From the NCBI GenBank assembly GCA_021792615.1, contig JAJYUJ010000008.1, positions 11,900 to 75,899 of the forward strand: a stretch of 64,000 nt of DNA, given 5' to 3'. Positions 1 to 64,000 of this stretch are shown here, one piece after another; position 1 is the stretch's first letter, and every line of letters starts with the position of its first letter. The position numbers were made by a program, and so were the translations under genes. A model generated the notes under the pieces. That model was not told where the DNA came from and searched no databases. It saw nothing but the letters and a program-made list of their open reading frames with translations. This DNA is from a bacterium (GTDB taxonomy: Bacteria > JAMCPX01).

Positions 1-478
1 CCTATCTTTAATCTCCTCGAACCGTATTTTGGTACGGTATCGGTTGTCATGATTGCCCGTACGGCATCCATGAACCCCTGTCTTGAAAGATCGTTTTTCA
101 GGGCAGCTATCTGTGCTACGATTTTGGCTACCGGCAATCGTCTTCCTATGACACCGGTCGATGCGACGAGGACCTCGTCGGATTTCACGCTAAAGCCTTT
201 GGTGTATGCGTTTATGATCTCGTTAACATCCTTGATTCCGTCCTTGCCCGTAGCTGCGTTTGCTATACCGCTGTTTGCAAGTATAAGCCGCTTTTCTCCC
301 TTTTTGAGCTGGTTCATGGAAACAACGACCGGCGCAGCCTTAATTGCATTCGTCGTGAACATGCCTGCGGCCCTGGCAGGGACTTCCGAATAAATTATCG
401 CAAGGTCCTTCTTCCCGTCGGTCTTAATCCCGCTTACCGCGCCTGCATATAAAAAGCCTTTTGGTAGTGATAGTGCCA
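1..478 (-). CDS. argJ: Bifunctional glutamate N-acetyltransferase / amino-acid acetyltransferase ArgJ, N-terminal part; the gene runs off the window start
   Basis: Reverse-strand translation from the ATG at 478 gives MALSLPKGFLYAGAVSGIKTDGKKDLAIIYSEVPARAAGMFTTNAIKAAPV..., the canonical ArgJ N-terminus. It is absent from the ORF track because it is truncated by the window edge. Confidence 0.8.
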
Positions 479-481
479 TAG

Positions 482-940
482 TTAACCTTCCTTAAAAACT
501 ATACATGTATTTTTTAAATAAGGCATAACGTTTGCTATTCGCTCTTCCTCGCTCTGTTCCTGCTTCTTATCTACCCTTCCGTATCCTGCCCTTACACCTA
601 TTAGCATGGATGACGAAAATCTCATAGCGTTTTGTAGGATCTCGACAATATGCGTGCAGCCGGTTGCATGACCGAGTGTATCTGCAATTTTTTTATTTAT
701 ACCCCTTTCTACCTTAAAACCTATTATTTTACGTACATGTACAAGTGCATTGGGGCATCCGGAATAGGGGACCCGTACCATTTTTGCATCCGCATCAACG
801 ATCTCCCGTGTTGTAAGATCTATCTTTATCTCGGTGCTTATGCTGTGATGCAAATCAAGTAATGATGCGGCAACAACCACGGTATTTTTATCAACCGGAT
901 GTAATCGTATGTTGATATTCCTTTCGTAAACGTCATTCAT
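482..940 (-). CDS. Hypothetical conserved protein with a GCTH motif, co-oriented and abutting the DUF35/thiolase genes. The real start is probably the internal Met (MNDVYERN...).
   Basis: ORF 482..991. The in-frame Met at 940 avoids overlap with the upstream DUF35 gene. No confident family assignment; possibly DUF2889-like. Confidence 0.4.
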   Translation of the reverse strand: MNDVYERNINIRLHPVDKNTVVVAASLLDLHHSISTEIKIDLTTREIVDADAKMVRVPYSGCPNALVHVRKIIGFKVERGINKKIADTLGHATGCTHIVEILQNAMRFSSSMLIGVRAGYGRVDKKQEQSEEERIANVMPYLKNTCIVFKEG

Positions 941-941
941 T

Positions 942-1493
942 CTAAAGTTCCTCCTGTGCCGGAACAAACCAGAAATCTCCCATATCGCCATTCCTGTGTT
1001 CTTTAAATTGGATCGTGAGTTTCATACCGACCCTTGCTTTTTTTACGTCTTCCATAAATACGTTCTGCATGATCAGGGTATCGGCTCCCGCAACCTTGAC
1101 AAACGCACAAACATACGGGGTCTTTCCGAAAAAAACGGATGTTCCATAATAAACGATCGTATAGGTCGCGATCTCTGCGGTACCGCCCAGCTTCACCCAT
1201 TGGGTCGGCGTATAGCATTCGTTGCAGTTAATCCTCGGCGGCAGCCACACCTTTCCGCACTGCGTACATTTCGTCCCGTAAAGCTGCTTATTGTCCCGGA
1301 TCTCCCTGAAAAACCTGGAGATACCTCCATAGGTGTATTTGTACGTGATATCCATGATGTCCGGAATCTCGAGAGGTGCATCCAGAGAAGGATTGCCGTC
1401 AAGTTCATCCTTAAAGGCTTTTTCAATAAGTTCTTTGGGGACTTTAATCTTTTTTGATGCCTCTTCAAGCCACTGCGCTTTGTCCTGTATCAT
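942..1493 (-). CDS. DUF35 family Zn-ribbon/OB-fold protein, the thiolase-associated partner (BbsA/ChsH2-like)
   Basis: CxxC...CxxC ribbon (CTQCGKVW...CNEC) followed by an OB-fold region. It lies immediately downstream of an SCP-x type thiolase, which is the typical pairing. Confidence 0.75.
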   Translation of the reverse strand: MIQDKAQWLEEASKKIKVPKELIEKAFKDELDGNPSLDAPLEIPDIMDITYKYTYGGISRFFREIRDNKQLYGTKCTQCGKVWLPPRINCNECYTPTQWVKLGGTAEIATYTIVYYGTSVFFGKTPYVCAFVKVAGADTLIMQNVFMEDVKKARVGMKLTIQFKEHRNGDMGDFWFVPAQEEL

Positions 1494-1503
1494 AGGTCCT
1501 CCT

Positions 1504-2769
1504 TTATCTCTTTCTCCTTGCTGACTTCACCTTCGCCTTCACCCTCGCCCCCTTGACCCCTTTCCCCTTTATCTTATCCTGCCTTTCCACGATCATTGCC
1601 GCTGTCCATGCTGTTGCAGGACCTCCGATGCTCTGGACAAGACCGACCCGGGCATTTTTAACCTGTCTTTTCTCCGCCCTGCCCTGGACCTGCAGTGCCG
1701 CCTCCCCTGTCTGCATAACACCTGTTGCACCGACCGCGTGTCCGCAGCCTATCAGCCCGCCGCTCGGGCTTACCGGAAGATCCCCGGTCATCTCAACGAC
1801 GCCGTCCTCTATCAATTTTCCCCCGTCCCCGGGCTTACAAAAGTTGAATGCTTCATACGAAAGAATCTCGGCGCCGGTAAACGCATCGTGCAGTTCGGCA
1901 AAATCCAGTTCTTTTCGCGGGTTCTTTATGCCCGACATTTTATAGGCATCTCTGCCGGCGTAAAGACTCGAGGTAAAAATAGTAATGTCGTCCCGTTCTC
2001 CGGCGAATGCCTTATCCAGCGAAAGGCCGACGCCTGTTATCCATGCGGGATTGTCCGAAAGGGCTTTTGCCACCTTTTCCGATGCGAGGATGATGGCAGA
2101 CGCGCCCTCTGAATAAAGACAGTTGTCATAAAATTTAAACGGATAGGTGATCATCTTCGAATTGAGAACGTCGTCTACCGTCAGCAGCTTCGGGCTCTGG
2201 GCAATCGGGTTATTCATGGCGTTTTTATGGTTTTTTACGGAGACCATTGCCATCTGTTTTTCTGTCGGAGTACCGTACTTGTTTATGTGCGCAATCAACG
2301 GCAGTGCGTACGATGCAGCGGCAGTAAGCCCCATGGGATTTTCGAAGGTCATGTCGCCGGAAAACAGTATGGCCTTCAGTGTCTCCGGTGTTGAATGTCC
2401 GACGGTATAATTGTAATTGTCCGTTGCTTTCTCGACCCCGAGTACCATGACGATATCGTAAAGACCCGAGGCAATCCACGTCCACCCGACAAATACCGCC
2501 GCGCCGCCGGTTGCACCGCCCGTTGCAACCCTTACGGAAGGTTTCAGCCCCATGCCGATATAATTATGAATATACACGTCCGGCATGAACTGCCGTTCAA
2601 AGAACTCATTATAAATGCCGTAGACGACACCACCGACCTCTTTCTTATCAATGCCTGCGTCTTCAAGCGCGAGTTTGGCCGCATCGTATGCAAGTTCATA
2701 ATATGTTTTTTCCAGCCAGCGAGCCTTGAATGACGTGGTTCCTACTCCAACAATGCCGACCTTATTCAT
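1504..2769 (-). CDS. Thiolase-like protein (SCP-x / nonspecific lipid-transfer-type 3-ketoacyl-CoA thiolase)
   Basis: Thiolase fold motifs (GGxxAxAxGxxG region, C-terminal GHAVGATG). The likely start is MNKVGIVGVG, internal to the tracked ORF 1504..2802. Confidence 0.8.
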   Translation of the reverse strand: MNKVGIVGVGTTSFKARWLEKTYYELAYDAAKLALEDAGIDKKEVGGVVYGIYNEFFERQFMPDVYIHNYIGMGLKPSVRVATGGATGGAAVFVGWTWIASGLYDIVMVLGVEKATDNYNYTVGHSTPETLKAILFSGDMTFENPMGLTAAASYALPLIAHINKYGTPTEKQMAMVSVKNHKNAMNNPIAQSPKLLTVDDVLNSKMITYPFKFYDNCLYSEGASAIILASEKVAKALSDNPAWITGVGLSLDKAFAGERDDITIFTSSLYAGRDAYKMSGIKNPRKELDFAELHDAFTGAEILSYEAFNFCKPGDGGKLIEDGVVEMTGDLPVSPSGGLIGCGHAVGATGVMQTGEAALQVQGRAEKRQVKNARVGLVQSIGGPATAWTAAMIVERQDKIKGKGVKGARVKAKVKSARRKR

Positions 2770-3011
2770 AATAACTCCTTTACAGGGCATCTTTCTTATC
2801 ATATTTATTCTGTTTTATCCAGTTTTATTTTTTTATTTTTCGGACATTGGTTATCGACGGCAGGCTTGATTTCCACGGTTCTTTTATGGTTGTTGATTGC
2901 AATTTCCCCCCTGTGTGTTAGGGTTTCGGGAATATGCTGGATAGGGATAAAGAAAAACAAGCCGGTTATCCTGATTTTGCAATCTTTAAAATATAAGGAA
3001 GGGGATGGGAT

Positions 3012-4466
3012 ATGAAGAAACTTTTGACTCTGTCGGGAACACAGCTTGCGCAGATGATACGCACGAAAGAGGTTTCATCGCTTGAAATTGTAAACCTCCA
3101 TATCGAGCACATCCGGAAGGTAAATCCTTCCATCAATGCAGTTGTGCGTGACCGTTTTGATGCTGCAAGAGTGGAGGCGAAGGATGCCGACAAGCGCGTA
3201 GGGAATTCGGCGCCGGAGTCGCTCCCTCCTTTCCTCGGTGTTCCGTGCACCATAAAGGAGAGCTTCATGCTCACCGGTATGCCGAACACGTCGGGGCTTG
3301 TCGCACGGAAAAATGTTATTGCGGACCATGATGCAACCGCTGTTGAAAGATTGAAAAAATCAGGCGCAATACCTCTCGGTGTAACCAATGTCCCCGAGCT
3401 TTGCATGTGGATGGAAACGGACAACAGACTGTACGGCAGAACCAACAACCCCTATGACCGGGAACATATCGTCGGCGGCAGTTCAGGGGGAGAAGGGGCG
3501 ATCGTCGGGTCCGGAGGCTCGCCGTTCGGGCTCGGTGCCGACATAGGAGGCTCCATACGTATGCCTGCTTTTTTTAACGGCGTCTTTGGCCACAAAGCGA
3601 CAGGCGGGCTTGTACCGAATACCGGGCAGTACCCCATCGCAAGAAACAAGGCCCTCACGTATCTTACGACTGGTCCGATCGTACGCAGGGCTGAAGACCT
3701 GATGCCGCTCCTCAGGCTTATGGCCGGGCCCGACAACATAGACAAAGGGTGCACGGTTATGAAGATCGGTGCTCTGTCCGACGTTACGCTCAAAGGGTTA
3801 ACCGTAATCGATGTCGAAGATAACGGGAAAACGCGGGTCAGCAGTGACCTGAAGAAAGCACAGCGAAAAGCTGCGGACTTCCTCGGAAGCAGGGGTGCGA
3901 TCGTAAAAAGAACGAGGATTGCCGGTTTGAAAAAGTCTTTTGATATATGGGCATCCATGCTCTCGGCATCGGACCAGGAATCCTTCAGTGCAAGCCTTGG
4001 CAACGGGACTGCCATACATCCGCTGTTCGAGATGATAAAGTGGTCCATGCGCATCTCGGAACACACGCTCCCTTCGATTGTCCTCGCTATGACCGAACAA
4101 CTGTTCAAGTATATGCCAGCCCGCACAAAGAGGCTGGTGGAAGCAGGCGTAAGCCTGCGCGCGGAACTGGTGAATCTGATAGGTCAAAACGGCATTATGC
4201 TGTATCCGTCTTACTCCCGGCCTGCGCCGGAGCACAGAAAGCCGCTGCTAACACCGTTCGATTTTGCTTACACAGCGATACTCAACATGATGGAAATCCC
4301 GGTCACCCAGGTACCCCTCGGCCTCAATGAAGAAGGCCTGCCTCTCGGGGTGCAGGTCGCGTCAGTCCACGGCAACGATCATGTTACCATCGCCGTTGCG
4401 CTCGAGCTTGAAAAGGCTTTTGGAGGCTGGGTCCCTCCGGACATCGGCCTTTTGAAAAATGCATAA
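3012..4466 (+). CDS. Amidase signature family amidase (GatA-like)
   Basis: 484 aa with the GGSSGGEGA amidase signature, a conserved Ser-cisSer-Lys triad context, and GLVPNTGQYP. Confidence 0.85.
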   Translation: MKKLLTLSGTQLAQMIRTKEVSSLEIVNLHIEHIRKVNPSINAVVRDRFDAARVEAKDADKRVGNSAPESLPPFLGVPCTIKESFMLTGMPNTSGLVARKNVIADHDATAVERLKKSGAIPLGVTNVPELCMWMETDNRLYGRTNNPYDREHIVGGSSGGEGAIVGSGGSPFGLGADIGGSIRMPAFFNGVFGHKATGGLVPNTGQYPIARNKALTYLTTGPIVRRAEDLMPLLRLMAGPDNIDKGCTVMKIGALSDVTLKGLTVIDVEDNGKTRVSSDLKKAQRKAADFLGSRGAIVKRTRIAGLKKSFDIWASMLSASDQESFSASLGNGTAIHPLFEMIKWSMRISEHTLPSIVLAMTEQLFKYMPARTKRLVEAGVSLRAELVNLIGQNGIMLYPSYSRPAPEHRKPLLTPFDFAYTAILNMMEIPVTQVPLGLNEEGLPLGVQVASVHGNDHVTIAVALELEKAFGGWVPPDIGLLKNA

Positions 4467-4501
4467 ACGAACGATTCAACATCCCACGTACATTTTTTGG
4501 T

Positions 4502-4559
4502 CAACCCGAAAAAGACGATTAAAAAATAAGGAAACTCCCTTAGTGCATTTTTGGGTTAT
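4502..4559. repeat. Miniature copy of the TTAACCCGAAAAA...TTTTTCGGGTTAA terminal-inverted-repeat element family
   Basis: tcAACCCGAAAAAgacg ... gtgcATTTTTGGGTTatc: inverted termini that match the termini of the 230-bp elements at 7042, 41657, 45441 and 51204. Confidence 0.4.
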
Positions 4560-4661
4560 CCTGATTTCTTAACAATACGACATCGGTTCGTTCTTGTGCC
4601 TTCTCTGGATTTCTTGATCCATAGCGTTCTGCGTGGTATCCTTGGTTAAGGAGGTGTAGCG

Positions 4662-6179
4662 ATGGTTAAATTTTTAAGCATTGCTTTATCGATCCTGTCT
4701 TTGATAGTAGTTGTCCAGGGGTGTTCTGAAAACAAGTCATCGCCGCAGAGCGGTAACCCCTATCTTTCAAACAGTGCATGGCCTATTATTCACCACTCCA
4801 GTTCGCAGACCGCAAGCTCACCGTTCGCAGGTCCCGGAAGCCAGGCAGGCAGACCGCCCCGTGCTGATTTCATAACCTCCACGGTCCAGGGGACCGGTCC
4901 TGTTGTTTTTGACTCAAAAGGCAATGTACTTTTTGAGAAGGTCGCGATTTTGAACCAGGTACATATCTTCAGCAAGCTGGATCCGGTTACGCTGAATACT
5001 ATTACATCCTATACCGTCAATGTTTCAGCCTCGGATCCCTTGAACGGACTGTATTCTTTTGTTGATTACCATGACTGCTGGTGGAACGCGTACAATCAAA
5101 CCTTCTTAAGGTTGTGCTTTAACGGGAATTCCATAGTCCCGGATATGTCGATTAATCTTGCGGCGCTTTATCCCACGCAGATTACATCTCAGGATTCCAT
5201 CGTCAGTATGAATCCGCTGTATGCAAGCCCTGGTATGATGGACATAGCCTTTGTTACCGAAGGCCTTCAACCCGTACATCAGGGCGGGTATTTTACACAG
5301 ACCATTACCGGTGCGAAGGTCGGGGTAATGCGTATCAACAGCGACCGCAGTATAAGCCTCTTTATGCAGGATTTCCCCAATGAGGACATAACCAATAGCT
5401 TTGCCGTTTCTCCGGATGGCGGTATCTATGTCATAACGGACAAACATGCAGTAAAGCTCATGCTTCAGCAAACGTGCTCGTGCGGTGCGGATGCATTGAA
5501 GATAGTTTGGGAAGTACCCTATGAGACGGGCTTGCCCATCCAGCAGATAGCCTGTCCCAATGCTACCCCGGATTGGGAGTGCAGAATTAATGTTATGTTG
5601 AATGGCGGCAGATTGAGTCCGGATGGCTCCGGCACAACGCCGACCCTCATGGATCACGGCAAGTACATGGTATTTGCTGATGGAGAACTTCCTCTGAAGC
5701 TGGTCGCCTTACGAACTACGGATGGCAGCGCTCTTCCCATCGATAAGCCTGTTCCGTTTACCGAAACAACGGCACAGACAGAAAATATCTGCGCGTCTTT
5801 CGGCAATACGTTTGTCATAGAGAACAACTACAGCCCCGGGGTTGCCGCCTATGAAATCACGGGTCAACCCGGCCAGGAAACGGTCAGACAGCTTTGGGTC
5901 AATTACTCTGTCTTTGCTCCGAATGCTGTCCCTCTTATTGCGGGCGGCACGGACACGGTTTATGTGTACGAGATGCAGGGACCGAGTTTCTACCCGCTTA
6001 CGACAACAACGCAGCAATGGTTTGTAACGGCACTCGATCTCGGAACAGGTGCCGTTGTATGGAGAAAACCCATTGGCAGCAATATTCCGTATAACAGCAT
6101 TTACGCGCCGCTTTCCCTCGATAACAAGCAACAAATTTATATAGGTCTTTTCGGCGGCTTGCTGAGGATCCGTCAGTAG
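4662..6179 (+). CDS. Secreted lipoprotein of unknown function
   Basis: 505 aa. N-terminal signal with a lipobox-like VVVQGC. Ser/Thr/Asn-rich, with no recognisable catalytic motif. Confidence 0.6.
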   Translation: MVKFLSIALSILSLIVVVQGCSENKSSPQSGNPYLSNSAWPIIHHSSSQTASSPFAGPGSQAGRPPRADFITSTVQGTGPVVFDSKGNVLFEKVAILNQVHIFSKLDPVTLNTITSYTVNVSASDPLNGLYSFVDYHDCWWNAYNQTFLRLCFNGNSIVPDMSINLAALYPTQITSQDSIVSMNPLYASPGMMDIAFVTEGLQPVHQGGYFTQTITGAKVGVMRINSDRSISLFMQDFPNEDITNSFAVSPDGGIYVITDKHAVKLMLQQTCSCGADALKIVWEVPYETGLPIQQIACPNATPDWECRINVMLNGGRLSPDGSGTTPTLMDHGKYMVFADGELPLKLVALRTTDGSALPIDKPVPFTETTAQTENICASFGNTFVIENNYSPGVAAYEITGQPGQETVRQLWVNYSVFAPNAVPLIAGGTDTVYVYEMQGPSFYPLTTTTQQWFVTALDLGTGAVVWRKPIGSNIPYNSIYAPLSLDNKQQIYIGLFGGLLRIRQ

Positions 6180-6262
6180 GCAAGTAATTTTGCATGTACC
6201 CGGGACAGTGAACCCGAAACATGAGATGAAAGAATTGTTTAAAAGGAAAACAGGGAGGAACG

Positions 6263-7045
6263 ATGGGTATAGTTGAATACAAGAAAAAAGCCGCGCTCGG
6301 TATTATTACCATGAACAGGCCGGATGCCATGAACGCCATCAACGCTGAACTCGGCAATGCTTTATTAAAGTCACTTATCGATGCGGAATACGATAAAGAG
6401 GTAAGGGCCATCATGCTTACCGGGACAGGAAGGGCATTCTCAAGCGGAGGGGATGTAAAAGCGATGCTCGCCAGTGCAGAGCCAAAGGGAAAGTTTTTCA
6501 AGGAGCTCACCGTTTATTTGAACGGGATCATCAACACCATACTCATGATGCGGAAACCGGTCATAGCAGGCATGAACGGTGCGGCTGCGGGTGCCGGGGT
6601 AAGCCTCGCACTCGCCTGCGATCTCGTCACTGCCGCCCGTTCTTCACGGTTCAACCTTGCATACACCAAAATAGGTCTTACGCCTGACGGCGGTGCAACG
6701 GCCATGCTCGCACACCATGTCGGGCCGAAAAGGGCCATGGAATACATCATGTTAAACCCCGACATCACCGCAGAGAAGGCATTGGAGATCGGACTGGTCA
6801 ACAGGGTTTTTGATGATGCCACCTTTATGGAGCAGACGATATCGTTTGCACAGGCTCTTGCCGGCGGGCCTACCGTTGCGTTCGCATATACGAAACGTAC
6901 CATGAACCACGCATACCCGGGGCCGCTGGAACGGATACTCGAACTCGAGCGGGAAGGCATAGCTGCCTGCGGATCCACGGAGGACTTCAAAGAGGCGAGC
7001 GCAGCCTTTGCAGAAAAGCGTACCCCGGTATTCAAGGGCAGTTAA
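6263..7045 (+). CDS. Enoyl-CoA hydratase/isomerase (crotonase family)
   Basis: 260 aa with crotonase motifs (AFSSGGD, GxNGAAAGAG oxyanion-hole region). The TAA stop codon is contributed by the first bases of the downstream MITE-like element. Confidence 0.85.
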   Translation: MGIVEYKKKAALGIITMNRPDAMNAINAELGNALLKSLIDAEYDKEVRAIMLTGTGRAFSSGGDVKAMLASAEPKGKFFKELTVYLNGIINTILMMRKPVIAGMNGAAAGAGVSLALACDLVTAARSSRFNLAYTKIGLTPDGGATAMLAHHVGPKRAMEYIMLNPDITAEKALEIGLVNRVFDDATFMEQTISFAQALAGGPTVAFAYTKRTMNHAYPGPLERILELEREGIAACGSTEDFKEASAAFAEKRTPVFKGS

Positions 7046-7268
7046 CCCGAAAAATGCGTTTGAAAAATAAGAAAGTTTAGGTGATGAGCGATAATCCCGC
7101 GTCAAATAAAGGTATTCTTCGAAAATCCGATGAGGAAACCATACCGGGTAATTGCATATAAACATACAGAGAACTTAAATCTCGTTTCTATAAAGAAACG
7201 TTTAGATATCAGGTGGATCGCGGGATTGAGCGAACAAGTAAACTTTCTTATTGCATTTTTCGGGTTAA
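7042..7268. mobile_element. MITE-like non-autonomous element, copy B (227 bp, inverted relative to copy A), with about 17-bp perfect terminal inverted repeats that begin and end in TTAA
   Basis: Starts TTAACCCGAAAAATGCG and ends CGCATTTTTCGGGTTAA (complement). The internal sequence is homologous, as reverse complement, to 41657-41893. Confidence 0.75.
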
Positions 7269-7506
7269 CCCGGTGTTCTCTGCAAGAAAGGAAGATATCC
7301 GCCTTTTATTCCGAATACTACCAGTCCGCTGTTGACAAGCTGTTGAAAATGCCCCTGCATGTCATTGCATTGCGAGGAGTCCCGCCGGAGGCGGGACGAC
7401 GAAGCAATCTGTAACTTATTGACATATAAAAACCGGAATTGCCCGACCCATCTTTGCCGTGTGCCCGCGTTTGCAATGACCGTAATTCGAGTTTTTCAAC
7501 AGCCTG

Positions 7507-7534
7507 TTGATTCCTGACTATTCTGTGCTATACT
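7507..7534 (+). promoter_or_regulatory. Candidate sigma70-type promoter for mnmG
   Basis: TTGATT, 16 nt spacer, TATACT, about 45 nt upstream of the mnmG ATG. Followed by the palindrome GTTTCATGTGAAAC at the RBS. Confidence 0.3.
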
Positions 7535-7580
7535 TGTTTTTTATAAGCTTGAGACCGTAAAATGTTTCATGTGAAACACT

Positions 7581-9473
7581 ATGAAAACAATCAACTACGA
7601 TACTGTTTATGATATTATTGTTGTAGGCGCCGGGCATGCCGGCATAGAGGCTGCGCTTGCGGGCGCACGCATGGGGTGTAATGTTTTACTGCTGACCGGT
7701 AACCTGGACACCGTAGGCTATATGTCGTGTAACCCTGCCATAGGAGGTCTCGCCAAAGGACAGCTGGTCAAAGAGATCGATGCGCTCGGCGGGCAGATGG
7801 CAAAAACAACGGATTATGCAGGCATCCATTTCAGGCGTCTGAATACCAACAAAGGTCCTGCTGTCCGTGGCAACCGCGCACAGTGCGACAGGGTCATGTA
7901 CCGGACCTTTATGAAAAAGGTCATAGAACAACAGGATGGTATTGATCTGAAACAGGCGACGGTTACCGGCATCATTGCCCGGAATAAAACCGTTCAAGGG
8001 GTGGAAACATCCCTCGGACTTAACTTTTATGGTAAAACGGTAATTCTTACAACCGGCACGTTCCTCAACGGACTTATCCACATAGGTCTCACGCATTTCC
8101 CGGCAGGCAGGGCAGGGGAGCCGCCTTCGATAGGCTTATCCGACAGCCTGACAAGTCTTGGGTTTACCATAGGCAGGCTCAAAACAGGGACCACTCCCCG
8201 GCTTGACGCAAAAACCATCGATTTTTCCGTGCTGGAACCCCAGCACAGCGATATTCCTCCTATTCCCTTTTCTTTTTCCACAGAAAAGATCACAAACCCC
8301 CTTGTCGCATGCTACATGACGTACACGAATGAGCAGGCGCACAACTTTATCCTTTCCGGCCTTGACAGGTCTCCGCTCTATTCCGGGATCATCAAAGGGA
8401 CAGGTGCCCGGTATTGCCCGTCTATCGAAGATAAGGTAGTTAAATTCAAGGACAAACAGAGGCACCAGATATTTCTGGAGCCCGAGGGCTATCAGACAAA
8501 AGAGGTATACCCCAATGGACTTGCGACAAGCTTGCCCTACGATATACAATTAAAAATGCTCAGGGCAATAAAGGGACTCGAAAAGGTCGAAATCATGAGA
8601 CCCGGCTATGCCATAGAGTACGACTTTGTCGATCCGACCCAGCTCTACCCGACACTGGAAACAAAGCTTGTTCACGGCCTTTATCACGCAGGTCAGATAA
8701 ACGGTACTTCCGGGTATGAAGAGGCTGCTGCACAGGGGATCGTCGCAGGCATCAATGCGGCATTGCAGATTCAGCATAAAGAGCAGCTTATTATAACCCG
8801 GCAACAGGCCTACATCGGCGTGCTTATAGATGACCTTGTAACAAAAGGGACTCAGGAGCCGTACAGAATGTTTACATCAAGGGCCGAGCACAGACTTATT
8901 TTAAGAGAGGACAACGCCGATATGCGCCTCAGTGATATCGGCCGGTCAACAGGGCTCCTCGGTGAAAAGGACTATCGTCTTTTTGTTCAAAGGCGCGAGC
9001 AGTACAATGACATGCTGGGTAAACTCCAGTCCAAAAAGATAAAAGGTGAAACAGCCAAAAGTATTTTAATTCAAGCAGGTTACGCAGAGATCTCCGACAC
9101 AACGACCCCATATCAACTTCTTAAAAGGCCCAATATAACAATAAAACACCTGGAATCCATTGAACCATGGCTTTTACCTATAAACAGTGCTCTTAAAGAT
9201 GCCCTCGAGGTAGAAGTAAAATATGACGGCTATATCAAAAGGGAACTGGAGTTTATAAGCAGGCTTTCAAAGCTTGAGCATACCCGAATACCGGCTTCAT
9301 TCACCTTCAGCGGCATCCCGGGTTTATCTACGGAAATAAAAGAAAAGCTCAACAAGTTCAAACCAATTACCCTTGGGCAGGCATCGCGGATATCGGGTAT
9401 TACACCTGCGGCAATAGCAATACTCGATGTGTATATAAAAAGATTCAGAACTCAGCGGCCTCCGGAAGAATAA
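7581..9473 (+). CDS. mnmG: tRNA uridine-5-carboxymethylaminomethyl modification enzyme MnmG (GidA)
   Basis: 630 aa with the FAD-binding N-terminus [20 protein letters not shown] and full-length MnmG architecture. Confidence 0.95.
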
Positions 9474-9537
9474 CCCTTCACCTGACTCCTGCTCATACTA
9501 TAGACAAAATTTATTCTATGCTTATATACTATAGGAT

Positions 9538-11742
9538 ATGACGAAATATCAGGTAACCCAATGGTTTGAAACACATACGTTTCACAGCCAGGATTTCTCA
9601 AATCTCCAGTCTCTTTTACTGTTGAAACAAAAGAGGGGGCTGAAGATCAGCCTCTGCCTGCCGACACTGAATGAAGAGACAACCATAGGAAATATCATAA
9701 CAACATTAAAAACCGCACTCTACGATGATATCGGGCTGCTCGATGAGATCGTTGTGATCGACAGCGCTTCAAGCGACAAAACACGGGATATTGCACAAAC
9801 GCTCGGTGCAAAGGTTTACCTGCATAAGGATATCATGCCCTCGCTCGGCACCTATAAAGGCAAAGGCGAGGCACTGTTCAAAAGCCTGTACGTGCTCGAG
9901 GGCGATATCATCGTCTGGATAGATGCCGATATACGAAACATGGATCCGAGATTTGTCTATGGCCTTATAGGGCCGCTCCTGAGAAACGAGCACATCCTGT
10001 TTACCAAAGGGTTTTATGTCCGGCCCATTCTGTCCGGAAACGACCTGAAACCTGTTGGCGGCGGCAGGGTTACAGAGCTGCTTGCCCGGCCGCTTTTCAA
10101 TGCTTTTTACCCGGAGCTCGCCGGATTTATACAACCCCTCGCAGGCGAGTACGCCGGATTCAAGCACGTGTTCGGGCAAATCCCCTTCCCCACGGGATAT
10201 GGGGTGGAAACCGGTATGCTTATATCCTTGTTGAAACTTATCGGGATAGATGCAATGGCCCAGGTCGATCTGGAAATGCGAATACACAGAAACCAGAGAT
10301 TGACCGATCTGAGCAAAATGTCTTTCGGCATACTGCAAACCTTCATGAAAAGGCTACAGGAAGATAATAAGGTAGAACTCCATGAGAAACTGAACATGGA
10401 ATATTTTCAATCACTGTTGTCATCCGGCGTCAGTAAGATTGATAAATTGATGCTGGAAGAATACGAGCGCGCCCCCGTTGCATCACTGAAGCCTGTTGCA
10501 GAATCTCAACCTTTACCCCGCGTCAAGGTCTCGGCGGAGCAGGGCGATTTTGACATCATGATAGGTATTCCAAGTTTCAACAATGCAGATACCATTTCGC
10601 ATGTACTTGAAGCTGTGACCATCGGGGTTGAAAAATATTTTCCGTCGAGCCGCTGCATCATCATCAATTCCGACGGCGGGTCCAGTGACGGGACACCGGA
10701 TATCGTAAAAACATTCAAGCAAAGAAGTCCGAATATCGTCTACATGACCCATCCCCTGTTTACGGTCCATAAACTCTCTATCCCGTATACAGGCATTCCC
10801 GGGAAAGGCAGTGCCGTAAAACTCATACTGGAGAAAGCTGTGGAGTTCAAAGCAAAGGCATGTGTGCTTGTGGACGCTGACCTCCGCAGCATTTCCCCGG
10901 AGTGGCTGGAAAATCTGCTTGGTCCGGTTATTTATAATCAATACGATTTTGTCGCGCCCTATTATTCGCGGTATAAGTATGACGGTACGATAACGAACAT
11001 GATCGTTTATCCTCTTACAACCGCATTGTACGGTAAATCCCTCCGTCAACCGATAGGAGGGGATTTCTGCATATCTCAAAACCTATTTAAGCTGTATCTG
11101 GAGCAGCCTGTCTGGGCCACGGATATAGCACGGTTCGGCATTGATATATGGCTGTCGACGCTCGCCATTGCCGGAGGGCATCAGGTGTGCCAGTCTTATC
11201 TCGGCACCAAGATACATAAAGCCAAAGATCCCGCGCTGGATCTTGTAAATATGTTCATGCAGGTCGTCGGAACGACCTTCATGCTTATGGAGACATACGA
11301 CAAGGCTTGGGCTGGATTACATGATGTCGATCCAATACCTTTATACGGTTTTGTCTATGAGGCAGTACCCGAGCCGATCAGTGTTGATGTCGAAAGGATG
11401 CAGCGGCACTTCGACGAAGAATTGCCGGAGATTGACAATATACTGCGCATGATATTATCAAATGATGTATACGGGAACGTGATGGCGTTGATACATAAGA
11501 AAGAGTTCCCCGACGATCTCTGGGCAGCGGTCATCTACGAATTCGCCTACGCTTTTCATAAAAAAAAGATAGACAGGACATCATTGTTGAAAACCATGGT
11601 GCCGCTTTACCTCGGGAAGGTCGCATCTTTTGTATACAAGACCCTTTATTCGTCTGCAACGCAGGCCGAAGAATCCGTGGGGGACATCGTAAAGAGCTTT
11701 GTAAAACAAAAAAAGTATCTGGAGGATCTATGGAAAGGGTGA
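9538..11742 (+). CDS. Fusion of two GT2-family glycosyltransferase domains. The N-terminal half is glucosyl-3-phosphoglycerate synthase (GpgS)-like; the C-terminal half is a second GT-A domain with a roughly 150-aa extension.
   Basis: The N half (ISLCLPTLNEETTIG...VVIDSASSDKT...GKGEAL...DADIRNMDP...GGGRVTEL...PFPTGYGVE) aligns motif-for-motif with mycobacterial GpgS. The second half (GIPSFNNADTI...INSDGGSSDGT...VDADL) is another GT-A fold. Confidence 0.7.
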   Translation: MTKYQVTQWFETHTFHSQDFSNLQSLLLLKQKRGLKISLCLPTLNEETTIGNIITTLKTALYDDIGLLDEIVVIDSASSDKTRDIAQTLGAKVYLHKDIMPSLGTYKGKGEALFKSLYVLEGDIIVWIDADIRNMDPRFVYGLIGPLLRNEHILFTKGFYVRPILSGNDLKPVGGGRVTELLARPLFNAFYPELAGFIQPLAGEYAGFKHVFGQIPFPTGYGVETGMLISLLKLIGIDAMAQVDLEMRIHRNQRLTDLSKMSFGILQTFMKRLQEDNKVELHEKLNMEYFQSLLSSGVSKIDKLMLEEYERAPVASLKPVAESQPLPRVKVSAEQGDFDIMIGIPSFNNADTISHVLEAVTIGVEKYFPSSRCIIINSDGGSSDGTPDIVKTFKQRSPNIVYMTHPLFTVHKLSIPYTGIPGKGSAVKLILEKAVEFKAKACVLVDADLRSISPEWLENLLGPVIYNQYDFVAPYYSRYKYDGTITNMIVYPLTTALYGKSLRQPIGGDFCISQNLFKLYLEQPVWATDIARFGIDIWLSTLAIAGGHQVCQSYLGTKIHKAKDPALDLVNMFMQVVGTTFMLMETYDKAWAGLHDVDPIPLYGFVYEAVPEPISVDVERMQRHFDEELPEIDNILRMILSNDVYGNVMALIHKKEFPDDLWAAVIYEFAYAFHKKKIDRTSLLKTMVPLYLGKVASFVYKTLYSSATQAEESVGDIVKSFVKQKKYLEDLWKG

Positions 11743-11839
11743 CCAGCCGTCCATGTAAGCCGGGGTCATCCCGGTCATGCAAGGCCGTTGAGCGGATACG
11801 AACGGCTCTTGCAAAATATTTGTTTAAAGGAGGACTACA

Positions 11840-12529
11840 ATGGAGTTTTTGAACACAATCATCATACAACCTTTTGTTGCCTGGTATCACACCGTGGTGA
11901 GCTATATACCGAATATCCTGACCATGCTGCTTGTCATTATAATAGGATTTATGCTTGCATGGCTTTTCAGACGGATTGCACGGTTTTTATTCAAGTTGCT
12001 GAAGGTCAACGAACTCGGTGAAAAAACCGGTCTTGCCGTAATATTCAGCGATAATTCTCTCAGCGGCATCGGTGAAAGATTCATTTATTGGTTTATCGTG
12101 TTCATTTTCCTCATGCTCGGTCTGAGCGCTCTGAAACTTGCACCTATTGATCACTTGATAACGGTTTTTTTCCTCTACCTGCCGAAACTCATTGCCGCTA
12201 TTGTCATATTCATTTCCGGTTATTTGCTCGCGGATTTCCTGGACCGTATCATGGTGCTTGCTGCGGTCGGCTCTCATCTACCCCATGCAAAAGCAATCGG
12301 CAGGCTGACAAAACTCGCCGTCGTCATATTCTTTGTGTTCATTTCTCTTGACCTGCTTGAGATAGGGAAAAACGTAATCGTCGCTGCGTTCTCCATCATT
12401 TTTGGCGGTGTTGTGCTGGGGCTTGCAATAGCATTCGGATTTGGTGCGAAGGACATTGTAAGGGCATGGCTTGAAAAGCAGATAAAGGATTCGAACAACC
12501 ACAAGGACGACGGCATATCGCACCTGTGA
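11840..12529 (+). CDS. Multi-pass membrane protein with conserved-TM-helix repeats (MscS-N-terminal-like)
   Basis: 229 aa, very hydrophobic, with a repeated helix-Gly pattern and a short hydrophilic C-terminus. Confidence 0.5.
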   Translation: MEFLNTIIIQPFVAWYHTVVSYIPNILTMLLVIIIGFMLAWLFRRIARFLFKLLKVNELGEKTGLAVIFSDNSLSGIGERFIYWFIVFIFLMLGLSALKLAPIDHLITVFFLYLPKLIAAIVIFISGYLLADFLDRIMVLAAVGSHLPHAKAIGRLTKLAVVIFFVFISLDLLEIGKNVIVAAFSIIFGGVVLGLAIAFGFGAKDIVRAWLEKQIKDSNNHKDDGISHL

Positions 12530-12573
12530 GGAATAAACCGAATTAAGTAAAGATACATTTATTCCTGCTCAAA

Positions 12574-12650
12574 TGGTGTGCCTGGCGCGATTCGAACGCG
12601 CGACCCACAGCTTAGAAGGCTGTTGCTCTATCCACCTGAGCTACAGGCAC
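12574..12650 (-). tRNA. tRNA-Arg (anticodon TCT)
   Basis: The reverse complement reads GTGCCTGTAGCTCAGGTGGATAGAGCAACAGCCTTCTAAGCTGTGGGTCGCGCGTTCGAATCGCGCCAGGCACCA. This folds as a cloverleaf with a T-loop GTTCGAATC, anticodon loop CTTCTAA, and an encoded CCA. Confidence 0.85.
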
Positions 12651-12681
12651 ATCTTTCCGAAAGTAAATCATTCATACAACA

Positions 12682-12758
12682 TCGGGGCGAGCCGATTTGA
12701 ACGGCCGACCTCTTGCTCCCAAGGCAAGCGCTCTGGACCAGGCTGAGCTACGCCCCGC
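12682..12758 (-). tRNA. tRNA-Pro (anticodon TGG)
   Basis: The reverse complement reads GCGGGGCGTAGCTCAGCCTGGTCCAGAGCGCTTGCCTTGGGAGCAAGAGGTCGGCCGTTCAAATCGGCTCGCCCCGA. Cloverleaf with anticodon loop CTTGGGA. CCA is not encoded. Confidence 0.8.
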
Positions 12759-13040
12759 TAATAATAATACCTACCAACTTTCCTGGTTAATCTCAACCTT
12801 GCCTTGTCCGCCCGCCCGCTCACCTTCTCGCGGGCGTGAACAAACCTGAGGCTCTTTCTTCATCACCTCGTTCACCCCAAGGCAAGCGCTCTGGACCAGG
12901 CTGAGCTACGCCCCGCTAATACATTACCTATCAAATTCTCTCAGCCTTCACCATAATTGCCTTGTCCGCCCGCCTGCTCACCTTCTCGCAGGCGTGAACA
13001 ATCGTGAGGCTCTTTCTTCATCGCCTCGTTTATTGCATAT
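12716..13040. repeat. Tandem duplication, two units of about 160 bp. Each unit comprises the 5' half of tRNA-Pro plus about 120 bp of its upstream flank and carries an internal CGCCCGC...GCGGGCG hairpin.
   Basis: Unit 1 (about 12716-12875) and unit 2 (about 12876-13040) are around 85-90% identical by eye: ccaaggcaagcgctctggaccaggctgagctacgccccgctaata...ccttgccttgtccgcccgcc(c/t)gctcaccttctcgc(g/a)ggcgtgaacaa... Confidence 0.8.
12876..12917 (-). pseudogene. Truncated tRNA-Pro fragment (5' half through the anticodon loop), produced by the tandem duplication
   Basis: Over about 41 nt it is identical to 12718-12758 of the intact tRNA-Pro. It lacks the T-arm and acceptor 3' strand. Confidence 0.75.
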
Positions 13041-13196
13041 TAATAGTAACAACAATGACCGAGAAATGCAATACTGAAACCATACAATGATTATTTTCCT
13101 TTATTCAAGTACAACTCTACGTGCTATCCTGTACGGAGCTAGTTTAAGTACCGTTCTAAATAAATTATGTATTAAATTACATATAAGGAGAGTGCT

Positions 13197-13403
13197 ATGG
13201 CAAAGACAACCGTTGATATAGATGAGAATCTTTTAAAGGAAGCACGCAAAATCACCCATCTGAAAACGAAGAAGGCTATCATTGAAAGAGGCATCCGAGA
13301 ACTTCTGAGGATAAATTCTCAGGAGCTCTTGAAGCAGGAACTCGGATCTTTCGATATCGAACTTTCACTTGATGAACTAAACAAGAAAAGGAGGCAAATA
13401 TGA
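13197..13403 (+). CDS. VapB-type (DUF2191/PF09957-like) type II antitoxin-like protein, with no cognate toxin gene adjacent
   Basis: 68 aa, MAKTTVDIDENLLKEARKITHLKTKKAIIERGIRELLR, matching the TTxDIDxxLLxEA...TKKxxIExxLREL signature of VapB antitoxins. Confidence 0.55.
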   Translation: MAKTTVDIDENLLKEARKITHLKTKKAIIERGIRELLRINSQELLKQELGSFDIELSLDELNKKRRQI

Positions 13404-13632
13404 CCAGAAAAGGAACAACAGGCGTATGCCCAATCTGCGGGGGCACAAAAAAAGAGGTAAAACTACCTTTACAGCAGACATGGGTTCTGGCATCGTAGTA
13501 GTAAGGGACGTCCCTGCCACGATATGTTCCCAGTGCGGAGCAGATTGGATTAGAGACCCTGTTGCTGCAAAACTGGAGAAGATCGTTGAAGATACCCGAG
13601 AAAACATACTATTGTTGAAGCTACAACGCTGA
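13400..13632 (+). pseudogene. YgiT-type zinc-finger (MqsA N-domain-like) antitoxin-like gene, interrupted by a -1 frameshift in an A7 homopolymer
   Basis: Frame A reads MTRKGTTGVCPICGGTKKEV... then stops. Frame B continues GKTTFTADMGSGIVVVRDVPATICSQCGADWIRDPVAAKLEKIVEDTRENILL. Adding one A to acaaaaaaagagg restores a canonical 77-aa YgiT-type protein (CPxCGG...TTFTxDxGxGVVVxxxVPAxxCxQCGExW). Confidence 0.7.
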
Positions 13633-13840
13633 CCGTATAATGGCCGTTACAGAATTCGGAAAAAATCGAATGTTAAGTTCCCCGAGAATTCCCATAAGAA
13701 ATGTTATGTCAACTATTAATTTCGAATAAGTTAGAACTCTCCCAGAACCTCGTGATTGCCCCGTAATCACCCCATCACATCCGTGGCGCTGCCTTGCCCG
13801 TAGGTTATCCCTTATCAGATCCCATTATTTATTATGTTTC

Positions 13841-14473
13841 TTAATAATGATATAGAAGTGTAATATTTACTGACGTGGTACTTCCATCGCTACTAATCGG
13901 TAAGCTTACTGTTGTATTTGTTCCCCCTCCGGATACATTAATTTTATCATAAGCAAAGTAATGGTAGATTACTTCTGCGCCAAGAGACAGATAACTGGTT
14001 AAGTATCCTTCATACCCAATACCAAGATCGATTCCTATATTTGGATTTGCTGTATATGTCATTTTAGGATTTACATTAGATGTTTGCAATACGCGATTAA
14101 CATAGCCTCCACCGATTAAAAAGTATATGTTGTTTGTCTTATTCAAAGGAATTATAGGTTTTACATTCAAATACGGCAATTCCATAAAGCTCCACGAACC
14201 ATTTAAATTTTGAGGGGAGCTGAATCTGCCAATACCTTGATCATACCCTAACTCTAATGCCAGATAATCAATAAACTGATACCCACCTCTTATTGTCCAG
14301 CCAGGAGCCAGCGAATAACCATCTTCATTCGGGCCAGTTGGATTATCTATCCCAGCACCAACACCAACATATAGCCCATTATGATCGCCAGCAAATACAG
14401 AAGGTGTCATACAAAAACTTACTGTTAATAACGTAGCAACCATAATACTCGTAAACTGAACTATATTTTTCAT
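13841..14473 (-). CDS. Outer-membrane beta-barrel protein (OmpA-like transmembrane domain/porin family)
   Basis: 210 aa with a signal peptide, alternating amphipathic beta-strand pattern, Gly/Tyr-rich composition and a C-terminal aromatic residue (...LLYHY). Low GC. Confidence 0.7.
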   Translation of the reverse strand: MKNIVQFTSIMVATLLTVSFCMTPSVFAGDHNGLYVGVGAGIDNPTGPNEDGYSLAPGWTIRGGYQFIDYLALELGYDQGIGRFSSPQNLNGSWSFMELPYLNVKPIIPLNKTNNIYFLIGGGYVNRVLQTSNVNPKMTYTANPNIGIDLGIGYEGYLTSYLSLGAEVIYHYFAYDKINVSGGGTNTTVSLPISSDGSTTSVNITLLYHY

Positions 14474-14513
14474 AGAGTCTGCCTCCTTTTCTTGGTGCTC
14501 TTATTGATATTCT

Positions 14514-16091
14514 TTAATATATTGCATAAAGGTAACCATCTGTTGAGGCAATATAGATCGTTCCATCTGCTCCGATTGCAGGGGAAGACGAGTAAATTGC
14601 TCCACCTGTTTGATATGTCCACCTTGGAAAACCTGTCGATTTAAATGCAAAGAGCTTGCCATCAGTGGAGCCTACATAGATTGTTCCATCTGCACCGATT
14701 GCTGGAGAAGATTGTATGGGTACAAATGTTACATATATCCATTTTAAAGTTCCATCGGGATTGATTGCATAAAAAAGTCCGCTTGCTGTACCAAAATATA
14801 TTGTTCCATCAGGACCTATGGCAGGGGCAGTTAAAGTAGTTTCTGTAATATCGCTGTCATAATAGTTCCATTGCTCGTCTCCATTTGAATTAATTGATAA
14901 AAGAGAACTGTATTCTATTCCGCCACCATATACGCTGAAGTAAGTACAACCACTTGTTCCTATTGCTGGAGGAGATGCAAGCCCGAACAATTCACCACGT
15001 GGAGCACTGCGCCATTCAGGTGTTCCATCGGGATCAGTGGCACTTTCTATTCCAGCTAGTTGTGTACCGTAAAGTATTCCATTAGTGTCTATTGCTGGTG
15101 CAGTATATGGATATAAAGGAATATCAAAGGAATTCAAATACATTTTAAGAGTACCATTAGAATTTATTGCAAGCAGATCTCCAGATAGATCTCGAGATAT
15201 TACTACATATATAGTTCCATCGGTTCCTATAGTAGGAGAAGAAGGAATAGCGGGGTATACACCAGTCAATGAAGGATGAATCAGTGAATACAAAGCTCCA
15301 ATTTGATAAGTCCATTTCAGAGTGCCATCTTGATTCAGGGCATACAGCATTTCTCCACCGTTGTTAGTGGAATAACCACTTACATAGATGGTTCCATCTT
15401 CTCCTATTGCTGCAACTGGAAAGATAAAATTTTCGGCGGCATAACCGTTTTGAAGTCCTGTACCTCTAATGTTAGATGAAATGTTCCATCCTGTTGAATA
15501 TGTCCATTTTAACCCACCTGTTGAATTCAATGCATACAATATCCCGTTATCGGCACAGATGATGTAGATTGTTCCACTTGCATCTATGGTAGGAGAACCG
15601 CATGCAATACCAATCTGATGCTTCCATCTGAGTGTACCCGTTGTTGAGCTTGTATCAACGCCGCTCAATCCGGTTTGTTCTAAATTCTGCATGTACTTGG
15701 GCCAGGGAGCATTCGTCTGAAGTTTAATGGGTCCTGTAGAAGTTTGTGTATCCAACTTTGTGGTTTCTTTTGTAAATGGAGATGATGAACCAGCATAGGT
15801 AACTGTAACTGTTGCATTCCCTGCATCTCCATACGTATATGGCGATGAGATTGCCACGGTCATATTATGACTATCCGTAGCTATGCTAAACCCATTTGTT
15901 GCGCCCCAAGTGTAATAAAGATTTGCTCCTTGAGGTGCATCTACGTTCACTGATAAAAGGATAATCCCTCCGGGTGCTGGCACTCCAGATTCTGTTATGT
16001 ATCGGATAATCAGTGGTTGATGTTGTGTGTTTTGCTTACCACAATTTATGAGGGCAAGAATACCCACGATGCATATAAAAACTTTTGGCAT
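14514..16091 (-). CDS. Secreted PQQ-like beta-propeller repeat protein (BamB-like fold) with an N-terminal Ig-like region
   Basis: 525 aa with a signal peptide and repeated blades ending in SPAIGxDGTIYVGSxDGxLYA. Low GC. Confidence 0.75.
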   Translation of the reverse strand: MPKVFICIVGILALINCGKQNTQHQPLIIRYITESGVPAPGGIILLSVNVDAPQGANLYYTWGATNGFSIATDSHNMTVAISSPYTYGDAGNATVTVTYAGSSSPFTKETTKLDTQTSTGPIKLQTNAPWPKYMQNLEQTGLSGVDTSSTTGTLRWKHQIGIACGSPTIDASGTIYIICADNGILYALNSTGGLKWTYSTGWNISSNIRGTGLQNGYAAENFIFPVAAIGEDGTIYVSGYSTNNGGEMLYALNQDGTLKWTYQIGALYSLIHPSLTGVYPAIPSSPTIGTDGTIYVVISRDLSGDLLAINSNGTLKMYLNSFDIPLYPYTAPAIDTNGILYGTQLAGIESATDPDGTPEWRSAPRGELFGLASPPAIGTSGCTYFSVYGGGIEYSSLLSINSNGDEQWNYYDSDITETTLTAPAIGPDGTIYFGTASGLFYAINPDGTLKWIYVTFVPIQSSPAIGADGTIYVGSTDGKLFAFKSTGFPRWTYQTGGAIYSSSPAIGADGTIYIASTDGYLYAIY

Positions 16092-16113
16092 ATTTTTTTC
16101 TTCTCAAGAATGC

Positions 16114-18999
16114 TTAGTATATACCACTCGGGAAAATTAGATTTATGCATGAGTTGTTTTGGTTATTTTCTATGCTTGATAAGAATATTTCGTCAAGCTT
16201 AGAAGGAGCATACTTAAACTCTCCATAATGATAAAACGCAGGACCTCCTTTACTAGGTGAATGTGGGACAAGAATAGGCTGGGAAATGGTGCCCTTGTTG
16301 TCCGTAGGACATAATGATTGTGGAAGAGTTTGAGATGCCATATAACCATATTCTTTTAGTGGCCCTATGACTGCATTGCTTATCTTTATTGCATTGGCTT
16401 TCATATTACTTGCAATTAGTGGATTCAATATAGCTTGTGAAAAGAATCCTTCGCATGCGCTATATAAATCAGTAGGGAGAGTGGGATCTACCACTATTGC
16501 TGCGGAACCTACTGCTGCTGATATTGCGGTGCATAGACCGTCTATTTGTTCTTGAGGAATCTTAACGGCTTGAACGGCAGCGTCTACAGAATCTGTAGAA
16601 AAATCTAATATATTACTTGTTGTGATATACGGCTCTAATTTAAGCGTCAGCCATGGCACATCAATCTCGGGAGTCATATTCCAAACTGGTCCATCAGACC
16701 ATCCAGCTTTGCATTGGGGATATCCTTGGCTCCAATCAACGGAGTAACACGGATTTTTCCACCAAGTTTTAATATACATGCTGACATTTATTTGTCTTGC
16801 TATTAAAGATATAGTTATACTTCCGTTATTGTTTGTAGTAATAATGGGGGAGCTGGAATTATCTAATGTGGCGGAGTCGATGATTATATTACCCTTTATC
16901 TGTACTCCAGCCTTAAAAGTATTAGTGGGATCTGGTTTTGCATTATTAGCATTACCTATTGTTGGGATAGTAGTATAAGCTGCCTTCTCCAGTTCTGTAA
17001 ATGGAACAAACCCACCATTGTAATAAGTTTGGCAACCACTATTGATGGTCGTTCCATTGAAGGTATAAACAACCTTCGGATCCCCCTTGGGACAGAGATA
17101 ATAACCCGGAACGAATGTCGATGGCCTGCATGACGGATCCACTTTTATTGAACATTCATAATCAAGTGGATCAATTAAATCAGGTGCACAATTTGGATTT
17201 ACCCATGTAGCTGTTGTAAATTCTTGATTACAATAATAAGTCTGGTTATCTGTGGTAGTTTGACCATGGGTATAATCATAATAAAGCTGAAGTATAACAG
17301 CTATGGCGTTATTCAGATTATTATCATTGATTTTTTGTTCCGCTTGATATAGAGGATTACTTGGGGACAACTCATAGGTGCCATTATCTTCCGTTATATC
17401 CTTAACCATTGAAGGGCATATCTGTCCTCCAATACTGTAATTGCCATTATTACACAATGGTAACAGAGTACTTAGAAGAGTGTTCAATAAGGACATGGGA
17501 CCCATATTTCCTATAAGAAGTTGGCATGGTTGATCCATGATACAGTTTTTATCATTGCTGCAATCGGAATAATTTTCGCAAAGGAATGGTACTACCTTAT
17601 TTGTTGGCTGGTAGTTGACTGTAATGAAATCGGTTCCTCTGTTTGTTCCCGCTGTGTTATAACCCGTTGCCACCAGTGTTTGTATACCAGGTTTTGTAAA
17701 TGGCACTACGCCACTCGTCGAGAAATTTATACCAGATGTCCCTGTGCTTGTAGTAGCACTGGTTGCAAGTATATTATTAGAAGGAGAAGTAATTGTTACA
17801 CTTGCAATATCAGAAGTAGCATCACCATATAAGCTAAACGGTGCGGTTATCGTGGGTATGTTCACATTGTCGCTTTGAGGATTGTCTATACGAATAGGCG
17901 ATGTGTGAAATGTCGTTACCTGGTCAGCTATACTATAATTGCTGCTCTCCAATGGGTTGGCAGATAAATCCTGATTACCTGCGAGCCCAGTAGGCATATT
18001 ACATTTTACCGTGGGATAAGTAAGCTTATACACTGTATCAATATCAAACCCATTTGCAGACGCTATTGTATAGCTGAATGGTTCATATGCTGGCCATTGA
18101 TTGTCCACGGTTAAGAATGTTGAAAATGTAGTATTCCAATTACCAAGCATAACATTACTATATCCTGCGTATTGACTACCGTCGACAGGAGAAAAATTCC
18201 CGCTGCTATCTTTCTTTTCAAATGCAAATTCTACAGGAGAATATAAGGTGCGTGAGAAATTCGTTGTAAACGGATAGTGTGGTGGGACGTTCATATAATC
18301 TGCATCTGGTAATGGTGCTAGTCCCATAGAACCTCCATTACCAGCTAACCAGTTCAAGAACAAGAAGAAATCGACTATACCTCCGGCAACAAGTACTTGA
18401 GCTCCAGACACAGCTCCAAACTCATTACCGTATTCGTATGATTTTACAGTCACTGGTGCACCATACTGCTGAACCGCTTCGAAAGTGTAGATGGTATTTA
18501 CCAGGGCATTGGGATTGTTTTCCAAGGAAATACCAGATTGGGTTTGTAGACCTCCATTATAGTTTACAAAAAAGTCAGCTTGTTCATACCATGCAATCTG
18601 CTGAAGATTTATCCATAAAGTAAGTTCCGTTCCTGTCGAATCAAATGAGCTATGCGTAAAATTAAGCCCAGTGACTATCCCTGCGCTGGGAAGTATTTCG
18701 ATTCCATTCATAACGAATGTTCCGGGTGCATATGTAGCCGTATTTATGGGGGAAATAAAATCTATTATTAACGCAAGTTGATTTGTAGGCTGAATCAATC
18801 TACCGCATTGTGGATATAGATGAACATCTTTTATATAATTCGCCATAAAGGCGGTATTCGGGGGTAAAGTCGTTGGAGTACAAGAGCCACCTCCACTATT
18901 AAAACTACAACCACCTCCAAATGTATTATTACACTGGACAGACGACATAATGAGTATGAACAAAACACCTATTGATAAGAGTAGATATGATCCCTTCAT
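16114..18999 (-). CDS. Giant secreted Asn/Thr/Ser/Gly/Cys-rich protein of unknown function; putative surface or adhesin-like protein
   Basis: 961 aa with an N-terminal signal (MKGSYLLLSIGVLFILIMSSVQC). Many NxT/S sequons, paired Cys clusters (CENYSDCSNDKNC, CNQEFTTATWVNPNC) and no recognisable catalytic domain. Low GC; operonic with the neighbouring secreted proteins. Confidence 0.7.
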   Translation of the reverse strand: MKGSYLLLSIGVLFILIMSSVQCNNTFGGGCSFNSGGGSCTPTTLPPNTAFMANYIKDVHLYPQCGRLIQPTNQLALIIDFISPINTATYAPGTFVMNGIEILPSAGIVTGLNFTHSSFDSTGTELTLWINLQQIAWYEQADFFVNYNGGLQTQSGISLENNPNALVNTIYTFEAVQQYGAPVTVKSYEYGNEFGAVSGAQVLVAGGIVDFFLFLNWLAGNGGSMGLAPLPDADYMNVPPHYPFTTNFSRTLYSPVEFAFEKKDSSGNFSPVDGSQYAGYSNVMLGNWNTTFSTFLTVDNQWPAYEPFSYTIASANGFDIDTVYKLTYPTVKCNMPTGLAGNQDLSANPLESSNYSIADQVTTFHTSPIRIDNPQSDNVNIPTITAPFSLYGDATSDIASVTITSPSNNILATSATTSTGTSGINFSTSGVVPFTKPGIQTLVATGYNTAGTNRGTDFITVNYQPTNKVVPFLCENYSDCSNDKNCIMDQPCQLLIGNMGPMSLLNTLLSTLLPLCNNGNYSIGGQICPSMVKDITEDNGTYELSPSNPLYQAEQKINDNNLNNAIAVILQLYYDYTHGQTTTDNQTYYCNQEFTTATWVNPNCAPDLIDPLDYECSIKVDPSCRPSTFVPGYYLCPKGDPKVVYTFNGTTINSGCQTYYNGGFVPFTELEKAAYTTIPTIGNANNAKPDPTNTFKAGVQIKGNIIIDSATLDNSSSPIITTNNNGSITISLIARQINVSMYIKTWWKNPCYSVDWSQGYPQCKAGWSDGPVWNMTPEIDVPWLTLKLEPYITTSNILDFSTDSVDAAVQAVKIPQEQIDGLCTAISAAVGSAAIVVDPTLPTDLYSACEGFFSQAILNPLIASNMKANAIKISNAVIGPLKEYGYMASQTLPQSLCPTDNKGTISQPILVPHSPSKGGPAFYHYGEFKYAPSKLDEIFLSSIENNQNNSCINLIFPSGIY

Positions 19000-19010
19000 A
19001 AGTACCTCCC

Positions 19011-19886
19011 TTAGTATGTGTTTGGTATCAATTGCTTTATGTAGCCCATTGCGTTGTTAAGCATCTCATTCGTTATGTAAGATGGTGGATCCTGGTTGGA
19101 TAATGCAATCTTTGCCTTTGTCTGGGGCGTTGATTGCGTAAAGGATTCTATCTGAGAAAGCGATCTCGCAGATGCGAGCGCTGTCAGTGAATTATTGTTG
19201 GGATTGTTAATAATTGATTGTAGAACAGGTTCCAATGCTTTATTGTACGTGTTCCCGCTTGATTCTGCACAGGCAGCTTGGAGAAGATCGGGCTGACTTG
19301 AATCAAGACAATATTCAAATGTCTTTATAATCTTATGAAGATAATGACTGCTGCCCTCTTCATTATTATCATCTCCATCATTACATCTTTCGGAAGAATT
19401 ATCACGGTTATTTAAAACAATATAATGAGCTAATTGGCCAAGCGTAATCGCTGCCTCTATCCTCAAACTGAGTTCAAACTTGTAAGCGCTCGGGGTAGCT
19501 GAAGCGTTACACGCATTTGAGAACTTATTAAAAATGCTCGAATCATCATCTATCTTCTGCGTTACAATGGTACTTGTGCCTTTTATCGTCTCGTAAAGCT
19601 TGCCTTCATATGCAACATCCAACGCCTTCGAAACGACCTGCTGTGCATGGGTTTGTGGATGCTCTAAGATTTCTTCTGCCGCTCCATAACGCTCATGCTT
19701 TTTATCACTGTTCAATCGGTTAAGTAAATCTTGTTCTCTGTTGCTAAACCAGGAAATAAACGATTGGCACTGAGGTGAAATGGTGGTATTGTTTTGTCCT
19801 GATCGATCGTCGTCGCTGAATGCTGAATTTAATACAAATCCTAGGAACAAGGATATTACACTTAGAAACAAAAGAATTCTTTTCAT
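19011..19886 (-). CDS. Secreted/lipoprotein-like protein with HEAT/PBS-lyase-like repeats, unknown function
   Basis: 291 aa with a signal peptide. Helical repeats such as EAAITLGQLA. It is the first gene of the four-gene low-GC operon. Confidence 0.55.
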   Translation of the reverse strand: MKRILLFLSVISLFLGFVLNSAFSDDDRSGQNNTTISPQCQSFISWFSNREQDLLNRLNSDKKHERYGAAEEILEHPQTHAQQVVSKALDVAYEGKLYETIKGTSTIVTQKIDDDSSIFNKFSNACNASATPSAYKFELSLRIEAAITLGQLAHYIVLNNRDNSSERCNDGDDNNEEGSSHYLHKIIKTFEYCLDSSQPDLLQAACAESSGNTYNKALEPVLQSIINNPNNNSLTALASARSLSQIESFTQSTPQTKAKIALSNQDPPSYITNEMLNNAMGYIKQLIPNTY

Positions 19887-19904
19887 ACAAAGCCCTCCTT
19901 CTCA

Positions 19905-19938
19905 ACCGTCTATATTTGAAACCCTCTATCGGGTTTCA
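19905..19938. promoter_or_regulatory. Perfect 14-bp inverted repeat (TATATTTGAAACCC-tctatc-GGGTTTCAAATATA), 15-50 nt upstream of the island operon start codon; candidate operator or 5'UTR hairpin
   Basis: Read directly from the sequence. It sits between the putative promoter region and the RBS of the 19886 gene. Confidence 0.5.
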
Positions 19939-20322
19939 AATATACTAAAACAAATCTGCTTTTAAAGGTGAACTAAGTTGTTTCTACATTCGTGATTAAT
20001 CTTAGATAAATCAGAAATACTTATAGTTGTCAAGAGTCTAGTTTTCGATCAAAGCTGTAGTCGATAATGTAAAGTAGGTGCACGAAGATCCTCGAAGCCC
20101 AGCGGCTTCTCTACACCGTTCAAAAAACGTCCCTTTTTGGAACGCTTATTTTAAATCTCGGTTTCAGAGGGAAGCGTTTACCCTGTTTTGATACCCCTTT
20201 TTTGGACACCAAAAAGAGCTTATCAAGCATGCGGTCATCCGCGATAATAAACGAATGTATCTTGTCCAGGGGTTGTTGTAGAGAACGTACGAATAAGACA
20301 GAAGAAACCGATCGTTTATTGC

Positions 20323-20817
20323 TCAGGGCTGTTTCTTTGATTTGCCTGAAAACAGCAGGTCGATGGCGAGCAGGATTGCTCCGACGGTGATCGCACTGTC
20401 CGCTACGTTGAACGCAGGCCAGTGCGTGTTTTTTACAAACACATCTATAAAATCCACAACGTAACCGAGCCGTATCCGATCGATAACATTTCCAACCGCA
20501 CCGCCCATGATCATGGATAATGCGATCATGGACAATCCGGTCATGTCCTTCGAAAACAGATATACAAAAAACAGTACAATAAAAACGGCTACCGACAGCA
20601 CCGTAAGCATCGTTGTCCGGAATATACACTGGCCGTTGTTGAACATACCGAAAGCAACCCCCCGGTTATAGACACTGACGAGATCAAGGAAACCCGGGAC
20701 GATAACAACCTGCCGGGTAAGGTAATGGACCACAAGGTATTTTGACACCTGATCCAGCAGCACGATAACAGCGGCTATCAGAACGAGGGTCGTCAGCCTC
20801 TGCTTTAAGGGTATCAT
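20323..20817 (-). CDS. lspA: Lipoprotein signal peptidase II
   Basis: MIPLKQRLTTLVLIAAVIVLLDQVSKYLVV...NRGVAFGMF...FNVADSAI. The start overlaps the ileS stop. The tracked ORF 20323..20907 is N-terminally over-extended. Confidence 0.9.
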   Translation of the reverse strand: MIPLKQRLTTLVLIAAVIVLLDQVSKYLVVHYLTRQVVIVPGFLDLVSVYNRGVAFGMFNNGQCIFRTTMLTVLSVAVFIVLFFVYLFSKDMTGLSMIALSMIMGGAVGNVIDRIRLGYVVDFIDVFVKNTHWPAFNVADSAITVGAILLAIDLLFSGKSKKQP

Positions 20818-23612
20818 CAACGGACCGCCTCGACACATCGTGTGCACAGCGTCGGATGCTGCGCGTCCTGACCCACCGAATCCGAATAATTCCAGCACCG
20901 TTCGCATTTTTGCCCGTGCGCCTTTTGAATCTGCACGTTCAGGACATCTGTTCCCTGTTTTACTTCTACCTGGGAAACGATAAAAAGCTCGGTCAGGGTA
21001 TTTTTATATTTTTCCAGCAATGCCTTATCCTCTTTTCCGGCCTCAATGACAACCATCGTTTCCAGCGAAGAACCAATGGTCTTGTTTGCACGCTGTATCT
21101 CGATAGCCTTGTTGACCTCGTCCCGTATGAGTCTCAGCCTGCCGTAGTCCTGATATACCGTCGTGTCCGTTTCCGGGAATACCCGGTGCCGGGCACTATC
21201 CGTTAAAAATATACTTTCTGTCCCTTTGTCCGGCATATATCGCCATACTTCTTCCGCCGTAAACGACAAGACCGGCGCAAGCATGGTAACAAGTGAAACA
21301 AGAATATCATACAGCACGGTCTGTCCGGAGCGCCGTGCTGTTGAAGTAGCTTTTGAAACATACAATCTGTCCTTGAGAATATCCAGATAGAAAGAACTCA
21401 GATCGACGATACAGAAATCGAGGATTGCATGATAAACGATATGGAAATCATACTCACGATAAGCCCGGTCTATTCGTTTGACAAGCTCCGCGGTCTTATA
21501 CAGCATATAACGATCGACCGCCTGCATATCCGCATATGCCGTCCGTCCTTGCGCAGGATCGAAATCATACAGGTTCCCCAATATGAATTTTATGGTATTC
21601 CGGATCTTTCGGTACGCCTCTTTCAATCGTTCCAGGATTTCCTTTGAAACACTGACGTCGCCTCTGAAATCCTCTGCGGAAACCCACAATCTCAGTACAT
21701 CCGCGCCATACTTATCAATGACCTCCTGCGGTGCAACGACGTTGCCGAGCTGTTTGCTCATTTTTCTGCCCTTCTCGTCCACAACAAATCCATGGGTGAG
21801 TACGGCCCTGTACGGTACGCCGTGTCCCGCCGTCAGGGATGTAAGCAGTGTCGATTGGAACCATCCCCTATGTTGATCGCTGCCCTCGAGATAAAGGTCC
21901 GCAGGCCAGACAAGATTATCGGTATGTTTGAGCACCACCGCATGACTAACCCCGGAGTCGAACCACACGTCCAGAATATTTTCTTCCTTCTCAAAACTTT
22001 TTCCGCCGCACTTCGGGCATGCATAGTCCGCCGGTATGAAGTCTCCGGCATCTTTTTCGAACCACGCATCAGCTCCTTTATCTTTAAACAGTTGAGAAAC
22101 GCGCAAAGCAATATCCGGGTCCGCTACACTCTGCCCGCATCCCTTGCAGTAGAACACCGGGATCGGCACACCCCATACGCGCTGCCGGGATATACACCAA
22201 TCCGGTCTTGTTTCGAGCATGCCCTGAATCCTGTCTTTGCCCCATGAAGGTATCCACGCAACGCTATCTATTGCCTTCAACGCTTCTTTTCTCAGGTCGT
22301 GCTTTTCAACGGAGATAAACCATTGTTCCGTGGCCCTCGTTATAACGGGCTTTTTGCACCGCCAGCAGTGCGGATATGCATGAGGGTAGTCCTGCTGTTT
22401 TAACAGTGCACCATTTTCCTTGAGCTTTTCTATAATCTCTTTATTCGCATCGAATACGAACTTGCCGGCAAAAAACTCCACCTCGTTCATGAATTTGCCA
22501 TACCTGTCCACCGGTGAATAGACCTCAAGCCCGTACCGCTCTCCGGTCTTATAGTCATCTGCGCCGTGTCCCGGTGCAGTATGAACGCAACCCGTACCGA
22601 TATCCGTTGTAACGTAATCCCCGAGCGTAATAAGAGAGTCCCTGTTATAAAAGGGATGTGACGCAATAATGCCTTCAAGCGTTTCGCCCTTAAAAATCCC
22701 TTTTACCTGCCCTTCTTTCCACCCCGGCAATATTTCCTTAAGACTCGCCAACAGCGGTTGGGCAACAATATAAATATACTCTATTGGTTGTGACGGTACT
22801 CCCGGTACAAAAGAAACATCTGTTTTGACTTCGAAAGCAACGTACTCCAGTTCCGGGTGTACGGTAATGGCAAGGTTGGCTGGAAGTGTCCATGGTGTTG
22901 TCGTCCATATGACAAAATAAACATTTTTGCCCCTCAATGATGCCGGCAGCTTTCCTTTGTCGTCCTTGACCTTGAACCGGACATAGACAGAGGGAGAGAC
23001 ATGGTTTTCGTATTCGACTTCAGCCTCTGCAAGCGCGGTAGCGTCGTGAGCGCACCAGTAAACAGGCTTTTTGCCTTTATACACATAGCCGTTGCGCATG
23101 ATCTTCGACAGCTCTTCGACGATCGCCGCTTCATAGCCGTAATTCATGGTGAGGTAAGGCGCTTCCCACCTGCCGAGAACCCCGAGCCGCATAAACTCCT
23201 GCCGCTGTATATCGACAAACTGCTGTGCAAATTTTCTGCATTCCCGGCGTATCTCGAGTTTCGACATCCCCTGTTTTTTCTGTCCCAGAGACTTATCGAC
23301 ATTATGTTCAATGGGCAAACCATGACAATCCCAGCCGGGCACGTACTCCGCTTTGAAACCGTGCATTGCTTTTTCCTTGATGATAATATCTTTCAGAATC
23401 TTGTTGAGCGCATGGCCTATGTGTATGTGTCCATTCGCATACGGAGGTCCGTCATGAAGCATAAAGGTTGCACCGGAGCTGTTTTTCCTGATGATCTTTT
23501 CATAGATGGCATTCTCCTCCCAGAACTTGAGAATATCCGGCTCTTTTTTGGGAAGGTCCGCCTTCATCGGAAAATCGGTCTTCGGTAAATTCAACGTGTT
23601 CTTGTAATCCAT
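20817..23612 (-). CDS. ileS: Isoleucine--tRNA ligase
   Basis: 931 aa with HIGH (PYANGHIHIGH) and KMSKS (KMSKQLGN) motifs and a C-terminal Zn-binding CxxC...CxxC. Confidence 0.97.
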   Translation of the reverse strand: MDYKNTLNLPKTDFPMKADLPKKEPDILKFWEENAIYEKIIRKNSSGATFMLHDGPPYANGHIHIGHALNKILKDIIIKEKAMHGFKAEYVPGWDCHGLPIEHNVDKSLGQKKQGMSKLEIRRECRKFAQQFVDIQRQEFMRLGVLGRWEAPYLTMNYGYEAAIVEELSKIMRNGYVYKGKKPVYWCAHDATALAEAEVEYENHVSPSVYVRFKVKDDKGKLPASLRGKNVYFVIWTTTPWTLPANLAITVHPELEYVAFEVKTDVSFVPGVPSQPIEYIYIVAQPLLASLKEILPGWKEGQVKGIFKGETLEGIIASHPFYNRDSLITLGDYVTTDIGTGCVHTAPGHGADDYKTGERYGLEVYSPVDRYGKFMNEVEFFAGKFVFDANKEIIEKLKENGALLKQQDYPHAYPHCWRCKKPVITRATEQWFISVEKHDLRKEALKAIDSVAWIPSWGKDRIQGMLETRPDWCISRQRVWGVPIPVFYCKGCGQSVADPDIALRVSQLFKDKGADAWFEKDAGDFIPADYACPKCGGKSFEKEENILDVWFDSGVSHAVVLKHTDNLVWPADLYLEGSDQHRGWFQSTLLTSLTAGHGVPYRAVLTHGFVVDEKGRKMSKQLGNVVAPQEVIDKYGADVLRLWVSAEDFRGDVSVSKEILERLKEAYRKIRNTIKFILGNLYDFDPAQGRTAYADMQAVDRYMLYKTAELVKRIDRAYREYDFHIVYHAILDFCIVDLSSFYLDILKDRLYVSKATSTARRSGQTVLYDILVSLVTMLAPVLSFTAEEVWRYMPDKGTESIFLTDSARHRVFPETDTTVYQDYGRLRLIRDEVNKAIEIQRANKTIGSSLETMVVIEAGKEDKALLEKYKNTLTELFIVSQVEVKQGTDVLNVQIQKAHGQKCERCWNYSDSVGQDAQHPTLCTRCVEAVR

Positions 23613-23710
23613 AATAACTTAACACTTTAAATGAATAACGAACACTCTGTCAAGCACCTACGTGCCGGTTCGTGATTTGCCAACGTATGTTCCCGGTGAA
23701 TGTGCCGCTA

Positions 23711-24112
23711 TCAGTGAGGAATATTTGTCTTTTTTTTGTCAAACATGGGCGATGAGATCAAAAAATCCGCCGTTGCCCTGTTGCAGGCCATGGGGATGTT
23801 GTACAGCACGGCAAGCCTCAGCAGAGCTTTCACGTCGACGTCGTGCGGCTGCGGTGTCAGAGGGTCCCATAAAAAAATGAGTATATCTATCTTTCCTTCT
23901 GCGATCATGGCGCCCGTTTGCGCATCCCCGCCGTGAGGCCCGCTCAGTAAAAGGTTCACCTCGAGCCCCGTATGTCTTTTTATTTCCTGTCCGGTAGACC
24001 GGGTCGCATAAACGGTGTATTCTCTGAGTGTTCCTTCATTGTATTTTACCCATTCCACAAGGTCCAGCTTTTTAGAATCATGCGCAACAAGCGCAATGAC
24101 CTTATTGTTCAT
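23711..24112 (-). CDS. mgsA: Methylglyoxal synthase
   Basis: [15 protein letters not shown]...ATRSTG...GPHGGDAQ...FLWDPL. The tracked ORF is over-extended by 15 codons. Confidence 0.9.
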
Positions 24113-24187
24113 AGAAAAAGTCTCCTTTTTTTGTTTTGTCCCGTCCCTGTCCCGCAACCCGGGAATAAAGTAACGGTTCCATGGGTC

Positions 24188-25576
24188 TTACTTGCCTATG
24201 CAGAATTCTGCAAAGATCTTATCGAGTATATCCTGCGATGTCACTTCTCCGGTAAGCTCTTTCAGTCCGACAAGCGCGCTGTCGACTTCTTCGGCGACAA
24301 TTTCCGGGAATGCCTGTTGATCGATAAGATTGATGGCTGCATTTAAGGAAAGCTCTATATGTTCCAGTGCCTGCTTATGCCGGTACCTGTTTATGACCGG
24401 CGCATTCTCGATCGAGGGCGATAGAGCGGGTCCTGAAACGCCCTGTACGAGTGACTCGACGCCTTCGCGCGTTTTAGCCGATACCGGGAATACGGAATAA
24501 TCCTCAAATGCATTTTTTGCCTGTTCAATCTGGTCTGCGGATGCAATATCCACTTTGTTTATCGCGATAATGACATTGTCCTTGTGCTCTTGTGCGATCG
24601 AGAGTTCTTCGTCGTAACGAGACGCTGCCGCCGGATCAATAACAATGATGACGATATCCGATTTTTCTACCCTGCTGCGGGTCATCTCCATACCAAGCTT
24701 TTCGATAGGCTCTTCGCTGTTCCGGATCCCCGCAGTGTCGGTAAATACGAGTTTTACGCCTTTGTGGTTGATTACTTCTTCTATATAGTCCCTCGTCGTT
24801 CCCGGATGGGGTGTAACTATGGCCCTGTTTTCTCCGACGATTGCGTTAAAAAGGCTTGATTTGCCCGCGTTGGGCCTTCCAATCAATACAACGTGTATGC
24901 CTTCCCGTATAATTTTTGCATGGTCGTAACTTTTCAATACGTGTACGACCTCATCATGCGCAGCCTGCAGTATGAACTTCAGATCGAACAATTGCTTTGG
25001 GGAAGCTTCCTCCTCCGGAAAATCTATCAGCACTTCTAAGTTTGTTTTTACCTGAACGAGCTTTTTCTTTATCGAAGAAATAAACTCGGACAGTACGCCC
25101 GAAATCTGTTTTATTGCCTGCACTCTCGCAGCGTCTGTATCCGCCCGAACAAGATCCAAAACCGCTTCCGCCTGTAACAGATCCATCTTGCCATTCAAAA
25201 ATGCCCGTCTGGTAAATTCTCCCCTGTCTGCAAGCCTTGCCCCGGCCTTCAATACTCTCTGCAAAACGGAGTTGATGACATTCGAACCTCCGTGCGTGTA
25301 TATCTCCACCATTTCCTCCCCGGTGTAGGTTTTGCCGGCTTTCATAAAAGCGATCAATACCTGATCGAGAGAAGAGGTGTTTGCCCCATTCATAACAGAA
25401 CCCCGGTACAATCTGTGGCTCTGATATTTTTTTATGGGTTTTGAAGGTAAAAATATCTCCCGGAATATTTGGTATGCCTTGTTGCCGCTCAGCCGGACTA
25501 TGCCTATGGCGCCTTCACCCTGGGCCGTGCTTATGGCAGCAATGGTGTCGGTTGTTACGATTGTATTTTTTTTCAT
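24188..25576 (-). CDS. mnmE: tRNA modification GTPase MnmE (TrmE)
   Basis: 462 aa with G-domain motifs (GRPNAGKSSL, DTAG) and the C-terminal CIGK motif. Confidence 0.95.
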   Translation of the reverse strand: MKKNTIVTTDTIAAISTAQGEGAIGIVRLSGNKAYQIFREIFLPSKPIKKYQSHRLYRGSVMNGANTSSLDQVLIAFMKAGKTYTGEEMVEIYTHGGSNVINSVLQRVLKAGARLADRGEFTRRAFLNGKMDLLQAEAVLDLVRADTDAARVQAIKQISGVLSEFISSIKKKLVQVKTNLEVLIDFPEEEASPKQLFDLKFILQAAHDEVVHVLKSYDHAKIIREGIHVVLIGRPNAGKSSLFNAIVGENRAIVTPHPGTTRDYIEEVINHKGVKLVFTDTAGIRNSEEPIEKLGMEMTRSRVEKSDIVIIVIDPAAASRYDEELSIAQEHKDNVIIAINKVDIASADQIEQAKNAFEDYSVFPVSAKTREGVESLVQGVSGPALSPSIENAPVINRYRHKQALEHIELSLNAAINLIDQQAFPEIVAEEVDSALVGLKELTGEVTSQDILDKIFAEFCIGK

Positions 25577-26054
25577 AGTACTGTTTTATTCAGTTTAATC
25601 TTTTACCGCTTGTCACGGCAACGATTATAAAACCTATTCCTATTCTGTGCATATTCATGTACAAGTGTCAATCTGACAGAGAGTATCCACTCTCAAAAAC
25701 CTTCCCGGTTTGCCGCTCAATGTTTGCTATCATCAAAAGCTTGACAAGCAGGAATTATAGCATAATATGAAGTTGTGAAAAAGACTAAATTACTTTTATA
25801 TTTCAATAAGTTAGTCAATAACAACACTTTGTGGTCAGTTTTTTACACTATACCATATATTGTTTATATTTAATGGTTTTTTTTCGCATGAAAAGCAGGG
25901 GAAAAGCACAGAAAATGAATGGTAACTATTTGTATTATATATACTTTACAGGTTTTCCACAGGTGTTGAAAAACTTGTGTGTTTCTCATGCTGGTTTGCT
26001 TTTGATCTCAACAAGTTACACTACAAGTTATATGATAATTATAAGGGGGCCTCT
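25577..26054. other. AT-rich mnmE-dnaA intergenic region; candidate oriC / dnaA promoter region
   Basis: About 480 bp at around 30% GC. DnaA-box-like 9-mers: TTTTCCACA near 25953 and GTATCCACT near 25683. There are few perfect boxes. Confidence 0.4.
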
Positions 26055-27371
26055 ATGGAAGCGTGGGAAAAAATAAAAAAAGAATTGATTAATATTTATA
26101 AGGATACCAACGACGATCCGTGGATAACTATCTTAAATCCTTTAAGTTTTAATGATAACTCCCTTATACTTGGGGTACCTGATGATTTTTCATTAGACTG
26201 GATAAAAACTCACTATCACTCTGATATATTGAAATTGGCAAGGTCTATAATCGGCGACGGAACAAATGTCGAGTTGGTAATCGACCATAGAGAAGAAATC
26301 GATGTTGAAAGTCACGCTTTTTTACCTAATATAGGGTTTACCCATCTCAATAATTCAAAAGGCCTTTTAAAAAACTATACCTTTGATAATTATGTGGTAG
26401 GCGAATCAAATAAATTTGCAAGCGCTGCCGCGGTTGCCGTTTCTCAAAACCCGGGCAGGTCATATAATCCTCTTTTTATATACGGCGGTGTCGGACTCGG
26501 CAAAACACACGTTATCAATGCGATCGGCAACCTCATCGACGATGAACATAAAGGGTTGAATATCATTTATATGACCACGGAAAATTTCGTTAACGATCTT
26601 GTGAATCATCTGAGAGACAGGAAAATGGATATTTTCAGGGAGGTCTATAGAAATTGCGATGTGCTGCTTATCGATGATATTCAGTTTATTTCGAATAAGG
26701 AGCGATCCCAGGAAGAAATGTTTCATACATTCAATACGCTGTATGAAGAAAAGAAACAGATAGTATTTACGTCCGATAAACTCCCCAAAGAAATTCCCAA
26801 TATAGAGGAGCGGCTGAGAAGCAGGTTCGAGATGGGTCTTATCGCAGACATACAGGTACCCGACATAGAAACGAAGGTAGCTATTATAAAAAAGAAGGCA
26901 GAGAGTGACCGTATCGAGATCGATGATGAAATAGCTTTTTTCCTGGCATACAACACCCAATCGAACATACGGGAACTCGAAGGCTATCTTACCCGGTTGT
27001 CCGCGTATGCAATTTTGACAAAGACAAAGCTGAATATCCACGTTGCAAAAGAAGTTTTATCCGGTCTCATTAGAAAAAAGGATAAATGGCTTACCATAGA
27101 TGATATCCAGAAAGCAGTAGCCATGCATTTCAAAATAAAAGTTTCAGACCTTCTTTCTACGAAGAGAATGAAGTTTATAGCCCTCCCCAGGCAGGTGGCA
27201 ATGTTTTTGTCCCGCACGCTCACCAATGCTTCTTATCCTGAAATAGGACTCCAATTTGGGAACAAGGACCATTCAACCGTCATTCACTCCGTCAATAAAA
27301 TAACAGAGATGATAAAGGACAATCAAAGTATAAAAGATGCTGTTGAAAAAATCAAAAAAGGTTTAGGATAA
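26055..27371 (+). CDS. dnaA: Chromosomal replication initiator protein DnaA
   Basis: Walker A GGVGLGKTH, sensor LIDDIQF, and domain IV (RQVAMFLSRTLTNASYPEIGLQFGNKDHSTVIHS). Start at MEAWEK with the RBS AAGGGGG. Strikingly low GC, about 33-36%. Confidence 0.95.
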   Translation: MEAWEKIKKELINIYKDTNDDPWITILNPLSFNDNSLILGVPDDFSLDWIKTHYHSDILKLARSIIGDGTNVELVIDHREEIDVESHAFLPNIGFTHLNNSKGLLKNYTFDNYVVGESNKFASAAAVAVSQNPGRSYNPLFIYGGVGLGKTHVINAIGNLIDDEHKGLNIIYMTTENFVNDLVNHLRDRKMDIFREVYRNCDVLLIDDIQFISNKERSQEEMFHTFNTLYEEKKQIVFTSDKLPKEIPNIEERLRSRFEMGLIADIQVPDIETKVAIIKKKAESDRIEIDDEIAFFLAYNTQSNIRELEGYLTRLSAYAILTKTKLNIHVAKEVLSGLIRKKDKWLTIDDIQKAVAMHFKIKVSDLLSTKRMKFIALPRQVAMFLSRTLTNASYPEIGLQFGNKDHSTVIHSVNKITEMIKDNQSIKDAVEKIKKGLG

Positions 27372-27556
27372 GAGAGTGATAAAGTTGTTGAAAAAGTACA
27401 ATTTATTTTTTATAGTGTTTATCAACAGAATAAGAACAATAGATTAAACAGGAATTATGAATTGTTTATATAAAAAATTCAATAACATAAGATAATAATT
27501 ATTTTATAAACATGCTTTACTACTACTAAAAATATAAAGACTATTAGGAGAGAATA
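27372..27556. other. Extremely AT-rich dnaA-dnaN spacer; alternative oriC / DNA-unwinding-element candidate
   Basis: About 20% GC. Contains TTATCAACA, which is 8/9 of the DnaA box TTATCCACA, near 27418. Confidence 0.35.
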
Positions 27557-28651
27557 ATGGAATTTACAATAGATAAAAGAATTTTGCTGATAGAAGTAAG
27601 CAAGGTTATCGGTGCAACGGAGCGAAAAGCTACAATGCCTATTTTATCAAATATATTATTAAAAGCGGAGAAGGGGACTCTTAAGATAACGGGAACGGAT
27701 TTGGAAGTTACGATAATAAGCATCATCAACTGTAATATTGTATCGGAAGGACAGGTATCCATTCCTGCAAAGAAATTTTATGATTATATCAGAGAATTGC
27801 CGGACAGGGACATCAACATAAAAAAAGAAGACGGTTTTATAGAGATCAGTACGGAAAAGATTTCCGGCAGATTAAAGGTGTTACAGGCAGAGGATTTTCC
27901 ACATATAGACGAATACAAGGGAAGTTATACGAAGGTATCGTATGAACAATTATTAAAGATGATCGATAAAACAATCTATGCAACGTCAATCGATGAAGTA
28001 AAATATAGCTTGAATGGTGTTTATATAGAAAAGGCCCTCGATAGTCTGCGTTGTGTTGCGACGGACAGTCACCGTCTTGCTCTGTACGAGGATGAAAGTC
28101 TAAAATCTATAGAGGGTCTTACAAAAGGTATCATCGTTCCAAGAAAAGGTCTGTATGAAATAAAGAAAATCGGCACGGAAAATGAAATAAATATCGCGGT
28201 AGAAAAAAATAAAAATTTAATTGTGAATATAGGGAATACGATTATACAAATACGGTTACTGGATTATGATTTTCCGGATTATAAATCGGTTTTACCTTCC
28301 GAAACAACAATAAATATAAAAATAAAAAAAGATATTTTGGTGTCCGCGGTCAAAAGGGCACAATCGATATATCAGGAAAAAATATCGCGGGTTGTATTGG
28401 ACATACAGAAAGACACAATCATCGTCGAGAGCAACGAACCCGATATCGGTGAAGTAAAGGAAGAAATAGAGATCGACTATAAAGGTAATCCGCTGAAAAT
28501 AGGGTTTAATGGCAAATACCTGCTCGATTGTTTGAACTCTATGGACGGCGAATTCGTATCCATGGGTTTCAATAACGAACAAAGCGCAAGTACGTTTTTT
28601 GCGGACGACAATAAAAAGCATATGAACCTCATCATGCCGATGAGGATGTAA
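27557..28651 (+). CDS. dnaN: DNA polymerase III beta sliding clamp
   Basis: 364 aa with a three-domain clamp architecture, starting MEFTIDKRILL, and a C-terminal MPMRM. Low GC, like dnaA. Confidence 0.93.
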   Translation: MEFTIDKRILLIEVSKVIGATERKATMPILSNILLKAEKGTLKITGTDLEVTIISIINCNIVSEGQVSIPAKKFYDYIRELPDRDINIKKEDGFIEISTEKISGRLKVLQAEDFPHIDEYKGSYTKVSYEQLLKMIDKTIYATSIDEVKYSLNGVYIEKALDSLRCVATDSHRLALYEDESLKSIEGLTKGIIVPRKGLYEIKKIGTENEINIAVEKNKNLIVNIGNTIIQIRLLDYDFPDYKSVLPSETTINIKIKKDILVSAVKRAQSIYQEKISRVVLDIQKDTIIVESNEPDIGEVKEEIEIDYKGNPLKIGFNGKYLLDCLNSMDGEFVSMGFNNEQSASTFFADDNKKHMNLIMPMRM

Positions 28652-28663
28652 TCCCGGTCAGGG

Positions 28664-28698
28664 AACCGGCCAAAGGCCGGTAAGTCTTCTGACTTTTA
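28664..28698 (+). terminator. Candidate rho-independent terminator after dnaN
   Basis: CCGGCC-aaa-GGCCGG stem followed by taagTCTTCTGACTTTT. Confidence 0.4.
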
Positions 28699-28798
28699 CG
28701 TGGCTTTATACAAACCCTTTCAATAAGGAAATTTTTCGCAGTATGCCCGCCATACGAGGATGGGCTTATGAACGGGATAAAGGATAAGAGGTGAAACT

Positions 28799-29302
28799 AT
28801 GAAAAAAATGACCGAACAGAACTTGAGAGCGGCTTTTGCGGGAGAGTCTCAGGCTCACATGCGTTATTTGATTTTTTCCGAAAAAGCCGAAAAAGAAAAG
28901 AAAACAAATCTTGCACGCCTTTTTAAGGCTATCTCTTTTGCCGAACAGGTACATGCTACCAACCATTACCGGGCACTCGGGGAGATCCGGGACTCATCGA
29001 ATAATCTTCAGGAAGGCATAGACGGAGAAACGTACGAAGTGGAAGATATGTACCCTGCATATAAAGCAGTCGCCGAACTCCAGAAAGAACAATCCGCGGT
29101 CAGGACTACAAACTATGCGCTGGAAGCGGAAAAGATACACGAAGAAATGTATAAAACCGCAAAACAAACGGTTGATCAGGGAAAGGACATAGAAATCGGA
29201 GACATGTATATATGCGATATCTGCGGATACACGGTCGAAGGGGAAGCTCCTGCCGTCTGTCCGATCTGCGGCGCGAAAATAGAAAGGTTTAAAAAATTCT
29301 AA
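28799..29302 (+). CDS. rbr: Rubrerythrin (ferritin-like diiron domain plus a C-terminal rubredoxin-like CxxC...CxxC)
   Basis: 167 aa with EsQAhmRYlifsekA diiron-ligand helices and CDICGYTVEGEAPAVCPICGA. Confidence 0.9.
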   Translation: MKKMTEQNLRAAFAGESQAHMRYLIFSEKAEKEKKTNLARLFKAISFAEQVHATNHYRALGEIRDSSNNLQEGIDGETYEVEDMYPAYKAVAELQKEQSAVRTTNYALEAEKIHEEMYKTAKQTVDQGKDIEIGDMYICDICGYTVEGEAPAVCPICGAKIERFKKF

Positions 29303-29309
29303 AAAAGAA

Positions 29310-29341
29310 GGGGGCAGGTTTTCTCCCAGCCCCCTTTGGTT
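29310..29341. terminator. Bidirectional terminator hairpin between rubrerythrin (+) and the DUF2892 gene (-)
   Basis: GGGGGC-aggttttctccca-GCCCCC, flanked by an A-run upstream and TTTGGTT downstream. Confidence 0.5.
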
Positions 29342-29561
29342 ATTTCTTTTCTCCCTGCTGCGGTTGATCAGGCTTTTTTACCGTAGAGATCCCTGCAACC
29401 CGATACAGAGGACAGTAGTTTATACTCCCCGTCAGTATGGGAATAAAGCCTATGAGTCCCACCCATCTCCATGCAGAATGTACCCAAAAGATCATAGAGA
29501 TTAACAGCAACCCTATTATCCAGCGTATGATTTTATCTGTCGATCCGACATTTTTTTCCAT
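29340..29561 (-). CDS. DUF2892 (YgaP-like) small two-TM membrane protein
   Basis: MEKNVGSTDKIIRWIIGLLLISMIFWV...GFIPILTGSINYCPLYRVAGI, preceded by the RBS GGAGGTGTGT. The tracked ORF 29340..29753 is over-extended. Confidence 0.65.
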   Translation of the reverse strand: MEKNVGSTDKIIRWIIGLLLISMIFWVHSAWRWVGLIGFIPILTGSINYCPLYRVAGISTVKKPDQPQQGEKK

Positions 29562-29792
29562 ACACACCTCCTGAGGCATAACATATACCATATATAAAAA
29601 AATACAAGAACAAGGCCGCAGGATTTTACCCGGCATCGTCTTTAACTCCTCCCCTGCTCCGAATAAATCCATAAAACACCCGCAGGCATTTTCCGGTTCA
29701 TCCACAAATGCATTTGAAAAACAGGGAAGTTTGTATATAGTTGCAATGTGCAATAAAGAGAGTAAATATCATTCCAGAAAAGGAGATAAGAT

Positions 29793-30668
29793 ATGGAAGA
29801 GCACAATAAAGAGGCGGTCATCGGTATTATCGGCGGCAGCGGGCTTTATTCAATAGAAGGTTTAAAGGGTATACAAGAAAAAAGAATAACGACACCGTTT
29901 GGAGAGCCCTCGGACGCCTATATTATGGGAGAGCTCGACGGCACAACTGTGGTTTTTCTGCCCCGGCACGGCAGGGGACACCGCATTTCTCCATCGGAGA
30001 TCAATTTCAGGGCCAACATATTCGGAATGAAGATGCTGGGTGTTAACAGGCTCATATCCGTCAGCGCAGTCGGCAGTATGAAAGAGCAAATCAAACCCGG
30101 ACACATTGTTGTGCCGGATCAATTCATAGATTTGACAAAACGGAGAATATCGACTTTTTTTGGCAATGGCCTCGTGTCCCATGTTTCTATGGCAGACCCC
30201 GTATGTCCCGTTTTGTCCGAAAAACTCTCCACAACCGGAAAGGATCTGGGCATTCCGATGCACAAGGGAGGTACGTATATTTGTATCGAGGGCCCACAGT
30301 TTTCTTCAAGAGCAGAATCGCACCTTTACCGGCAATGGGGCGTGGACATCATAGGTATGACGAATATGCCCGAAGCGAAGCTCGCGCGGGAGGCGGAGAT
30401 TTGTTATGCAACGCTCGCCCTTGCTACGGATTATGATTGCTGGTATCAGGGTATGAAGGATGTCGGCGTTGAGGATGTTGTAAAAATCATGAGCGAAAAC
30501 GTGGTAAACGCAAAAAAAATAATAGGTGCGGTTGTTCCCCGTATCGAAAAAGAAAGGGAATGCTCCTGTGCACACGCCCTGAAAGACAGCTTCCTTACCG
30601 CTGCCGAAGCAATACCGCAACAAATCAAATCCGATTTAAAACCTATCATAGGGGGTTACCTGAAGTGA
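29793..30668 (+). CDS. mtnP: S-methyl-5'-thioadenosine phosphorylase (PNP family 2)
   Basis: 291 aa: GIIGGSGLY...[23 protein letters not shown]...[19 protein letters not shown]. Confidence 0.9.
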
Positions 30669-31111
30669 AGACAATTAAAATAGTGTTCCCGCTGATTTTA
30701 CTGCCGTTCTTTTTTTCCTGTGCCGCACAGAACAATGTTATCGACACCGGAAATACAATGCAGGAAAGATATGCAGCAATGAGACAGGAGGAGCAGTCTT
30801 TCAATGTAAATCTTATCCCGCCGGACAACGGCAGGGCGATATGGGAAGGAAAACAACTGGAAGATCCCTTCAACGTAAGGGTAAATCAGGGAAAGACCTA
30901 TCAAATAGAAATTGATACTGGTGACGGTAACGCATACAAGGGTACCGTTCAGGTCATCGGCGACGGTGGGACCGTCGGAATGCACCAGGGATTCGATGTG
31001 CGGCTGTCTGGTTATATCCGGGAGATGCTGAAACACACTAAGCAGGTATCCTACTATCTGAATTCGCCCGGCGGTAAACAGGAACTGCTGGTAACATTTT
31101 TTGCACCCTGA
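30665..31111 (+). CDS. Small lipoprotein, unknown function
   Basis: The GTG start overlaps the MTAP stop. Lipobox FFFSCAAQ. 148 aa. Confidence 0.5.
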
Positions 31112-31178
31112 CCCGATATCGTATTTTCTTGTCTACAGGGAATAGAGTCCAACGACAGCACATAAGTAAAAAGCCGAG

Positions 31179-32219
31179 ATGAATATTTTTTATAAAAAAA
31201 ACCCCCTGATCGATGTTGTGCTGCTGCCGTTGGTTGTGGTATCCCTTGTTTTCCGTTTCATAACGGACATACGAAGGTTCCTTTACCTGCAGGGTATCCT
31301 CAGCTCGTACCGGGCGAAAAGCCGCATCATATCCGTCGGCAACCTTACGGTCGGGGGCACGGGAAAGACGCCGATGGTCATCTACCTGAGCACGATCCTT
31401 ACCGGGAAAAGGCTTGCAGTTGTCTCAAGGGGCTACGGTTCCAAAGGCAGGGGAACCAGGATTGTTTCGGACGGTAAAAACATTCTCCTGGGTGCAGAGT
31501 TGTGTGGCGACGAACCGTACCTTATAGCGAAATCCATTCCCGGTGCGGTTGTTGCCGTTGGAGCGAAAAAAGCACAGGTCATCCGTTTTGTCGAGCAGCA
31601 GTATAGTCCGGACATTATTATACTGGATGACGGCTTTTCCCACCTTAAAGTGAAACGGGATCTGGACATCGTGCTGATTGACGGAGAGAAAGGTTTTGGG
31701 AATGGCCACCTCCTGCCTGCGGGCCCTCTCAGGGAACCTCCGGGAGCGATGCGCCGTGCAGACAGTATCGGGGTAAAAGGGGAAGGGCACACGGTTGAAA
31801 ATCAGATCAAAAAATACGCACCGCTTGATAAGGTCTTTCATTTTACGTACCGCTTCAAGGGGATAAAAACTATCCGCCAAGACGCGGAAGTGGATGCGGG
31901 TACCATGAAAAACAAAAAAGTGCTGGCGGTTGCGGGTATAGCATTCCCGGACAGCTTTTTCCGTACGCTTGAAGCGGCCGGCGTTCACCCTGCAAACTGT
32001 ATAGCCGGGCAGGACCACAGCACCTATGATAAAAATAAGCTCCGTATGCTTACGGAACGGTTCAGCCCGGATGCGGTAATAGTAACCGCAAAGGACGCGG
32101 TGAAGATTAAGGAAATAGAAAGGGACGAAGGAGTGCAGTGGTTGTACGCAGATATAGCAGTCTCAGAGGCCGGGGAAAATCTGAAAAACATACTCCGGAA
32201 GAAAGGTTTTCTGCCGTGA
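31179..32219 (+). CDS. lpxK: Tetraacyldisaccharide 4'-kinase
   Basis: 346 aa with the P-loop ISVGNLTVGGTGKTP. Confidence 0.9.
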   Translation: MNIFYKKNPLIDVVLLPLVVVSLVFRFITDIRRFLYLQGILSSYRAKSRIISVGNLTVGGTGKTPMVIYLSTILTGKRLAVVSRGYGSKGRGTRIVSDGKNILLGAELCGDEPYLIAKSIPGAVVAVGAKKAQVIRFVEQQYSPDIIILDDGFSHLKVKRDLDIVLIDGEKGFGNGHLLPAGPLREPPGAMRRADSIGVKGEGHTVENQIKKYAPLDKVFHFTYRFKGIKTIRQDAEVDAGTMKNKKVLAVAGIAFPDSFFRTLEAAGVHPANCIAGQDHSTYDKNKLRMLTERFSPDAVIVTAKDAVKIKEIERDEGVQWLYADIAVSEAGENLKNILRKKGFLP

Positions 32220-33106
32220 TCAAAAAAGTCAGGCATTTTTTGGAATATAAAGTCGTACGTGCGCTCATCCTTTTCTTGAATATGTTTTCAGAAAAACAAA
32301 TCGCATCGATTGCGGCGTTCTTCGGGTTTTTGTGGTACAGGATAGACGCCAGGCACCGCGCGATCGCAAAAACAAACATAGGATACGCATTCCCCTCGAT
32401 GTCCATGGAGAACAAGTCCAGGATTTTACAAGAAAGCTACAAGAACATCATAAAGACATTCATAACATTTCCCCGGATCGCGGATTTTCATGCGGAAAGC
32501 ATCAAAAAGACATTCGAATTTCAATGCGAAGAATACTACGAAGAGGCCCTCAAAAGAGGGAAGGGCGTGTTCCTGCTGACCGGCCATCTTTGCAACTGGG
32601 AATTTGCGGCAGCAGCGCACAGCATAAAGCACGGGGGTCTTGTGGCAGTTGCAAAAGACATCCACAACCCCTTCATCGACAGCTACATAAAGGCCCTGCG
32701 CAAAAGTGCGCTTATAGATGTCGTAAGGCCGCGCAATGCGGTTTTCAGACTCCTCCGGAGCCTGAAGCAGGGAAAAACAATTGCCATGCTCCTCGATCAA
32801 AACACCCTGCGCCATGAGGCGGTGTTCGTCAATTTCTTCGGCAGACCGGCGGCAACACAGTATGCAATGGCGTTGATGGCTTTAAAAACGGGCGCTGCCG
32901 TTGTTCCGGGGTTTATAAGCCCGGATCCCGTAAACGACAGGTACGTTATACGGTATGAAAAGCCAATCTATGCCGACGGTATCCAGGACAAGGAAAAAGC
33001 AGCGGAGAAGTTAACCCAGCAGTTTACAACGATCCTGGAGGACCAAATCAAAAGAGTTCCCGGACAATGGTTCTGGGTGCACAACAGGTTCAAAACCACA
33101 CTTTGA
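32216..33106 (+). CDS. lpxL: Lipid A biosynthesis late acyltransferase (LpxL/HtrB family, lysophospholipid acyltransferase superfamily)
   Basis: The GTG start overlaps the lpxK stop. Signal-anchor KKVRHFLEYKVVRALILFL..., then an HX4D-like NWEFAAAAHS region. The tracked ORF begins earlier, at 32138. Confidence 0.75.
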   Translation: MIKKVRHFLEYKVVRALILFLNMFSEKQIASIAAFFGFLWYRIDARHRAIAKTNIGYAFPSMSMENKSRILQESYKNIIKTFITFPRIADFHAESIKKTFEFQCEEYYEEALKRGKGVFLLTGHLCNWEFAAAAHSIKHGGLVAVAKDIHNPFIDSYIKALRKSALIDVVRPRNAVFRLLRSLKQGKTIAMLLDQNTLRHEAVFVNFFGRPAATQYAMALMALKTGAAVVPGFISPDPVNDRYVIRYEKPIYADGIQDKEKAAEKLTQQFTTILEDQIKRVPGQWFWVHNRFKTTL

Positions 33107-33151
33107 GGATATGAAGATAGCAGAAAAAGCATAAAGACCGCAGGCAGCAGC

Positions 33152-35395
33152 ATGAAAAAGAAAACAAAAAAAAAGGTGTACGTAATTTCCCTTGCAGCGG
33201 CAGGTATACTGGTTATTACCGCCTCGGTGTTTCTCTATTTTCTCTACGTGAAGATAACGGAGGTTTTTATTTCAAGAGGGTTTCCTTCGCCGTCCATCGT
33301 CTACGCTGCTCCCACATTCATACAAAACGGCATGGGTATGTCCATACAATCGCTGCAGGATAAATTGAATGCACTCGATTATCATGAGACAGACGCTGAG
33401 CCCGTGAAGCAGGGTAGTTATTCGGTGTCCGGAAATGCCGTGTATGTCTATACCAAAAAATTTGCTATGCCTGCCTATACCATAACGCCCGTGCAGGCCC
33501 GTATACCGGTATCCGGCGGCACGGTATCCGGTATGACCGATTTCAGCGGCACTGCGATAAGCAGCATCGAACTGGAACCCGAACAGCTTGCGGTATTTTT
33601 TGGTGATGATTTTAAAATGCGTATCCCGGTAGCGCTCCCCGCAATGCCGGATGACCTTCTCAATGCAGTCATTGTCACAGAGGATGCGCGGTTCTTTGAG
33701 CACGGGGCCATAGATATAAACGGCATAATCAGGGCCATGATTGCGGATATCGCGTCCATGAGCATACAGCAGGGAGGCAGTACCATAACGCAACAGCTTG
33801 TAAAAATACTTTTTCTCAGTAATCAACGCACCTTCAGAAGGAAGTTCATGGAAGCGATCATGGCGTTAATGATAGCACACCGTTTTACAAAGGCGCAGAT
33901 ACTCAATGCATACCTGAACGATGTTTATCTCGGACAGGATGGACACATCAGTATTGTCGGTATGGGGGCTGCAGCCAAATATTATTTTTCGAAGCCTGTA
34001 GCAAAGCTGACCCTCGCACAATGCGCCATGCTTGCAGGACTGATCGCATCACCGAACCGGTACTCGCCGATCTATGGCGGGGAAGAGGCCATGAAAAGAA
34101 GGAACTACGTCCTTTCCAGGATGATGTTGTACCATGTGATCACCAACAGCGAGTATCAGACCGCGCTCGGCGAGCCCATAACGGTAGAAGTGTCACCGGT
34201 ACATGTTAAAAAAGCTCCGTACTTTGTGGATTATATTGAAGGCCAGCTTTCAGAAAATTATTCAAAAGAACTCTTAACGACAGACGGCTTGAGAATTTTT
34301 ACAACGCTCGACCCGGATGTGCAGTCTATGGCTGAGAAAGCCATGGGTGAAGCACCGGCATCGCTTGAAGGTGCCATGGTTGTCATGCAGCCGCAAACAG
34401 GCTATGTGCTGGCCATGATAGGCGGCAGGGATTATAACAAAAGTCAGTTCAACCGGGCTGTTCTGTCGAGAAGGCAGATTGGCTCGTGCGTCAAACCTTT
34501 TATCTATATGCTTGCATTTGAAACGATGGCGAAAGACGGCTTTTCCCAAATTACAACCATTGATGATGCGCCGTTGAAGATGGAAACCGGTGCAGGAGAA
34601 TGGGAGCCGCAAAACTATGACAAGCGGTTTTTAGGGTATATGACCGCACGCTATGCCTTGCAGCACTCGATCAATGTACCCGCGGTAAAGGTCTCGATGG
34701 ATGTGGGTATCGAAAAGATTTCGGGATTGCTCGAACTGCTCGGACTGGACTCGGATATTCCGGCATTTCCGTCTATTGCCCTCGGCAGTACAGCGACATC
34801 ACCGCTGGATCTGAGCCGGGTATATACGATATTTTCCAACAACGGGTATGAACCCGTAACACCGGTAAGTATAAAGGCCGTCACGGATATGGATAATAAT
34901 ATTATCTATAAAACGGAACTGCAATTCAAACCTGTGGGCAGCGAACAGGCATGCTATGTCGTTACGAATGTGCTTCTTGGAAATGAGACAGAAGGCACGG
35001 GCAGGGGGTTGCGGCGGTTCGACATCCAGGGACAGTATTCCGGAAAAACCGGTACGACGAACGATTTCAGGGACACATGGTTTGCGGGATACACCCCGGA
35101 TGTCGTTGCTGTTGCCTGGTTGGGCTATGACAACGAGGCAAGGATCGGGGTGCCGGCTGCAGCAGTGGCTTTGCCGGTTGTCGGCAGATTTCTCGGCATG
35201 TATACGCACCGGTACGGAGGCAAAGACTTCCCCGTGCCACCGGGCATAAAATTCTCCTGCGTCGACCGTTCCACAGGCCTGAGCGGCAGGAATATAACGG
35301 ATTGTGTTCAGGCCGCGTTCATATCCGGGACAGAACCAAGCAGGGGTGCAATAAACAGCATCATGGACTGGTTCAAACATCTGTTCAGAAAATAA
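33152..35395 (+). CDS. mrcA: Class A penicillin-binding protein (PBP1A family; transglycosylase plus transpeptidase)
   Basis: 747 aa with an N-terminal TM anchor, GT51 motifs (EDARFFEHGAIDI, TITQQL) and transpeptidase motifs SCVKPF (SxxK), SxN and KTGT. Confidence 0.92.
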   Translation: MKKKTKKKVYVISLAAAGILVITASVFLYFLYVKITEVFISRGFPSPSIVYAAPTFIQNGMGMSIQSLQDKLNALDYHETDAEPVKQGSYSVSGNAVYVYTKKFAMPAYTITPVQARIPVSGGTVSGMTDFSGTAISSIELEPEQLAVFFGDDFKMRIPVALPAMPDDLLNAVIVTEDARFFEHGAIDINGIIRAMIADIASMSIQQGGSTITQQLVKILFLSNQRTFRRKFMEAIMALMIAHRFTKAQILNAYLNDVYLGQDGHISIVGMGAAAKYYFSKPVAKLTLAQCAMLAGLIASPNRYSPIYGGEEAMKRRNYVLSRMMLYHVITNSEYQTALGEPITVEVSPVHVKKAPYFVDYIEGQLSENYSKELLTTDGLRIFTTLDPDVQSMAEKAMGEAPASLEGAMVVMQPQTGYVLAMIGGRDYNKSQFNRAVLSRRQIGSCVKPFIYMLAFETMAKDGFSQITTIDDAPLKMETGAGEWEPQNYDKRFLGYMTARYALQHSINVPAVKVSMDVGIEKISGLLELLGLDSDIPAFPSIALGSTATSPLDLSRVYTIFSNNGYEPVTPVSIKAVTDMDNNIIYKTELQFKPVGSEQACYVVTNVLLGNETEGTGRGLRRFDIQGQYSGKTGTTNDFRDTWFAGYTPDVVAVAWLGYDNEARIGVPAAAVALPVVGRFLGMYTHRYGGKDFPVPPGIKFSCVDRSTGLSGRNITDCVQAAFISGTEPSRGAINSIMDWFKHLFRK

Positions 35396-35506
35396 ACCCC
35401 TGAGAAAATCAAGCTATACCCGGTTCCCGGTTTCCTTTCACTTGTCTATCACACGGTGTTCATCCCATATTGACAAATAAACAGAGAAAAGATATGAAAA
35501 CACATT

Positions 35507-36451
35507 ATGTCCGATTTTAATAACAGTTTACTTAAACTGTCCGAAAACATCGAAAAGGTGATTGTAGGGAAAAAGGACGTAATAGATCTGGCCGTTATAA
35601 CCCTCTTGTGTCGCGGGCACCTATTGATTGAAGATGTCCCGGGCCTGGGTAAAACGATGCTGGCAAGGGCCATCGCCGGTTCTCTGGCTCTTCATTTTAA
35701 AAGAATCCAATTTACTCCGGACCTGCTCCCGTCGGATATTACCGGTGTATCCATCTATAATCAGAAAACCGGTGAATTCGAATTCAGGTCCGGGCCGGTG
35801 TTTACAAATATCCTTCTTGCGGATGAGATTAACAGGACGACACCGAGGACCCAGTCCAGCTTGCTGGAATCCATGGAGGAGTCGCAGGTCACGATAGACG
35901 GTAAAACTTACCCGCTCCCTGAAACATTCATGGTCATTGCCACCCAGAACCCCATTGAGCTCCAGGGCACATATCCTTTACCAGAAGCGCAGCTCGATAG
36001 GTTTTTTATGAAGATAAAGGTCGGGTATCCTTCGATCGAGCAGGAAGTGAAAGTAATGGAAATGCAGGTGAAGGAACATCCGATTCATTCGATTTCATCG
36101 GTTCTTTCCAGCAACGAGTTGAAGACAATGCAGGATGCAGTAAAGGACGTTTATCTGGACAAATCCGTCAAGGAGTATATCGTCCAGATCGTCGATGCCA
36201 CTCGTGAGCATACGCACCTTAACCTCGGAGCAAGCCCGAGAGGATCTATTTATCTTATGAGGGCGTCTCAGGCGATGGCCCTGCTGCAGGGTGTAAGTTT
36301 TGTAGAGCCGTCAATCGTAAAACATATGGCCGTGCCGATCCTGTCACACCGGATTATGGTCAAACCACAGTCAAAGCTTGAAGGAATGACTCCGGAAAAG
36401 GTACTGGAAGATATACTGAGCAGTGTGCCTGTCCCCGTAAGACAATCCTGA
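35507..36451 (+). CDS. MoxR-like AAA+ ATPase
   Basis: 314 aa with Walker A GLGKT and Walker B LLADEINR. Confidence 0.9.
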   Translation: MSDFNNSLLKLSENIEKVIVGKKDVIDLAVITLLCRGHLLIEDVPGLGKTMLARAIAGSLALHFKRIQFTPDLLPSDITGVSIYNQKTGEFEFRSGPVFTNILLADEINRTTPRTQSSLLESMEESQVTIDGKTYPLPETFMVIATQNPIELQGTYPLPEAQLDRFFMKIKVGYPSIEQEVKVMEMQVKEHPIHSISSVLSSNELKTMQDAVKDVYLDKSVKEYIVQIVDATREHTHLNLGASPRGSIYLMRASQAMALLQGVSFVEPSIVKHMAVPILSHRIMVKPQSKLEGMTPEKVLEDILSSVPVPVRQS

Positions 36452-36452
36452 G

Positions 36453-37712
36453 ATGAGAAGATTCATAACGAAAAGGACGGCGTTGATTTTGATCGCTGTC
36501 GTCCTTTTCCTTATTGCGTGGAACAGGAACATTAACCTCCTGTACGGCATGTTCGCTATTCTTACTTCCCTGATTATACTGTCCCATCTCCTTCCCCGGT
36601 ATGCCATAAAAGGCCTGATCGTAACCAGGACACTTCAACCCGTTGCGTTTGAAGACGATGAGATAGAGGTAAAGATCTATGTCGAAAAGAATGCGTGGAC
36701 AAAAGGCTACATGATCGAAATAACGGATTCCATGCCTGCTGCCGGGCCATCGTTCCAGAAGCCCATGGTGTTCATCGCAAAACTGCCGGTGAAAAGGAAA
36801 CAGGAGTTTTCCTTTAAGACGGTTTGCTATAAGAGAGGAGTGTATTCCGTCGGCCCCATATCCGTAAGCTCGGCCTACCCGCTCGGCATCGTTTCTGTCA
36901 ATAAACCGGCAGACAACGCCAGGAAGACGCTGACCATTTACCCGAAATTGTTTTCCATAGCATCGTTTCCTCTTGTGGCCGGTACCACCATGCCCATGAG
37001 TGGTACGGAGGCTATGGCGAAGTCAGGCGGTAACGAAGATTTCTTTGGTACAAGAGAGTACAGGCAGGGTGACAGCCTTAAATTCATACATTGGCCATCC
37101 ACAGCCAGACACGGTCAATTGATCGTCAAAGAGTTTGAAATACGGGCATCTACCGAGGTCACGGTTCTTATGGATCTGCACAAAGACTCGTGTACGGGCA
37201 CAGGGAGGGAAACGACGCTGGAATACGCCGTTAAAATAGCCGGATCGGTTGCAAGGTTTGCGATCGAAAAAGGCCACCATGTCCAGTTCATCGGCTACGG
37301 GGAAAAAAAGCATGTCGTACCGTCTGCAAGGGGCATTGACCAGCTTGCGTTTATTCTGGACGTGCTTGCGAAAGTACAGGCCGACAGCACTGTACCGTAT
37401 CACCGGGCGATAACAATGTCCGCAGGGCTTCTCAGAGACGGAGGGACAGTGGTGCTGATGTTTTCCAGACTGGATTCCAATATCAGAGATTACGTTTACC
37501 CCATGGGCATTCTCAGGTCAAAGAGGATAAAGCCGGTTTGTGTTTTTTTAAACGACAAAAGCTTTCAAGGTGATGTGTCCGCGCCCGAGCATGACGAGAA
37601 ATCACCGGGGACCCGGTTTGTGCATGAGTTCATAAAGGAGTTTGCGAGCGAGTACCCGTCCGTCTATTTCGTATCGAAAGGGGACAACTTGCAGGACGTA
37701 TTCGCCGTATGA
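36453..37712 (+). CDS. DUF58 (vWA-like) protein, MoxR partner
   Basis: 419 aa. N-terminal TM segments followed by a DUF58 core ([20 protein letters not shown]). Confidence 0.8.
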
Positions 37713-39985
37713 ACAAGATAAAGTATTCCCCTGTTTACATAGGCATGTATTTTCTTCTGGTTTCAGCAATACTCGCCGTACAGAGCACGCGAAACGGTGC
37801 GGTGATGACTTTGGTGTATACCGCAGCCTGGGCAATCATATATGGGATAGGGCTCATCTGTGGGTGGCAATATAAGGAAAAGGGGACAAAAGCGTTTGTC
37901 ATAATAACGAACGTTCTCGCAGTATTTGCTCTGGTCGTGTTTTTAGCCAGCTTTGTATTTTCCGGTGTGGTTGATGGCTTGATCGCCTGTCTTCTGTGGC
38001 TCCAGGCAGGAAGGAACTTTACCATCTCCCTGCGGAGAGACATATTTTATACCTATTTTGTTTCCCTTATCCTGATCCTCTATGCATCGAGCATCAGCAA
38101 AGCGACGGTATTTGTTTTCTTTATTATTCTGTATGTCCTTGCAGGAATGTTTACTTTCATGGCCGAACATCTCGATGAAAGGATCTCTTATGCGAGCGGA
38201 GGAGACAGAGACACCTTGACGAAAGGTATGCATCTGCCGGTCAAGGGTGGGGTACTTTCCCTTATGACCCTTGCTATTGCCGCGGTCATATTCCTGATAG
38301 TTCCGATGTTTCCATCTCCGCACATCCAGTCGTTCCCGTCAGTTGGTGGATGGTCATACAGAAACGTGTGGCAGAAAAGAAGAAAAGGTGAAAAAAAAGA
38401 TACCGGCAGGGGCGAAAACGCATTTCTTGGATTGCAGGTTTTTAACGGTACAGTGCGGGCCGGAAAAGGAAAAACCACAAAATCCGTAGAGCACAAGCCT
38501 ACTTTCAAGGAAATGTATAACGGCTTTAAAAAGAAATTCGATATTACATCTCCAGGACGATGCATGCTTTCCAACAGAATCGTTTTCTACCTCCAGGCCG
38601 ATCGTCCCTTATATCTCCGGGGAAAAATATTTGATAGTTTCAACGGCCGCGTTTGGAAAAACAGCAGCAACGGGAGTGAGACCGTGTTAATCAACAAGGG
38701 TGTTTTTACCTTCGATATATTCACCTACGAAAAAGAAGCTGAAGAGGGAGGCGTGGGACAGGTATATACTATCGAAAGGAATATGCCCGATATTATATTT
38801 ACAGCATATAAACCGCTTAAACTGTGGTTCCCGGGAGATGCGGTGCAGAAGGAATATGACCTGTCGCTGCGTGCCTCCGGCTATCTGCACAGCGGGACCA
38901 TATATTCTGTGCTCTCGGAAATAAGAGACGTGGACGGCAGGCAGACCGGAGGGTGGGAGCCTTTGGACAGGGCCGACCTGCACCGTTACCTCCAGCTTCC
39001 GAAAAGACTGCCCGAAAAGATAAAAAAACTTGCATGGTCCGTTGCCGGAAGTGTGAAAAGTAATTATGAAAAAGCAGAGGTCGTGGAGCACTATCTCAAG
39101 ACCCATTATACCTATACGCTGGCAACCATTTTTGAGAAACCAAAAGGAGACCCTGTCTCCTATTTCCTTTTTCAACGAAAAGAAGGACACTCCGAGTATT
39201 TCGCATCTTCCATGGTTGTCCTGCTCAGGACGCTCCATGTTCCTGCCAGGCTGGTCACGGGATATTATGCCGCACATTACAATCCCATTACAGGCTATTA
39301 CGAGGTCAGGGAATTGGACGCCCATGCGTGGGTTGAGGCCTATGTCAACTATGCATGGATAACCTTTGATCCGACACCCGGTTTTCAGTGCCCTTTGCCT
39401 CACCATGCACACGGGTACCTCATTGCTTCAGCACTGATGCGATATTTAAAAAACCGTTTTCGGATCGCCGGTATGACCAACCGGGAAACCAGATGGGTAA
39501 AAGCTTTGCAAAAGACTCAAAACTCTTTTGACCGGGTCGCAATGTTCCTGAAGAAGGCATGGATGATTTTTAAAGAACATATATGGGTATGGCTGAAGTC
39601 CATAGGCATTATTGGCCTCATTGGCGGACTATTCGCGGCAGTTATTGCAGTTGTTATACATTTTATTTTACAACCAGCCTTTGATTTGTTGCGATTGAAA
39701 AGAATGAAAAACAAAGATCCGGAAAAATTTATTATACATTGTTATTGGGCGATGGAGAGATGTTTTAAGAGAAAGGGCGTTCCGAGACCTCGTTCCTGCA
39801 CACCCGGGGAATATGGGACTGACCTTACGGTTCGGTACCGGCACCTTGCCGGACAGATAAGAACGATTACCGGTTTGTTCCAGCTGGCTGTATACGGCGC
39901 CTATGCACTGAATACGGTGGACATAGAAAATGCATACCAGGCCTACAAGGAGATAGAGTTCGGCCGTCATACCGGCAGAAAATGA
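37709..39985 (+). CDS. Transglutaminase-like domain membrane protein (DUF3488-TGase-DUF4129 architecture)
   Basis: 758 aa with multiple N-terminal TM helices, a TGase core ([27 protein letters not shown]...DAHAWVEAY) and a C-terminal TM region. Confidence 0.85.
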
Positions 39986-40274
39986 GGTGAATCTCTTGGA
40001 CAATAATGGTTTTCCGGTTGGTGCTCATCATTGGAGAGATGAGGCGGGGAAGGGAGATAATAACGAGACGCAGAGAACATCTCACAACCTTCCTTTTTTG
40101 TGATATAATGCCCTTACAAGAGAAAGTAACCTAAATTCACTACGTGCACGATGAAGACGCCGAAGTTAAAAATATATTTCGTGAACAGGCCGCACCGGAG
40201 ACGGATGGCCGGGCAGAATGCCGGTAGGAGAAGTCCGCATCATGCCTTTTTATATTCTGTGAAAGGAGACCCTC

Positions 40275-41621
40275 ATGTGTGATACAATCGTTGCTACAGC
40301 AAAGGCAACCGCCGATGGAACTGTCATACTTGCAAAGAACAGCGACAGGGAAGCCAACGAAGCCCAGCTTTGGAAGTACATTGCCCGTCGATCGTATGCC
40401 GGGGACACACAACTCCAGTGCACCTACATTTCTATCCCTCAGGTAAAGGAAACCCATGAAATGTTTCTGTCAAAGCCGTTCTGGATGTGGGGAGGCGAGA
40501 TGGGTGCAAACGCCAAGGGTCTTGCCATTGGCAATGAAGCGGTTTTTACGAAAGAACCGTACGAAAAAACGGGACTGCTTGGCATGGATTTAATACGCCT
40601 TGCACTTGAGCGGTGCAGCAGCGCCTATGACGCGCTCATGTTAACAACGGAGCTTATCGAATGGTATGGGCAGGGCGGCAACGGCGGAATGGCTCATAAG
40701 CTTTATTATCACAATTCATTTATTTTTGCCGATACCAAAGAAGCCTACCTCCTTGAAACAGCGAATAAACATTGGACAGCCATGAAAGTCGACGGTGTCA
40801 GAAGCATTTCCAACGGCCTGACTATTGAAGAGGATTTTGACTCTTCTTCCAAAGGTATCCAGGACTATGCTCGTCAAAAAGGGTATCTGAAAAAAGGGCA
40901 GACGTTTAATTTCCGGAAGTGTTTTTCTGATACCTTGTACACCCGTTTTTCACGATGTTCGGACAGGCAAACCCGTACCACTGCCTGCGCCCTCCGAGAT
41001 AATACGTCCCTGACTCCAAAAAAAATGTTCGCCATTCTCCGGGATCACGGAAACAGCGATACGCCTCTGCCTCCGGACAAAACATCCATGGGTACCGTTT
41101 GTATGCATGCATCGTTCGGGCCGCTGCGCACGAGTCAATCGGTTGCCGCTTTTGTTGCACATCTGCGCGCGGATACGCCTGTTTTCTGGGCAACGGGTTC
41201 ATCGGCAACCTGTACCAGTGTCTTTATGCCGTTCTATCTTACCGGTAAGGAGATAGATTATTTTCCGGCCGAAGAAACCGGTACCTATTCACCGGCATCA
41301 TACTGGTGGATGCATGAAAAGATCCACCGCCAGGCAATTTTCAAATGGGACTTCTTTCAGAAATATATTGTTCCTGACAGGAAAGGATTGGAGGAAGAGT
41401 TCGCTGTAAAGGAACAGGAGATCTACAAGCAGAAGAACACTCCTCTGCAAAAGTATTTTGATTTTTCCCGGTCTTGCGTTGAAAAGGTCCTCGGTATTCA
41501 CGGGAAATGGGAAAAAGAATTGAAAGAAGCTCCGTATTCCAAAATAAAAACTACCTTCAAGCTTTTCTGGAATGCGCAAACGAAAAAAGCCCAACTGAAG
41601 GGCAACGGAGTTACCCCTTAA
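40275..41621 (+). CDS. C69-family dipeptidase-like Ntn hydrolase
   Basis: The N-terminal MCDTIVATAKATADGTVILAKNSDRE matches the C69 signature (Cys2 nucleophile, ...ADGS...ARNED). Confidence 0.7.
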   Translation: MCDTIVATAKATADGTVILAKNSDREANEAQLWKYIARRSYAGDTQLQCTYISIPQVKETHEMFLSKPFWMWGGEMGANAKGLAIGNEAVFTKEPYEKTGLLGMDLIRLALERCSSAYDALMLTTELIEWYGQGGNGGMAHKLYYHNSFIFADTKEAYLLETANKHWTAMKVDGVRSISNGLTIEEDFDSSSKGIQDYARQKGYLKKGQTFNFRKCFSDTLYTRFSRCSDRQTRTTACALRDNTSLTPKKMFAILRDHGNSDTPLPPDKTSMGTVCMHASFGPLRTSQSVAAFVAHLRADTPVFWATGSSATCTSVFMPFYLTGKEIDYFPAEETGTYSPASYWWMHEKIHRQAIFKWDFFQKYIVPDRKGLEEEFAVKEQEIYKQKNTPLQKYFDFSRSCVEKVLGIHGKWEKELKEAPYSKIKTTFKLFWNAQTKKAQLKGNGVTP

Positions 41622-41656
41622 CACTTTGTTTCGTCCTCCTTTTCTAAAGAAGGAGG

Positions 41657-41893
41657 CTTTGATAAATTAACCCGAAAAATGCAATAAGGGAATTTACATA
41701 TTCGCTCAATCCCGCGATCCACCTGATATCTATACATTTCCATAGAGAAACGAGATTTCAGTCCTCTGTATGTTTATATGCAATTACCCGGTATGGTTTC
41801 CTCATCGTATTTTCGAAGAATACTTTTATCTGACGCGGGATTATCGCTCATTGCATAAACCTCCTTATTTTGCAAATGCATTTTTCGGGTTAA
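41657..41893. mobile_element. MITE-like element, copy A (237 bp), with TTAACCCGAAAAATGCA terminal inverted repeats and TTAA at both termini
   Basis: Starts TTAACCCGAAAAATGCAATAAGG and ends TGCATTTTTCGGGTTAA. Homologous to 7042-7268 in the opposite orientation. Confidence 0.8.
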
Positions 41894-41971
41894 AAAACAA
41901 TGGTGTTGGACTTACCCGTCGAACCCCTTTTTATAGAAGGGCAGGACTTTTTGTGATAAAGACCATGGTGT

Positions 41972-42715
41972 ATGAAGATACTGGTGTGCGTAAAACAGGT
42001 GTCTGTGCCCGGGACGTATCCGGCCGCCGACAAGCCCCCCCCGGGGTTCCGGATCAACAGTTATGACGAGTATGCGCTTGAAGAAGCGCTGCTGTTGAAA
42101 GAGCGTATCGAAAAGACAACCGTGCATGCCGTTTCTGCGGGACCGGAAAGGGTTACCGCGGTTATCAAGCGGGCAATGGAAATGGGCGCAGACCAGGGCA
42201 TGCATATCCGGTATGAACAAGAAGAGCAGCTCACGCCGTATCAGGTTGCGACGCTGATTGCATCGTATGCGCGGGATCGACAGTACGATATTATTCTGAC
42301 CGGCGTCATGGCGGATGACGATATGCAGATGCAGACAGGGCAGATGATTGCCGGGATACTCGGTTATCCGTATGCATCGTCTGTAGTCAGCCATGAGATT
42401 CGGGAGGGCAGGACGATGTACGTTGAAAGGGAGTGCGATGCACGCCAGAGGCAGTGTCTTGAAATAGAAATGCCCTGTGTGCTTACCATTCAGTCAGGCA
42501 TCAACAGGCCGCGCTATCCATCGCTTTCGAATATCCTGAGGGCAAAACAGCAGAAGATTGAATCTATCAATGCCCTTGACCTGCCTGAGGCCAGGGAAAC
42601 AGAGGTAAGGCTCTTTTCGCCCGGGATAAAACCAAAGGGGACGATCCTGCAGGGTACCCGGAGGGAAAAGGCAGTACAACTGCTCGAAATTCTGCATGAG
42701 AAAGCCCTTCTTTAA
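41972..42715 (+). CDS. etfB: Electron transfer flavoprotein beta subunit
   Basis: MKILVCVKQV... 247 aa. Confidence 0.9.
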   Translation: MKILVCVKQVSVPGTYPAADKPPPGFRINSYDEYALEEALLLKERIEKTTVHAVSAGPERVTAVIKRAMEMGADQGMHIRYEQEEQLTPYQVATLIASYARDRQYDIILTGVMADDDMQMQTGQMIAGILGYPYASSVVSHEIREGRTMYVERECDARQRQCLEIEMPCVLTIQSGINRPRYPSLSNILRAKQQKIESINALDLPEARETEVRLFSPGIKPKGTILQGTRREKAVQLLEILHEKALL

Positions 42716-42729
42716 AGGAACGTGCATGC

Positions 42730-43722
42730 ATGAGAAATAAGATCGCAGTCATAGCCCAGCATGCAGACAACAGGATCGATCCTGTTACGTATGAAGCGGT
42801 ATCCTGTGCCCTGGAGTTATGTGCAGGAGAGACTTCATGCATTCAAATTATCGTTCCAGGCGACCGGGTAGAAAAGGTCGCGCAGGAAATATCCGGGGAA
42901 ACAGGTATTGACACCATAGCCCTGGAAAACGAACTCCTGAAAATCTACAACGCAGAGGCATACACATCAGCGCTTGTCACTTTTTTCAGGCAACGGGCAC
43001 CCGGATATATTCTTATACCGCATACATCCGTGGGTTACGATTTTGCACCGTTGCTTGCCATCAAACTCGAGGCATCCTGCATAACGGCAGTGAAGCAGGT
43101 AAACGGTTCGGATGGGACCACGGCATTTGTGCATGAGGTTTTTGACGGGAGGCTTTACGCCGAGGTTGTTTCAAAAACAAAAACCACGGTGATAACTATC
43201 CAGCCCGGTGCATGGGAACCCCTCGGCAGGCAACCGGGCAAAAGCGGCATTGTTGAGACAAGGAACGTAACGGTTAATCCGGGGAAAACCAGGACTATCG
43301 CATTCAGGCAATCAGATTATCAAGGGGCAGCTCTGGCAAACAGCGAGGTTATCGTATCCGCAGGAAGGGGCATCGGCAAAAAAGAAAACCTGTCATTGAT
43401 ATATGAAGTTGCAAAACTATTCCCGCGTTCCGCTCTGGGCTGTTCGAGGGCGGTGTGCGATGCCGGATGGCTTGAATACAGTCACCAGGTGGGCATAACC
43501 GGTTCGACGGTATCGCCGAAGCTCTATTTTGCAATCGGCATATCCGGAGCCGTTCAGCATATCACCGGCATAAAGGGTGCACAGGTGATTGTTGCGGTAA
43601 ACAGCGATCCCGCCGCGAGGTTTTTCACCATTGCGGACTATTGTATCGTGGAGGACCTGACGCAGTTCATACCCACCCTTGTCGAAGAATTCAAAAAAAA
43701 GTACGGCTCTTTCTCAAAATAA
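42730..43722 (+). CDS. etfA: Electron transfer flavoprotein alpha subunit
   Basis: 330 aa with a C-terminal FAD-binding region (SRAVCDAGW...QVGITGSTVSPKLYFAIGISGAVQH). Confidence 0.9.
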   Translation: MRNKIAVIAQHADNRIDPVTYEAVSCALELCAGETSCIQIIVPGDRVEKVAQEISGETGIDTIALENELLKIYNAEAYTSALVTFFRQRAPGYILIPHTSVGYDFAPLLAIKLEASCITAVKQVNGSDGTTAFVHEVFDGRLYAEVVSKTKTTVITIQPGAWEPLGRQPGKSGIVETRNVTVNPGKTRTIAFRQSDYQGAALANSEVIVSAGRGIGKKENLSLIYEVAKLFPRSALGCSRAVCDAGWLEYSHQVGITGSTVSPKLYFAIGISGAVQHITGIKGAQVIVAVNSDPAARFFTIADYCIVEDLTQFIPTLVEEFKKKYGSFSK

Positions 43723-43797
43723 TTTTGAAACGGGAGAAAACCCTTTTCTTACGATCGCAAATAGGGTAAGAGACACCATGAGGATAAACCAGGAGCT

Positions 43798-44571
43798 ATG
43801 AAAAAATCAAAACCAATAATGCATAAACTAGGCAGCGCGGCCGTGAAAACCGGTGTTATCGTAGGGAATACGATCGTAGAAAACTATAAAAAAATAGACC
43901 CTGATGTTATTCGCCATCTCTTGCAGGTTCCCCTGCTCAGCTATTCTCTTTTCGTGTCAAGACATGAAAAGATCGATCCCGGCAAGCCGGACGGACACCC
44001 TCCCCTTATATTTGTTCACGGACTCGGCGGGAACAGGGGAAACTTCCTTCTCATGTCCTGGTACCTCTGGCTGCTTGGCAGAAAACGCAGTTACAAGATC
44101 CACTTCGATGCAGGACAGTCTATACAAGATATGACCGCGGCACTTGCTCGTTTCATACGGGAAGTACTCAAGGTCACGGGGCAGCGGCAGGTCGAAATCG
44201 TTGCCCACAGCCTTGGCGGACTGGTTGCACGTATGGCAATCAAGAAATACAGGCTTTCGCATCATGTCAAGACCCTCATCACCCTGGGCAGCCCGCACCA
44301 TGGGACATACTCCGCACGCTACGCAAACACGGCGATAACGAGAGAGATCAGGCCCAACAGCAAACTCATAAAGGAGCTGGAGAAACAGCCCTGGCCAAAG
44401 GGCGTACGAGGCGTAACATTCTGGAGCAGGAGCGATCTCCTGGTCATACCGCCGGAGTCCGCTGCTATGGACGGTACAACGCAGGTCGAGGTTACACCGT
44501 TTACGCATTACAGTTACCTTATCGATCCGAAAAGCTGGGCTGCTGTTCAACGTGCCCTCGAGAACGGATAA
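43798..44571 (+). CDS. Alpha/beta hydrolase (lipase/esterase-like)
   Basis: LIFVHGLGG...VAHSLGG nucleophile-elbow motif. 257 aa. Confidence 0.7.
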   Translation: MKKSKPIMHKLGSAAVKTGVIVGNTIVENYKKIDPDVIRHLLQVPLLSYSLFVSRHEKIDPGKPDGHPPLIFVHGLGGNRGNFLLMSWYLWLLGRKRSYKIHFDAGQSIQDMTAALARFIREVLKVTGQRQVEIVAHSLGGLVARMAIKKYRLSHHVKTLITLGSPHHGTYSARYANTAITREIRPNSKLIKELEKQPWPKGVRGVTFWSRSDLLVIPPESAAMDGTTQVEVTPFTHYSYLIDPKSWAAVQRALENG

Positions 44572-44667
44572 ACTCCCGCGAGCACGTGTCCCGATGGACA
44601 GAAACCAGCACCATTCTTTTTAGACATCTTCCGGCATTTATGGTAATAACTCACGCAGGAGCAGACC

Positions 44668-45393
44668 GTGGATAAAGATTTCGAGATAGCTTTAATTGTA
44701 CCGTACGTATCCCAGAAGATGCAGATCGTGGAGGCATTTTTAAAAAATACGAAGAAGGAATACAAGCCGGCAGTACTGAAATCCTTCAATCTTTATTGCT
44801 GGTCGTCGAGCGATTCTCTCGGCATCATTTTGTCGTATGATTTTGTTACCTTTCTTCCGCGTTATTTCAACCCCATAAAATCGTTTTCGGCAAAAGTGGA
44901 GGCAAAAATTTACGAGCTCATGGCTTTCGGTGAGAATGAGAGAAAGGAATTCAAAAGTAAATTCATACTGACATCGGACCTTAAATTCATCGGCGACTTC
45001 GATATTTCATTTGCATTGAATAATATTCTCAGGAGAACGAGCACAACGATGGGCAGAAAATATCCGCGGTACAACGCAAGCATCAAAGTCACTTTCAAAT
45101 CGCAAGAGCAATTTATCCAGGAATATACGAAGGACATTTCCAAGGGCGGGATATTTGTTGCTACGGAAAAACTGCTCCCGTTAAATTCAAAGGTGGATTT
45201 GTTGTTGTCTCTTCCGGATTTTCCACGCGGGATCGGAATCATAGGCGAGGTCGTGCATGTTGTCGGCCCGGAACAAGGCAAACAGCCGGGTGGCAGCAGA
45301 ATTGCAGGCATGGGGATCCAGTTTATAGAATTCAAAGGTGATGGACAAAAGGCACTGGAGGGGTACTTTAAATCCCTGGACAAGGAACCATAG
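44668..45393 (+). CDS. PilZ domain protein (c-di-GMP receptor-like)
   Basis: The C-terminal half carries RxxxR...D/NxSxxG-like PilZ motifs (RKYPRYNASIKV...DISKGGIFVAT). GTG start. Confidence 0.6.
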   Translation: MDKDFEIALIVPYVSQKMQIVEAFLKNTKKEYKPAVLKSFNLYCWSSSDSLGIILSYDFVTFLPRYFNPIKSFSAKVEAKIYELMAFGENERKEFKSKFILTSDLKFIGDFDISFALNNILRRTSTTMGRKYPRYNASIKVTFKSQEQFIQEYTKDISKGGIFVATEKLLPLNSKVDLLLSLPDFPRGIGIIGEVVHVVGPEQGKQPGGSRIAGMGIQFIEFKGDGQKALEGYFKSLDKEP

Positions 45394-45440
45394 ATACCGC
45401 TTCCCCCATCGCATCGTCACAAACTCTTTGCTTGCAGCGG

Positions 45441-45676
45441 ATAACCCGAAAAATGCAATAAGGAAATTTACTTATTCCCGCGATCCACAACCCCCTCATT
45501 CCCCCTTGACAGGGAAAATCATTTCTTAGGGGGCTGAATTTTCTTCTTTTCATTTCCTCTCCTCTTAGGAGAGGATTAAGGTGAGGTCTATGGTCGTCTT
45601 CATGAGACCTCATCCGCACCCTTCCCTGCCGGGTGGGTACCCCATCGCTCATTGCATAAACTTCCTTATTTTTAAT
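45441..45676. mobile_element. MITE-like element, variant copy C (about 236 bp). It shares the ATAACCCGAAAAATGCAATAAGG end with copies A/B but has a distinct hairpin-rich interior.
   Basis: The 5' end is homologous to the A/B terminus. The interior has the CCTCTCC-tctta-GGAGAGG and GAGGTCT...AGACCTC hairpins and a CCCCCTTGACAGGG motif. The reverse complement matches 51204-51474. Confidence 0.7.
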
Positions 45677-45702
45677 ACACACGCTCCCGGGTCAACCCGT
45701 GC

Positions 45703-46854
45703 CTACTTAACCTGCCAGCGCTTTGAAACGAATGACAGTACAAACGGTGTAATCAGGGTCGTTACCACGACCATAAAGATAATGATCGCATATACCCGGC
45801 TGCTGATAACGCCCATGTTCAGCCCGATAAGGGCGACGATCATGCCGACCTCTCCCCGCGGTATCATGCCCAGCCCCACGAAGTTCATTACCCCGAACCC
45901 GTAGCGAAAAGCACCGAGTCCGCAGCCGATATATTTACCGGCTATGGCTATCATGGTGTAGACGGCGGCTATAAGAAGGATGCTGCTGCTGAAAAGCAGG
46001 TGCGGCTGGATCTTCATGCCAATCATGACAAAAAAGAATGGGACCAGAAACTCATAGATGGAGTCGAACATGTCCCCGAGGTGCCTGTCCTCGAGTTCGG
46101 CCATGAGCAATCCCGCAAAAAAAGCGCCGACAATACTTGCCATGCCAATATACGACGTCAAAAACGAGAGGCCGAGGAGCACGGTCATACTCAGGATGAA
46201 TTCGTTTTTCTCCAGCTTCATTTTTTCCAGCCGTGTCTTGAGCATTTTTATTGATCTGCTGCCGATAAGGAAAATACCTGCAAGAAACAAAACGACGATA
46301 AAGAATAAGGACAGAATTTTATAAACGTCGATGCTGCCGTTAGTCTCACCGGTTACGGCCGCAAGCACGAGTAAGCCCAGGATATCATCGGCAACAGCCG
46401 CGCCGAGTATGAGCTTTGCCGAAACAGTATGCCCGAGCTCCATATCTTTCAAAACCCGTGCGGTTATGCCTACCGATGTGGCGACCAGTGCCGTTGCGAC
46501 AAACAACGCCTCTATGCCCCTATGGCCGGTGAAGAGGATGAAGAAATAGCCGAGTACCATGGGTAGTGCGACACCGAGCGTTGCTACGATGGTCGCATCG
46601 ATGCCGATTTTCAGCATGTCTTTCAGCCGTGTGTGGAGGCCGACGACAAACAAGAGCATCATTGCCCCGAGCTCGGAAAATGCATCGAGCACCGGCGTTT
46701 CTTTGATAAGGTGCAGCCCGCCGGCGCCGAGAACGAGGCCCGCTGCGATCTCGCCGATCATCGGAGGTATATGGATTTTTTGGAAAATATAGTTGAAAAG
46801 TTTGGCGCTTACGAAAATAAGGAAGAGGTCGAAGAGGATGCCGGTGTGTTCCAT
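45703..46854 (-). CDS. Monovalent cation:proton antiporter (CPA family, Kef/NhaP-type membrane domain)
   Basis: 383 aa with about 11 TM helices. Its start codon overlaps the glmS stop (ATGA). Confidence 0.8.
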   Translation of the reverse strand: MEHTGILFDLFLIFVSAKLFNYIFQKIHIPPMIGEIAAGLVLGAGGLHLIKETPVLDAFSELGAMMLLFVVGLHTRLKDMLKIGIDATIVATLGVALPMVLGYFFILFTGHRGIEALFVATALVATSVGITARVLKDMELGHTVSAKLILGAAVADDILGLLVLAAVTGETNGSIDVYKILSLFFIVVLFLAGIFLIGSRSIKMLKTRLEKMKLEKNEFILSMTVLLGLSFLTSYIGMASIVGAFFAGLLMAELEDRHLGDMFDSIYEFLVPFFFVMIGMKIQPHLLFSSSILLIAAVYTMIAIAGKYIGCGLGAFRYGFGVMNFVGLGMIPRGEVGMIVALIGLNMGVISSRVYAIIIFMVVVTTLITPFVLSFVSKRWQVK

Positions 46855-48683
46855 TATTCCACGGTAACGCTTTTGGCCAGGTTCTTGGGCTGGTCAACAT
46901 CAGTGCCGTTGATTACCGCGATATGATATGCGAGCAACTGGAGGGGGACGATCGAAAGTATGGGGGTGAAGAGTTCGTCGATCTCGGGGAGCAAAAAGAA
47001 CGAATCCGAGAGGTTCTGGATCTCGTTGTTGCCTGCGTTCGTAAAACTGATGATCTTCCCGTCCCTTGCCTTTACCTCTTCCATGTTGTTTTTTATCTTT
47101 TCATAGACCTTGCCTTTAACGGCTATAAAAACGACGGGCATATCTTTATTGACCAGTGCTATGGGGCCATGTTTGATCTCTCCCGCAGGATAGCCCTCTG
47201 CATGGACGTAGGAAATCTCTTTGAGTTTGAGCGCGCCCTCCAGAGCCACAGGGTAGCTTATGCCCCTGCCGAGATAGAGGAAATCAGAGTAGCGTGCATA
47301 TTCCTTTGCAATGGAGACCAGCAGGTCTTCTTGTTTCAGGAGGGTGTCCAGCAGAGACGGAATGGTAACCAGGGTATCGATAGAGAGGGCGGCCTGTTGT
47401 TTCGAAATCCTGCCGAGGCCCCTGCCGATATGTATGGCAAGCAGATAGATCGTGATCAACTGTGCCGTGAACGCCTTTGTGGATGCAACGCTTATCTCGG
47501 GACCCGCATGGGTATAGAGGACGTGGTCCGATTCCCGTGCTATGGTACTGTCTATAACGTTGCAGATACTCAGAACATGACTTCCGTGTTTTTTTGCGAG
47601 ACGCAGGGCTGCAAGCGTGTCCGCGGTCTCGCCGGACTGGGATATGGCAATGGTTAATGTTTCGTTGCCCACAAGCGGCGTTTTATATCTGAATTCGGAT
47701 GCCACGTCGACATCGACGGGGATACCCGTCATCTCCTCGATGATATACTTGCCGGTCAGGCCCGCATGGTAGGATGTACCGCATGCCACAAAATTTATCC
47801 GTTTCAGCGCATGCATGATTTTCCCGTCGATCCCGGCCTCTTTGAGGTCTATCTCTTTTTTATCGAACAGCAGCCGGTCCCGCATGGTGTCCGTTATTGC
47901 CTGCGGCTGTTCGAAAATTTCTTTTTGCATAAAATGCTTGTATCCGCCTTTTTCCGCCATCGCCGGGCTGATATCGAACTGTTTTGGATTCACGGGCAGC
48001 GGGCTGCCGGTGAAATCAAAAAGCTTTACATCCTCAGCGGTGATAACGGCAATGGTCCCGTCGTTCATAAACAGCATTTTGTTGGTGTACGGCAGGATTG
48101 CAGGCATGTCCGAGGCGAATATATTCTCGCTGTTGCCAAACCCCAGCACCAGGGGGCTTGCCTCCCGTACGGCTATGAGCTTGTCCGGGTTCTTTGCGTA
48201 CAGGACACCGAGTGCAAAGGAGCCCCTCAATTGGTTAACCGAAGCAAGGACCGCTTGTTCGAACGGCTCTCCGGACTTGATATGGTCTTCTATAAGATGT
48301 GCTATGATCTCGGTATCGGTTTCCGACTTGAAGTGGTGCCCCCGGTCCTTCAGCATTGCTCTGAGTTCCGTATAGTTTTCTATAATGCCGTTATGGATGA
48401 CAACAACGTCTCCTGCCCTGTGGGGGTGGGCGTTTTCATCTGAGGGTTTACCGTGTGTTGCCCAGCGCGTATGACCGAGACCTGTTGTCCCGTTTATCGT
48501 TTCATGCCGGACGACCTCGATAAGATCTTTTATCTTCCCTTTTTTTCTCCGTACGATAAGCCCGTCATCCGTCAGGATAGCGACACCGGAAGAATCGTAT
48601 CCCCGGTACTCCAGCCTTTTCAGGCCGTCGAGGATAATGGGAAGTGCATGCCTCTTGCCTATGTACCCGACGATGCCGCACAT
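46854..48683 (-). CDS. glmS: Glutamine--fructose-6-phosphate aminotransferase
   Basis: N-terminal MCGIVGYIG (Cys2 glutaminase), then SIS domains, then C-terminal ...SVTVE. 609 aa. Confidence 0.97.
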   Translation of the reverse strand: MCGIVGYIGKRHALPIILDGLKRLEYRGYDSSGVAILTDDGLIVRRKKGKIKDLIEVVRHETINGTTGLGHTRWATHGKPSDENAHPHRAGDVVVIHNGIIENYTELRAMLKDRGHHFKSETDTEIIAHLIEDHIKSGEPFEQAVLASVNQLRGSFALGVLYAKNPDKLIAVREASPLVLGFGNSENIFASDMPAILPYTNKMLFMNDGTIAVITAEDVKLFDFTGSPLPVNPKQFDISPAMAEKGGYKHFMQKEIFEQPQAITDTMRDRLLFDKKEIDLKEAGIDGKIMHALKRINFVACGTSYHAGLTGKYIIEEMTGIPVDVDVASEFRYKTPLVGNETLTIAISQSGETADTLAALRLAKKHGSHVLSICNVIDSTIARESDHVLYTHAGPEISVASTKAFTAQLITIYLLAIHIGRGLGRISKQQAALSIDTLVTIPSLLDTLLKQEDLLVSIAKEYARYSDFLYLGRGISYPVALEGALKLKEISYVHAEGYPAGEIKHGPIALVNKDMPVVFIAVKGKVYEKIKNNMEEVKARDGKIISFTNAGNNEIQNLSDSFFLLPEIDELFTPILSIVPLQLLAYHIAVINGTDVDQPKNLAKSVTVE

Positions 48684-50074
48684 TATCTGCCGCCGAGCTT
48701 GCTTTTTCTCTTCATCGCATACCCCTCGATTGTCCTCTGCTCGGAACGCTCGATGCCGAGAGCTCCCGGGGGCACGTCCTTGGTAATGGCCGATGCGGCC
48801 CCGATTATGGCCCCCCTGCCGACGCGGACCGGAGCAACAAGGGCTGTATCGCTTCCGATAAATGCCTCGTCCTCAATCACGGTTGGGTTTTTCTTGAACC
48901 CGTCATAGTTGCAGGTAATCGTACCGGCGCCAACATTCACCCTGCTGCCTATGGTCGCATCGCCGATATACGAGAGATGGTTTACCTTCGAACCCTTGCC
49001 GATGGAGGATTTTTTGACTTCGACAAAGTTGCCGATGCGGACATTTTCATCGAGGACCGTCTCGGGCCGCAACCGGGCAAAGGGGCCTATTATCGCATCC
49101 TTGCCCACGATACTCTGCTCTATGACACTGTACGGCTTAATTTCTACCCCGTCGTTTATTTTGGAATCTTTTATAATCGTTCCGTTCCAGATAATGCACC
49201 GTTTCCCTATTTTTGTCCCGTTCATGAGAAAACTGTTCGGATAGACGATGCTGTCCTTACCGATGACGACATCCTGTTCGATGTAAGTGGTGCCGGGATC
49301 GAAGATCGTAACACCGCTCGCCATAAGTCTGTTCAACTTGCGCTGATTGAGTATGCTCTCGGAGTGCGCCAGTGCCTTCCTGTTGTTGACGCCAAGTACC
49401 TGGTCCGCATCGTCGGTATGGTAGTTCATTACCTTTTTTTTCATGGACTGCAGGATGCTGATGATATCGGTGAGATAGTATTCCCCGGTAACCTCGGAGG
49501 GCTTGACACGCTCCAAAGCCTTCAGGAGCAGCTTGCAGGACGCCAGGTAAATACCCGCGTTGATCTCTTTCACTTTTTTCACCTTATCGTCTGCGTCATT
49601 TTCTTCTACGATCTTGAATTTGCCCGCCTTTTTGATGACCCTCCCGTACCCTTCCGGATTGTCCAGCGTGGAGGTTATAAACCCGAGAGATGCTTTGGAT
49701 GCCTTGTAGTGTTCATAAAAATCCTTGATAAGCACATGTTTTATCAACGGCACATCGCCATTCAGAATCAGAACATCACCCTCGAGTTCAGAGAGCTCCT
49801 GAGATGCGGAACGAACCGCATCCGCGGTACCGAGCTGTTTGTCCTGGTGGACAAATATGGCGTCTTCATACCTCTTTGCAACATAGTCCATGATGATTTC
49901 TTTGCCGATGCCAACGACAACGATGACCTTGTCGGAAGGCAGATCGATCGCCCTCCTCAGGATGTACTCGATCATCGGCAGTCCGCCGATGGGATGAAAA
50001 ACCTTCGGAATATCGGATTTCATCCGTTTGCCTTCGCCCGCCGCAAGGATAATGGTATAAAGCTTTGTATCCAT
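48683..50074 (-). CDS. glmU: Bifunctional UDP-N-acetylglucosamine diphosphorylase / glucosamine-1-phosphate N-acetyltransferase
   Basis: 463 aa. N-terminal nucleotidyltransferase (LAAGEGKRM) and a C-terminal left-handed beta-helix of hexapeptide repeats. Confidence 0.95.
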   Translation of the reverse strand: MDTKLYTIILAAGEGKRMKSDIPKVFHPIGGLPMIEYILRRAIDLPSDKVIVVVGIGKEIIMDYVAKRYEDAIFVHQDKQLGTADAVRSASQELSELEGDVLILNGDVPLIKHVLIKDFYEHYKASKASLGFITSTLDNPEGYGRVIKKAGKFKIVEENDADDKVKKVKEINAGIYLASCKLLLKALERVKPSEVTGEYYLTDIISILQSMKKKVMNYHTDDADQVLGVNNRKALAHSESILNQRKLNRLMASGVTIFDPGTTYIEQDVVIGKDSIVYPNSFLMNGTKIGKRCIIWNGTIIKDSKINDGVEIKPYSVIEQSIVGKDAIIGPFARLRPETVLDENVRIGNFVEVKKSSIGKGSKVNHLSYIGDATIGSRVNVGAGTITCNYDGFKKNPTVIEDEAFIGSDTALVAPVRVGRGAIIGAASAITKDVPPGALGIERSEQRTIEGYAMKRKSKLGGR

Positions 50075-50089
50075 GGATATCCTCCCCTG

Positions 50090-50995
50090 TTATTTGATTA
50101 AGAATTTCAATATTGCCTTTTGCATGTGGAGTCTGTTCTCCGCCTGATCAAACACGACCGATTGCCTGCCGTCCAGTACTTCGGATGTTATCTCTTCTCC
50201 CCGGTGAGCGGGAAGGCAGTGCATAACGATTGCATCGCGGCCGGCGTGCTGCAGCAATGTGCCGTTGATCTGGAATCCCTCAAATGCCTTCAGCTTTTCC
50301 ATTCTTACGTTCTCCTGCCCCATGCTGACCCATACGTCGGTATAAACAACGTCCGCATTCCTGACCGCATCAACCGGAGTATTGCACAGCGTTATAGATT
50401 CCGGGCTCATTGCCATTGCCTTTTTCAACACCGCCTGCGGCGGCTTATGCGATTCCGGTGTTGCAATGTTCAGCTTGATGCCGAGTACGCCTGCAGCCTC
50501 AAGCCATGAGTTTAAAACATTGTTGCCGTCGCCGATATAGGCGTAGGTCAGTTTCTTATAATCACCCTTTTTTTCATACACGGTGAGAAGGTCACTGAGT
50601 ATCTGGCATGGATGGGAAAGATCGGAAAGCCCGTTGATGACAGGCACGGATGCCGCATCAGCAAGTTGGATGACATTGTCATGGGCAAAGGTGCGCAGCA
50701 TGATAGCGTCGACATACCGCGACATAGTGCGGGCAGTGTCCCGGATGGTTTCACCCCGCGAGAGCTGCAGGTCGTTGGAATTGAGGAACAGGGCAGTTCC
50801 GCCGAGCTGGTACATGCCCACTTCAAACGAGATCCTTGTCCTTGTCGAAGATTTTTCGAAGATCATGGCAAGGGTCTTTCCCTTTAACGGCGGCGAGCCT
50901 TTCTTTCCCTTTTTCAGCTTAACCGCTTCTTTTATCAGTCCGTCAATCTCTGCCTTTCTTAGGTCAAATATACTGATCAAATCTCGTTTCGACAT
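50090..50995 (-). CDS. argF: Ornithine carbamoyltransferase
   Basis: STRTR, HPCQ and HCLPA motifs. 301 aa. Confidence 0.93.
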   Translation of the reverse strand: MSKRDLISIFDLRKAEIDGLIKEAVKLKKGKKGSPPLKGKTLAMIFEKSSTRTRISFEVGMYQLGGTALFLNSNDLQLSRGETIRDTARTMSRYVDAIMLRTFAHDNVIQLADAASVPVINGLSDLSHPCQILSDLLTVYEKKGDYKKLTYAYIGDGNNVLNSWLEAAGVLGIKLNIATPESHKPPQAVLKKAMAMSPESITLCNTPVDAVRNADVVYTDVWVSMGQENVRMEKLKAFEGFQINGTLLQHAGRDAIVMHCLPAHRGEEITSEVLDGRQSVVFDQAENRLHMQKAILKFLIK

Positions 50996-51203
50996 ACCAT
51001 CCTCTTCTCTTTATTTTATCCCGTTGAAAAGTTGAGCCCTGCAGGCACAAACCATTTTGATAAATAAAACGCCTTATCAAAAGGGCATTATTATCACCGC
51101 ATCCTTTCTAACGGGATTTATCCGGATCACAGTACCATGCCTGACTGATTTTATCAAATGGATACGGAAAGTGCGTCTGAAAAATAAATGAGGAAACCCG
51201 CAT

Positions 51204-51474
51204 AATGCGTTTTAAAAATAAGGAAGTTTATGCAATGAGTGATGGGGTACCCACCCGGCCGGGAAGGGTGCGGATGAGGTCTCATGAAGACGACCATAGA
51301 CCTCACCTTAATCCTCTCCTAAGAGGAGAGGAAAAGAAAAGAAGAAAATTCAGCCCCCTAAGAAATGATTTTCCCTGTCAAGGGGATAAGTAAGGTCTCC
51401 CCCTGTCAAGGGGGAATGAGGGGGTTGTGGATCGCGGGAATAAGTAAATTTCCTTATTGCATTTTTCGGGTAAC
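51204..51474. mobile_element. MITE-like element, variant copy D (about 270 bp), inverted relative to copy C
   Basis: Ends ...TTATTGCATTTTTCGGGTAAC. The interior is near-identical to the reverse complement of 45441-45676, with an extra roughly 25-bp internal duplication (GGGATAAGTAAGGTCTCCCCCTGTCAA). Confidence 0.7.
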
Positions 51475-51527
51475 TGTAATGAGCGATGGGATGAAAGGAT
51501 CGCGGAATTGAGTGAAAAATGCTGCCG

Positions 51528-52733
51528 CTATTGCAGAGCCGAAGCAACAGCCTTTTCGAACAGTTCCAGGCCCTTTTTCAGCTCCTGCCGGGTAATGATA
51601 AGCGGCGGCAGAAACCTGACGATAGTACCGTTGGTCACATTGACGATAAGACCCGATTTCAGGCATGCATCAAAAACCTTTGCCGCATGGTCGGGATTAT
51701 AAAACTCCGTGCCCAGGGCAAGCCCTATGCCCCGGATGTCTTTTATGGTATCCGGATATTTTTTCTTTATCTCCCGCAGTTGTTTTAATGCGGCGGCGCC
51801 GAGGTCTTTGGCATTGCCGGACAGCCTGTGCTTCATTATATAATTTATCGAAGCTATCCCGGCCGCTGCGGCAAGGGGCGAACCCCCGAACGTTGTGCCG
51901 TGGGTACCATAATCGAAATATTTGGATACCGCTTTTGTTGCGAGCATTGCCCCCATGGGTACGCCCCCTGCAATGGATTTCGCAATGGTGACCATGTCCG
52001 GCTTTATTCCATAATTTTCGTAAGCGAACAGCCTGCCCGTCCTTCCAAGTCCCACCTGCACCTCGTCCATAATCAAAAGGATGTCCTTTTTCTTTGTCTG
52101 CTCCCGGACAAAACCCATATACTCCTTTGTTGCGGGATAAATGCCGCCTTCACCCTGAACGGGCTCAAGGATCACCGCGCACACGTCATCCCCCAGTGCT
52201 GCATGCATGTCGTCGATATCATTAAAGCCCACGTACCTGAAGCCCGGCACCATGGGCTCAAACCCAATCTGATATTTCTTTTGTCCCGTCGCGGAGAGTG
52301 TGCCGTACGTCCTGCCATGAAAAGAGTTGTTCGCACTGATCACGACATACCTGCCCCGGCCGTACTTTTTGTATGAATAGAGCCGTGAAAGTTTGAGTGC
52401 GCCCTCGTTTGCCTCTGCACCGCTGTTGCAGAAAAATACTTGATCCGCAAAAGAATTTTTTGTAATCAACCGGGCGAGTTCCGCCTGGGGAGCAGTGTAA
52501 AAATCATTTGTTACCAGGATAAGCTTTTTTGCCTGTGCCGAGATTGCCTTTATGACATCGGGGTTGGAGTAACCGGTGTTTGCAGCCCCCCGCGCACCGA
52601 GAAAGTCCATGTACCGTTTTCCGCTGTTGTCCCACAGGTATATCCCTTTGCCTTTCGTTATGACAAGGGGTATCCTCTTGTAGGTGTGCATGATAAAATC
52701 ATCAGCCATTTTTATGATATCATCTTTTCTCAT
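51528..52733 (-). CDS. argD: Acetylornithine aminotransferase (class III PLP aminotransferase)
   Basis: 401 aa with the PLP-Lys region (DEVQVGLGRTGRLFA) and ArgD-like length and context. Confidence 0.9.
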   Translation of the reverse strand: MRKDDIIKMADDFIMHTYKRIPLVITKGKGIYLWDNSGKRYMDFLGARGAANTGYSNPDVIKAISAQAKKLILVTNDFYTAPQAELARLITKNSFADQVFFCNSGAEANEGALKLSRLYSYKKYGRGRYVVISANNSFHGRTYGTLSATGQKKYQIGFEPMVPGFRYVGFNDIDDMHAALGDDVCAVILEPVQGEGGIYPATKEYMGFVREQTKKKDILLIMDEVQVGLGRTGRLFAYENYGIKPDMVTIAKSIAGGVPMGAMLATKAVSKYFDYGTHGTTFGGSPLAAAAGIASINYIMKHRLSGNAKDLGAAALKQLREIKKKYPDTIKDIRGIGLALGTEFYNPDHAAKVFDACLKSGLIVNVTNGTIVRFLPPLIITRQELKKGLELFEKAVASALQ

Positions 52734-52799
52734 TACTGCTATCCTCTTTTATTTTTAATCTTAAATTAGTAATATTTAATTTTTTATTTTTTCATATTC

Positions 52800-52845
52800 T
52801 CGAATATTGAATATTTAATTTTGAGTTTTGAATTTCTATTCGTTA
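52800..52845. promoter_or_regulatory. Candidate ARG-box-like operator(s) in the argB-argD spacer
   Basis: TTTGAATTTCTATTCG resembles the ARG box consensus TNTGAATWWWWATTCANW. An adjacent TTGAATATTTAATTTTGA half-match is present. The spacer is AT-rich. Confidence 0.25.
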
Positions 52846-53709
52846 CGTTATCTCCGTCCCTACACCTTCGGGCGTGAATATCTCCAGCAGTACGGCGTGC
52901 GGGATCCTTCCATCAATGATATGGCATTTTTTTACGCCATGCTTGAGTGCGTCCACGGCAAACCTCACCTTGGGGATCATGCCGCCCTTTATTACCCCGG
53001 AGCTTATGAGCCCTTCGACATCCTGCGATTTTATATCCGGCAGCAATTTGCCGCTCTTATCGAGAACACCGTCAACATCCGTGAGCATAATGAGTTTTTC
53101 GGCTTTCAGGGAAGAGGCGATCTTTGCAGCGGCAACATCCGCATTTACATTGAATGCGCGGCCGTCATCACCGACAGCGACCGGAGCTATAACCGGTATA
53201 AAGTGGTTCAACTCCAGTGTCCGTATGATCTTCGTATCGGCGCTCACGATATCCCCCGTCCTTCCCATGTCGAGTATATCACCGCTCTCCCTGCTCTTCA
53301 TCTCTACCATCTTGGCTATCAAAAGTTTGCCGTCTTTTCCGCTTATACCGACGGCCTTGCCGCCGAGGTGATTGATAAGGCCGACGATTTCCTTGTTGAT
53401 CTTTCCGACGAGGACCATCTCGACGACATCCATGGTCTTCTCGTCCGTTACGCGCAATCCGTCGATGAACTTGCTTTCCTTGCCCAGTTGTTTGAGCAGG
53501 TCGTCTATCTGAGGGCCTCCGCCGTGCACGACCACGGGCTTGAGACCGATGTACCACATCAGGATAATGTCGCGGGCGAAATTGTTTTTCAACTGTTCGT
53601 CGAGCATTGCATGGCCGCCGAATTTAAACACGAACGTCTTTCCGTAAAAGCTTTTTATGTACGGCAATGCCTCTATAAGAACGGATGCCTTTTGAATATT
53701 GTTTTCCAT
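52843..53709 (-). CDS. argB: Acetylglutamate kinase
   Basis: FVFKFGGHAM...VVVHGGGPQI... 288 aa. Confidence 0.93.
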   Translation of the reverse strand: MENNIQKASVLIEALPYIKSFYGKTFVFKFGGHAMLDEQLKNNFARDIILMWYIGLKPVVVHGGGPQIDDLLKQLGKESKFIDGLRVTDEKTMDVVEMVLVGKINKEIVGLINHLGGKAVGISGKDGKLLIAKMVEMKSRESGDILDMGRTGDIVSADTKIIRTLELNHFIPVIAPVAVGDDGRAFNVNADVAAAKIASSLKAEKLIMLTDVDGVLDKSGKLLPDIKSQDVEGLISSGVIKGGMIPKVRFAVDALKHGVKKCHIIDGRIPHAVLLEIFTPEGVGTEIT

Positions 53710-53711
53710 TT

Positions 53712-55130
53712 TTAAAGGATATACTTGCTCAGATCCTCGTTCTTCAAAATCGGATTGAGCTTTTCTCCGACGTACTTTTCATCGATTACAAACTTGCTGT
53801 CTTTGTATTTCGATGTGTCGAAGGATATGTCTTCCAGCAGCCTTTCCATTACCGTGTGCAGCCTTCTTGCCCCGATGTTTTCAAGCCGGTCGTTGCTGAT
53901 ACTCGCAATCTCCGCAATTTTTTCTATGGCGTCTTTTGTATAAACGAGTTCCACATTTTCCGTTTTCATCATCTCTATGTACTGCTTTGTCAGGGCATTG
54001 TCCGGCTCTGTCAGTATCCTGATGAAGTCCTCTTTTGTCAAAGGCTCGAGTTCTACCCGGATCGGAAACCTTCCCTGCAATTCCGGGATAAGGTCCGACG
54101 GTTTGCTGACGTGGAAGGCACCTGCGGCTATAAACAGCATGTGGTCTGTCCTTACCATTCCGTACTTAGTCATCACGGTTGTCCCTTCTATGAGCGGCAG
54201 AAGGTCTCTCTGGACACCCTCTCGCGACACATCGGGTCCGTAACCCGATTCTTTGCTTGCTATCTTGTCTATCTCGTCTACAAATACGATCCCGGATTCC
54301 TCTACCTTTTTAATGGCTGTCCGCACGACCTTGTCCATATCCACAAGCTTCTCGAGCTCCTGCTGGATGATGAGCTCCCGTGCCTCCATGATCTTTATCT
54401 TTTTCTTCTTTGTTTTCTTCGGCAGCATGGTTTCGAACATCTCCCGCAGGTTGAACTCCATCTCATCGCTGCCCATGCCGGAGAAAACCTCTATGACCGG
54501 CATCGGCATGTACTGGATGTCCATCTCCACATAGCGGTTGTCGAACTTGCCGTCCCTGAGCATCGCCCTGAACTTTTCCCGTGTGCTCTTGGCGTCTTCG
54601 ACGATCTCGAGCATTTTCTGCTCTGTTTCCGGAGGCTTGTTGTTCGCGGGTTTTTTCTTGATGGGCAGTAAAAGATCGAGAAGTCTCTCTTCCGTGAGCT
54701 CTTCGGCCTTCGGCAATAAGTTGTCTTCTTCCTCTTCCCTGACCATTTTAACGGATATCTCGACGATATCCCTTACAATCGATTCCACATCCCTGCCGAC
54801 ATAACCGACCTCGGTGTACTTTGAAGCCTCGACCTTGAGAAAAGGCGCCTGGGCAAGCTTTGCAAGCCTGCGTGCTATCTCTGTTTTGCCGATACCGGTC
54901 GGACCTATCATGATGATATTCTTGGGGGCTATTTCATCCCGAATTTCTTCCGGCACATGCTGCCTTCTCCATCTGTTGCGCAGTGCTATTGCAACCATTT
55001 TTTTGGCATCTTTCTGACCGACAATATATCTGTTCAACTCCTGGACTATTGCCACAGGCAGCAGGGTATCGCTCGGTTCAATCTGTTCAAGTTTGTCTGC
55101 CGCAACAACGGCATTCCTCGGTTTTCTCAT
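53712..55130 (-). CDS. hslU: ATP-dependent protease ATPase subunit HslU
   Basis: Walker [16 protein letters not shown] and the hslU I-domain. 472 aa. Confidence 0.93.
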
Positions 55131-55144
55131 CGTGTTTTACCTCT

Positions 55145-55672
55145 TTATAATTCTTCTATTGTAATAGTGCTGTTGGTGTAAATACATATCTCCGATGCAA
55201 TCTTCATTGCATTCTCGGCTATTTCCCTTGCCTCAAGATTGGAAAACCTTACCATTGCCCGCGCCGCAGACAAAGCGTAACTTCCTCCGGATCCTATTGC
55301 GACGAGGTTATCATCGGGTTCTATCACATCCCCTGTTCCGGAGAGTACCAGGGAAGTTGATTTATCCGCTGCAATCAGAAGGGCCTCAAGCCTTCTCAGG
55401 ATCTTATCCGTCCGCCAGTCTTTTGCAAGTTGTACGGCGGCCTTGAGGAGGTTCCCCCTGAACTCTTCGAGCTTTCCCTCGAATCTGTTGAAAAGGGTAA
55501 ACGCATCCGCTGTCGAGCCTGCAAAACCGACAAGGACGGTGTCGTTATAAAGCCTCCGTACCTTTTTTGCCGTGTGCTTCATTATGGTATCGCCCATGGT
55601 CACCTGTCCGTCACCTGCCAGGACGACCTTTCCCTTGTGCCGTACACCTATAATCGTTGTTCCGTGAAACAT
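55145..55672 (-). CDS. hslV: ATP-dependent protease subunit HslV
   Basis: [25 protein letters not shown] (Thr2 nucleophile after the Met). The tracked ORF is over-extended into the hairpin repeat. Confidence 0.92.
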
Positions 55673-55685
55673 GCCAACTCCTTTT

Positions 55686-56642
55686 TTAATTTCCCCCTGA
55701 TAAGGGGGACAAAGGGGGTTTCGACCCCTCACTTTTCATTCCCCGCTGCTTCCCCTTGTGTGCCCGCGGATGCGCATCATCGTAAACCTTCATGAGCCTG
55801 TCCATACTTGTGTGCGTGTAAATCTGTGTCGTCGAGATGCTCGAATGACCGAGCAGCTCCTGAATAAACCTTAAATCCGCACCTGCATCAAGCAGATGTG
55901 TTGCGAATGTATGCCGTAAAGAATGCGGGCTTATGTGTTTGTTGATGCCCGACTTCTGCATATATTTTTTTACAATCATACCAACGGCCCTTCGTGTAAG
56001 CCTTTTCCCGTATTTGTTTACAAACATAGCCCCTGTTTGTGCCTTGCCCTGTAAAAAAACCATTCTTTCCTTCAGATAATGCCCTACGACCTCAACAGCC
56101 TTTTTATTGACCGGAACAACACGCTCTTTTCTTCCCTTCCCGATAACCCGCACATAGCCTATATTAATATCAATATTCTCAATATCCAGTCCTACAAGTT
56201 CAGAAACACGCAATCCGCTTGCGTAAAACAGTTCCAGCATTGTCCTGTCCCGCAGGGATAAGAAGCTGTCGCCCTCCGGCAGTTCGATGAGGCCGAATAC
56301 CTCGTCAACATTCAGAAATCCAGGAAGCAGCTTGTCCTTCTTCGGTATTGCTATAAGTTCGGCAGGATTCATCCCGATATGATGTTCCCTCAGTAAAAAC
56401 TTGTAGAATGTTTTTAAAGCGGCAAGCTTCCTTCCCACAGAACTTTTCTTGTCCGTTTTCAGAAGCGAGGTTATGAAACTCCTTATCTCCGGCAAGCCTG
56501 CCGATTCAAGAGATTTCGCGGGATGTGTGGTCTTTAAAAATGCCGAAAATTGCCGCAGGTCAGAGAGGTAGGCATCAAGAGTATTGCCGGATGCGCCTTT
56601 CTCTACGTTGAGATAGGTACTGAAGGCATCAATATAATCCAT
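55686..56642 (-). CDS. xerC: Tyrosine recombinase XerC/XerD family
   Basis: R...HxxR...Y catalytic region [12 protein letters not shown]...[13 protein letters not shown]. The C-terminal roughly 20 codons read through a GC-hairpin repeat. Likely true start at MDYIDAF. Confidence 0.88.
55690..55735. repeat. GC-clamped hairpin repeat (CCCCCTGATAAGGGGG, then ACAAAGGGGGTTTCGACCCC) between xerC and hslV
   Basis: Same motif family as the tandem arrays at 63095-63195 and 63680-63750. Confidence 0.7.
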
Positions 56643-56759
56643 TGCATGGTAAAAGTAACACATTGCTTATGTATTTTCAATCGGAGGGGTATTCGGAGAA
56701 ACCCGTAACCCCTTTTTTACTTGATGATTTTTCTCAACTCGGTATACAGTGCATAAACA

Positions 56760-57860
56760 ATGTCTTTCGATACCAATACAAATGACGAACTTCTCTCCTG
56801 GATAGCGCTGAACCGGGTGGAAGGTGTCGGCAACATCTTCTATAAAAGGCTCATATCCGCATTCAGCAGCCCGCAGAAAGTGTTTTCGGCATCGTATGAC
56901 GAAATCAGGGAAATGGCGGGCATACCGGACGCGGTCGTCAACAGGATAAAGCACTTTGATGCGGTTGCTCCGGCAGAGGAAGAATTAAAAAGGATACAGC
57001 AGGAAGGCATAGATATAATAACCCTGTCTGACAAGCATTATCCCCCGCTTTTAAAACAGATAAACGACCCGCCGCCCTTTCTCTATGCCAAGGGACGGGT
57101 TGACATACTCACAGGATCCCCGTGCATTGCCATTGTCGGCACACGGTTTCCTTCTCCCTACGGAGAAGAGATTACCGCAGAGATCGCCCTGGCACTGGTC
57201 AAGCAAGGGGTTACTATCGTAAGCGGTATGGCAAAAGGTATAGATTCGGCGGCCCACAAAACAGCGCTGGAAAACCGGGGTACGACAATTGCCGTGTGGG
57301 GAACGGGGATAAACAGAGTTTATCCTGCCGAAAACCGGCAGCTTGCGCATGATATAGCGGACAAGGGCTTGATCCTGAGCGAATATCCTCTGGATACGCC
57401 TCCTCTGGACAAGAACTTCCCGGCACGCAACCGCATTATAAGCGGTCTGTCCCTTGCCGTAATTGTGACCGAGGCGTCTTTGAACAGCGGTACCATGATT
57501 ACGGTATCGCATGCGCTGGATCAGGGCAGGGATGTGTTTGCCGTTCCGGGACAGATCTATTCCATGATGAGCCAGGGCACGAACAGGCTCATCAAGCACG
57601 GGTGTGCCATGGTGGATTCAGTCGACAGTCTTGTGGCGGAGATCAAGGCGATCCTTCCATCGGAAAAAAAGAGCACGGCCGGTATGCCGGAATCGCACGC
57701 CGATGTCCTGTCCGTCCTGTCTTCCGATCCAATGGATCTTGATACCATCATTATACGATCGCAATTTGACACGGCCAAAGTAATGAGTATTCTTACTGAA
57801 ATGGAACTCAACGGAATTGTAAAACAATTACCGGGGAAAAGATTTATAAAAATGGAGTGA
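56760..57860 (+). CDS. dprA: DNA processing protein DprA (Smf)
   Basis: Rossmann-like core (IAIVGTRFPSPYGEE...SGMAKGIDSAAH) plus a C-terminal winged-helix domain. 366 aa. Confidence 0.9.
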   Translation: MSFDTNTNDELLSWIALNRVEGVGNIFYKRLISAFSSPQKVFSASYDEIREMAGIPDAVVNRIKHFDAVAPAEEELKRIQQEGIDIITLSDKHYPPLLKQINDPPPFLYAKGRVDILTGSPCIAIVGTRFPSPYGEEITAEIALALVKQGVTIVSGMAKGIDSAAHKTALENRGTTIAVWGTGINRVYPAENRQLAHDIADKGLILSEYPLDTPPLDKNFPARNRIISGLSLAVIVTEASLNSGTMITVSHALDQGRDVFAVPGQIYSMMSQGTNRLIKHGCAMVDSVDSLVAEIKAILPSEKKSTAGMPESHADVLSVLSSDPMDLDTIIIRSQFDTAKVMSILTEMELNGIVKQLPGKRFIKME

Positions 57861-60100
57861 ATATGCCGGCGAAAGCACAGAAAGAAAAATACCTGATTGT
57901 TGTAGAATCACCCGCTAAAACAAAGACCATAAAAAAGTTTCTGGACAGCGACTATGAAGTCGTCGCTTCCATGGGACATATCAAGGACCTGCCCAAGTCA
58001 AAGCTCGGCGTCGATACAAAAACATTTGCGGCCGAATATGAACTGCTGAAGACCAAGCTCAAGATCATAGCGGCAATAAAAAAGGCTGCAAAAAATGTGG
58101 GCACCGTGTACCTTGCTCCGGATCCGGACAGGGAGGGAGAGGCAATCGCCTGGCACATCGCGGATGAACTGAAAAAGCAAAACACAAAGCTCAGGATAGA
58201 GCGGGTGATGTTCAACGAGATCACCAAACAGGCTGTGCTCGAAGGCATTAAAAACCACGGGAAGCTCAACGAGAGGATGTACGATTCCTACCTCGCCCGG
58301 CGTATCCTCGACAGACTTGTCGGCTATCAGATAAGCCCTTTGCTCTGGGATAAGGTCCGCAGGGGGTTGAGTGCCGGCAGGGTCCAGTCCGTTGCAGTGC
58401 GGCTTATATGTGACCGCGAAAAAGAGCGGGAGGCGTTCGTTCCTCAGGAGTACTGGTCAATAGAAGGCTCGTTCATAACACCCGGTAAGGACGTTTTTGA
58501 GACAAAGCTCGCCGCTGTCGACGGCAAGGCCGTGGATATAAAAAACGGCGATACGGCACAAACCCTTGTACAAGAGATAAAAAAACAAAATTATAACGTT
58601 GCCGGTATAGAACAAAAGGAAAGGAAGTCCTACCCTGTGCCGCCGTTCATCACCAGCACGCTTCAGCAAGAATCCATAAAACGGCTCAGGTTTACGGCAG
58701 ACAGGACCATGAAGATAGCGCAGAAGCTGTATGAGGGCATCGAGCTCGGCAAGGAAGGCCACACCGCGCTGATAACCTACATGCGGACAGACTCGGTCAG
58801 GATAGCGGACGAGGCGTTGTCGAACGTCCGGGCATACATAAACACCGCATTCGGAAAAGACTATCTGCCCCAGTCTCCGAATGTGTATAAAAACAAAAAG
58901 TCAGCCCAGGATGCACACGAGGCCGTCAGGCCGACGCGGTTCGATCTGCCGCCGGACAAAGTAAAAAAATATCTTTCGGATCAGGAATATGCCCTGTACC
59001 GGTTGATCTGGGAACGGTTTGTGGCAAGCCAGATGACGCCTGCGGTGTTCAGACAGATGGTTGTGCAGATTAAGGGCGGCAGGTTTTTATTCAGGGCAAC
59101 GGGATCGACGCTCCTGTTCGACGGATATCTCAGGGTCTACGAAGAGCAGAGGGAGGAGTCGCTGCTGCCGGCACTGAACAATAACGATCCCCTGCAGTTA
59201 AAAGAGGTCGCACCGCACCAGCATTTTACGGAACCGCCTCCGCGGTATACCGAGGCATCCCTGGTAAAAGAACTCGAGGAAAAAGGCATCGGCAGGCCAT
59301 CCACGTATGCAACAATACTCTTTACCATCCAGCAAAGGGGGTATGTCGTCAAAGACGAGGGAAGGTTTAAGCCCACGGAGCTCGGAAATATTGTTACCGA
59401 GATGCTGATAAAGAATTTCCCGCAGATCATGGATATAGGGTTTACTGCGGATATGGAGGACAAGTTAGACAACGTGGAAGAGGGCAATACCAATTATATC
59501 GAACTGCTCAAGGCGTTCTACAAGACATTCGCACAACTGCTCGTGAAGGCCGGAAAACAGATGAAAAACATGAAGGCAACCGAAGAAAAAACGGACATCA
59601 AATGCGAAAAATGCGGATCGCCCATGGTCATAAAGTGGGGACGCAACGGCATGTTCCTCGCGTGTTCGAATTATCCGGAATGCAAAAATACGAAAAACTT
59701 CAAAAGGGATGAGAACGGCGCGATAACCGTGATCGAGAACGAGAAGTCGGATTTAAAATGCGAATTATGCGGCGGTTCCATGCTGATAAAGCGAACCAGG
59801 TCGGGTGCACGGTTCCTCGCGTGCGAGAACTACCCGAAATGCAAAAACACGAAGTCCTATGCCATAGATGTCAAATGTCCCGAGTGCGGCGGTGCTGTCG
59901 CAGAGCGCTCGACGAAAAAGGGAAGGCTTTTTTACGGATGCACCAATTATCCGAAGTGTCATTTTGTATCCTGGAATAAACCGGTAAACAAGGTGTGCCC
60001 GAAATGCGGATCGAAGTATCTTATAGAGAAGTACACCCAGAAAGACGGGGTTGTGATCGCATGTCCGAACAAGGACTGCGGGTATGTCGAAAAGAAGTAG
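57857..60100 (+). CDS. topA: DNA topoisomerase I
   Basis: 747 aa with a TOPRIM N-terminus (LIVVESPAKTKTI), active-site Tyr region (TYMRTDS) and four C-terminal CxxC...CxxC zinc ribbons. Confidence 0.96.
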   Translation: MNMPAKAQKEKYLIVVESPAKTKTIKKFLDSDYEVVASMGHIKDLPKSKLGVDTKTFAAEYELLKTKLKIIAAIKKAAKNVGTVYLAPDPDREGEAIAWHIADELKKQNTKLRIERVMFNEITKQAVLEGIKNHGKLNERMYDSYLARRILDRLVGYQISPLLWDKVRRGLSAGRVQSVAVRLICDREKEREAFVPQEYWSIEGSFITPGKDVFETKLAAVDGKAVDIKNGDTAQTLVQEIKKQNYNVAGIEQKERKSYPVPPFITSTLQQESIKRLRFTADRTMKIAQKLYEGIELGKEGHTALITYMRTDSVRIADEALSNVRAYINTAFGKDYLPQSPNVYKNKKSAQDAHEAVRPTRFDLPPDKVKKYLSDQEYALYRLIWERFVASQMTPAVFRQMVVQIKGGRFLFRATGSTLLFDGYLRVYEEQREESLLPALNNNDPLQLKEVAPHQHFTEPPPRYTEASLVKELEEKGIGRPSTYATILFTIQQRGYVVKDEGRFKPTELGNIVTEMLIKNFPQIMDIGFTADMEDKLDNVEEGNTNYIELLKAFYKTFAQLLVKAGKQMKNMKATEEKTDIKCEKCGSPMVIKWGRNGMFLACSNYPECKNTKNFKRDENGAITVIENEKSDLKCELCGGSMLIKRTRSGARFLACENYPKCKNTKSYAIDVKCPECGGAVAERSTKKGRLFYGCTNYPKCHFVSWNKPVNKVCPKCGSKYLIEKYTQKDGVVIACPNKDCGYVEKK

Positions 60101-60182
60101 AACCCAGCATTCCCCTTATCAAGCTAATCATTACCCGCATCTTTTACTGGACGGATCAGAAGTGAAGTTATGATTGAAATGT

Positions 60183-60352
60183 CCCCCCTCTTAAGATAAG
60201 AGGGGGCAAGGGGGCGTTATGAGATTTATACGCAAGACCCAACATTTAAAGGAACAAGGTGTAATAAGGAATGATTAAAACCGTAACTTCCTTAATCCCT
60301 CTTAACCTAAGAGGGATAACGCAGGAGAATCCCCTGCTTAATCTCAGAGGAT
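60183..60352. repeat. Cluster of three related GC-clamped hairpins (CCCCTCTTAAG-a-TAAGAGGGG; ATCCCTCTTA-acc-TAAGAGGGAT; an imperfect third) in the topA-mutS spacer
   Basis: Read directly. Related in style, though not in loop sequence, to the CCCCCTGATAAGGGGG family. Confidence 0.55.
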
Positions 60353-60370
60353 ACAATCTAACGGATAACC

Positions 60371-62962
60371 ATGACTAAACCCCCGACTCCTTTAGTCCAG
60401 CAGTACCTTGAAATAAAATCCAGATATAAGGATGCGATCCTTTTTTACCGGCTCGGTGATTTTTACGAGATGTTTTTCGAGGACGCGGTTACCGCAGCAC
60501 CCGTCCTTGACCTGACCCTTACATCACGGCACAAGGACGTCGAAGACCCGGTACCCATGTGCGGCGTGCCGTATCATGCTGCAGCGCCGTACATAAAAAA
60601 GCTTTTGGATGCGGGATTCAAGGTTGCAATATGTGAGCAGCTCGAGGACCCTGCAAAGGCAAAGGGTATCGTAAAACGGGATGTCATACGGGTAGCAACA
60701 CCGGGACTTATCTATGATCCGGACATGCTTGAATCCAATCAAACTAACTATATTGCGGTACTTGAAGACTCGCCTGAAGGCTCCGGTGTCGCATTCTTCG
60801 AGCCGTCCACATCCGAACTTCTCTTAATGTCAACAGCGGATCCCGAGCAGATATTCTCGGAGATAAAAAAACTGATGCCGAAAGAGATAATCTATAAAGA
60901 CAAGCACCTGCCGATCCGGATTATCAACCTGTTCGGCGCGGAGGTCCCTTTTATTCTTACCCCGGTGACCGGGCAGCATTTTGCATGGGACACTCTGCAG
61001 GAAAGGGTCCTTGATATATGGGGCGGCCAGCTCACCGGTGCAGGTATTACGGACAACAGCATACTGTTATCCGTTACAGCCGCGTTGTTCCGGTATCTGG
61101 AAGACACCAAAACCCCTATCAGCAATATTACCATAAAGAGGGTGCTGCCCTCTCTCTACCTCTATATGGACAGTGCAACCATTCGTAACCTCGAGCTGTT
61201 CAATTCCATTATAGACGGTTCGGAGAAGATAAGCCTCGTCGGAGTCATGGATAAAACTATAACGCCCATGGGTGCACGCATGCTGCGTCATTATCTCCGG
61301 TTCCCGAGCGTATCCTCGCAGGAGGTTATAGCACGGCATGCTGTCGTGGAATATTTTTTCAACGAGCCGGTTGCACGCGCGGAGTTGAGGAACAGGTTGA
61401 AAGATGTAGGCGATATAGAAAGAATTGTTACCAAGGCGCACAACATGACCCTGACCCCGCAATCCCTGCAAAGGTTTGCCCTGTCCCTCGATGCCATGAA
61501 AGACGTCAAACAAATGATACGTAAAGACATACCCCTGCTTGCCGGGCTGTATGAATCCATGGACGAGCTGATGGATGTCCGGGCCTCGATCGCAGCTACA
61601 ATCGATCTGTCCGACGAGCAAAACGAACACGGCTGGTTTGTTCGTGCGGGTATCAATGCCCGGCTCGATGAGATAAAGCTGCTGGTGAAAGACACCAGGG
61701 GCTGGCTCAGGCGTTTCGAACAGGAAGAGCGCACGAGGACTGGCATCGGATCGCTCAAGGTAGGATACACAAGTGTTTTCGGATATTATATAGAGGTCAC
61801 CAGGCCGAACCTCCGTCTTGTGCCCGAGGATTATATACGGAAGCAGACCGTTGCAAACGGAGAACGGTTTATTACGCCAAAACTCAAGGAAATGGAGGTC
61901 AGACTGCTGAGTTCCGAAGAGCAGATAAAGGGTATCGAGGGCGGTTACCTGAGTACATTGAACGAAACGGTCTCAAAAAATGCATCTCGCATACTCATGT
62001 CTGCGTCCGCAATAGCCGCGGTCGATGTGCTGTCGGATTTTGCGGAGATCTCGGTAAGGAACAAATATGTCAAGCCCCTTGTCGATGACGGCGATGTCGT
62101 GGAATTAAAGGATGCCAGACACCCGGTCATAGAGCAGTACCTGAAGGGAGCTGCCTTCATACCCAACGACATTACATTAAACAGCACGGACAGGCAGATC
62201 GTCATCATCACAGGTCCGAACATGTCGGGTAAATCCACCATCATTCGGCAATCAGCCTTGATTGCGCTCATGGCACAGATGGGCTGCTTTGTGCCTGCAA
62301 CCTCTGCGCGGCTCGGTATTATCGACCGGATCTTCGCACGGGTAGGGGCATCGGATCATCTTGCTAAAGGACAGAGTACCTTTATGGTCGAGATGACCGA
62401 AACCGCAAATATCCTCAGCAGTGCTACAGGCAGGAGCCTGATTATCCTTGACGAGATAGGCAGGGGTACGAGCACGTACGACGGCATCAGCATTGCATGG
62501 GCGGTGCTCGATTACCTGGCGAACACCATAGGTGCAAAAACCCTGTTTGCAACGCATTACCATGAGCTGATCGAGTTCGGTCAGAGCCACCCCAAGGCCA
62601 TAAACCAGTCCATACCGGTCAAGCAGTGGCAGGGCAGGCTTATCTTTGTACGCAAGCTTATCGATGGAGGTTCAAGCGAGAGCTTCGGCATCGAGGTCGC
62701 TAAGATGGCAGGCCTGCCAAAGGACGTTATAGCCCTTGCACAGAGACTGCTCAAGAAACTGCAGGACGGCGAGATAGACAGCCTCGGCAGGCCTCGGCTT
62801 GCAGAGGGCGCGCAGTCGCACGCAGTGCAGTACGCGTTGTTCAAGCCTGATGATGCGAAGCTGTTCGAGATGCTCAAAACGGCAAATCCGGACCACATGA
62901 CGCCCCTTGAGGCGCTCCAGTTTCTGATGAAGGTAAAGGAGGCTATGGATGATAAGAAATAG
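60371..62962 (+). CDS. mutS: DNA mismatch repair protein MutS
   Basis: 863 aa with the N-terminal mismatch-binding region (GDFYEMF) and Walker A GPNMSGKST. Confidence 0.96.
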   Translation: MTKPPTPLVQQYLEIKSRYKDAILFYRLGDFYEMFFEDAVTAAPVLDLTLTSRHKDVEDPVPMCGVPYHAAAPYIKKLLDAGFKVAICEQLEDPAKAKGIVKRDVIRVATPGLIYDPDMLESNQTNYIAVLEDSPEGSGVAFFEPSTSELLLMSTADPEQIFSEIKKLMPKEIIYKDKHLPIRIINLFGAEVPFILTPVTGQHFAWDTLQERVLDIWGGQLTGAGITDNSILLSVTAALFRYLEDTKTPISNITIKRVLPSLYLYMDSATIRNLELFNSIIDGSEKISLVGVMDKTITPMGARMLRHYLRFPSVSSQEVIARHAVVEYFFNEPVARAELRNRLKDVGDIERIVTKAHNMTLTPQSLQRFALSLDAMKDVKQMIRKDIPLLAGLYESMDELMDVRASIAATIDLSDEQNEHGWFVRAGINARLDEIKLLVKDTRGWLRRFEQEERTRTGIGSLKVGYTSVFGYYIEVTRPNLRLVPEDYIRKQTVANGERFITPKLKEMEVRLLSSEEQIKGIEGGYLSTLNETVSKNASRILMSASAIAAVDVLSDFAEISVRNKYVKPLVDDGDVVELKDARHPVIEQYLKGAAFIPNDITLNSTDRQIVIITGPNMSGKSTIIRQSALIALMAQMGCFVPATSARLGIIDRIFARVGASDHLAKGQSTFMVEMTETANILSSATGRSLIILDEIGRGTSTYDGISIAWAVLDYLANTIGAKTLFATHYHELIEFGQSHPKAINQSIPVKQWQGRLIFVRKLIDGGSSESFGIEVAKMAGLPKDVIALAQRLLKKLQDGEIDSLGRPRLAEGAQSHAVQYALFKPDDAKLFEMLKTANPDHMTPLEALQFLMKVKEAMDDKK

Positions 62963-63094
62963 GATAAAATACGGTCATTGCGGGGAGCGATTTTGCGACG
63001 AAGCAATCTGCACGCACAAGGATTGCTTCACTATCGTTCGCAATGACGGGTATGCTGGTGTCATTGCGAGGAAGGAAAGACGAACCAATCTCTT

Positions 63095-63195
63095 TCCGCA
63101 TTTCCCCCTGATAAGGGGGCATCTCCCGTATCTCCCCCTGATAAGGGGGCATCTCCCGTATCTCCCCCTGATAAGGGGGATAAAGGGGGTTTAAA
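63095..63195. repeat. Tandem array of three 30-bp units (CATCTCCCGTATCT + hairpin CCCCCTGATAAGGGGG), ending ATAAAGGGGGTTT
   Basis: Hairpins at 63104-63119, 63134-63149 and 63164-63179, with an exact 30-bp period. The whole unit repeats with no unique spacers. Confidence 0.85.
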
Positions 63196-63198
63196 AAG

Positions 63199-63750
63199 AT
63201 GAAACCACAATTTATTCCTTATAATAAAGAATTAATTAAAAATGCTAAGGAAAACAGGAAAAATCCAACTGTAGCAGAGAAAAAACTGTGGCGTGATGTA
63301 CTTAGTAACAAGCAATTTACCTTGCATAAATTTACAAGACAAAAGCCTTTGGATAATTTCATAGTTGACTTTTACTGTTCCGAGCTTCTGTTAGTTATTG
63401 AAGTTGATGGCGACACGCATGCCAATCAGGAAGAATACGACAAACAACGCAGCAGAATTTTATTAGAAAAATACAATATCCAAGTCATAAGATACTACAA
63501 CAGTGAAGTATTAAAAAATATTGAAGGCATACGCACAGATTTACTTGAGAAAACAAAACAAAGAAAACAACAAATCAAACCAACCCCCCAGCCCCCCTTG
63601 TCAGGGGGGATAAGAAGGCTATCCTCAGACAAAGAAAAAAGCCTGGTTAAGGAGACTCCTCCGGGACAAGGGGCATCCCTTTCATCTCCCCCTGATAAGG
63701 GGGCATCTCCCGTATCTCCCCCTGATAAGGGGGATAAAGGGGGTTTATGA
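63199..63750 (+). CDS. DUF559 endonuclease-domain protein (Vsr-like PD-(D/E)xK fold). The C-terminal roughly 55 codons read through the downstream hairpin array.
   Basis: Core motifs TxxExxLWxxL...FxxQxxxxxxxVDFxxxxxxLxIExDGxxH...D..R...L...G. About 33% GC. The true protein probably ends near 63590. Confidence 0.75.
   Translation: MKPQFIPYNKELIKNAKENRKNPTVAEKKLWRDVLSNKQFTLHKFTRQKPLDNFIVDFYCSELLLVIEVDGDTHANQEEYDKQRSRILLEKYNIQVIRYYNSEVLKNIEGIRTDLLEKTKQRKQQIKPTPQPPLSGGIRRLSSDKEKSLVKETPPGQGASLSSPPDKGASPVSPPDKGDKGGL
63590..63750. repeat. Second hairpin array (CCCCCCTTGTCAGGGGGG, then two 30-bp units, then ATAAAGGGGGTTT), a direct repeat of the array upstream of the DUF559 gene
   Basis: 63718-63748 is identical to 63165-63195. 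Confidence 0.8.
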
Positions 63751-63770
63751 GAGAGGTTAAATGAAACTTT

Positions 63771-64000
63771 GTAAATCCCCCTACATTATCTATGCTGTGG
63801 TAATGCTTGTCCTGATTGCGGCAAGCAGGCTGGCCTTGTCCAGGCCGTACCTCGGCGTTATCGCTGCCGTAGTCTTCCTTTATATACCCATCGCCTTATT
63901 GTTTGTAAAAAAACAGGTTCCCGGGGTCTATGGCATAAGTAAAAAGGGTTTTGGGAAGTCCATAGCCAGGTCATTGCTCGCCGCCATCATACTATTCCCG
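63771..64000 (+). CDS. Membrane protein, N-terminal fragment (possibly CPBP/CAAX-protease-like); continues beyond the window end
   Basis: MKLCKSPYIIYAVVMLVLIAASRLALS..., two predicted TM helices. Truncated by the window. Confidence 0.35.

Follow-up and report, generated by a model that had tools for sequence, protein, structure and literature searches.

The 64,000-nucleotide stretch of DNA analyzed here (the window) carries a tRNA cassette on its minus strand, in which an intact tRNA-Pro(TGG) gene at 12682 to 12757 is followed by a tRNA-Arg(TCT) gene at 12574 to 12650. Both genes were called by ARAGORN and match the Rfam tRNA model, with scores of 63 and 68.4 bits, respectively. The promoter/leader region of this tRNA-Pro(UGG)-tRNA-Arg(UCU) cassette contains one tandem array at 12718 to 13030, for which Tandem Repeats Finder returned a period of 158, 2.0 copies, 86% matches, 3% indels, and a score of 473. 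The repeated stretch comprises the first 40 bases of tRNA-Pro and the 118-base leader upstream of them, arranged head to tail before the intact gene. The original prediction of a head-to-tail duplication of the 5' tRNA half and its upstream flank is thus borne out, as two 158-bp units. It had also described an intact gene followed by a fragment; the tandem layout stands, but the order does not, because the fragment lies upstream of the intact gene on the transcribed minus strand.

Each unit, read on the tRNA strand, consists of a 74-nt GC-rich block with two hairpins (B), a 41-nt AT-rich, promoter-like stretch (P'), and bases 1 to 40 of tRNA-Pro(UGG), of which the extra copy is referred to here as H. 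The order is therefore B2 (13030 to 12957), P'2 (12956 to 12916), H (12915 to 12876), a 3-nt GTG joint together with B1 (12875 to 12799), P'1 (12798 to 12758), tRNA-Pro, and tRNA-Arg. Block B1, which begins with AACGAGG and ends with GGACAAGGCAA, matches a covariance model of the block with 106 bits, and the distal block B2 matches it with 104 bits at 12955 to 13033. The two blocks differ at 5 of 74 positions, so that 12799 to 12872 and 12957 to 13030 form a 74-nt stretch of 93% identity. P'1, directly upstream of the intact gene, contains TTAACC-18-TATTAT and TGGTAGGTA; P'2 (TGATAGGTA), which precedes H, is 66% identical to it. The upstream neighbor of B2 is an antitoxin cassette and not a tRNA half.

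H is an exact 40-nt match to bases 1 to 40 of the intact gene (12718 to 12757), which serve as the tRNA portion of the proximal unit. Exactly two copies of this sequence exist in the 64-kb window, and no match occurred in 100 shuffles; with 6 further upstream bases, the copies share a 46-nt stretch that is 100% identical. The end of H at tRNA base 40 corresponds to canonical position 37 (the 37/38 boundary), in the anticodon loop and one base 3' of the anticodon. Neither ARAGORN nor Rfam reported H as a tRNA, and the 3' half of tRNA-Pro occurs only once in the window, within the intact gene. Because H has no 3' half and is not recognized as a tRNA, it cannot make a tRNA and is most likely a passenger.

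Every sequence compared in this study is a short-read metagenome assembly, and an assembly artifact, in the form of a collapsed or expanded repeat, has to be weighed for that reason. Logan De Bruijn-graph contigs and some MEGAHIT contigs end inside the tRNA or H sequence, although such breaks are what a true repeat would be expected to cause. Against an artifact, the exact 668-bp intergenic sequence at 12530 to 13197 is present in seven other assembly records (three NCBI metagenome-assembled genomes and four ENA assemblies), which are likewise short-read assemblies. The two units also differ at many positions and so provide unique k-mers, and the two-unit layout recurs in L022, a relative of about 93% identity that has its own substitutions. 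The repeated recovery of the 668-bp sequence and the layout in L022 exclude an error peculiar to this contig. The array is real, and the probability that we attach to an artifact is close to negligible.

The array is shared by several lineages of one uncultured deltaproteobacteria-like clade. This clade was defined by the neighboring genes for a 734-aa glycosyltransferase and a 229-aa membrane protein, and its members are uncultured bacteria that are labeled Deltaproteobacteria or Pseudomonadota in the records. Homologs of the 229-aa protein are 73 to 100% identical inside the clade and less than 40% identical outside it. The tRNA-Pro loci of the clade sort into five states. In the first (L011, L032 to L036, and L044), the 229-aa gene is followed by a sigma-70 promoter (P), tRNA-Pro, and tRNA-Arg, with no block and no half. 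The second, found in L013, has the order P-H-B-P'-tRNA with one half, in the same co-directional context as the first state and in an inverted cassette. The third, found in L018 (and L014), has the order ileS-lspA-P-H-B-P'-H-B-P'-tRNA, convergent with the 229-aa gene and with no AT-rich island. In the fourth (L039, L016, and L027), an antitoxin cassette precedes a single block with no half (B-P'-tRNA), and in the fifth, which comprises the window and L022, the antitoxin cassette precedes B-P'-H-B-P'-tRNA. In addition, L009 has a shortened unit from which 60 nt of B have been lost and in which the last ~15 nt of B are kept.

Copy number thus varies among relatives, with 0, 1, or 2 extra halves and 0, 1, or 2 blocks. 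The two units of L018 are 159 nt long and 100% identical as assembled from short reads; the assembly of L014, from the same lineage, breaks inside the repeat. L039, L016, and L027 represent one species in three assemblies, with 229-aa genes that are 99% identical. The single unit of L016 was first suspected to come from a chimeric assembly, given a coverage of 1.65x and a spacer identical to that of L022, but this idea was dropped because the same layout is found on a 316-kb contig (L039) and in the third assembly of that species.

The junction itself is invariant. The joint H|GTG|AACGAGG is identical in every full-length unit (window, L022, L018, L014, and L013), and the interval between the fragment and the gene is 118 bp, the same length within 1 nt, in all lineages with a full-length unit. 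Promoter P (TTGCAAttt...TATTAT) lies before the distal H in L018 and before the intact gene in L011 and L032. The distal half in L018 and L013 keeps the native promoter, and the intact gene stands behind a different upstream sequence. A possible homology of P to the region that precedes the window's distal block was considered and rejected, as the alignment is too weak.

These comparisons bear on a neutral tandem duplication that arose recently within this genome, through slippage or unequal crossing-over; a local tandem duplication was among the readings preferred in the original prediction. The units are head to tail, with one period and two copies, and the identical units of L018 show that duplication does occur at the locus. 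The window's units are nevertheless just 86% alike, and each is nearer to a unit of another species than to its neighbor. Moreover, the same junction is found in lineages whose genes are 71 to 87% identical, in the inverted cassette of L013, and in L018, which has no island, and relatives carry from 0 to 2 extra halves. The proposal of a recent, local event tied to the island and made in place is contradicted by these results, which point to an old, reshuffled array, and we regard it as very improbable. The same proposal had called for an alignment with related genomes to see whether one or two units are ancestral. That comparison revealed the variation in copy number, and at least two histories fit it equally well: a tandem duplication in a lineage with block-P'-tRNA, or an illegitimate joining of P-tRNA and block-P'-tRNA alleles.

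Next to the array lies an AT-rich segment (GC content, 0.38 to 0.42) that is composite. A small cassette on the plus strand at 13037 to 13677 contains a VapB-like antitoxin gene (13197 to 13403; Pfam PF09957) and a 68-aa zinc-ribbon open reading frame (13426 to 13632). It is followed at 13678 to 20121 by lineage-specific cargo, which encodes an outer-membrane beta-barrel protein, a beta-propeller protein, and proteins of 961 and 291 aa; between the same flanks, L039 has entirely different genes in place of this cargo. The ~200 bp at 20122 to 20322, downstream of lspA, are conserved flank and not island. The only repeat bracketing the AT-rich segment is an 11-mer, GCAATAAACGA, on the minus strand, whose first copy (13026 to 13036) overlaps the first 5 bases of B2 and whose second (20312 to 20322) follows immediately after the lspA stop codon; 0.06 matches would be expected, and the window has these 2. 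The lspA-side copy in L039 is GGAACAAACGA, which matches GCAATAAACGA at 9 of 11 positions. The pair could be a relic of an insertion with a short duplication. If the island was inserted with an 11-bp duplication, then the empty site would read lspA stop codon followed by GCAATAAACGAGG and the block.

The original prediction named a third partial tRNA copy near lspA (20.1 to 20.3 kb) as the sign of a true att pair. Exact and 3-mismatch searches found no third piece of tRNA-Pro, intact or decayed, at 19.9 to 20.3 kb or elsewhere in the window, and local alignment of the tRNA or the unit against 19890 to 20330 gave a score within the range of shuffled sequences. An integrase domain (PF00589) is also absent from the precomputed Pfam list for the six genes of the AT-rich segment. 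Because the lspA end lacks a third tRNA piece and no integrase is present, H does not form an att pair with the AT-rich island, in agreement with the earlier view that this is no classical attL/attR pair. The island, a mosaic, was inserted separately and borders on the distal block. Likewise, the presence of the array without an island in L018 and in an inverted cassette in L013 shows that the array does not depend on the island; it is old, copy-variable, and independent of it.

Recombination at this boundary, as the original prediction held, is evident from the ~640-bp antitoxin cassette next to the array, which is 96 to 100% identical in four lineages (window, L022, L039, and L016) whose flanking backbone is 70 to 88% identical. 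The array has its own record of exchange. The distal spacer of L022 is 100% identical to the spacer of L016, in genomes whose 229-aa genes and backbones are ~78% identical, and identity between the two rises from ~80% to 100% exactly at the tRNA half. The crossover at the tRNA half in this pair shows that alleles move across species boundaries.

H evolves in concert with the working gene. In every complete case (window, L022, both copies in L018, and L013), H is the same as bases 1 to 40 of the resident gene; this holds even for one D-loop base, a T in L013 and a C elsewhere, at which H matches its own gene. The one mismatch between H and gene is in L009, at a contig end. Finding zero differences in 40 positions has a probability of 0.002 at the divergence of the whole unit and of 0.06 at the divergence of B. 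Selection on H, in place of gene conversion, could also explain this perfect identity.

Block B has a different pattern of conservation. In full-length units, it is always exactly 74 nt long and is 89 to 97% identical between lineages in which P', the least conserved part of the unit, is 41 to 83% identical and the 229-aa gene is 71 to 87% identical at the DNA level. Because B is better conserved than the neighboring coding gene and has a fixed length, it is the part of the unit under selection, most likely as a cis-element of the tRNA operon that may act either as an upstream DNA site or as leader RNA. The covariance model of B matches only these copies, upstream of tRNA-Pro, in the 239 kb searched, and the idea that B is a dispersed repeat or MITE was rejected. 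One contig was matched by the conserved 26-nt core of B in a scan of JGI metagenomes. A small open reading frame in the block (MKKEPQVCSRP...) was also rejected as an explanation, since the copies differ at second positions, by radical changes that pair across the hairpin; furthermore, its GAGG is just 2 nt from the ATG.

The block is predicted to be structured. The hairpin CGCCCGC...GCGGGCG of the original prediction is present at 12813 to 12836, with a lower stem spanning 12803 to 12844, and is accompanied by a small GAGGY/CCTC hairpin. In the distal unit, the corresponding hairpin (12971 to 12994) reads CGCCTGC...GCAGGCG, where both sides have changed and the pair is kept. RNAalifold, applied to seven distinct blocks, predicts the small GAGGY/CCTC hairpin and a long GC-rich hairpin with the lower stem UUUGUUC/GGACAAG. 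The predicted helices contain G-U pairs, which would be C-A mismatches on the opposite strand, and one pair runs through C-G, U-G, and U-A. Moreover, CAAGGCAAG, at the 3' end of B1 (12798 to 12806, with the last base in P'1), is the exact reverse complement of tRNA bases 30 to 38 and overlaps the lower stem of B, so that the two pairings would be mutually exclusive. In minimum-free-energy folds, the distal H pairs with the 3' strand of the acceptor.

Such features invite the view that H and B together form a functional RNA, in which a leader mimic of the tRNA 5' half is joined to a structured B. In the precursor, H might take the place of the genuine 5' half in pairing with the 3' half, and the resulting folding switch would adjust how much tRNA-Pro is made. 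Another possibility is that H-B builds up as a small RNA and that the array provides tandem promoters as well. The conservation of B beyond that of coding sequence, the G-U pairs, the complementarity of CAAGGCAAG, the capture of the acceptor strand by the distal H, and the continued identity of H to the gene are all consistent with this view, as is L009, which lost 60 nt of B and yet keeps the CAAGGCAAG part. Consensus promoter scans also found only P in L018 and L013. This sole good promoter precedes the distal H, and so the whole array would be leader there and H-B would be transcribed. A sigma-70-like consensus scan of 12500 to 13250 in the window gave a single match, in P'1, that is weak and not above shuffle expectation, and no intrinsic terminator (hairpin plus T-run) was found on either strand in the window, L018, or L013.

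Several results argue against a functional RNA. Covariation is not significant: although the 20 predicted pairs are 97.9% paired, a single one is altered on both strands of its helix, and 72 of 500 shuffles score at least as high for covariation as the real alignment. Single-sequence fold z-scores are just ~ -2.1 to -2.4. An Rfam scan of the region at E-values up to 1 returned only the two tRNAs and a sub-threshold YrlA match that is simply the tRNAs, leaving the spacer with no Rfam family. A palindromic protein-binding site would be equally expected to give the paired changes in B, and gene conversion explains the identity of H equally well. In addition, B stands without H in one species and both are absent from three lineages, which indicates that the module is dispensable. 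We therefore consider a functional RNA fairly unlikely.

A further class of explanations concerns site-specific integration. The Islander survey found 159 of 3,919 islands with a 5' fragment, and 2,083 islands use an anticodon-centered site (PMC4383910). Its rules call for a cognate end fragment in the same orientation, with a 5' fragment placed upstream, for a crossover in the anticodon loop or at the T-loop/acceptor junction, and for an island of at least 2 kb (PMC4383910). The array may be the scar, or the miniature, of an integrase-mediated insertion of this rare 5'-fragment type. An attP containing B...P'-tRNA(1-40) would have recombined in the anticodon loop of tRNA-Pro, displacing the native promoter and 5' half (H) and rebuilding the gene behind the element's promoter. 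Only 118 bp of the element would be left, or it was never larger, and tandem units would have arisen by repeated integration (accretion).

The layout resembles that of the Islander class in several respects. H is a cognate end fragment that starts at tRNA base 1, lies upstream in the same orientation, and has its identity end in the anticodon loop, as an anticodon-loop crossover would leave it, and this configuration follows the Islander rules (PMC4383910). The displaced half in L018 and L013 retains the native promoter seen in L011 and L032, the junction is identical despite different flanks and orientations among lineages, and the unit is more conserved than its flanking genes. However, the locus differs from that class in having no integrase, either between fragment and gene, where the 118-bp interval is noncoding and thus holds no tyrosine integrase, or in the adjacent island, and in an "island" of 118 bp against the database minimum of 2 kb (PMC4383910). 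The nearby 7-kb AT-rich island lies outside the interval between fragment and gene, and its far end carries no fragment. In every lineage, B directly adjoins P', with cargo never between them; the window and L039 have their cargo farther out, upstream of B. P' is strongly diverged and B is not, which speaks against the idea that the unit as a whole spread recently. Searches of phage and plasmid collections with the 118-nt spacer gave no match, nor did a search of viral contigs with the 26-nt core. Finally, one species (L039/L016) has B-P' without a displaced fragment. The "decayed att site" of the original prediction, taken as the origin of the very first junction, is the main rival to the explanation that we favor, and an unlikely one.

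Integrase-less cis-mobilizable elements (CIMEs) offer a related comparison. They are kilobase-sized, coexist with a related integrase-bearing element, and take part in accretion in streptococcal integrative and conjugative elements. Like them, the arrays described here are made of short, gene-poor segments between att-like repeats at a tRNA-type target, and tandem growth is possible; they differ in that the window locus has no integrase-bearing partner element or integrase in view. The 158-bp unit might itself be a minimal integrase-less integrative module that enters the tRNA-Pro anticodon loop from the 5' side through the action of a trans-acting recombinase, a suggestion that we consider distinctly improbable. 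If it is true, then each insertion would displace the native promoter and half-gene and rebuild the gene behind the module's promoter, the unit could accrete in tandem and move between lineages, and B would be conserved as the binding arm of the recombinase.

The explanation that we favor, with a confidence somewhat better than even, is one ancient illegitimate junction that was later expanded, contracted, exchanged, and homogenized by homologous recombination via the invariant tRNA half. A single illegitimate joining would have linked the 5' end of B to the tRNA at position 37/38. Ordinary homologous recombination would then have found its crossover substrate in the 40-nt tRNA piece, which is invariant, and in B. 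Such recombination may have produced expansion, as in the two identical units of L018, and contraction, to which the single-unit and no-unit alleles are possibly due, and it may also have swapped or combined alleles between lineages, as in the window and L022. Gene conversion would keep H identical to the working gene.

Some observations sit less comfortably with an ancient illegitimate junction. H stops precisely inside the anticodon loop, where anticodon-type integrases cross over, and only ~9% of random breakpoints would be expected in this 7-nt loop. Also, 5'-type site-specific integration would be expected to leave the native promoter on the distal half and the intact gene behind a different upstream sequence, as in L018 and L013. 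The joint itself shows no microhomology. A GAGGT microhomology between tRNA bases 46 to 50 and block bases 7 to 11 was considered and set aside, because the observed joint is not located there.

Among known systems, the E. coli tyrT tRNA-Tyr genes are the nearest case. They reportedly carry 178-bp downstream repeats, in 3.14 copies, that are the source of rtT RNA. The tyrT unit contains the last 19 nt (3' end) of tRNA-Tyr. Both loci have a tandem array in a tRNA operon, with a unit made of a piece of the tRNA gene plus flank, and both arrays are resized by unequal homologous recombination and differ in copy number between strains. The array described here likewise has head-to-tail units of one period with a tRNA part, variation in copy number, and concerted evolution. 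The tyrT repeats, however, are downstream and carry the 3' end, whereas those in the window are upstream and carry the first 40 nt with a promoter/leader. There is no sequence relationship and no Rfam rtT match in the window, and the tRNA piece of the window type, unlike that of tyrT, is kept identical to the gene across lineages. By analogy, the array may be regarded as an upstream, 5'-half counterpart of the tyrT repeats, to which it would add concerted evolution and the exchange of alleles between species. A literature search for similar 5'-half arrays returned nothing usable.

Two other comparisons are less close. Split tRNA genes are said to occur in Nanoarchaeum, and canonical tRNA introns are located at position 37/38. 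H similarly is a stand-alone 5' half that breaks off directly after position 37, and the sequence behind it is GC-rich and structured. In contrast to split or intron-containing genes, this locus belongs to a bacterium with an intact tRNA-Pro adjacent, has no separate 3' half in the window, and gives no group I intron signal in Rfam at E-values up to 1; moreover, there is no reason to expect a splicing endonuclease. Stable-RNA operons, for their part, can have tandem promoters, such as rrn P1-P2, ~120 bp apart. The window resembles them in having two promoter-like stretches 158 bp apart before a stable-RNA operon, with a conserved upstream region, but here the second putative promoter copy brings a duplicated gene piece with it, and the consensus scan detects just one weak match.

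The locus has consequences for annotation as well as for biology. A tRNA fragment that passes most tRNA-island rules adjoins an AT-rich island and yet does not delimit that island, which should serve as a warning when such fragments are used to define island boundaries. The conservation of block B makes it a candidate for a new cis-element in the tRNA operon of an uncultured clade, and this 74-nt sequence is the one element of the array that might repay experiment. More broadly, the array may be a clean case in nature of a conserved tRNA sequence that works as a portable recombination handle: with 40 nt of the tRNA placed before the gene, the locus could expand, contract, and trade alleles across species that are only ~75 to 80% identical.

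The AT-rich segment carries a short repeat at either end. Within the window, the 11-mer GCAATAAACGA has just two copies, at 13026-13036 and 20312-20322 on the same strand, with the first copy overlapping the start of the distal block of the tandem array and the second lying directly 3' of the lspA stop codon. On the lspA side of L039, a related sequence from another assembly, 9 of the 11 positions match. The pair may represent an insertion duplication.

Within the segment, a small-gene pair of ~640 bp (13037-13677) combines a VapB-like antitoxin gene with a 68-aa zinc-ribbon ORF and lacks a PIN toxin. Across four lineages, the pair is 96-100% identical, with the surrounding DNA at 70-88%. The pair is a mini-cassette that was exchanged recently. 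L012, another related sequence, has a VapB homologue with 86% identity in other surroundings, where it adjoins a PIN-like ORF. Further into the island, at 14514-16091, the cargo includes a 525-aa lipoprotein ORF of the beta-propeller type, whose blades correspond to nine repeats of 33 nt that a repeat scan assigned to families D1, D2, and D5.

A shortened form of the array unit, ~94 nt long, is found at 1517-1640 of L009, a relative that is 94.7% identical. After H, the copy of tRNA-Pro bases 1 to 40, the block is reduced to its final ~15 nt, and the joining of H to this remnant forms a perfect 9-bp hairpin, CTTGCCTTG-GGGCGGA-CAAGGCAAG. The L009 copy of H has one mismatch, and its contig ends at the same place.

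Read from the plus strand, opposite to that of the tRNA, the block has the sequence GGCTCTTTCTTCA at 12847-12861. This sequence, with a hairpin upstream of it, agrees with the antitermination boxA in its 7-nt core (GCTCTTT). This match is probably due to chance, because its orientation would make no sense in the related sequence L013. A match to the Rfam YrlA (Y RNA-like) family at 12594-12734, covering both tRNA genes, scored 26 bits, with the gathering score set at 69; this sub-threshold match was rejected as due to tRNA similarity alone.

The region 24188-28651 contains mnmE (24188-25576, minus strand), dnaA (25977-27371), and dnaN (27557-28651), and mnmG is at 7581-9473. A second AT-rich stretch (GC, 0.33 to 0.41), together with a cumulative GC-skew minimum at ~25-26 kb, indicates that the replication origin lies inside the window, ~13 kb from the tRNA array.

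Comparison of the tRNA-Pro/tRNA-Arg cassette (12574-12757) with its counterparts in four related sequences (L011, 6915-7114; L013, 12979-13316; L032, 4819-5032; L044, ~4060-4223) revealed that its orientation relative to the adjacent 229-aa membrane-protein gene is inverted between lineages. Its other neighbor varies too, being lspA-ileS, a hydrolase gene, or others, and four other lineages have no tRNAs at all next to the 229-aa gene. The tRNA cassette is a hotspot of rearrangement.

Follow-up and report, generated by a model that had tools for sequence, protein, structure and literature searches.

The window analyzed here, a 64,000-nucleotide stretch of bacterial DNA, carries between lspA and a tRNA-Pro gene a segment of real, horizontally exchanged accessory DNA, in which a four-gene operon (genes A to D) codes for predicted exported envelope proteins. 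The operon is probably a mobile, adhesin-like module of surface or envelope lipoproteins; the slot that it occupies is hypervariable and has a conserved non-coding element at either end (E1 and E2). The best explanation for the whole, to which we assign a probability of roughly 0.55, is a composite cargo that is exchanged horizontally in the lspA/tRNA-Pro slot and includes this adhesin-like lipoprotein module; surface display or adhesion is a plausible function of the operon. As a type of locus, an islet of surface-protein genes at a variable genomic position is ordinary. The host belongs to an uncultured lineage whose MAGs are labelled "bacterium" or "Deltaproteobacteria bacterium" in NCBI; to judge from the MAG names, it may come from mine drainage.

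An AT-rich segment between lspA and the tRNA genes

The GC content per kilobase was 38-41% across 13-20 kb, compared with 46-50% in the flanks, and positions 13717-20117 contained 39.6% GC versus 48.0% in the remainder of the window. GC3 was 0.384, 0.311, 0.268, and 0.270 for genes A, B, C, and D, respectively, against 0.548 ± 0.069 for the 38 other ORFs of the window (z = -2.4 to -4.1). Since GC3 is independent of amino-acid composition, the low values are not a side effect of Asn/Thr-rich proteins. Both windowed GC and codon use deviated from the rest of the window, in agreement with the foreign composition that a first-pass annotation had read from the AT-richness of this segment.

The lipoprotein signal peptidase gene lspA (20323..20817, minus strand), recognized by a Pfam Peptidase_A8 match of the identical L001 gene, is where the core genes give way to the variable segment and is 78-90% identical in sister species; it was confirmed as a neighbor together with ileS. 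In the closest relative (L104), window 12916-20302 was missing, and the homology stopped at 20303 on the lspA side. In place of the 7.4 kb of the window, L104 had only about 130 nt of unrelated DNA, so that its lspA stop codon lay about 0.15 kb from its partial tRNA-Pro copy. The flanks of L104 were 92-96% identical to the window, with 96% over 12915-7089, which holds the tRNAs and core genes. By this comparison the accessory segment extends over 12916-20302 (about 7.4 kb) instead of 13041-20120 as first delimited. The gap in L104 is either an ancestral empty site or a deletion. Four sister genomes carried other cargo after E1, namely an inverted propeller and a barrel in L018/L105, a 394-aa membrane ORF in L020, and a transglutaminase-like ORF in L022. 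Within the species, eight contigs carried gene B, and the same order was seen in 6/6 of the places listed, which came from six different assemblies or samples. The segment combines the two marks of an islet in a hotspot, i.e., deviating composition and codon usage, and presence/absence or differing cargo at the same core-flanked site.

Core synteny resumes at tRNA-Arg(TCT) (12574-12650) and tRNA-Pro(TGG) (12682-12757), both on the minus strand and detected by ARAGORN and Rfam. These neighbors had been annotated correctly, as had a tandem duplication, which was a 158-bp unit (12718..13033, minus strand) composed of the 5' 40 nt of tRNA-Pro and its upstream region, with the partial copy at 12876-13033. 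The copies shared a 46-nt core of 100% identity, and the remainder was 93% identical or diverged. In adjoining tRNA genes, having a partial tRNA copy, and being atypical in composition, the segment resembles a tRNA-linked island. However, neither a recombinase ORF nor a recombinase match in Pfam was detected in 12916-20302, matching the initial observation that an integrase is lacking, and tRNA attL/attR flanking repeats were not found: both tRNA-Pro 5'-half copies lie in tandem on the same side, 158 bp apart, and the far end of the island has no counterpart. Furthermore, the partial copy also occurred in L104 and L105, with the island boundary against L104 at 12915/12916. A tRNA-targeting integrative island is not supported on these grounds. 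The horizontal acquisition argued from this location held in that the segment is absent from L104 and replaced in sister species, and that its A-B-C core recurs elsewhere next to IS elements, whereas the comparison does not identify the tRNA as the site of insertion.

Two plus-strand genes fall inside the part missing from L104: a vapB-like antitoxin gene (13197-13403; Pfam VapB_antitoxin, 6.8e-12) and a YgiT-type zinc-finger gene (13400-13632; TIGR03831, 1.7e-8) with a frameshift in an A7 run at 13447-13453. Their description as orphan antitoxin genes was appropriate, because neither a PIN nor a MqsR toxin ORF was present beside them in 13041-13840. Both proteins were 98% identical in L020, and other toxin-antitoxin pairs occupied this position in L018/L105 and L013.

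The operon and its predicted exported products

Genes A (291 aa; 19011..19886), B (961 aa; 16114..18999), C (525 aa; 14514..16091), and D (210 aa; 13841..14473) were confirmed as ORFs on the minus strand with gaps of 11, 22, and 40 nt, i.e., as the closely spaced, co-directional genes annotated originally. Shine-Dalgarno-like sequences were observed upstream of A, B, and D, and a weaker one before C. Within 19887..20040 (minus strand), the sequence TTGACA-17-TTTATC resembles a promoter, and the 5' leader, about 130 nt long, contains the hairpin TATATTTGAAACCC-N6-GGGTTTCAAATATA (19911-19944, minus strand; fold z = -3.0) and the ribosome-binding site GAAGGAGGG. This promoter/leader DNA was shared by L010 and L012 despite only about 55% protein identity, and L098 had a matching layout with AAAACCC-N6-GGGGTTTT.

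N-terminal hydrophobic signal sequences were present in all four products, as had been noted. Their charge was low, with a K+R content of 3.8-3.9% in B, C, and D and 8.2% in A; N/S/T/Q made up 27-33% of the operon proteins, in which many Cys residues are conserved. Searches with Pfam, NCBIfam, PHROGs, PADLOC, and PDB sequences gave no enzyme, secretion-system, S-layer, or toxin signature, and so the earlier statement that no catalytic or secretion-system motif is recognizable was upheld.

Gene A codes for a predicted secreted, all-alpha HEAT-like protein with five conserved Cys. The signal peptide ends at NSAFS, followed by DDD, and has no lipobox. Because the first Cys is at residue 40, A is a predicted signal-peptidase-I-type secreted protein and not a lipoprotein as originally assigned. 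The HEAT_2 (PF13646) score of A was 18.4 bits, below the gathering cut-off of 27.7, whereas a distant A-like protein of L098 scored 35.2 bits, above the cut-off, and was aligned to the A profile by hhalign (E = 2.8e-5). The AlphaFold2 model was all-helical at low confidence (pLDDT 38.8), and Foldseek with this low-confidence model gave alpha-solenoid matches at E > 0.5. Homologues of A formed only 3 clusters among 5.8 billion proteins.

The product of gene B, as judged from the ORF and family alignment, is a putative lipoprotein. Residues 1-465 are conserved and comprise a conserved core (about 200 residues) between two Ig-like beta-sandwiches, the latter taken from a low-confidence model; the Cys-rich C-terminal half (residues 466-961) differed between homologues by alignment and BLAST coverage. 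The total number of Cys is 23. Only 5 clusters of homologues were obtained among 5.8 billion proteins, and an exhaustive profile search gave 7 matches. No family was matched in Pfam at E ≤ 1 or in PHROGs and PADLOC at E ≤ 0.1, the family profile had no PDB sequence match, and the sole NCBIfam match was a chance-level one to a restriction-enzyme model (E = 0.18; 11 bits versus a cut-off of 100). Neither an autotransporter barrel nor an SLH or toxin/Rhs/CDI domain was detected in B with Pfam, NCBIfam, PHROGs, PADLOC, and the PDB profile. In terms of sequence, A and B are orphan families. The AlphaFold2 model of B had a pLDDT of 38.9, and the beta-sandwich segments at about 75-175 and 385-465 were its only confident parts; with this low-confidence model, Foldseek placed the sandwiches among the Ig-domain arrays of adhesins and S-layer proteins. 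Structure prediction of A and B is unreliable because the alignments are shallow, and their fold matches carry little weight because both models have a pLDDT of about 39. At this pLDDT, AlphaFold2 and Foldseek gave no confident structural homology of B to a known S-layer or T5SS family. Two homologues, P0004 and P0005, had Ig/TIG/Glucodextran_B-like C-termini.

A lipobox-like SSVQC follows the hydrophobic segment of B, and S[IV]QC was invariant in full-length homologues, although Q at -1 is atypical. B had been regarded as a free exoprotein; the conserved lipobox-like Cys suggests instead that it is probably lipid-anchored. Leptospira LigA and LigB are surface lipoprotein adhesins with Ig-like domains. 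B resembles them in its signal peptide and lipobox-like Cys, large size, predicted beta-rich nature with Ig-like sandwiches, and conserved proximal and variable distal parts. However, no match of B to Big_2 or another Ig family was obtained, its lipobox is atypical, its core and Cys-rich C-terminal half have no known relatives, and it never occurs without a HEAT-like protein and a propeller lipoprotein. A second comparison is with the inverse autotransporter adhesins intimin and invasin, which follow a similar logic of a conserved anchor and an Ig-like stalk that carry an exchangeable binding domain at the distal end; weak NCBIfam "intimin" matches were observed on barrel D (E about 0.02-0.03). 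In this case the differences are that B has no beta-barrel, that D is a separate 210-aa barrel with an intimin score of 12 bits versus a cut-off of at least 1400, and that no LysM or C-type lectin domain is present.

Gene C codes for a putative lipoprotein in which a PKD-like domain at the N-terminus precedes a beta-propeller of the PQQ_2/BamB type. The annotated PQQ beta-propeller was substantiated by Pfam PQQ_2 (E = 1.4e-17; 64.6 bits versus a cut-off of 27.6), a generic repeat family and the only one above its cut-off, and internal 33-nt blade repeats were visible in the DNA. A propeller lipoprotein of this type resembles BamB (YfgL), but C scored far below the cut-offs of TIGR03300 (50.6 versus 285.2 bits) and PRK11138 (36.6 versus 423), has the extra PKD-like domain, and belongs to an accessory cassette missing from L104; it is not a housekeeping BamB. 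Assignment as a PQQ-dependent dehydrogenase (TIGR03075) was also rejected, at 17 bits versus a cut-off of 480. Residues 28-123 of a PKD/NHL protein of L098 matched window 16061-15798 with 40% identity, and homologues of C with 369-440 aa come after B in L010, L012, and L017. The Cys of LINC after the hydrophobic segment was kept in all full-length homologues, N at -1 being atypical; the Cys contexts in the family were I-N-C, I-S-C, N-G-C, or D-G-C. B and C are thus the likely lipoproteins of the operon.

Gene D codes for a predicted small outer-membrane beta-barrel ending in Y. The OmpA-like small barrel proposed at the outset was supported by OMP_b-brl (PF13505; 48.1 bits versus a cut-off of 28.7, E 2e-12) and OmpA_membrane (27.6 versus 21), and D also shares the aromatic C-terminal residue of the small 8-stranded barrels of the OmpA N-terminal/OmpX/OmpW class. 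It differs from this class in lacking the periplasmic OmpA_C, and its nearest relative found, which is paired with a C-like propeller in L018/L105, was only 51% identical.

The A-B-C cassette and its boundary elements

The A-B-C order with short gaps recurred in L010/L011, L012-L015, and L017, while L007 and L016 contained partial copies; A was 54-62% identical, the N-terminal part of B 43-54%, and C 40%. These loci adjoin IS21, an IS5 remnant, Rad52/PDDEXK/RadC, and mer genes; in L012 the cassette is extended by two further genes, for an NHL/Vgb-lyase-like propeller and for an alpha/beta hydrolase of lipase-like type. D was absent from the other A-B-C loci. Of the supposed four-gene synteny, A-B-C is conserved in other contexts, whereas D lies outside that core; nor is the combination of barrel, propeller, and giant protein conserved, as D was found only here or with a C-like propeller in L018/L105. 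C and D could act independently of A and B.

A more distant arrangement was found in L098, a plasmid-like contig with a Rep_3 initiator, ParA, a PIN toxin-antitoxin pair, and a serine recombinase (resolvase) gene, where E1 is followed by a distant HEAT-like protein and then a B-like lipoprotein. E1 (20103..20210, minus strand) occurs as a single copy in the window; it starts with GGTGTCCAAAAAAGGGG and has a second imperfect copy located about 72 nt further on. It was located downstream of lspA in L018, L020, L022, and L105 and upstream of A-B-C in L010 and L012. In L098, E1 overlaps the last 38 nt of the resolvase gene. Every homology to E1 begins at the same base. It is this overlap with the 3'-terminal part of a serine recombinase gene that provides the apparent link to mobile DNA; the resolvase had no tblastn match in the window. 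E2 (13690..13811, minus strand), also a single copy in the window, follows the last cargo gene. It was 81% identical to L012 17284-17371 and to L013, and it aligned with L018 8581-8801 and, in its distal part, with L020. In the window, the segment is flanked by neither a recombinase gene nor inverted or direct repeats, and we therefore infer exchange through E1/E2 from comparison only.

A fixed core-flanked position with differing cargo in related genomes, conserved flanks, toxin-antitoxin genes, and atypical cargo composition correspond to the general concept of an integration or recombination hotspot, a genomic islet, or a cassette platform such as the integron. Unlike an integron, the segment has no integron integrase, attC site, or tyrosine integrase; the E1/E2 flanks are new sequences, and the only recombinase link is the serine recombinase abutting E1 in L098.

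Proposed exchange module and alternative explanations

In the proposed mechanism, E1 and E2 would bound the slot between lspA and tRNA-Pro, with E2 followed by a toxin-antitoxin-type gene pair. The cargo would be composite, consisting of an A-B-C cassette that travels as a unit and D, which elsewhere is paired only with a C-like propeller, and would be expressed as one operon driven by the conserved promoter and leader. Sec would export all four products, and B and C, once lipidated by LspA and its partners, would be sorted to the outer membrane. A and C may join the conserved N-terminal part of B in an anchoring or assembly platform, and the variable disulfide-rich or Ig-rich C-terminus of B may be an exposed, ligand-binding, adhesin-like end that diversifies between lineages. 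Recombination through the E1/E2 flanks would swap the cargo between genomes and plasmids, possibly seeded by a plasmid-borne serine recombinase.

There is a modest chance that the four genes are not one system but a patchwork of unrelated islet genes, in which A-B-C would be one cargo and C-D (or D alone) another, each independent though co-transcribed. The absence of D from all other A-B-C loci, the occurrence in L018/L105 of only a C-like propeller with a D-like barrel, and the unrelated cargo in the slot of other species are consistent with this. However, the genes lie on one strand with gaps of 11-40 nt behind a single conserved promoter/leader, and terminator-like sites in the scan were no more frequent than in shuffled sequence (4 versus 5.4 ± 2.3). 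The patchwork is partly built into the preferred explanation, which treats the operon as composite.

We consider it doubtful that the operon acts in substrate capture or degradation, with the B core or the C propeller as an unrecognized hydrolase, lyase, or polymer-binding module. The B core may be enzymatic, because it has one invariant His (His241) and several invariant Ser and Asp; this invariance among six sequences of 40-50% identity says little. Other hints are the lyase-like propeller and lipase-like hydrolase of L012, weak matches of C to lambda-carrageenase and ACSF4 propellers, and matches of P0004 to Glucodextran_B and TIG. Nevertheless, no catalytic family reached threshold in A, B, or C (Pfam, NCBIfam, and PDB sequence search), and the carbohydrate-related matches are non-catalytic Ig-like or propeller scaffolds.

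A structural coat, in which B would be an abundant, lipid-anchored, S-layer-like or matrix lattice protein and A, C, and D its assembly or anchoring factors, seems improbable. Foldseek placed the S-layer proteins SbsC, Sap, and HPI among the best matches of B, but these come from a low-confidence model and represent generic Ig-like sandwiches with a query-normalised TM-score of ≤ 0.12, and B has no SLH or other S-layer anchoring domain. The 5' leader is long, conserved, and structured, and long structured leaders recall highly expressed surface-protein genes; the B family is also orphan and fast-evolving. On the other hand, a GC3 of 0.27-0.31 is the opposite of the host-adapted codon use expected for a very abundant protein, and an essential coat is ruled out because the cassette is missing from L104.

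Equally speculative is a linked pair of novelties, in which A-B-C is a new outer-membrane lipoprotein display system and E1/E2 a new cassette-exchange platform. In such a display system, A could be a periplasmic chaperone, C a docking or assembly factor, and the B core (about 200 residues around the VPPHYPFTTNF motif) a new fold, while small serine recombinases on plasmids could serve E1/E2 in trans. If true, the E1/E2 platform would be an integron analogue by which operons for envelope proteins move between plasmids and one fixed site on the chromosome.

A role of B as a polymorphic toxin or competition factor, or its derivation from a phage receptor-binding protein, is very unlikely. Its conserved N-terminal and variable C-terminal parts, the mobile contexts, and the nearby toxin-antitoxin genes would fit, but the family searches detected neither toxin or immunity families nor Rhs/CDI or phage structural ones, B is followed by the gene of a conserved propeller and not by a variable immunity gene, and the variable ends of P0004/P0005 are Ig/TIG domains; moreover, the E1 pattern had no match in viral contigs and B had none in plasmid records. 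Finally, the view that the locus is native and core and owes its odd composition to secreted proteins rich in Asn, Thr, and Ser, as the 27-33% N/S/T/Q and the cassette at the same site in 6/6 listed places of the species might suggest, can practically be dismissed, since GC3 lies 2.4-4.1 SD below the window mean independently of amino acids, the segment is absent from L104 and replaced in sister species instead of being shared across the clade with host-like composition, and copies of the cassette at other loci lie next to IS elements and plasmid genes.

Operon structure and composition

The four genes described in the first-pass annotation were recovered on the same (minus) strand and with the same sizes: gene A (19886..19011, 291 aa), gene B (18999..16114, 961 aa), gene C (16091..14514, 525 aa), and gene D (14473..13841, 210 aa). 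The intergenic gaps A/B, B/C, and C/D were 11, 22, and 40 nt, respectively, and Shine-Dalgarno-like sequences were found 5' of A, B, and D, with a weaker one 5' of C. Genes A-D form an operon-like unit. The per-kb GC content was 38-41% at 13 to 20 kb, whereas that of both flanks was 46-50%, confirming the AT-rich segment. The codon check gave the same result: the GC3 values of A, B, C, and D were 0.38, 0.31, 0.27, and 0.27, respectively, against 0.548 ± 0.069 for the 38 other ORFs of the window (z-scores of -2.4 to -4.1). Because GC3 is independent of amino-acid content, the low-GC bias is not due to the Asn/Thr/Ser-rich proteins. The neighbours were likewise as described. The genes for tRNA-Arg(TCT) and tRNA-Pro(TGG), which were the only matches in an Rfam scan of the window, adjoin the segment together with a tandem duplication; a vapB-like gene and a YgiT-type zinc-finger gene lie in the neighbourhood with no toxin gene alongside, and lspA and ileS are also present.

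Low GC content was observed at other positions of the window as well. dnaA and dnaN (25977-28651) had a GC content of 36-39% and GC3 of 0.40-0.43, far under the window mean of 0.55, which is unusual for core replication genes, and the ORFs at 482-991 (0.41 GC) and 63199-63750 (0.39 GC), near the window ends, may be further accessory genes.

The A-B-C cassette and its products

Genes A, B, and C constitute a mobile cassette (hereafter the cassette) and were also found in this order with short gaps in loci of other genomes (L010/L011, L012-L015, and L017), and partial or decayed copies were present in two more (L007 and L016); the three genes are conserved together. The L010/L011 cassette adjoins IS21 and Rad52/PDDEXK/RadC and mer genes, and the L012-L015 cassette adjoins an IS5 remnant; after this cassette come two lipoprotein genes, one NHL/fn3 and one lipase-like. 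D was absent from all other A-B-C loci examined, and the sole D relative seen (51% identical) was paired with a C-like propeller in L018/L105. The four-gene module first proposed was therefore borne out only in part, since A-B-C recurs as a unit and D is an add-on to a composite operon. A rival explanation is that A-D are unrelated, co-transcribed cargo. The contigs of L007 and L017 had ~38% GC in flank and cassette alike, and lineages of such composition are plausible donors of the cassette. In L007 (9759-12472), A is shortened to 78 aa and B has no signal peptide; in L017 (648-1451), gene calling split A into two ORFs (92 and 161 aa) that are covered by one tblastn alignment.

Protein B had no match in Pfam, PHROGs, PADLOC, or PDB sequences, and its one match in NCBIfam was at chance level (E = 0.18). 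A toxin or phage origin of B is a further rival explanation. The signal peptide of B ends in S-V-Q-C, the cysteine of which was kept in every full-length homologue. Residues 1-465 were 43-54% identical among the homologues, with motifs including VPPHYPFTTNF and IRIDNPQSDNVNIPTITAPF; residues 466-961, which contain 18 of the 23 cysteines, could be aligned with one homologue only (P0001). In place of this half, the homologues P0004 and P0005 carry Ig/TIG/Glucodextran_B-like domains, and P0002 and P0003 carry other sequence. B thus combines a conserved stalk with a variable end. The AlphaFold2 model of B, made with 6 sequences, was poor (pLDDT 38.9), reaching 60-78 only in two beta-sandwich segments, ~75-175 and ~385-465. 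Word-indexed searches, by sequence and by profile, yielded five clusters of B homologues among 5.8 billion proteins, in which A had three clusters. Furthermore, an exhaustive HMM search of 1.84 billion representatives with B gave 7 matches, all belonging to the same small family or fragments thereof, and tblastn with B found nothing in plasmid records. Such small numbers of homologues indicate that A and B are orphan families restricted to a few MAGs and metagenomes.

A had been called a lipoprotein; however, its signal peptide ends at AFS|DDD and its first 39 residues contain no cysteine, indicating that A is secreted and not a lipoprotein. By contrast, the conserved lipobox-like cysteines of B and C make these two proteins probable lipoproteins. 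A scored under the HEAT_2 cut-off, and its AlphaFold2 model (3 sequences) was all-helical with a pLDDT of 38.8. Foldseek with the low-confidence models of B and A returned generic Ig-domain arrays and alpha-solenoids, which were not taken as evidence of family. C is a propeller scaffold in which a PKD-like domain lies N-terminal to a PQQ_2-type propeller; it was the only one of the four products to match in PHROGs and PADLOC, as a generic propeller. This PQQ_2-repeat propeller is not BamB; the equivalog cut-offs for BamB and for PQQ-dehydrogenase were both missed by a wide margin. D scored above the OMP_b-brl cut-off and is an outer-membrane barrel of this family. The products of A-D all carry export signals and are N/S/T/Q-rich; charged residues are scarce in B, C, and D, whose K+R content was 3.8-3.9%, against 8.2% in A. 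A porin-cytochrome type electron conduit was rejected because no CxxCH haem motif was present in any cassette protein.

A surface or adhesion module is a reasonable candidate function. In such a module, B would be lipid-anchored in the outer membrane, with its variable, disulfide- or Ig-rich C-terminal half displayed as a binding or antigenic surface; A, as a helical repeat protein, and C, as a BamB-like lipoprotein, may bind the conserved part of B as a chaperone or platform, and D might provide a membrane anchor or be independent cargo. Rival explanations of the function are a structural coat and a substrate-capturing or hydrolytic complex. The locus resembles Ig-domain lipoprotein adhesins in its logic and intimin/invasin-type adhesins in its stalk-plus-variable-head logic, but has no defining domain of these families and is therefore a member of neither. 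Because the orphan families A and B always accompany a BamB-like lipoprotein, they are candidate components of a new module for adhesion or for the assembly of surface proteins.

An empty site and alternative cargo in related genomes

IleS comparison revealed five sister species (82-92% identical), and the next relatives, at ~55% identity, were from MAGs labelled Deltaproteobacteria or Nitrospirota. Mine drainage is the probable habitat of the lineage, as guessed from the names of the MAGs. The closest genome, L104, showed 92% nucleotide identity over mgsA-ileS-lspA and 96% over tRNA-MS channel-glycosyltransferase-mnmG. The alignment of L104 with the window breaks off at window position 20303, 20 nt past the lspA stop, and restarts at 12915, where the partial tRNA-Pro copy has its 5' end, with only ~130 nt of unrelated DNA in between. 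Hence, 7.39 kb of the window (12916-20302) is absent there, in close agreement with the limits of 13041-20120 first assigned to the segment. Among the five rival explanations, a native locus is alone clearly refuted, as the segment is absent from this closest relative.

Other cargo was found in the same slot between lspA and tRNA-Pro. In L018/L105, the slot holds genes for a propeller and a barrel, both in the opposite orientation, and after them ParE/Phd, followed in L105 by two folate- or chorismate-type genes. In L020, it holds a 394-aa multi-pass membrane ORF (8428-9612, 34% GC) that had no Pfam match, then the same vapB and ygiT genes, and in L022 a large secreted ORF (3408-4964) that shows a transglutaminase-like core motif by eye and runs off the contig. 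The slot region of L019 is rearranged. Within the species of the window, the cassette is fixed here: each of the six loci shown, from six different assemblies or samples, carries it at this site, and B was found on 8 contigs in total. The earlier proposal of an accessory, horizontally acquired segment was thus correct, given the empty site in L104, the other cargo in sister species, and the deviant composition.

The link to tRNA genes, in turn, was upheld as adjacency and not as targeting. The 158-bp tandem unit (12718-13033) comprises the 5' 40 nt of tRNA-Pro and its upstream region; its copies share a 46-nt core of 100% identity, the remainder being 93% identical or diverged. The partial tRNA-Pro copy was also present at the empty site of L104 and in L105, indicating that it was there before the current cargo; an ancient integration event at the tRNA may have left it behind as a scar. 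With no integrase in the window, as first noted, no flanking tRNA-derived repeats, and this partial copy at the empty site, the segment is not a classical tRNA-integrase island; it belongs, in general terms, with the genomic islets of recombination hotspots. Accessory surface-protein islets without known function are common; here, the protein families and the flank elements are new and the kind of locus is familiar.

In the YgiT-type gene (13400-13632), the start codon (ATG, 13400) overlaps the vapB stop codon within an ATGA sequence. The start frame encodes the first CPICGG motif; the change of frame lies within an A_AAA_AAA run (A7, 13447-13453), and the remainder, including CSQCG, is in the -1 frame. 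This run was found in the window, in three more assemblies of the species (L001, L003, and L005), and in the sister species L020. The gene may be a pseudogene, or the frame may be changed by transcriptional slippage or programmed -1 frameshifting. The stretch holding vapB/ygiT and the region upstream of tRNA-Pro (12837-13716) was 96% identical to L020 (9895-10774), whereas ileS-lspA showed only 77% identity, which points to recent transfer or recombination between the species.

Boundary elements and a plasmid-like relative

Comparison of the loci delimited two conserved non-coding elements that bound the slot. E1 (20210-20103) begins with GGTGTCCAAAAAAGGGG and has a second imperfect copy ~72 nt later. 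It lies 3' of lspA in the window, L018, L020, L022, and L105, and 5' of the cassette promoter in L010 and L012, and all E1 homologies begin at one and the same base. In the window, L012/L013, and L018, the final cargo gene is followed by E2 (13811-13690), of which L020 shares the distal part; beyond E2, the opposite strand always encodes a toxin-antitoxin-type pair, the family of which differs by lineage. RNAalifold detected no covariation in E1, and a scan of viral contigs with E1 gave no match. The A-tract motifs of E1 presumably resemble hix/gix half-sites of DNA invertases, a likeness in low-complexity sequence that was not relied on.

A metagenome scan with the E1 pattern found one plasmid-like contig, L098 (VFSW01027843.1, 1-7369), which carries a Rep_3 initiator, ParA, an RHH/PIN pair, and a PKD/NHL lipoprotein. 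It also encodes a 209-aa serine recombinase (Resolvase, 1.1e-37), the last 38 nt of which are the start of E1. A promoter and leader, laid out as in the window, follow 3' of the recombinase; then come a secreted protein that matches HEAT_2 and is a distant relative of A (hhalign E = 2.8e-5) and the beginning of a B-like lipoprotein, a weak match (E = 2e-4). L098 holds a distant, plasmid-borne counterpart of the cassette, and the cassette family is thus tied to plasmid and resolvase DNA, though the window itself has no integrase. The L098 leader region recurs inverted, 5' of the L018 propeller-barrel pair, and no inverted or direct repeats were found bounding the window island or the inverted L018 cargo. 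The slot behaves as a cargo-exchange site between conserved flanks, sometimes with inversion; the exchange might proceed by homologous recombination via E1 and E2 or by site-specific recombination. If this reading holds, whole exported-protein operons would be swapped in and out of one fixed slot, providing a clean natural example of cell-surface remodelling in uncultured bacteria, although with no bearing on any long-standing question. In practical terms, the locus yields exact boundaries, an empty-site reference, and conserved flanks as bait for further metagenome cassettes.

A conserved hairpin or palindrome, TTTGAAACCC-N6-GGGTTTCAAA (19911-19944), immediately precedes the ribosome-binding site for the first gene of the cargo. 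Its counterpart in L098 (5861-5882), AAAACCC-N6-GGGGTTTT, shows a G-C to A-T change on both sides, and those in L010 and L012 have two mismatches each, so that the RNA structure remains putative; the hairpin may act as an operator or as an RNA structure in the leader.

A 169-aa ORF on the minus strand (20120-20629), overlapping lspA and E1, is almost certainly spurious, because its C-terminal residues (…VSKKGVSKQGK…) merely read through E1. The E1 sequence read by this ORF is the same as that of the resolvase ORF tail in L098.

Follow-up and report, generated by a model that had tools for sequence, protein, structure and literature searches.

The locus described here raises the question of what a 961-residue exported protein without recognizable relatives could do in the envelope of an uncultured bacterium, and whether its gene is genuine in the first place. 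The gene was analysed within a stretch of 64,000 nucleotides, hereafter the window, and its features are collected in Table 1. The first-pass annotation had placed a reading frame of 961 codons at exactly the position given there; the frame was recovered intact on the minus strand. No competing reading frame of more than 103 aa overlies it, and a strong ribosome-binding site (AAGGGAGG) is located 7 nt 5' of the ATG. The identical protein is encoded on 8 contigs of independent assemblies. In comparison with its relatives the gene shows a dN/dS of ~0.1-0.2, with pN of 0.25-0.37 against a saturated pS of ~0.72. The pseudogene or assembly artefact that had been considered as a refutation is ruled out by the identical frame on 8 contigs and by this dN/dS; the gene is real, intact and under purifying selection.

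Table 1. Features of the target gene and its surroundings (positions in the window; aa, residues of the target protein)
Feature	Position	Strand	Basis or remark
tRNA-Pro(TGG) beside island	12682..12757	minus	ARAGORN, Rfam
Low-GC accessory island with operon, 7.4 kb	12916..20302		absent from sister genome; GC profile
VapB-like/Zn-ribbon pair inside island	13197-13403 and 13426-13632	plus	VapB_antitoxin match
Small outer-membrane beta-barrel of OmpA-TM/OMP_b-brl type, 210 aa	13841..14473	minus	Pfam OMP_b-brl 2e-12; last operon gene
PQQ/BamB-like beta-propeller lipoprotein, 525 aa	14514..16091	minus	22 nt downstream of target; Pfam PQQ_2, Beta-prop_ACSF4
Target gene, 961-aa exported Cys-rich orphan protein	16114..18999	minus	ORF, RBS, 8 contigs, dN/dS
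Variable Cys-rich head, aa 469-961	16117..17595	minus	all-against-all BLAST of C-terminal halves
Stalk domain 3, aa ~363-468, predicted beta-sandwich	17596..17913	minus	pLDDT ~61-73, beta-strands
Most conserved core, aa ~232-362	17914..18306	minus	invariant columns in alignments; pLDDT <50
Hydrophobic Gly-rich internal segment, aa ~195-222	18334..18417	minus	Kyte-Doolittle 1.88 over 19 aa
Stalk domain 1, aa ~73-173, predicted beta-sandwich	18481..18783	minus	AlphaFold pLDDT 62-85, all beta-strands
Gly/Ser-rich tether and short conserved segment, aa 24-72	18784..18930	minus	alignments, Cys conservation, low pLDDT
Predicted signal peptide, aa 1-23, ending in conserved Cys23	18931..18999	minus	Kyte-Doolittle, homologue conservation
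Partner gene, 291-aa secreted protein	19011..19886	minus	stop codon 11 nt before target ATG
Perfect 14-nt inverted repeat	19911..19944		just upstream of partner RBS

The mature protein has a mass of ~101.5 kDa and a pI of ~4.4. Compared with 10 housekeeping proteins encoded in the window, it is enriched in Cys (2.6x), Asn (2.2x), Thr and Pro (1.6x each), Ser (1.4x) and Tyr (1.3x), and depleted in Arg (0.15x), His (0.36x), Lys (0.47x) and Glu (0.48x). The composition had been described as dominated by N, T, S, G, Y and P; this description holds except for Gly, which stands at the housekeeping level (1.0x). Such an acidic, charge-poor make-up rich in N, T, S, P and C supports an extracytoplasmic character and, together with the signal peptide, agrees with the earlier view of a secreted protein. 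The 23 Cys residues amount to 2.4% of the sequence and are modestly clustered: 11 adjacent gaps are of 15 residues or fewer, compared with 6.7 +/- 1.8 in shuffled sequences (P=0.022). There are only 7 His, and CxxC, CxxCH and His-rich motifs were not found; a heme protein or metalloprotease was rejected on this motif check.

The N-terminal signal peptide, MKGSYLLLSIGVLFILIMSSVQC, terminates in Cys and has the positively charged n-region and hydrophobic h-region of lipoprotein signals. The segment starting with MKGSYLLLSIGVLFILIM has the highest Kyte-Doolittle value in the protein and is conserved in the homologues. The pattern [ST]S[IV]QC is present in every homologue having an N-terminus (P0002, P0004, P0005 and P0001), P0001 being counted after reading through a G9 frameshift, in the frame upstream of the G9 tract. 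The putative lipobox reads S-V-Q-C in the target and S-I-Q-C in the homologues; it departs from the canonical [LVI][ASTVI][GAS]C through Q at -1 and S at -3, the Cys itself being invariant. Unusual residues at -1 may be tolerated in this organism, because the lipobox of the neighbouring propeller lipoprotein is LINC, also unusual at this position (its homologues have the canonical FISC and INGC). The lspA gene is found in the genome at 20323-20907. Judging by these features, the target is probably a lipoprotein with an atypical lipobox, lipidated on Cys23, and the earlier statement that it carries no anchor motif no longer stands. Since the lipobox is non-canonical, cleavage by signal peptidase I to a soluble periplasmic protein is possible. 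The tether segment contains the conserved C40 and C65 (YPQC). No domain of the autotransporter, T9SS, PEP-CTERM or LPXTG type was found in the target by Pfam and NCBIfam scans, and no C-terminal beta-barrel translocator was recognized by Autotransporter or related Pfam models; the last ~150 aa are helical in a low-confidence model.

The N-terminal ~468 aa form the part that is common to the family and may be regarded as a stalk. Structure prediction and a Foldseek search had been proposed as a check, and what they gave points to Ig-like folds. The AlphaFold model of the N-terminal half has a mean pLDDT of 48.8 and is usable only at aa 73-173 and 383-468 (pLDDT 60-85). Against the PDB, the S-layer protein SbsC came on top (4uic and 4uj6; E = 1.6e-6 and 6.8e-6) with a TM score of only ~0.15, followed by Ig-like (E-set) domains of sulfite dehydrogenase, SiiE, SrpA, Bap and LdtMt2; Sap was also listed. 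Comparison with viral structures (BFVD) gave generic Ig-like matches only, and none of the Pfam Ig-domain models matched the target even at E<=10. The model suggests, with moderate confidence, two Ig-like beta-sandwiches in the stalk. Duplication of stalk domains was rejected, as hhalign of the three N-terminal segments gave P>0.2 throughout, and the absence of internal tandem repeats noted earlier is thereby borne out. The conserved core between the sandwiches is marked by the invariants VPPHYPFT, GY.N[IV]M.G.W, FSYT.AS and C333 and has no Pfam or PDB match. Domain 3 opens with the invariant RID..SDNV.IP and closes with VNYQ, the junction at which homology within the family stops. The Gly-rich hydrophobic segment, a low-confidence helix in the model, is kept in four homologues and deleted in P0004 and P0005. 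A second hydrophobic segment occurs at aa 819-840, and both could alter the topology of the protein.

Beyond the junction the relatives diverge completely. P0002-P0005 align to the target over aa 1-~468 only, coverage ending at ~465-468, and all-against-all BLAST of the C-terminal halves separates at least four unrelated head types of 335-490 aa. The head of the target is found elsewhere only in P0001 and the fragment P0007, and the heads of P0004 and P0005 have Ig-like matches in Pfam (TIG, Big_7, Glucodextran_B). As judged from these alignments, the family has a modular architecture of a conserved stalk and a swappable head. The head of the target carries 18 Cys. The three Cys clusters quoted in the first-pass annotation are all present (C474/480/486/492, C590/604 and C624/636), the first being a C-x5-C-x5-C-x5-C array at aa 474-492 (nt 17524-17580). 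Wherever the head can be aligned its Cys are kept, 16/16 in P0001 and 9/9 in P0007, despite an overall identity of 42-46%; C40, C65 and C333 are likewise conserved at overall identities of 42-61%. The Cys patterns differ in other head types. Full conservation fits the disulfide-stabilised extracytoplasmic modules suggested earlier, and disulfides may be presumed on this ground. Extensive disulfide formation is less certain because the host appears to be anaerobic (a rubrerythrin gene lies nearby), and the conserved Cys could be metal ligands instead. The AlphaFold model of the head is unusable (pLDDT 36.9), and a PDB profile search with the head gave no match.

Searches with the complete target found no match in Pfam, even at E<=10, or in NCBIfam, PADLOC or PHROGs, none in the PDB by sequence or profile, and none by tblastn in phage and plasmid collections. 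The clear homology to an enzyme family that would have reclassified the protein was likewise not found in Pfam, NCBIfam or the PDB. A word-indexed search of 5.8 billion proteins with the single sequence gave only 5 matches, to which an N-terminal profile added none, and exhaustive phmmer against 1.84 billion representative proteins gave 6. The relatives are thus 5-6 in total, all in metagenome-assembled genomes (MAGs). Scans of GTDB representative genomes and JGI metagenomes with back-translated patterns revealed no relative; apparently the family-bearing MAGs are not in these collections. The closest isoleucyl-tRNA synthetases, 82-92% identical, occur in 5 MAGs, the next best being 55% identical. 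JAMCPX01, the assignment of the genome carrying P0003, names a GTDB candidate phylum from acid mine drainage (AMD) sediment (PMC11382960). On the evidence of these searches, the target is an orphan family confined to a few uncultured AMD bacteria.

The target belongs to an operon with intergenic gaps of 11, 22 and 40 nt and strong ribosome-binding sites. The partner gene is found directly upstream of the target homologue in 5/5 loci (the window, L004, L012, where it is split, L013, and L001, where a remnant persists). Its product has a signal of the signal peptidase I type, with NSAFS preceding the cleavage site and DDD following it, and is probably alpha-helical. The partner is an orphan too: its database matches are three only, all from these cassettes, with a weak sub-threshold match to HEAT_2. 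The propeller follows the target also in L004 (42% identity) and L012 (39%), that is, in three cassette types including the window, and in L017 it is present without the target, adjoined by a 51%-identical homologue of the 210-aa barrel. The PQQ_2 match of the propeller is above the gathering threshold; BamB models match weakly, at 50.6 bits vs the equivalog cut-off of 285. The inverted repeat, TATATTTGAAACCC-N6-GGGTTTCAAATATA, overlaps a -10-like TATATT and is conserved with ~110 nt of its surroundings in the L004/L005 cassette, where two changes in the arms are not compensatory. It may serve the operon as an operator or another 5' regulatory element.

The cassette is accessory and strain-variable, and its context is mobile. 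GC content is 0.39 in the island vs 0.49 in the backbone, the former value agreeing with the 0.38 of contigs L001 and L012. In the sister genome L011 the island is absent, with 129 nt in its place between flanks of 94.6-95.9% identity; the right edge is fuzzy, since ~50 nt of similarity extend to position ~13088. At the same site L017 and L019 carry other cargo, and the target gene is absent there in L017-L019. The P0004 and P0005 cassettes adjoin IS5-like and IS21 elements and a mer operon, and in L001 and L013 the cassette has decayed. For the gene in the window phase variation was discarded, as this gene has no homopolymer tract; the G9 tract occurs only in the L013 copy. A second copy of the 5' 40 nt of the tRNA-Pro lies at 12876-12921, inside a tandem repeat of 158 bp at 12718-13030 detected by TRF and a repeat search. 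Classical tRNA-targeted integration was nevertheless rejected, there being neither an integrase nor, at the lspA edge, a repeat that matches. This island setting, the division into stalk and head and the obligate partner gene had no place in the earlier description.

Several explanations of the target should be weighed against an outer-membrane-tethered binding protein. It might be a periplasmic component of the envelope, either soluble after signal peptidase I cleavage or a periplasm-facing lipoprotein, acting as a scaffold with the partner, the propeller and the small barrel. The atypical lipobox with Q at -1 and the lack of a detected surface-export signal are in favour of this. Lipoproteins of diderm bacteria face the periplasm by default, and BamB, which the neighbouring propeller resembles, is itself a periplasm-facing lipoprotein. 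The likeness to BamB/PQQ propellers and OmpA-type barrels concerns the 525-aa and 210-aa neighbours alone (PQQ_2, OMP_b-brl), and unlike the core BAM machinery these are accessory island genes. Head swapping, presence or absence between strains, IS-flanked cassettes and the low-charge N/T/S-rich make-up are, however, more typical of exposed, diversifying proteins, and a periplasmic role is considered unlikely, with an appreciable residual probability. A structural protein of an S-layer or sheath, self-assembling into a surface lattice, is improbable. The surface, S-layer or adhesin candidacy proposed at first retains its basis in the fold, since the matches are to Ig-like beta-sandwiches of S-layer proteins and adhesins, SbsC being the best and Sap also appearing; SbsC and SbsA of Geobacillus are moreover large, acidic, exported and beta-rich, as is the charge-poor target. 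The SbsC match itself comes from a low-confidence model with a very low TM score. SbsC is anchored in a monoderm by an N-terminal domain that binds a secondary cell-wall polymer, and it is without Cys; the target differs in its lipobox-like Cys, diderm host and accessory gene. In bacterial S-layer proteins Cys is typically absent or rare. The target is unlikely to be a classical S-layer protein, since it has 23 conserved Cys and no match to SLH, Big_5 or other S-layer models of Pfam and NCBIfam. Its gene, moreover, is lacking in a sister genome of ~95% identity and has decayed elsewhere, which does not fit the main layer of a cell wall.

It is very improbable that the target is a polymorphic effector, whose conserved N-terminus would serve to display or deliver to neighbouring cells a toxic C-terminal domain that varies. 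Like CdiA, Rhs and MafB proteins, the family combines a conserved N-terminus (~465 aa), an abrupt junction at VNYQ and unrelated C-terminal modules in mobile, strain-variable DNA, here with toxin-antitoxin-type genes adjacent. Unlike them, it has no detectable toxin, immunity or delivery domain (Pfam, NCBIfam and PADLOC gave no toxin, Rhs/YD, filamentous haemagglutinin, PT-VENN or immunity match), and genes for a dedicated secretion system are missing from its neighbourhood. Its heads are also large and Cys-rich, with Ig-like TIG domains in P0004 and P0005, and the downstream propeller is conserved across head types without co-varying. There is a slight chance that the protein binds metals, its Cys clusters, such as the C-x5-C array, ligating or sequestering AMD metals rather than forming disulfides. 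The conservation of all Cys, the AMD habitat, the mer operon beside one homologous cassette and the probably anaerobic host, which argues against disulfides, are in its favour. The low Cys content, the want of CxxC, CxxCH and His-rich motifs, the few His and the different Cys patterns of other heads speak against it, and the mer adjacency is limited to one cassette type within a mosaic of mobile DNA. Slighter still is the chance of an N-glycosylated surface glycoprotein. The possible glycosylation raised by the first-pass annotation was founded on N-x-S/T sequons counted in "dozens" and on an N/S/T-rich composition. There are 17 such sites, compared with 14.5 +/- 3.4 in sequences shuffled at constant composition (P=0.27), only one site has the extended bacterial form D/E-x-N-x-S/T, and no oligosaccharyltransferase gene lies within the 64-kb window. 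Glycosylation is unsupported because the sequons are at chance level.

The reading preferred here, to which about an even chance is given as a whole, is that the target is an outer-membrane-tethered binding protein and the main component of a small, horizontally mobile, lineage-restricted envelope module. The protein would be exported by Sec and probably lipidated on the conserved Cys23, which would tether it to the outer membrane. The Ig-like beta-sandwich stalk (aa ~73-468) would then present the presumably disulfide-rich head of ~490 aa. Because unrelated heads sit on the same stalk in different family members, the head may be the end that determines specificity and binds a ligand, whether a substrate, a mineral or a cell surface. 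Anchoring and assembly could be supplied by the stalk and the always-adjacent 291-aa partner, with the propeller lipoprotein and the small outer-membrane protein as frequent but separable accessory partners in the envelope. A comparable arrangement is known in LigA and LigB of Leptospira, outer-membrane lipoproteins made of a series of bacterial Ig-like domains, which have their N-terminal portion in common and differ in their distal portions, by which binding is mediated (PMC3236721). The proposed order of lipid anchor, Ig-like stalk and divergent binding end is similar. Unlike Lig proteins, the target has no match to Big_2 or any other Big model of Pfam, its stalk consists of three non-homologous segments without tandem repeats, the Cys-rich heads of its family are unrelated to Lig sequences, its host is environmental and non-pathogenic, and its partner has no Lig counterpart.

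A more far-reaching proposal, doubtful as a whole but not negligible, is that the partner and the target constitute an undescribed type of modular envelope receptor that is specific to the JAMCPX01 or 'Ca. Megaciota'-like lineage of AMD sediments, a lineage at the level of a candidate phylum. In that case the invariant core would have a new fold, as would the Cys-rich heads, recombination at VNYQ would replace one head by another to change what is bound (a mineral, a metal, a partner cell or a phage), and the 291-aa alpha-helical protein would be a factor dedicated to export or assembly. Hypothetical surface proteins that are specific to one lineage and encoded on a genomic island are commonly found, and the target by itself decides no long-standing question. 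The stalk core, the at least four head types and the partner are candidates for new folds, since they have no detectable homology to anything described. If the proposed role is true, the module would be a mobile, strain-variable part of the envelope in which the binding end is swapped between cassettes, and it would offer a first handle on how an uncultured, deeply branching lineage of AMD bacteria interacts with its surroundings.

The open reading frame occupies window positions 16114..18999 on the minus strand (961 codons and a stop), exactly where the first-pass annotation had placed it, and no competing frame of more than 103 aa was found within the locus. The ATG is preceded, at a distance of 7 nt, by a strong Shine-Dalgarno sequence, AAGGGAGG. 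The mature protein has a calculated mass of ~101.5 kDa and a pI of ~4.4. Eight independently assembled contigs, drawn from two NCBI MAGs and from ENA and Logan assemblies, all encode the identical 961-aa protein; contig DAIDZJ010000008.1 of GCA_027455045.1 is 100% identical to the window. For the conserved core compared with four homologues, pN was 0.25-0.37 and pS was saturated at ~0.72, giving a dN/dS of roughly 0.1-0.2. The possibility that the gene is a frameshift-ridden pseudogene is therefore ruled out by the eight identical copies together with this constraint.

The composition had been described as dominated by N, T, S, G, Y and P. Enrichment was found for N (2.2-fold), T and P (1.6-fold), S (1.4-fold) and Y (1.3-fold), and glycine is not enriched. 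With ten housekeeping proteins encoded in the window as the reference, Cys is increased 2.6-fold, while Arg falls to 0.15-fold, His to 0.36-fold and Lys and Glu to about 0.5-fold. The three Cys clusters quoted earlier are all present, and clustering is modest: 11 adjacent Cys gaps span no more than 15 residues versus 6.7 +/- 1.8 in shuffled sequences (P=0.022). The absence of internal repeats also held, since hhalign of three N-terminal segments against each other gave no match.

The anatomy of the protein (see the table) was derived from an alignment of six family members; in the family alignment A1 the numbering is offset by -1, as its first row lacks Met1. The first-pass annotation had reported no anchor motif. 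The signal peptide MKGSYLLLSIGVLFILIMSSVQC, however, ends in a Cys that is kept as [ST]S[IV]QC in every homologue possessing an N-terminus. The canonical lipobox rule is failed at the -1 position; lipidation is probable. The N-terminal ~465 residues, which include the proposed stalk, are conserved at 46-61% identity. Two hydrophobic Gly/Ala-rich segments lie inside the protein, at aa 195-222 and aa ~819-840 (16480-16545), with Kyte-Doolittle values of 1.8-1.9, close to that of the signal peptide; they may be buried helices, loops that interact with the membrane, or something else.

Family homology breaks off sharply past the VNYQ junction. When the C-terminal halves were compared all-against-all by BLAST, the window protein, homologue P0001 and fragment P0007 fell into one head type, and P0002, P0003 and P0004/P0005 each into a distinct further one; in the heads of P0004/P0005, Ig-like domains of the TIG and Glucodextran_B types are present. 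The 18 Cys of the window-type head are all kept where aligned (16/16 in P0001, 9/9 in P0007). Against an overall identity of 42-46%, such conservation makes these residues structural, whether they form disulfides or bind metal.

The structural comparison proposed in the first-pass annotation did return Ig-like folds. AlphaFold2 modelling of the N-terminal half with six sequences gave a mean pLDDT of 48.8; aa 73-173 and 383-468 were modelled as all-beta, with pLDDT of 60-85 by block; no usable fold emerged for the core block. In Foldseek searches against the PDB, the S-layer protein SbsC ranked first (4uic, 1.6e-6; 4uj6, 6.8e-6), followed by single Ig-like/E-set domains of sulfite dehydrogenase, SiiE, SrpA, Bap and LdtMt2. 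These Ig-like/E-set matches had an rmsd of ~3-5 Å over ~100 residues, and a viral structure library returned generic Ig-like matches only. Since TM-scores were ~0.15, the model supports a predicted string of Ig-like beta-sandwiches for the stalk and nothing beyond this.

Pfam, even with the cutoff relaxed to E<=10, gave no match to the target, and neither did NCBIfam, PADLOC and PHROGs; PDB sequences were likewise negative by single sequence and by profiles, as was tblastn against collections of phages and plasmids. Among 5.8 billion proteins, a word-indexed search yielded five relatives. Exhaustive phmmer of 1.84 billion cluster representatives gave six matches, one of them a piece of the query protein; no relatives were gained with a profile built from the conserved half. 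The relatives are all encoded in MAGs or metagenome assemblies. A GTDB candidate phylum takes its name from one carrier genome, JAMCPX01; a review gives it as 'Ca. Megaciota' and counts 17 genomes, from acid mine drainage sediment (PMC11382960). Among GTDB species representatives, the window IleRS has five close relatives at 82-92% identity, all MAGs labelled only 'bacterium' or 'uncultured Pseudomonadota', and identity falls to <=55% for all others. Judged by this fall, the host lineage is deeply isolated. The host is also a diderm: nearby are lpxK, lspA, OMP genes and a gene for a lipid A acyltransferase. Among the ORFs listed, ileS and lspA overlap at window 20817-20907, the longest lspA ORF starting within ileS; LspA of annotated relatives has 164 aa, and IleRS occurs in 931-aa and 917-aa variants within a single 90% cluster.

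Features of the target operon, the accompanying genes and the encoded protein (nucleotide positions refer to the window, aa positions to the target)
Feature	Position	Strand	Remarks
Partner, 291-aa secreted protein	19011-19886	-	Probably alpha-helical; HEAT_2 below threshold only
Propeller, 525-aa lipoprotein	14514-16091	-	PQQ/BamB-like beta-propeller
Small OMP barrel, 210 aa	13841-14473	-	
VapB-type antitoxin gene and 68-aa Zn-ribbon protein	13197-13403 and 13426-13632	+	Zn-ribbon: weak YokU-like match, phrog_29304
Perfect inverted repeat	19911-19944		14-nt arms, 6-nt spacer; directly upstream of partner RBS, overlaps -10-like hexamer
Signal peptide	ends at Cys23		From alignment
Gly/Ser-rich tether	after Cys23		From alignment
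Short segment with conserved C40 and C65	between tether and aa ~73		From alignment
Stalk segment	aa ~73-173		From alignment
Hydrophobic Gly-rich insertion	aa ~195-222 (18334-18417)		Missing from P0004/P0005
Most conserved block	aa ~232-362		Invariant VPPHYPFT, GY.N[IV]M.G.W, FSYT.AS, C333
Stalk segment	aa ~363-468		Starts RID..SDNV.IP, ends VNYQ

In a tight minus-strand operon the target comes second, after the partner and ahead of the propeller and OMP genes, and the intergenic gaps measure 11, 22 and 40 nt. The partner is an orphan as well, its three database matches all lying in these cassettes, and it is found directly upstream of the target homologue in 5/5 loci with a visible upstream side (the window, L004, L012, where it is split, L013, and L001, where it is a remnant). 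A homologous propeller gene follows the target in the window, L004/L015 and L012 and is missing in L001. The OMP gene stands alongside the target in the window only, and contig L017 carries the OMP and propeller genes as a pair without partner or target. From this linkage pattern, partner and target are the obligate pair, with propeller and OMP as a separable accessory module. The inverted repeat upstream of the partner, with ~110 nt of neighbouring sequence, is kept in the L004/L005 cassette. There its arms carry two changes that do not compensate for each other, a pattern more in keeping with a protein-binding site than with an RNA hairpin; the palindrome is probably an operator moving with the cassette.

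GC content is 0.39-0.40 at window 14-20 kb versus ~0.49 in the flanks. In the sister genome L011 (GCA_023381775.1), both flanks are 94.6-95.9% identical and 129 nt stand in place of window 12916-20302. The right edge of the island is fuzzy, ~50 nt of similarity extending to ~13088. tRNA-Pro(TGG) adjoins the island, and its 5' 40 nt with the upstream region are contained in a tandem repeat at 12718-13030 (158 bp, 2.0 copies, 86% matches). A copy of the tRNA-Pro fragment is also present in L011 at 13393-13437, and these duplications suggest repeated rearrangement at the site. No integrase was found in the island, nor a repeat at the lspA edge matching the tRNA-Pro edge.

In relatives, the corresponding site downstream of lspA bears other cargo. 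In L017 (6409-8379) it holds an OMP gene (221 aa, 51% identical to that of the window) and a propeller lipoprotein gene (403 aa) in reversed orientation, followed by a RelE/antitoxin pair; IleRS of this genome is 92% identical to that of the window. The same site in L019 carries an unrelated 394-aa multi-TM protein and a VapB/Zn-ribbon pair. The latter (9971-10415) is 98% identical to the window pair, beside which no recognisable toxin gene was found. With an IleRS identity of only 83% between the two genomes, a recent transfer of the pair between lineages is indicated. Elsewhere the cassette occupies unrelated genomic positions. It adjoins a DUF772 transposase in L004/L005 and IS21 istA/istB in L015/L016. 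On L015, mobile DNA (148-8714 and 13774-15808) surrounds the P0004 cassette: Rad52/PDDEXK/RadC genes, a mer operon (MerR, MerT, an HMA protein and a mercuric-reductase-like protein) and an AbiEii toxin lie upstream, and the IS21 genes downstream.

Two copies of the cassette have decayed. In L001 (9759-10060; GCA_023382265.1, JAMCPX01), a deletion joins partner codon ~101 to codon ~60 of the P0003 target in a different frame and strips the target of its signal peptide; the same structure is present in three assemblies. In L013 (~330-420, the P0001 allele), a G9 tract directly after the lipobox Cys codon causes a frameshift, so that MKRKYLLLFGGMLLVLLVSSIQC, the signal peptide, and the body are in different frames. 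Either the assembly is in error here or the tract acts as an on/off switch by strand slippage; no G9 tract occurs in the window allele. The GC content of contigs L001 and L012 is 0.38, similar to the island. Taken with the absence in L011, the alternative cargo and the IS neighbours, the decayed copies and GC content mark the module as accessory cargo often gained, lost and exchanged within the lineage.

Near-identical strains differ from the window unevenly, notably at 8000-11500 and 23000-26000. L007 differs from the window at 0 positions over 11-23 kb, 188 in 8-11 kb and 95 in 23-26 kb. In L010, 41/43 SNPs fall in 10.1-11.5 kb, within a glucosyl-3-phosphoglycerate-synthase-like GT2 gene, and most are spaced by multiples of 3. 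Both patterns resemble recombination tracts. A dispersed MITE-like element of ~227 nt, bounded by the terminal inverted repeats TTAACCCGAAAAATGCA ... TGCATTTTTCGGGTTAA, is present in two full copies (41667-41893 and 7042-7268, 90% identical) and in partial copies at 45442-45486/45644-45672, 51195-51243/51429-51471 and 4525-4558; besides the full copies, at least two sites share the termini only.

The exported target would probably be a lipoprotein on the outer membrane, where the conserved Ig-like stalk may bear a swappable, Cys-stabilised head that sets what is bound, and the obligate 291-aa partner would assemble with it or assist it. We hold this reading with about even confidence. Established are a real gene under constraint, its export signal and conserved Cys, the modularity of stalk and head, the linkage to the partner, the mobile accessory setting and the orphan status; lipidation, a place in the outer membrane or on the surface, disulfides and binding are inferred. 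A scaffold facing the periplasm is the most probable of the alternatives, though unlikely. The stalk most resembles beta-sandwich strings of the SbsC type in its predicted structure, and an S-layer protein is nevertheless improbable, given the 23 Cys, the lack of an SLH/Big_5 match and the accessory distribution.

A polymorphic toxin is very improbable, as toxin or immunity signatures are absent and the downstream gene does not co-vary. Lower still we place a metal-binding protein, for which the conserved head Cys could serve as ligands. Least probable of all is an N-glycoprotein. "Dozens" of N-x-S/T sequons had been reported; 17 were counted, which is the chance level (14.5 +/- 3.4 in shuffles of the same composition, P=0.27), and the bacterial sequon D/E-x-N-x-S/T occurs at one site only.

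For the favoured outer-membrane lipoprotein, the closest working likeness is found in the Lig proteins of Leptospira, lipoprotein adhesins built on Ig-like domains; LigA and LigB have common N-terminal Big domains, and their divergent distal parts bind (PMC3236721). No sequence test places the target in the Lig or the SbsC family. The logic of its architecture is familiar, but the sequence families involved have not been described before and are restricted to one lineage, itself poorly sampled. The protein is thus an example of lineage-specific dark-matter envelope biology, unsurprising in kind and clear in its modularity.

Follow-up and report, generated by a model that had tools for sequence, protein, structure and literature searches.

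The closest described counterparts of the locus analyzed here are the two-part oriC regions of Bacillus subtilis and Clostridioides difficile, in which oriC1 lies upstream of dnaA and oriC2, with the unwinding element, lies in an extremely AT-rich spacer between dnaA and dnaN. Clostridial origins of this type carry 9-19 and 5-9 DnaA boxes in their two parts (14-28 in total; PMC7561715). The C. difficile oriC2 trio reads 5'-CACCTACTACTATTACTACTATGA-3' (PMC7561715). The box-plus-trio arrangement is known as the basal unwinding system (BUS; Richardson 2019, PMC6669920; Pelliciari 2021, PMC8287927), and the rules used to search for it are permissive, with 85% of predicted origins matching (PMC8287927).

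In the 64,000-nt stretch of DNA that we analyzed (the window), the dnaA-dnaN locus has a similar layout, with DnaA boxes on both sides of dnaA, an extremely AT-rich dnaA-dnaN spacer and a box-plus-trio arrangement that is kept across the clade. Here top-strand CTA repeats (3'-GAT-5' trios) come a few bases after a DnaA box, just ahead of dnaN, and the orientation is that of the C. difficile trio. It differs from the B. subtilis/C. difficile type in having about 2 plus 3 conserved boxes, a single, degenerate trio-proximal box instead of a tandem pair, a divergent mnmE instead of rpmH-rnpA as upstream neighbor, and a Gram-negative deltaproteobacterial host. Moreover, the dnaA and dnaN coding sequences lie 10-12 GC points under the genome, compared with -0.01 to -0.04 at Firmicutes loci among the matches listed. 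Being a well-delimited segment of several kilobases with GC about 12 points lower than around it, the locus also resembles a horizontal-transfer island; unlike such islands, it is found in all relatives, tracks host GC, diverges congruently, is made up of essential core genes and carries none for mobility. From these sequence comparisons we conclude that it is very probably the native, vertically inherited chromosomal origin region, with a two-part oriC and a stable AT valley, of an uncultured deltaproteobacterial (Thermodesulfobacteriota-type) lineage. What we observed directly is that the dip exists, is conserved and follows host GC, that the phylogeny is congruent, and that boxes and trios are conserved.

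Genes and predicted origin elements

The following genes make up and border the block.

24188..25576, minus strand: mnmE (tRNA modification GTPase), divergent left neighbor; Pfam TrmE_N, MnmE_helical, MMR_HSR1
26055..27371, plus strand: dnaA, 438 aa; Pfam DnaA_N, Bac_DnaA, Bac_DnaA_C; GC1/2/3 = 0.45/0.29/0.42
27557..28651, plus strand: dnaN (beta sliding clamp), 364 aa; Pfam DNA_pol3_beta domains 1-3; GC1/2/3 = 0.41/0.28/0.40
28799..29302, plus strand: rubrerythrin (Pfam), right shoulder of the valley, 44.8% GC

The three DnaA families and the three clamp domains confirm the initial annotation of both genes as authentic. DnaA has domains I, III and IV and an invariant Walker A motif, GGVGLGKTH (alignment A1), and the identical protein was found in several independent assemblies; dnaN follows directly downstream. 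We placed the dnaA start at the ATG at 26055, after a GGGGG Shine-Dalgarno sequence, rather than at the GTG at 25977. The gene order is indeed atypical, as had been pointed out, with divergent mnmE upstream, rubrerythrin downstream and neither rpmH/rnpA nor recF/gyrB adjacent. No integrase, transposase, partition, Rep or conjugation family was detected by Pfam among the block neighbors (mnmE, an MGS-domain protein, ileS, lspA, rubrerythrin, MTAP, lpxK, a lipid A acyltransferase and PBP1), and no tRNA adjoins the block; Rfam gave no match in either spacer and two tRNAs elsewhere in the window (12.57-12.76 kb). Since the junctions are the same in four or more independent assemblies, an assembly chimera is ruled out.

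We compared the locus with those of six related species (L007, L008, L009, L091, L092 and L093; DnaA 89, 84, 80, 78 and 67% identical) and of an outgroup, L010. The dnaA-dnaN core was present in 7/7 related loci, and mnmE was upstream in 6/7; the relatives with syntenic mnmE are L007, L008, L009, L091 and L093. Rubrerythrin belongs to a conserved dnaA-dnaN-rbr-ygaP core and is syntenic in L007, L008, L091 and L092, in each of which its GC3 lies 0.05-0.15 under that of the flanks. The elements of the two spacers are listed below.

25577..26054, no strand: mnmE-dnaA spacer, proposed oriC1 and dnaA control region; long invariant blocks in clade alignment A2
25741..25768, plus strand: sigma-70-like promoter TTGACA-16-TAATAT, probable dnaA promoter; best-scoring plus-strand promoter match
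25953..25972, no strand: inverted pair of DnaA-box variants, TTTTCCACA-GG-TGTTGAAAA, from clade footprinting
26003..26019, no strand: conserved TGATCTCAAnAAGTTAC block in the dnaA leader; invariant except at one position (alignment A2)
27341..27349, minus strand: DnaA-box variant TTTTCAACA within the last dnaA codons; conserved position
27372..27556, no strand: dnaA-dnaN spacer, proposed oriC2 and unwinding region; 20.0% GC; clade alignment A3
27386..27394, minus strand: DnaA box TTTTCAACA in the dnaA-dnaN spacer; at +1325 to +1331 in 6/7 clade loci
27419..27427, plus strand: DnaA box TTATCAACA; at +1359 to +1366 in the window, L007, L091, L008 and outgroup L010
27504..27528, plus strand: module resembling the basal unwinding system, with box TTATAAACA, spacer TGCT, then TTA CTA CTA CTA

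The proposed oriC1 would consist of the promoter and the inverted box pair. Both promoter hexamers are invariant across seven sequences, down to 67% DnaA identity (alignment A2), and the promoter probably drives dnaA, which would imply a leader of about 280 nt. An invariant 30-nt block (25953-25982) begins with the 20 nt of the box pair, in a region that is also scored as a hairpin with a T-run after it. Measured from the dnaA ATG, the pair lies at -102/-91 across the clade loci, except that in L091 only the -90 box fits the strict pattern.

The proposed oriC2 covers the 3' end of dnaA plus the 20% GC spacer and would combine three DnaA boxes with the box-plus-DnaA-trio unwinding module. At the dnaA 3' end, TTTTCAACA is kept at +1283/+1286 in the window, L007, L092 and L091, while at 27386..27394 the relatives carry TTATCAACA where the window has TTTTCAACA. 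In the module, top-strand TTA CTA CTA CTA reads 3'-AAT GAT GAT GAT-5' on the bottom strand (DnaA-trios), and the A/T-rich DNA 3' of the trios runs into the dnaN ribosome-binding site. Both this box-like element and the trios persist throughout the clade (alignment A3). At the sequence level, the TTATAAACA-TGCT-trio module fits the published BUS search definition (PMC8287927), having a box with two mismatches, a 4-nt spacer and at least four consecutive 3'-NAN-5' trios, three of them 3'-GAT-5'. DnaA binding and strand separation are predicted for this candidate module, and DnaA-dependent unwinding and replication initiation for the locus.

DnaA boxes had initially been described as few and imperfect, which holds for the E. 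coli consensus TTATCCACA: the block contains no perfect match, and five one-mismatch matches occur in 25.9-29.7 kb. These matches were scattered, and it took a clade alignment to bring out the lineage variant TTWTCMACA. This variant is clearly enriched, with 14 matches compared to 3.2 expected (14 was reached in 0/100 shuffles), 6 of which lie within 25953-27903. At 8/8 loci, box density in the block was about tenfold that of the flanks, and box positions were conserved. Strict boxes number two upstream and three downstream, the latter including the one inside the last codons of dnaA. About five are conserved, few next to the 14-28 of clostridial two-part origins, which speaks against the origin reading. 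Clade footprinting largely settles the location of oriC, previously considered uncertain, as two-part and on both sides of dnaA. The result is an origin map for an uncultured deltaproteobacterial lineage, with a promoter, DnaA boxes at five conserved positions and a box-plus-trio unwinding module.

Before control for gene orientation, the cumulative GC skew had its minimum at about 25.5 kb. Once orientation was controlled at third codon positions, a small and nonsignificant GC3-skew change was left at 25.8 kb (+0.030; 95% CI, -0.007 to +0.067), a 64-kb window being too short for this test, and the best GC3-skew breakpoint in the window lay elsewhere. We thus do not use GC skew as origin evidence. 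Since the replication-strand signal is weak, the case for origin activity is therefore made by motif conservation and gene context.

Composition of the block and of related loci

The block (25577-28700) has a GC content of 36.2%, compared to 48.4% on its left (20817-25576) and 48.2% on its right (28799-35395). All other 3,124-bp segments, taken without the block and without the 12.8-20 kb island, averaged 48.9% (SD 1.2; minimum, 46.1; n = 884). Relative to 35 native genes (mean, 48.7% GC; SD 3.3), dnaA (38.6%; z = -3.1) and dnaN (36.4%; z = -3.7), the latter being the lowest-GC coding part of the valley, were both depressed, and their GC1, GC2 and GC3 were each below those of native genes (z -2.1 to -3.5). 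The GC contents of the mnmE-dnaA and dnaA-dnaN spacers were 32.8% and 20.0%. The dip reported by the initial annotation is thus real, although the gap to the neighbors is about 10-12 points (about 12 for the block) and not 15, and the reported 33-36% GC has to be corrected to 36-39% for the coding parts, with the two spacers as given. The composition of mnmE is typical of the host (47.5% GC, GC3 0.53). This gene shows almost no dip in the window, an observation that counts against reading the dip as an effect of position.

In every relative, dnaA-dnaN lay 7-14 GC points below the flanks, whose GC ranged from about 0.37-0.41 (L009, L092 and L093) to 0.54-0.60 (L007 and L008). GC3 of dnaA (0.25 to 0.60) and of dnaN (0.18 to 0.56) moved in step with the host, at a constant offset, and GC2 remained at 0.27-0.29. 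The dip was kept in L092, where other genes lie on both sides of the core, and was present in outgroup L010, which has unrelated neighbors (rodA, atp operon). Since the same dip is seen in all relatives whatever their genome GC, we consider it a lineage-typical origin feature and not a foreign or second module. A 12-point GC dip over core genes resembles transfer and is here inherited; comparing relatives of very different genome GC separates the two.

DnaA and DnaN also diverge in step with the flanking proteins. Identities to L007/L008/L009 were 89/78/67% for DnaA, 82/74/61% for DnaN, 71/65/56% for MnmE and 78/72.5/73% for MTAP, and those of PBP1 to L007/L008 were 73/72%. Congruent phylogenies had been named beforehand, together with the lack of a second copy, as an outcome that would speak against the initial reading, and the congruence is what we find here. 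Neighbor-joining (NJ) trees, a moderate test given the limited sample, recovered the clade as monophyletic in 100/100 bootstraps for DnaA and for DnaN; its sister group was purely deltaproteobacterial in 69/100 and 70/100 bootstraps and never a small group with Firmicutes. The named best matches outside the clade were Thermodesulfobacteriota, Desulfuromonadales and Geobacter. DnaA identity falls from 67% within the clade to about 50% outside, and deeper placement is weakly resolved because identities to many phyla, among the matches listed, are all 45-53%.

As a background, we surveyed 49 diverse bacteria among the matches listed in a DnaA profile search of genome contigs. Among these listed matches, dnaA lay on average 2 points below its flanks (SD 2.7), dnaA and dnaN were slightly under their flanks in 78-82% of the genomes, and the clade deficit was 3-4 SD deeper and extends to the protein level. 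Other deltaproteobacterial loci with unrelated synteny showed, among the matches listed, a shallower form of the same valley. The gammaproteobacterial loci among them (n = 3) had no dnaA-dnaN dip; in gammaproteobacteria, oriC classically lies away from dnaA. A literature search found no relevant earlier report of AT-depressed dnaA/dnaN coding regions. We regard this as an ordinary origin locus whose valley is inherited and quantitatively unusual in depth.

Explanations for the AT valley

The initial annotation had offered xenologous replacement, a second acquired replicon origin, and an unusually AT-rich origin domain as explanations. The evidence favors the last, and the valley is indeed deeper than in most bacteria. 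Judged from this contig, it is extremely improbable that the block was acquired horizontally in recent times or is a second replicon origin, for example a dnaA-dnaN of plasmid or chromid descent, integrated beside an ancestral mnmE. All that speaks for it is the compositional anomaly and the absence of rpmH-rnpA and recF-gyrB as neighbors, whereas the same block occupies the same place in relatives with DnaA identities as low as 67%, its composition follows that of each host, its spacer motifs are invariant across the clade, and no integrase, transposase, partition, Rep or conjugation gene or tRNA adjoins it. It contrasts in this with the island at 12.8-19.9 kb, which behaves like foreign DNA (GC3 0.27-0.31, adjacent tRNA genes, other cargo in relatives). 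Among the marks of transfer, the block shows deviant composition but neither patchy presence, incongruent phylogeny, donor-like composition nor mobility families. With block, core synteny and deficit common to six relatives, GC3 tracking the host, divergence congruent, both proteins branching among deltaproteobacterial sequences, and neither mobility nor plasmid or partition genes next to the block, xenologous replacement and a second replicon origin are both unsupported on this contig. An ancient replacement, by which the clade or a wider deltaproteobacterial ancestor took dnaA-dnaN from a very AT-rich donor and retained the amino acid composition as a relic, also appears very improbable. It could account for the resemblance of DnaA and DnaN in composition to orthologues from genomes of 26-30% GC, and the gap in DnaA identity outside the clade and the weakly resolved deep placement would agree with it. 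However, the deficit persists although synonymous sites have fully re-equilibrated in each host (dnaA GC3 0.25 to 0.60), and a one-off event leaves this unexplained; one-third of DnaA residues differ within the clade, yet GC2 has not gone up even in 55-58% GC hosts; and both the deltaproteobacterial, never Firmicutes, nearest outgroups of DnaA and DnaN and the shallower valley at other deltaproteobacterial loci among the matches listed argue against it. We also rejected an ancestrally AT-rich genome with lagging conserved proteins, because the equally conserved IleS, MnmE and MnmG have normal GC2 and AT-rich relatives dip as well.

It is possible, though in our view rather unlikely, that the dip belongs to the dnaA and dnaN genes themselves and not to their position, as Lys/Ile/Asn/Phe/Tyr-rich proteins encoded with AT-ending codons (e.g., through low expression or translational tuning); the locus would then still be native and vertically inherited. 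GC2 of dnaA/dnaN is fixed at 0.27-0.30 in every clade member whatever the host GC, which would fit such a protein-intrinsic cause, and the FYMINK fractions of DnaA and DnaN (0.36-0.43) match those of clostridial orthologues. The sharp boundary at mnmE in the window, the upstream MFS gene of L092, which has no dip, and the slight deficit in most of the 49 surveyed genomes among the matches listed point the same way. On the other side, GC3, on which the protein sequence sets no constraint, likewise falls 0.04-0.19 short of the flanks and is uneven along the genes, being lowest beside the two spacers: the clade-mean deficit is -0.20 over the first ~100 dnaA codons, -0.17 at the dnaN 5' end and -0.065 in mid-dnaA, with a return to baseline about 2 kb out (fine profile from six related genomes). 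Alternatively, conserved domains or selection on codons could underlie this within-gene pattern. Nonhomologous neighbors also share the valley, namely rubrerythrin in five genomes, mnmE in L008 and L091, and rodA and atpF/atpH in L010, while the gammaproteobacterial dnaA-dnaN loci among the matches listed have no deficit.

Because synonymous-site GC is lowest beside the two spacers, we favor a persistent local AT-favoring pressure, tied to origin function, as what maintains the valley. The valley measures roughly 3-4 kb, is centered on the two proposed origin spacers and persists while genomes drift from ~37% to 58% GC. The pressure might stem from selection, either for low duplex stability or for proteins to bind near the unwinding site, or alternatively from a local mutational bias, and would act on synonymous sites and, over time, on the amino acid composition of DnaA and DnaN. 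More speculatively, and with well below even odds in our judgment, the functional origin domain may span ~3-4 kb of essential coding DNA, with an origin-linked demand for AT (easier opening, or binding of nucleoid- or initiator-associated proteins) overriding GC drift from 37% to 58%, reshaping the composition of DnaA and the sliding clamp and possibly offsetting the unusually few DnaA boxes. If the valley is tied to position, origin function would be able to constrain the composition of neighboring essential genes, which would matter for origin prediction and for composition-based detection of transfer. Cytosine deamination of exposed single-stranded DNA is unsupported, as stated, as a simple cause of the dip. 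The plus strand of dnaN is rich in G and A (GC skew, +0.21; AT skew, +0.22), and this enrichment, which bears no C-to-T signature, is the usual purine bias of coding strands.

Composition and gene content of the dnaA-dnaN block

The dnaA-dnaN block (25577-28700) has a GC content of 36.2%, compared with 48.4% and 48.2% in the adjoining gene blocks, and other 3.1-kb windows average 48.9% (SD 1.2, minimum 46.1). The dip reported in the initial annotation is thus real, although its size is about 10 to 12 points rather than the claimed ∼15. dnaA (38.6% GC) and dnaN (36.4% GC) lie 3.1 and 3.7 SD, respectively, below the 35 native genes of the window and are depressed at all three codon positions, with GC2 of ∼0.28 versus a native mean of 0.38 and GC3 of 0.42 (dnaA) and 0.40 (dnaN) versus a native mean of 0.56. 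The only other native-region open reading frame (ORF) below 40% GC encodes 183 aa at the window edge (63199-63750; 38.9% GC, GC3 of 0.35).

Both genes encode complete domain sets and are authentic, as had been stated, and the gene order around them is atypical in the way first described:

Minus strand, in map order: lspA, ileS, an MGS-domain gene and mnmE, with mnmE at 24188-25576
mnmE-dnaA spacer: 479 bp
26055-27371, plus strand: dnaA, with its true start at ATG 26055
dnaA-dnaN spacer: 185 bp
27557-28651, plus strand: dnaN
Downstream of dnaN, plus strand: genes for rubrerythrin, MTAP, lpxK, lipid A acyltransferase and PBP1
Between the rubrerythrin and MTAP genes, minus strand: a small ygaP-like gene

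The window corresponds to contig DAIDZJ010000008.1 of metagenome-assembled genome GCA_027455045.1, and near-identical DnaA proteins from NCBI are labelled "Deltaproteobacteria bacterium." Several independent assemblies (NCBI, ENA, Logan) share this exact DnaA and its gene neighbours, so the junctions did not arise through misassembly. The genes on either side of the block include none for mobility, partition or Rep functions.

Inheritance of the block and variable DNA nearby

In a protein search, DnaA relatives formed a nested series (99, 95, 89, 85, 80, 78 and 67% identity), followed by a gap to about 50%, where the named matches were Thermodesulfobacteriota, Desulfuromonadales and Geobacter. 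Loci from six more species of this clade (L007, L008, L009, L091, L092 and L093) were retrieved for comparison. dnaA-dnaN is kept in all six and the divergent mnmE in five; L092 has a dnaA-dnaN-rbr-ygaP core whose neighbours differ on either side. The flanks have a GC of about 0.37-0.41 in L009, L092 and L093, 0.43-0.51 in L091 and 0.54-0.60 in L007 and L008, and in every related locus dnaA and dnaN lie 7 to 14 points below their flanks. GC3 follows the host, from 0.25 to 0.60 in dnaA and from 0.18 to 0.56 in dnaN, and GC2 stays at 0.26-0.30. Because GC3 moves with the host, synonymous sites have re-equilibrated many times over with the offset still in place, which is not how foreign DNA ameliorates. 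The same valley is present in the outgroup L010, whose DnaA is 51% identical and whose dnaA locus has unrelated neighbours, namely rodA upstream and the atp operon downstream.

The divergence of DnaA and DnaN is congruent with that of the flanking proteins. Identities to L007/L008/L009 are 89/78/67% for DnaA, 82/74/61% for DnaN, 71/65/56% for MnmE and 78/72.5/73% for MTAP; for PBP1 they are 73/72% to L007/L008. Neighbor-joining trees were built from 45 sequences, whose phyla were assigned by record title. In these trees, the clade was monophyletic in 100/100 replicates for both DnaA and DnaN, its sister group was purely deltaproteobacterial in 69/100 (DnaA) and 70/100 (DnaN), and no replicate of either gave a small sister group containing Firmicutes.

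Three origins had been proposed for the block. Xenologous replacement is not supported, given a dip common to relatives, host-following GC3, congruent divergence and the lack of flanking mobility genes; nor is a second acquired replicon origin, as dnaA-dnaN is inherited across relatives without flanking partition or Rep genes. The remaining option, an unusually AT-rich origin domain, agrees with the findings, and the block is probably a native, inherited origin region.

The valley of L091 (6554-15309) is much broader than that in the window, with GC3 of about 0.32-0.34 at mnmE/dnaA/dnaN rising gradually to 0.58-0.60 about 5 to 8 kb downstream, which hints that valley width differs between species. 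In L093, whose locus has about 38% GC, an 876-aa ORF (344-2974; 54% GC, GC3 of 0.59) without a Pfam match adjoins the gene of a WYL-domain helicase of the PIF1 family, located beside mnmE; the helicase also occurs in L009, and the ORF looks like a foreign insertion near the origin of L093.

A second low-GC stretch in the window does look foreign. It contains four minus-strand genes (GC3 of 0.27-0.38) encoding signal-peptide-like and beta-propeller proteins, one of which (961 aa) has no Pfam match:

12574-19886: low-GC stretch, 38-41% GC
12574-12650: tRNA-Arg(tct), bounding the stretch
12682-12757: tRNA-Pro(tgg), bounding the stretch

In relatives, this slot beside lspA-ileS is filled differently: L007 has a 970-aa Peptidase_C39-like gene there and L091 a gene for DruA (Druantia). 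The differing cargo suggests a variable integration hotspot.

Predicted origin elements

The exact oriC location had been called uncertain; aligning both spacers across the clade resolves its candidate elements at the sequence level:

25741-25768, plus strand: TTGACA-16-TAATAT, invariant, the best plus-strand promoter match (predicted)
Upstream of dnaA: conserved TTGTGG motif
25953-25982: invariant 30-nt block starting with two inverted DnaA-box variants, TTTTCCACA-GG-TGTTGAAAA
Upstream of dnaA: conserved TGATCTCAAnAAGTTAC
27341, minus strand: DnaA box
27386, minus strand: DnaA box
27419, plus strand: DnaA box
27504-27512: TTATAAACA box, followed by TGCT and the trios
27517-27528: trios TTA CTA CTA CTA (bottom strand, 3'-AAT GAT GAT GAT-5')

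The elements from 27341 to 27528 occupy the 3' end of dnaA and the dnaA-dnaN spacer, which has 20% GC. The lineage's own box variant, TTWTCMACA, has 14 matches in the window versus 3.2 expected, a count reached by 0/100 shuffles, and 6 of the 14 fall in 25953-27903. In the eight loci compared, boxes are about ten times as dense in the block as in the flanks, with conserved positions at -102, -91, +1283, +1328 and +1361 from the dnaA ATG.

The published search definition of the basal unwinding system (BUS) comprises a box with ≤2 mismatches, a spacer of ≤16 bp and ≥3 3'-NAN-5' trios, of which 3'-GAT-5' is most frequent (PMC6669920, PMC8287927). The element at 27504-27528 falls within this permissive definition, and its trio is oriented as in the experimentally unwound oriC2 of C. 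difficile (PMC7561715). From the sequence, with a permissive definition and few boxes, we infer a two-part oriC like those of Bacillus and Clostridioides that would unwind just upstream of dnaN. Cumulative GC skew is lowest near 25.5 kb, but this mostly reflects the coding strand; once gene orientation is accounted for, third-position skew changes there by +0.030 (95% CI, -0.007 to +0.067), and the breakpoint that fits best in the 64-kb window lies elsewhere.

The 25953-25982 block, which lies in the dnaA leader, scores in addition as a hairpin (25958-25979) with a T-run after it, and could serve as an RNA attenuator or roadblock besides or instead of a DnaA-box pair; being invariant, it offers no covariation to choose between them. 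A second small TTWTCMACA cluster (7341-8282) surrounds the mnmG start (ATG 7581):

7341, minus strand: TTWTCMACA match
7493, 8074 and 8274, plus strand: TTWTCMACA matches
7493-7513: inverted pair TTTTCAACA-GCC-TGTTGATTC, resembling the pair upstream of dnaA

This cluster may indicate that DnaA regulates mnmG transcription, or that the site titrates DnaA.

Cause and rarity of the valley

The clade-mean GC3 offset from the far flanks is deepest, at -0.20, over the first ∼100 dnaA codons; it shrinks to -0.065 midway through dnaA, deepens again to -0.125 at the 3' end of that gene and to -0.17 at the dnaN 5' end, and fades to about 0 within 2 kb in both directions. Valley shoulders extend into non-homologous neighbours, namely rubrerythrin (five genomes), mnmE (L008, L091) and rodA with atpF/atpH (L010). 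In gammaproteobacteria, oriC classically lies away from dnaA, and none of the three gammaproteobacterial dnaA loci among the survey matches listed showed a dip. Together, the profile, the shared shoulders and the dip-free gammaproteobacteria favour an origin-linked, position-dependent AT pressure that would produce the valley. Alternatively, the cause might be intrinsic to the genes, a view that draws support from a GC2 that stays constant, the abrupt boundary at the window's mnmE and codon selection that may operate within domains. Within the native reading, we give the positional cause no more than a modest edge over the gene-intrinsic one.

The locus is of an ordinary kind, the dnaA-dnaN origin region of a new lineage, and its compositional valley is quantitatively unusual and conserved. 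We surveyed cross-phylum dnaA loci from a genome collection. Among the matches listed, 49 had adequate flanks; in these, the mean deficit relative to the flanks was 2.0 GC points (SD 2.7) for dnaA and 2.6 points (SD 2.6) for the kilobase after it (dnaN), dnaA was never more than 8 points below, and the largest dnaA deficits were all in deltaproteobacterial or Syntrophaceae metagenome-assembled genomes. The dnaA-dnaN valley among the matches listed was -0.05 to -0.08 in other deltaproteobacteria and -0.01 to -0.04 both in Firmicutes and in Acidobacteriota, Nitrospirota and NC10, compared with -0.07 to -0.125 in the coding parts of this clade's valley. The valley is therefore a graded lineage trait, with this clade at the extreme. 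Our literature search found no prior account of a coding-region valley over dnaA/dnaN. The deficit extends to the protein level: the FYMINK fraction in the clade is 0.36-0.39 for DnaA and 0.39-0.43 for DnaN, resembling orthologues from clostridia of 26-30% GC even where the flanks have 55-58% GC.
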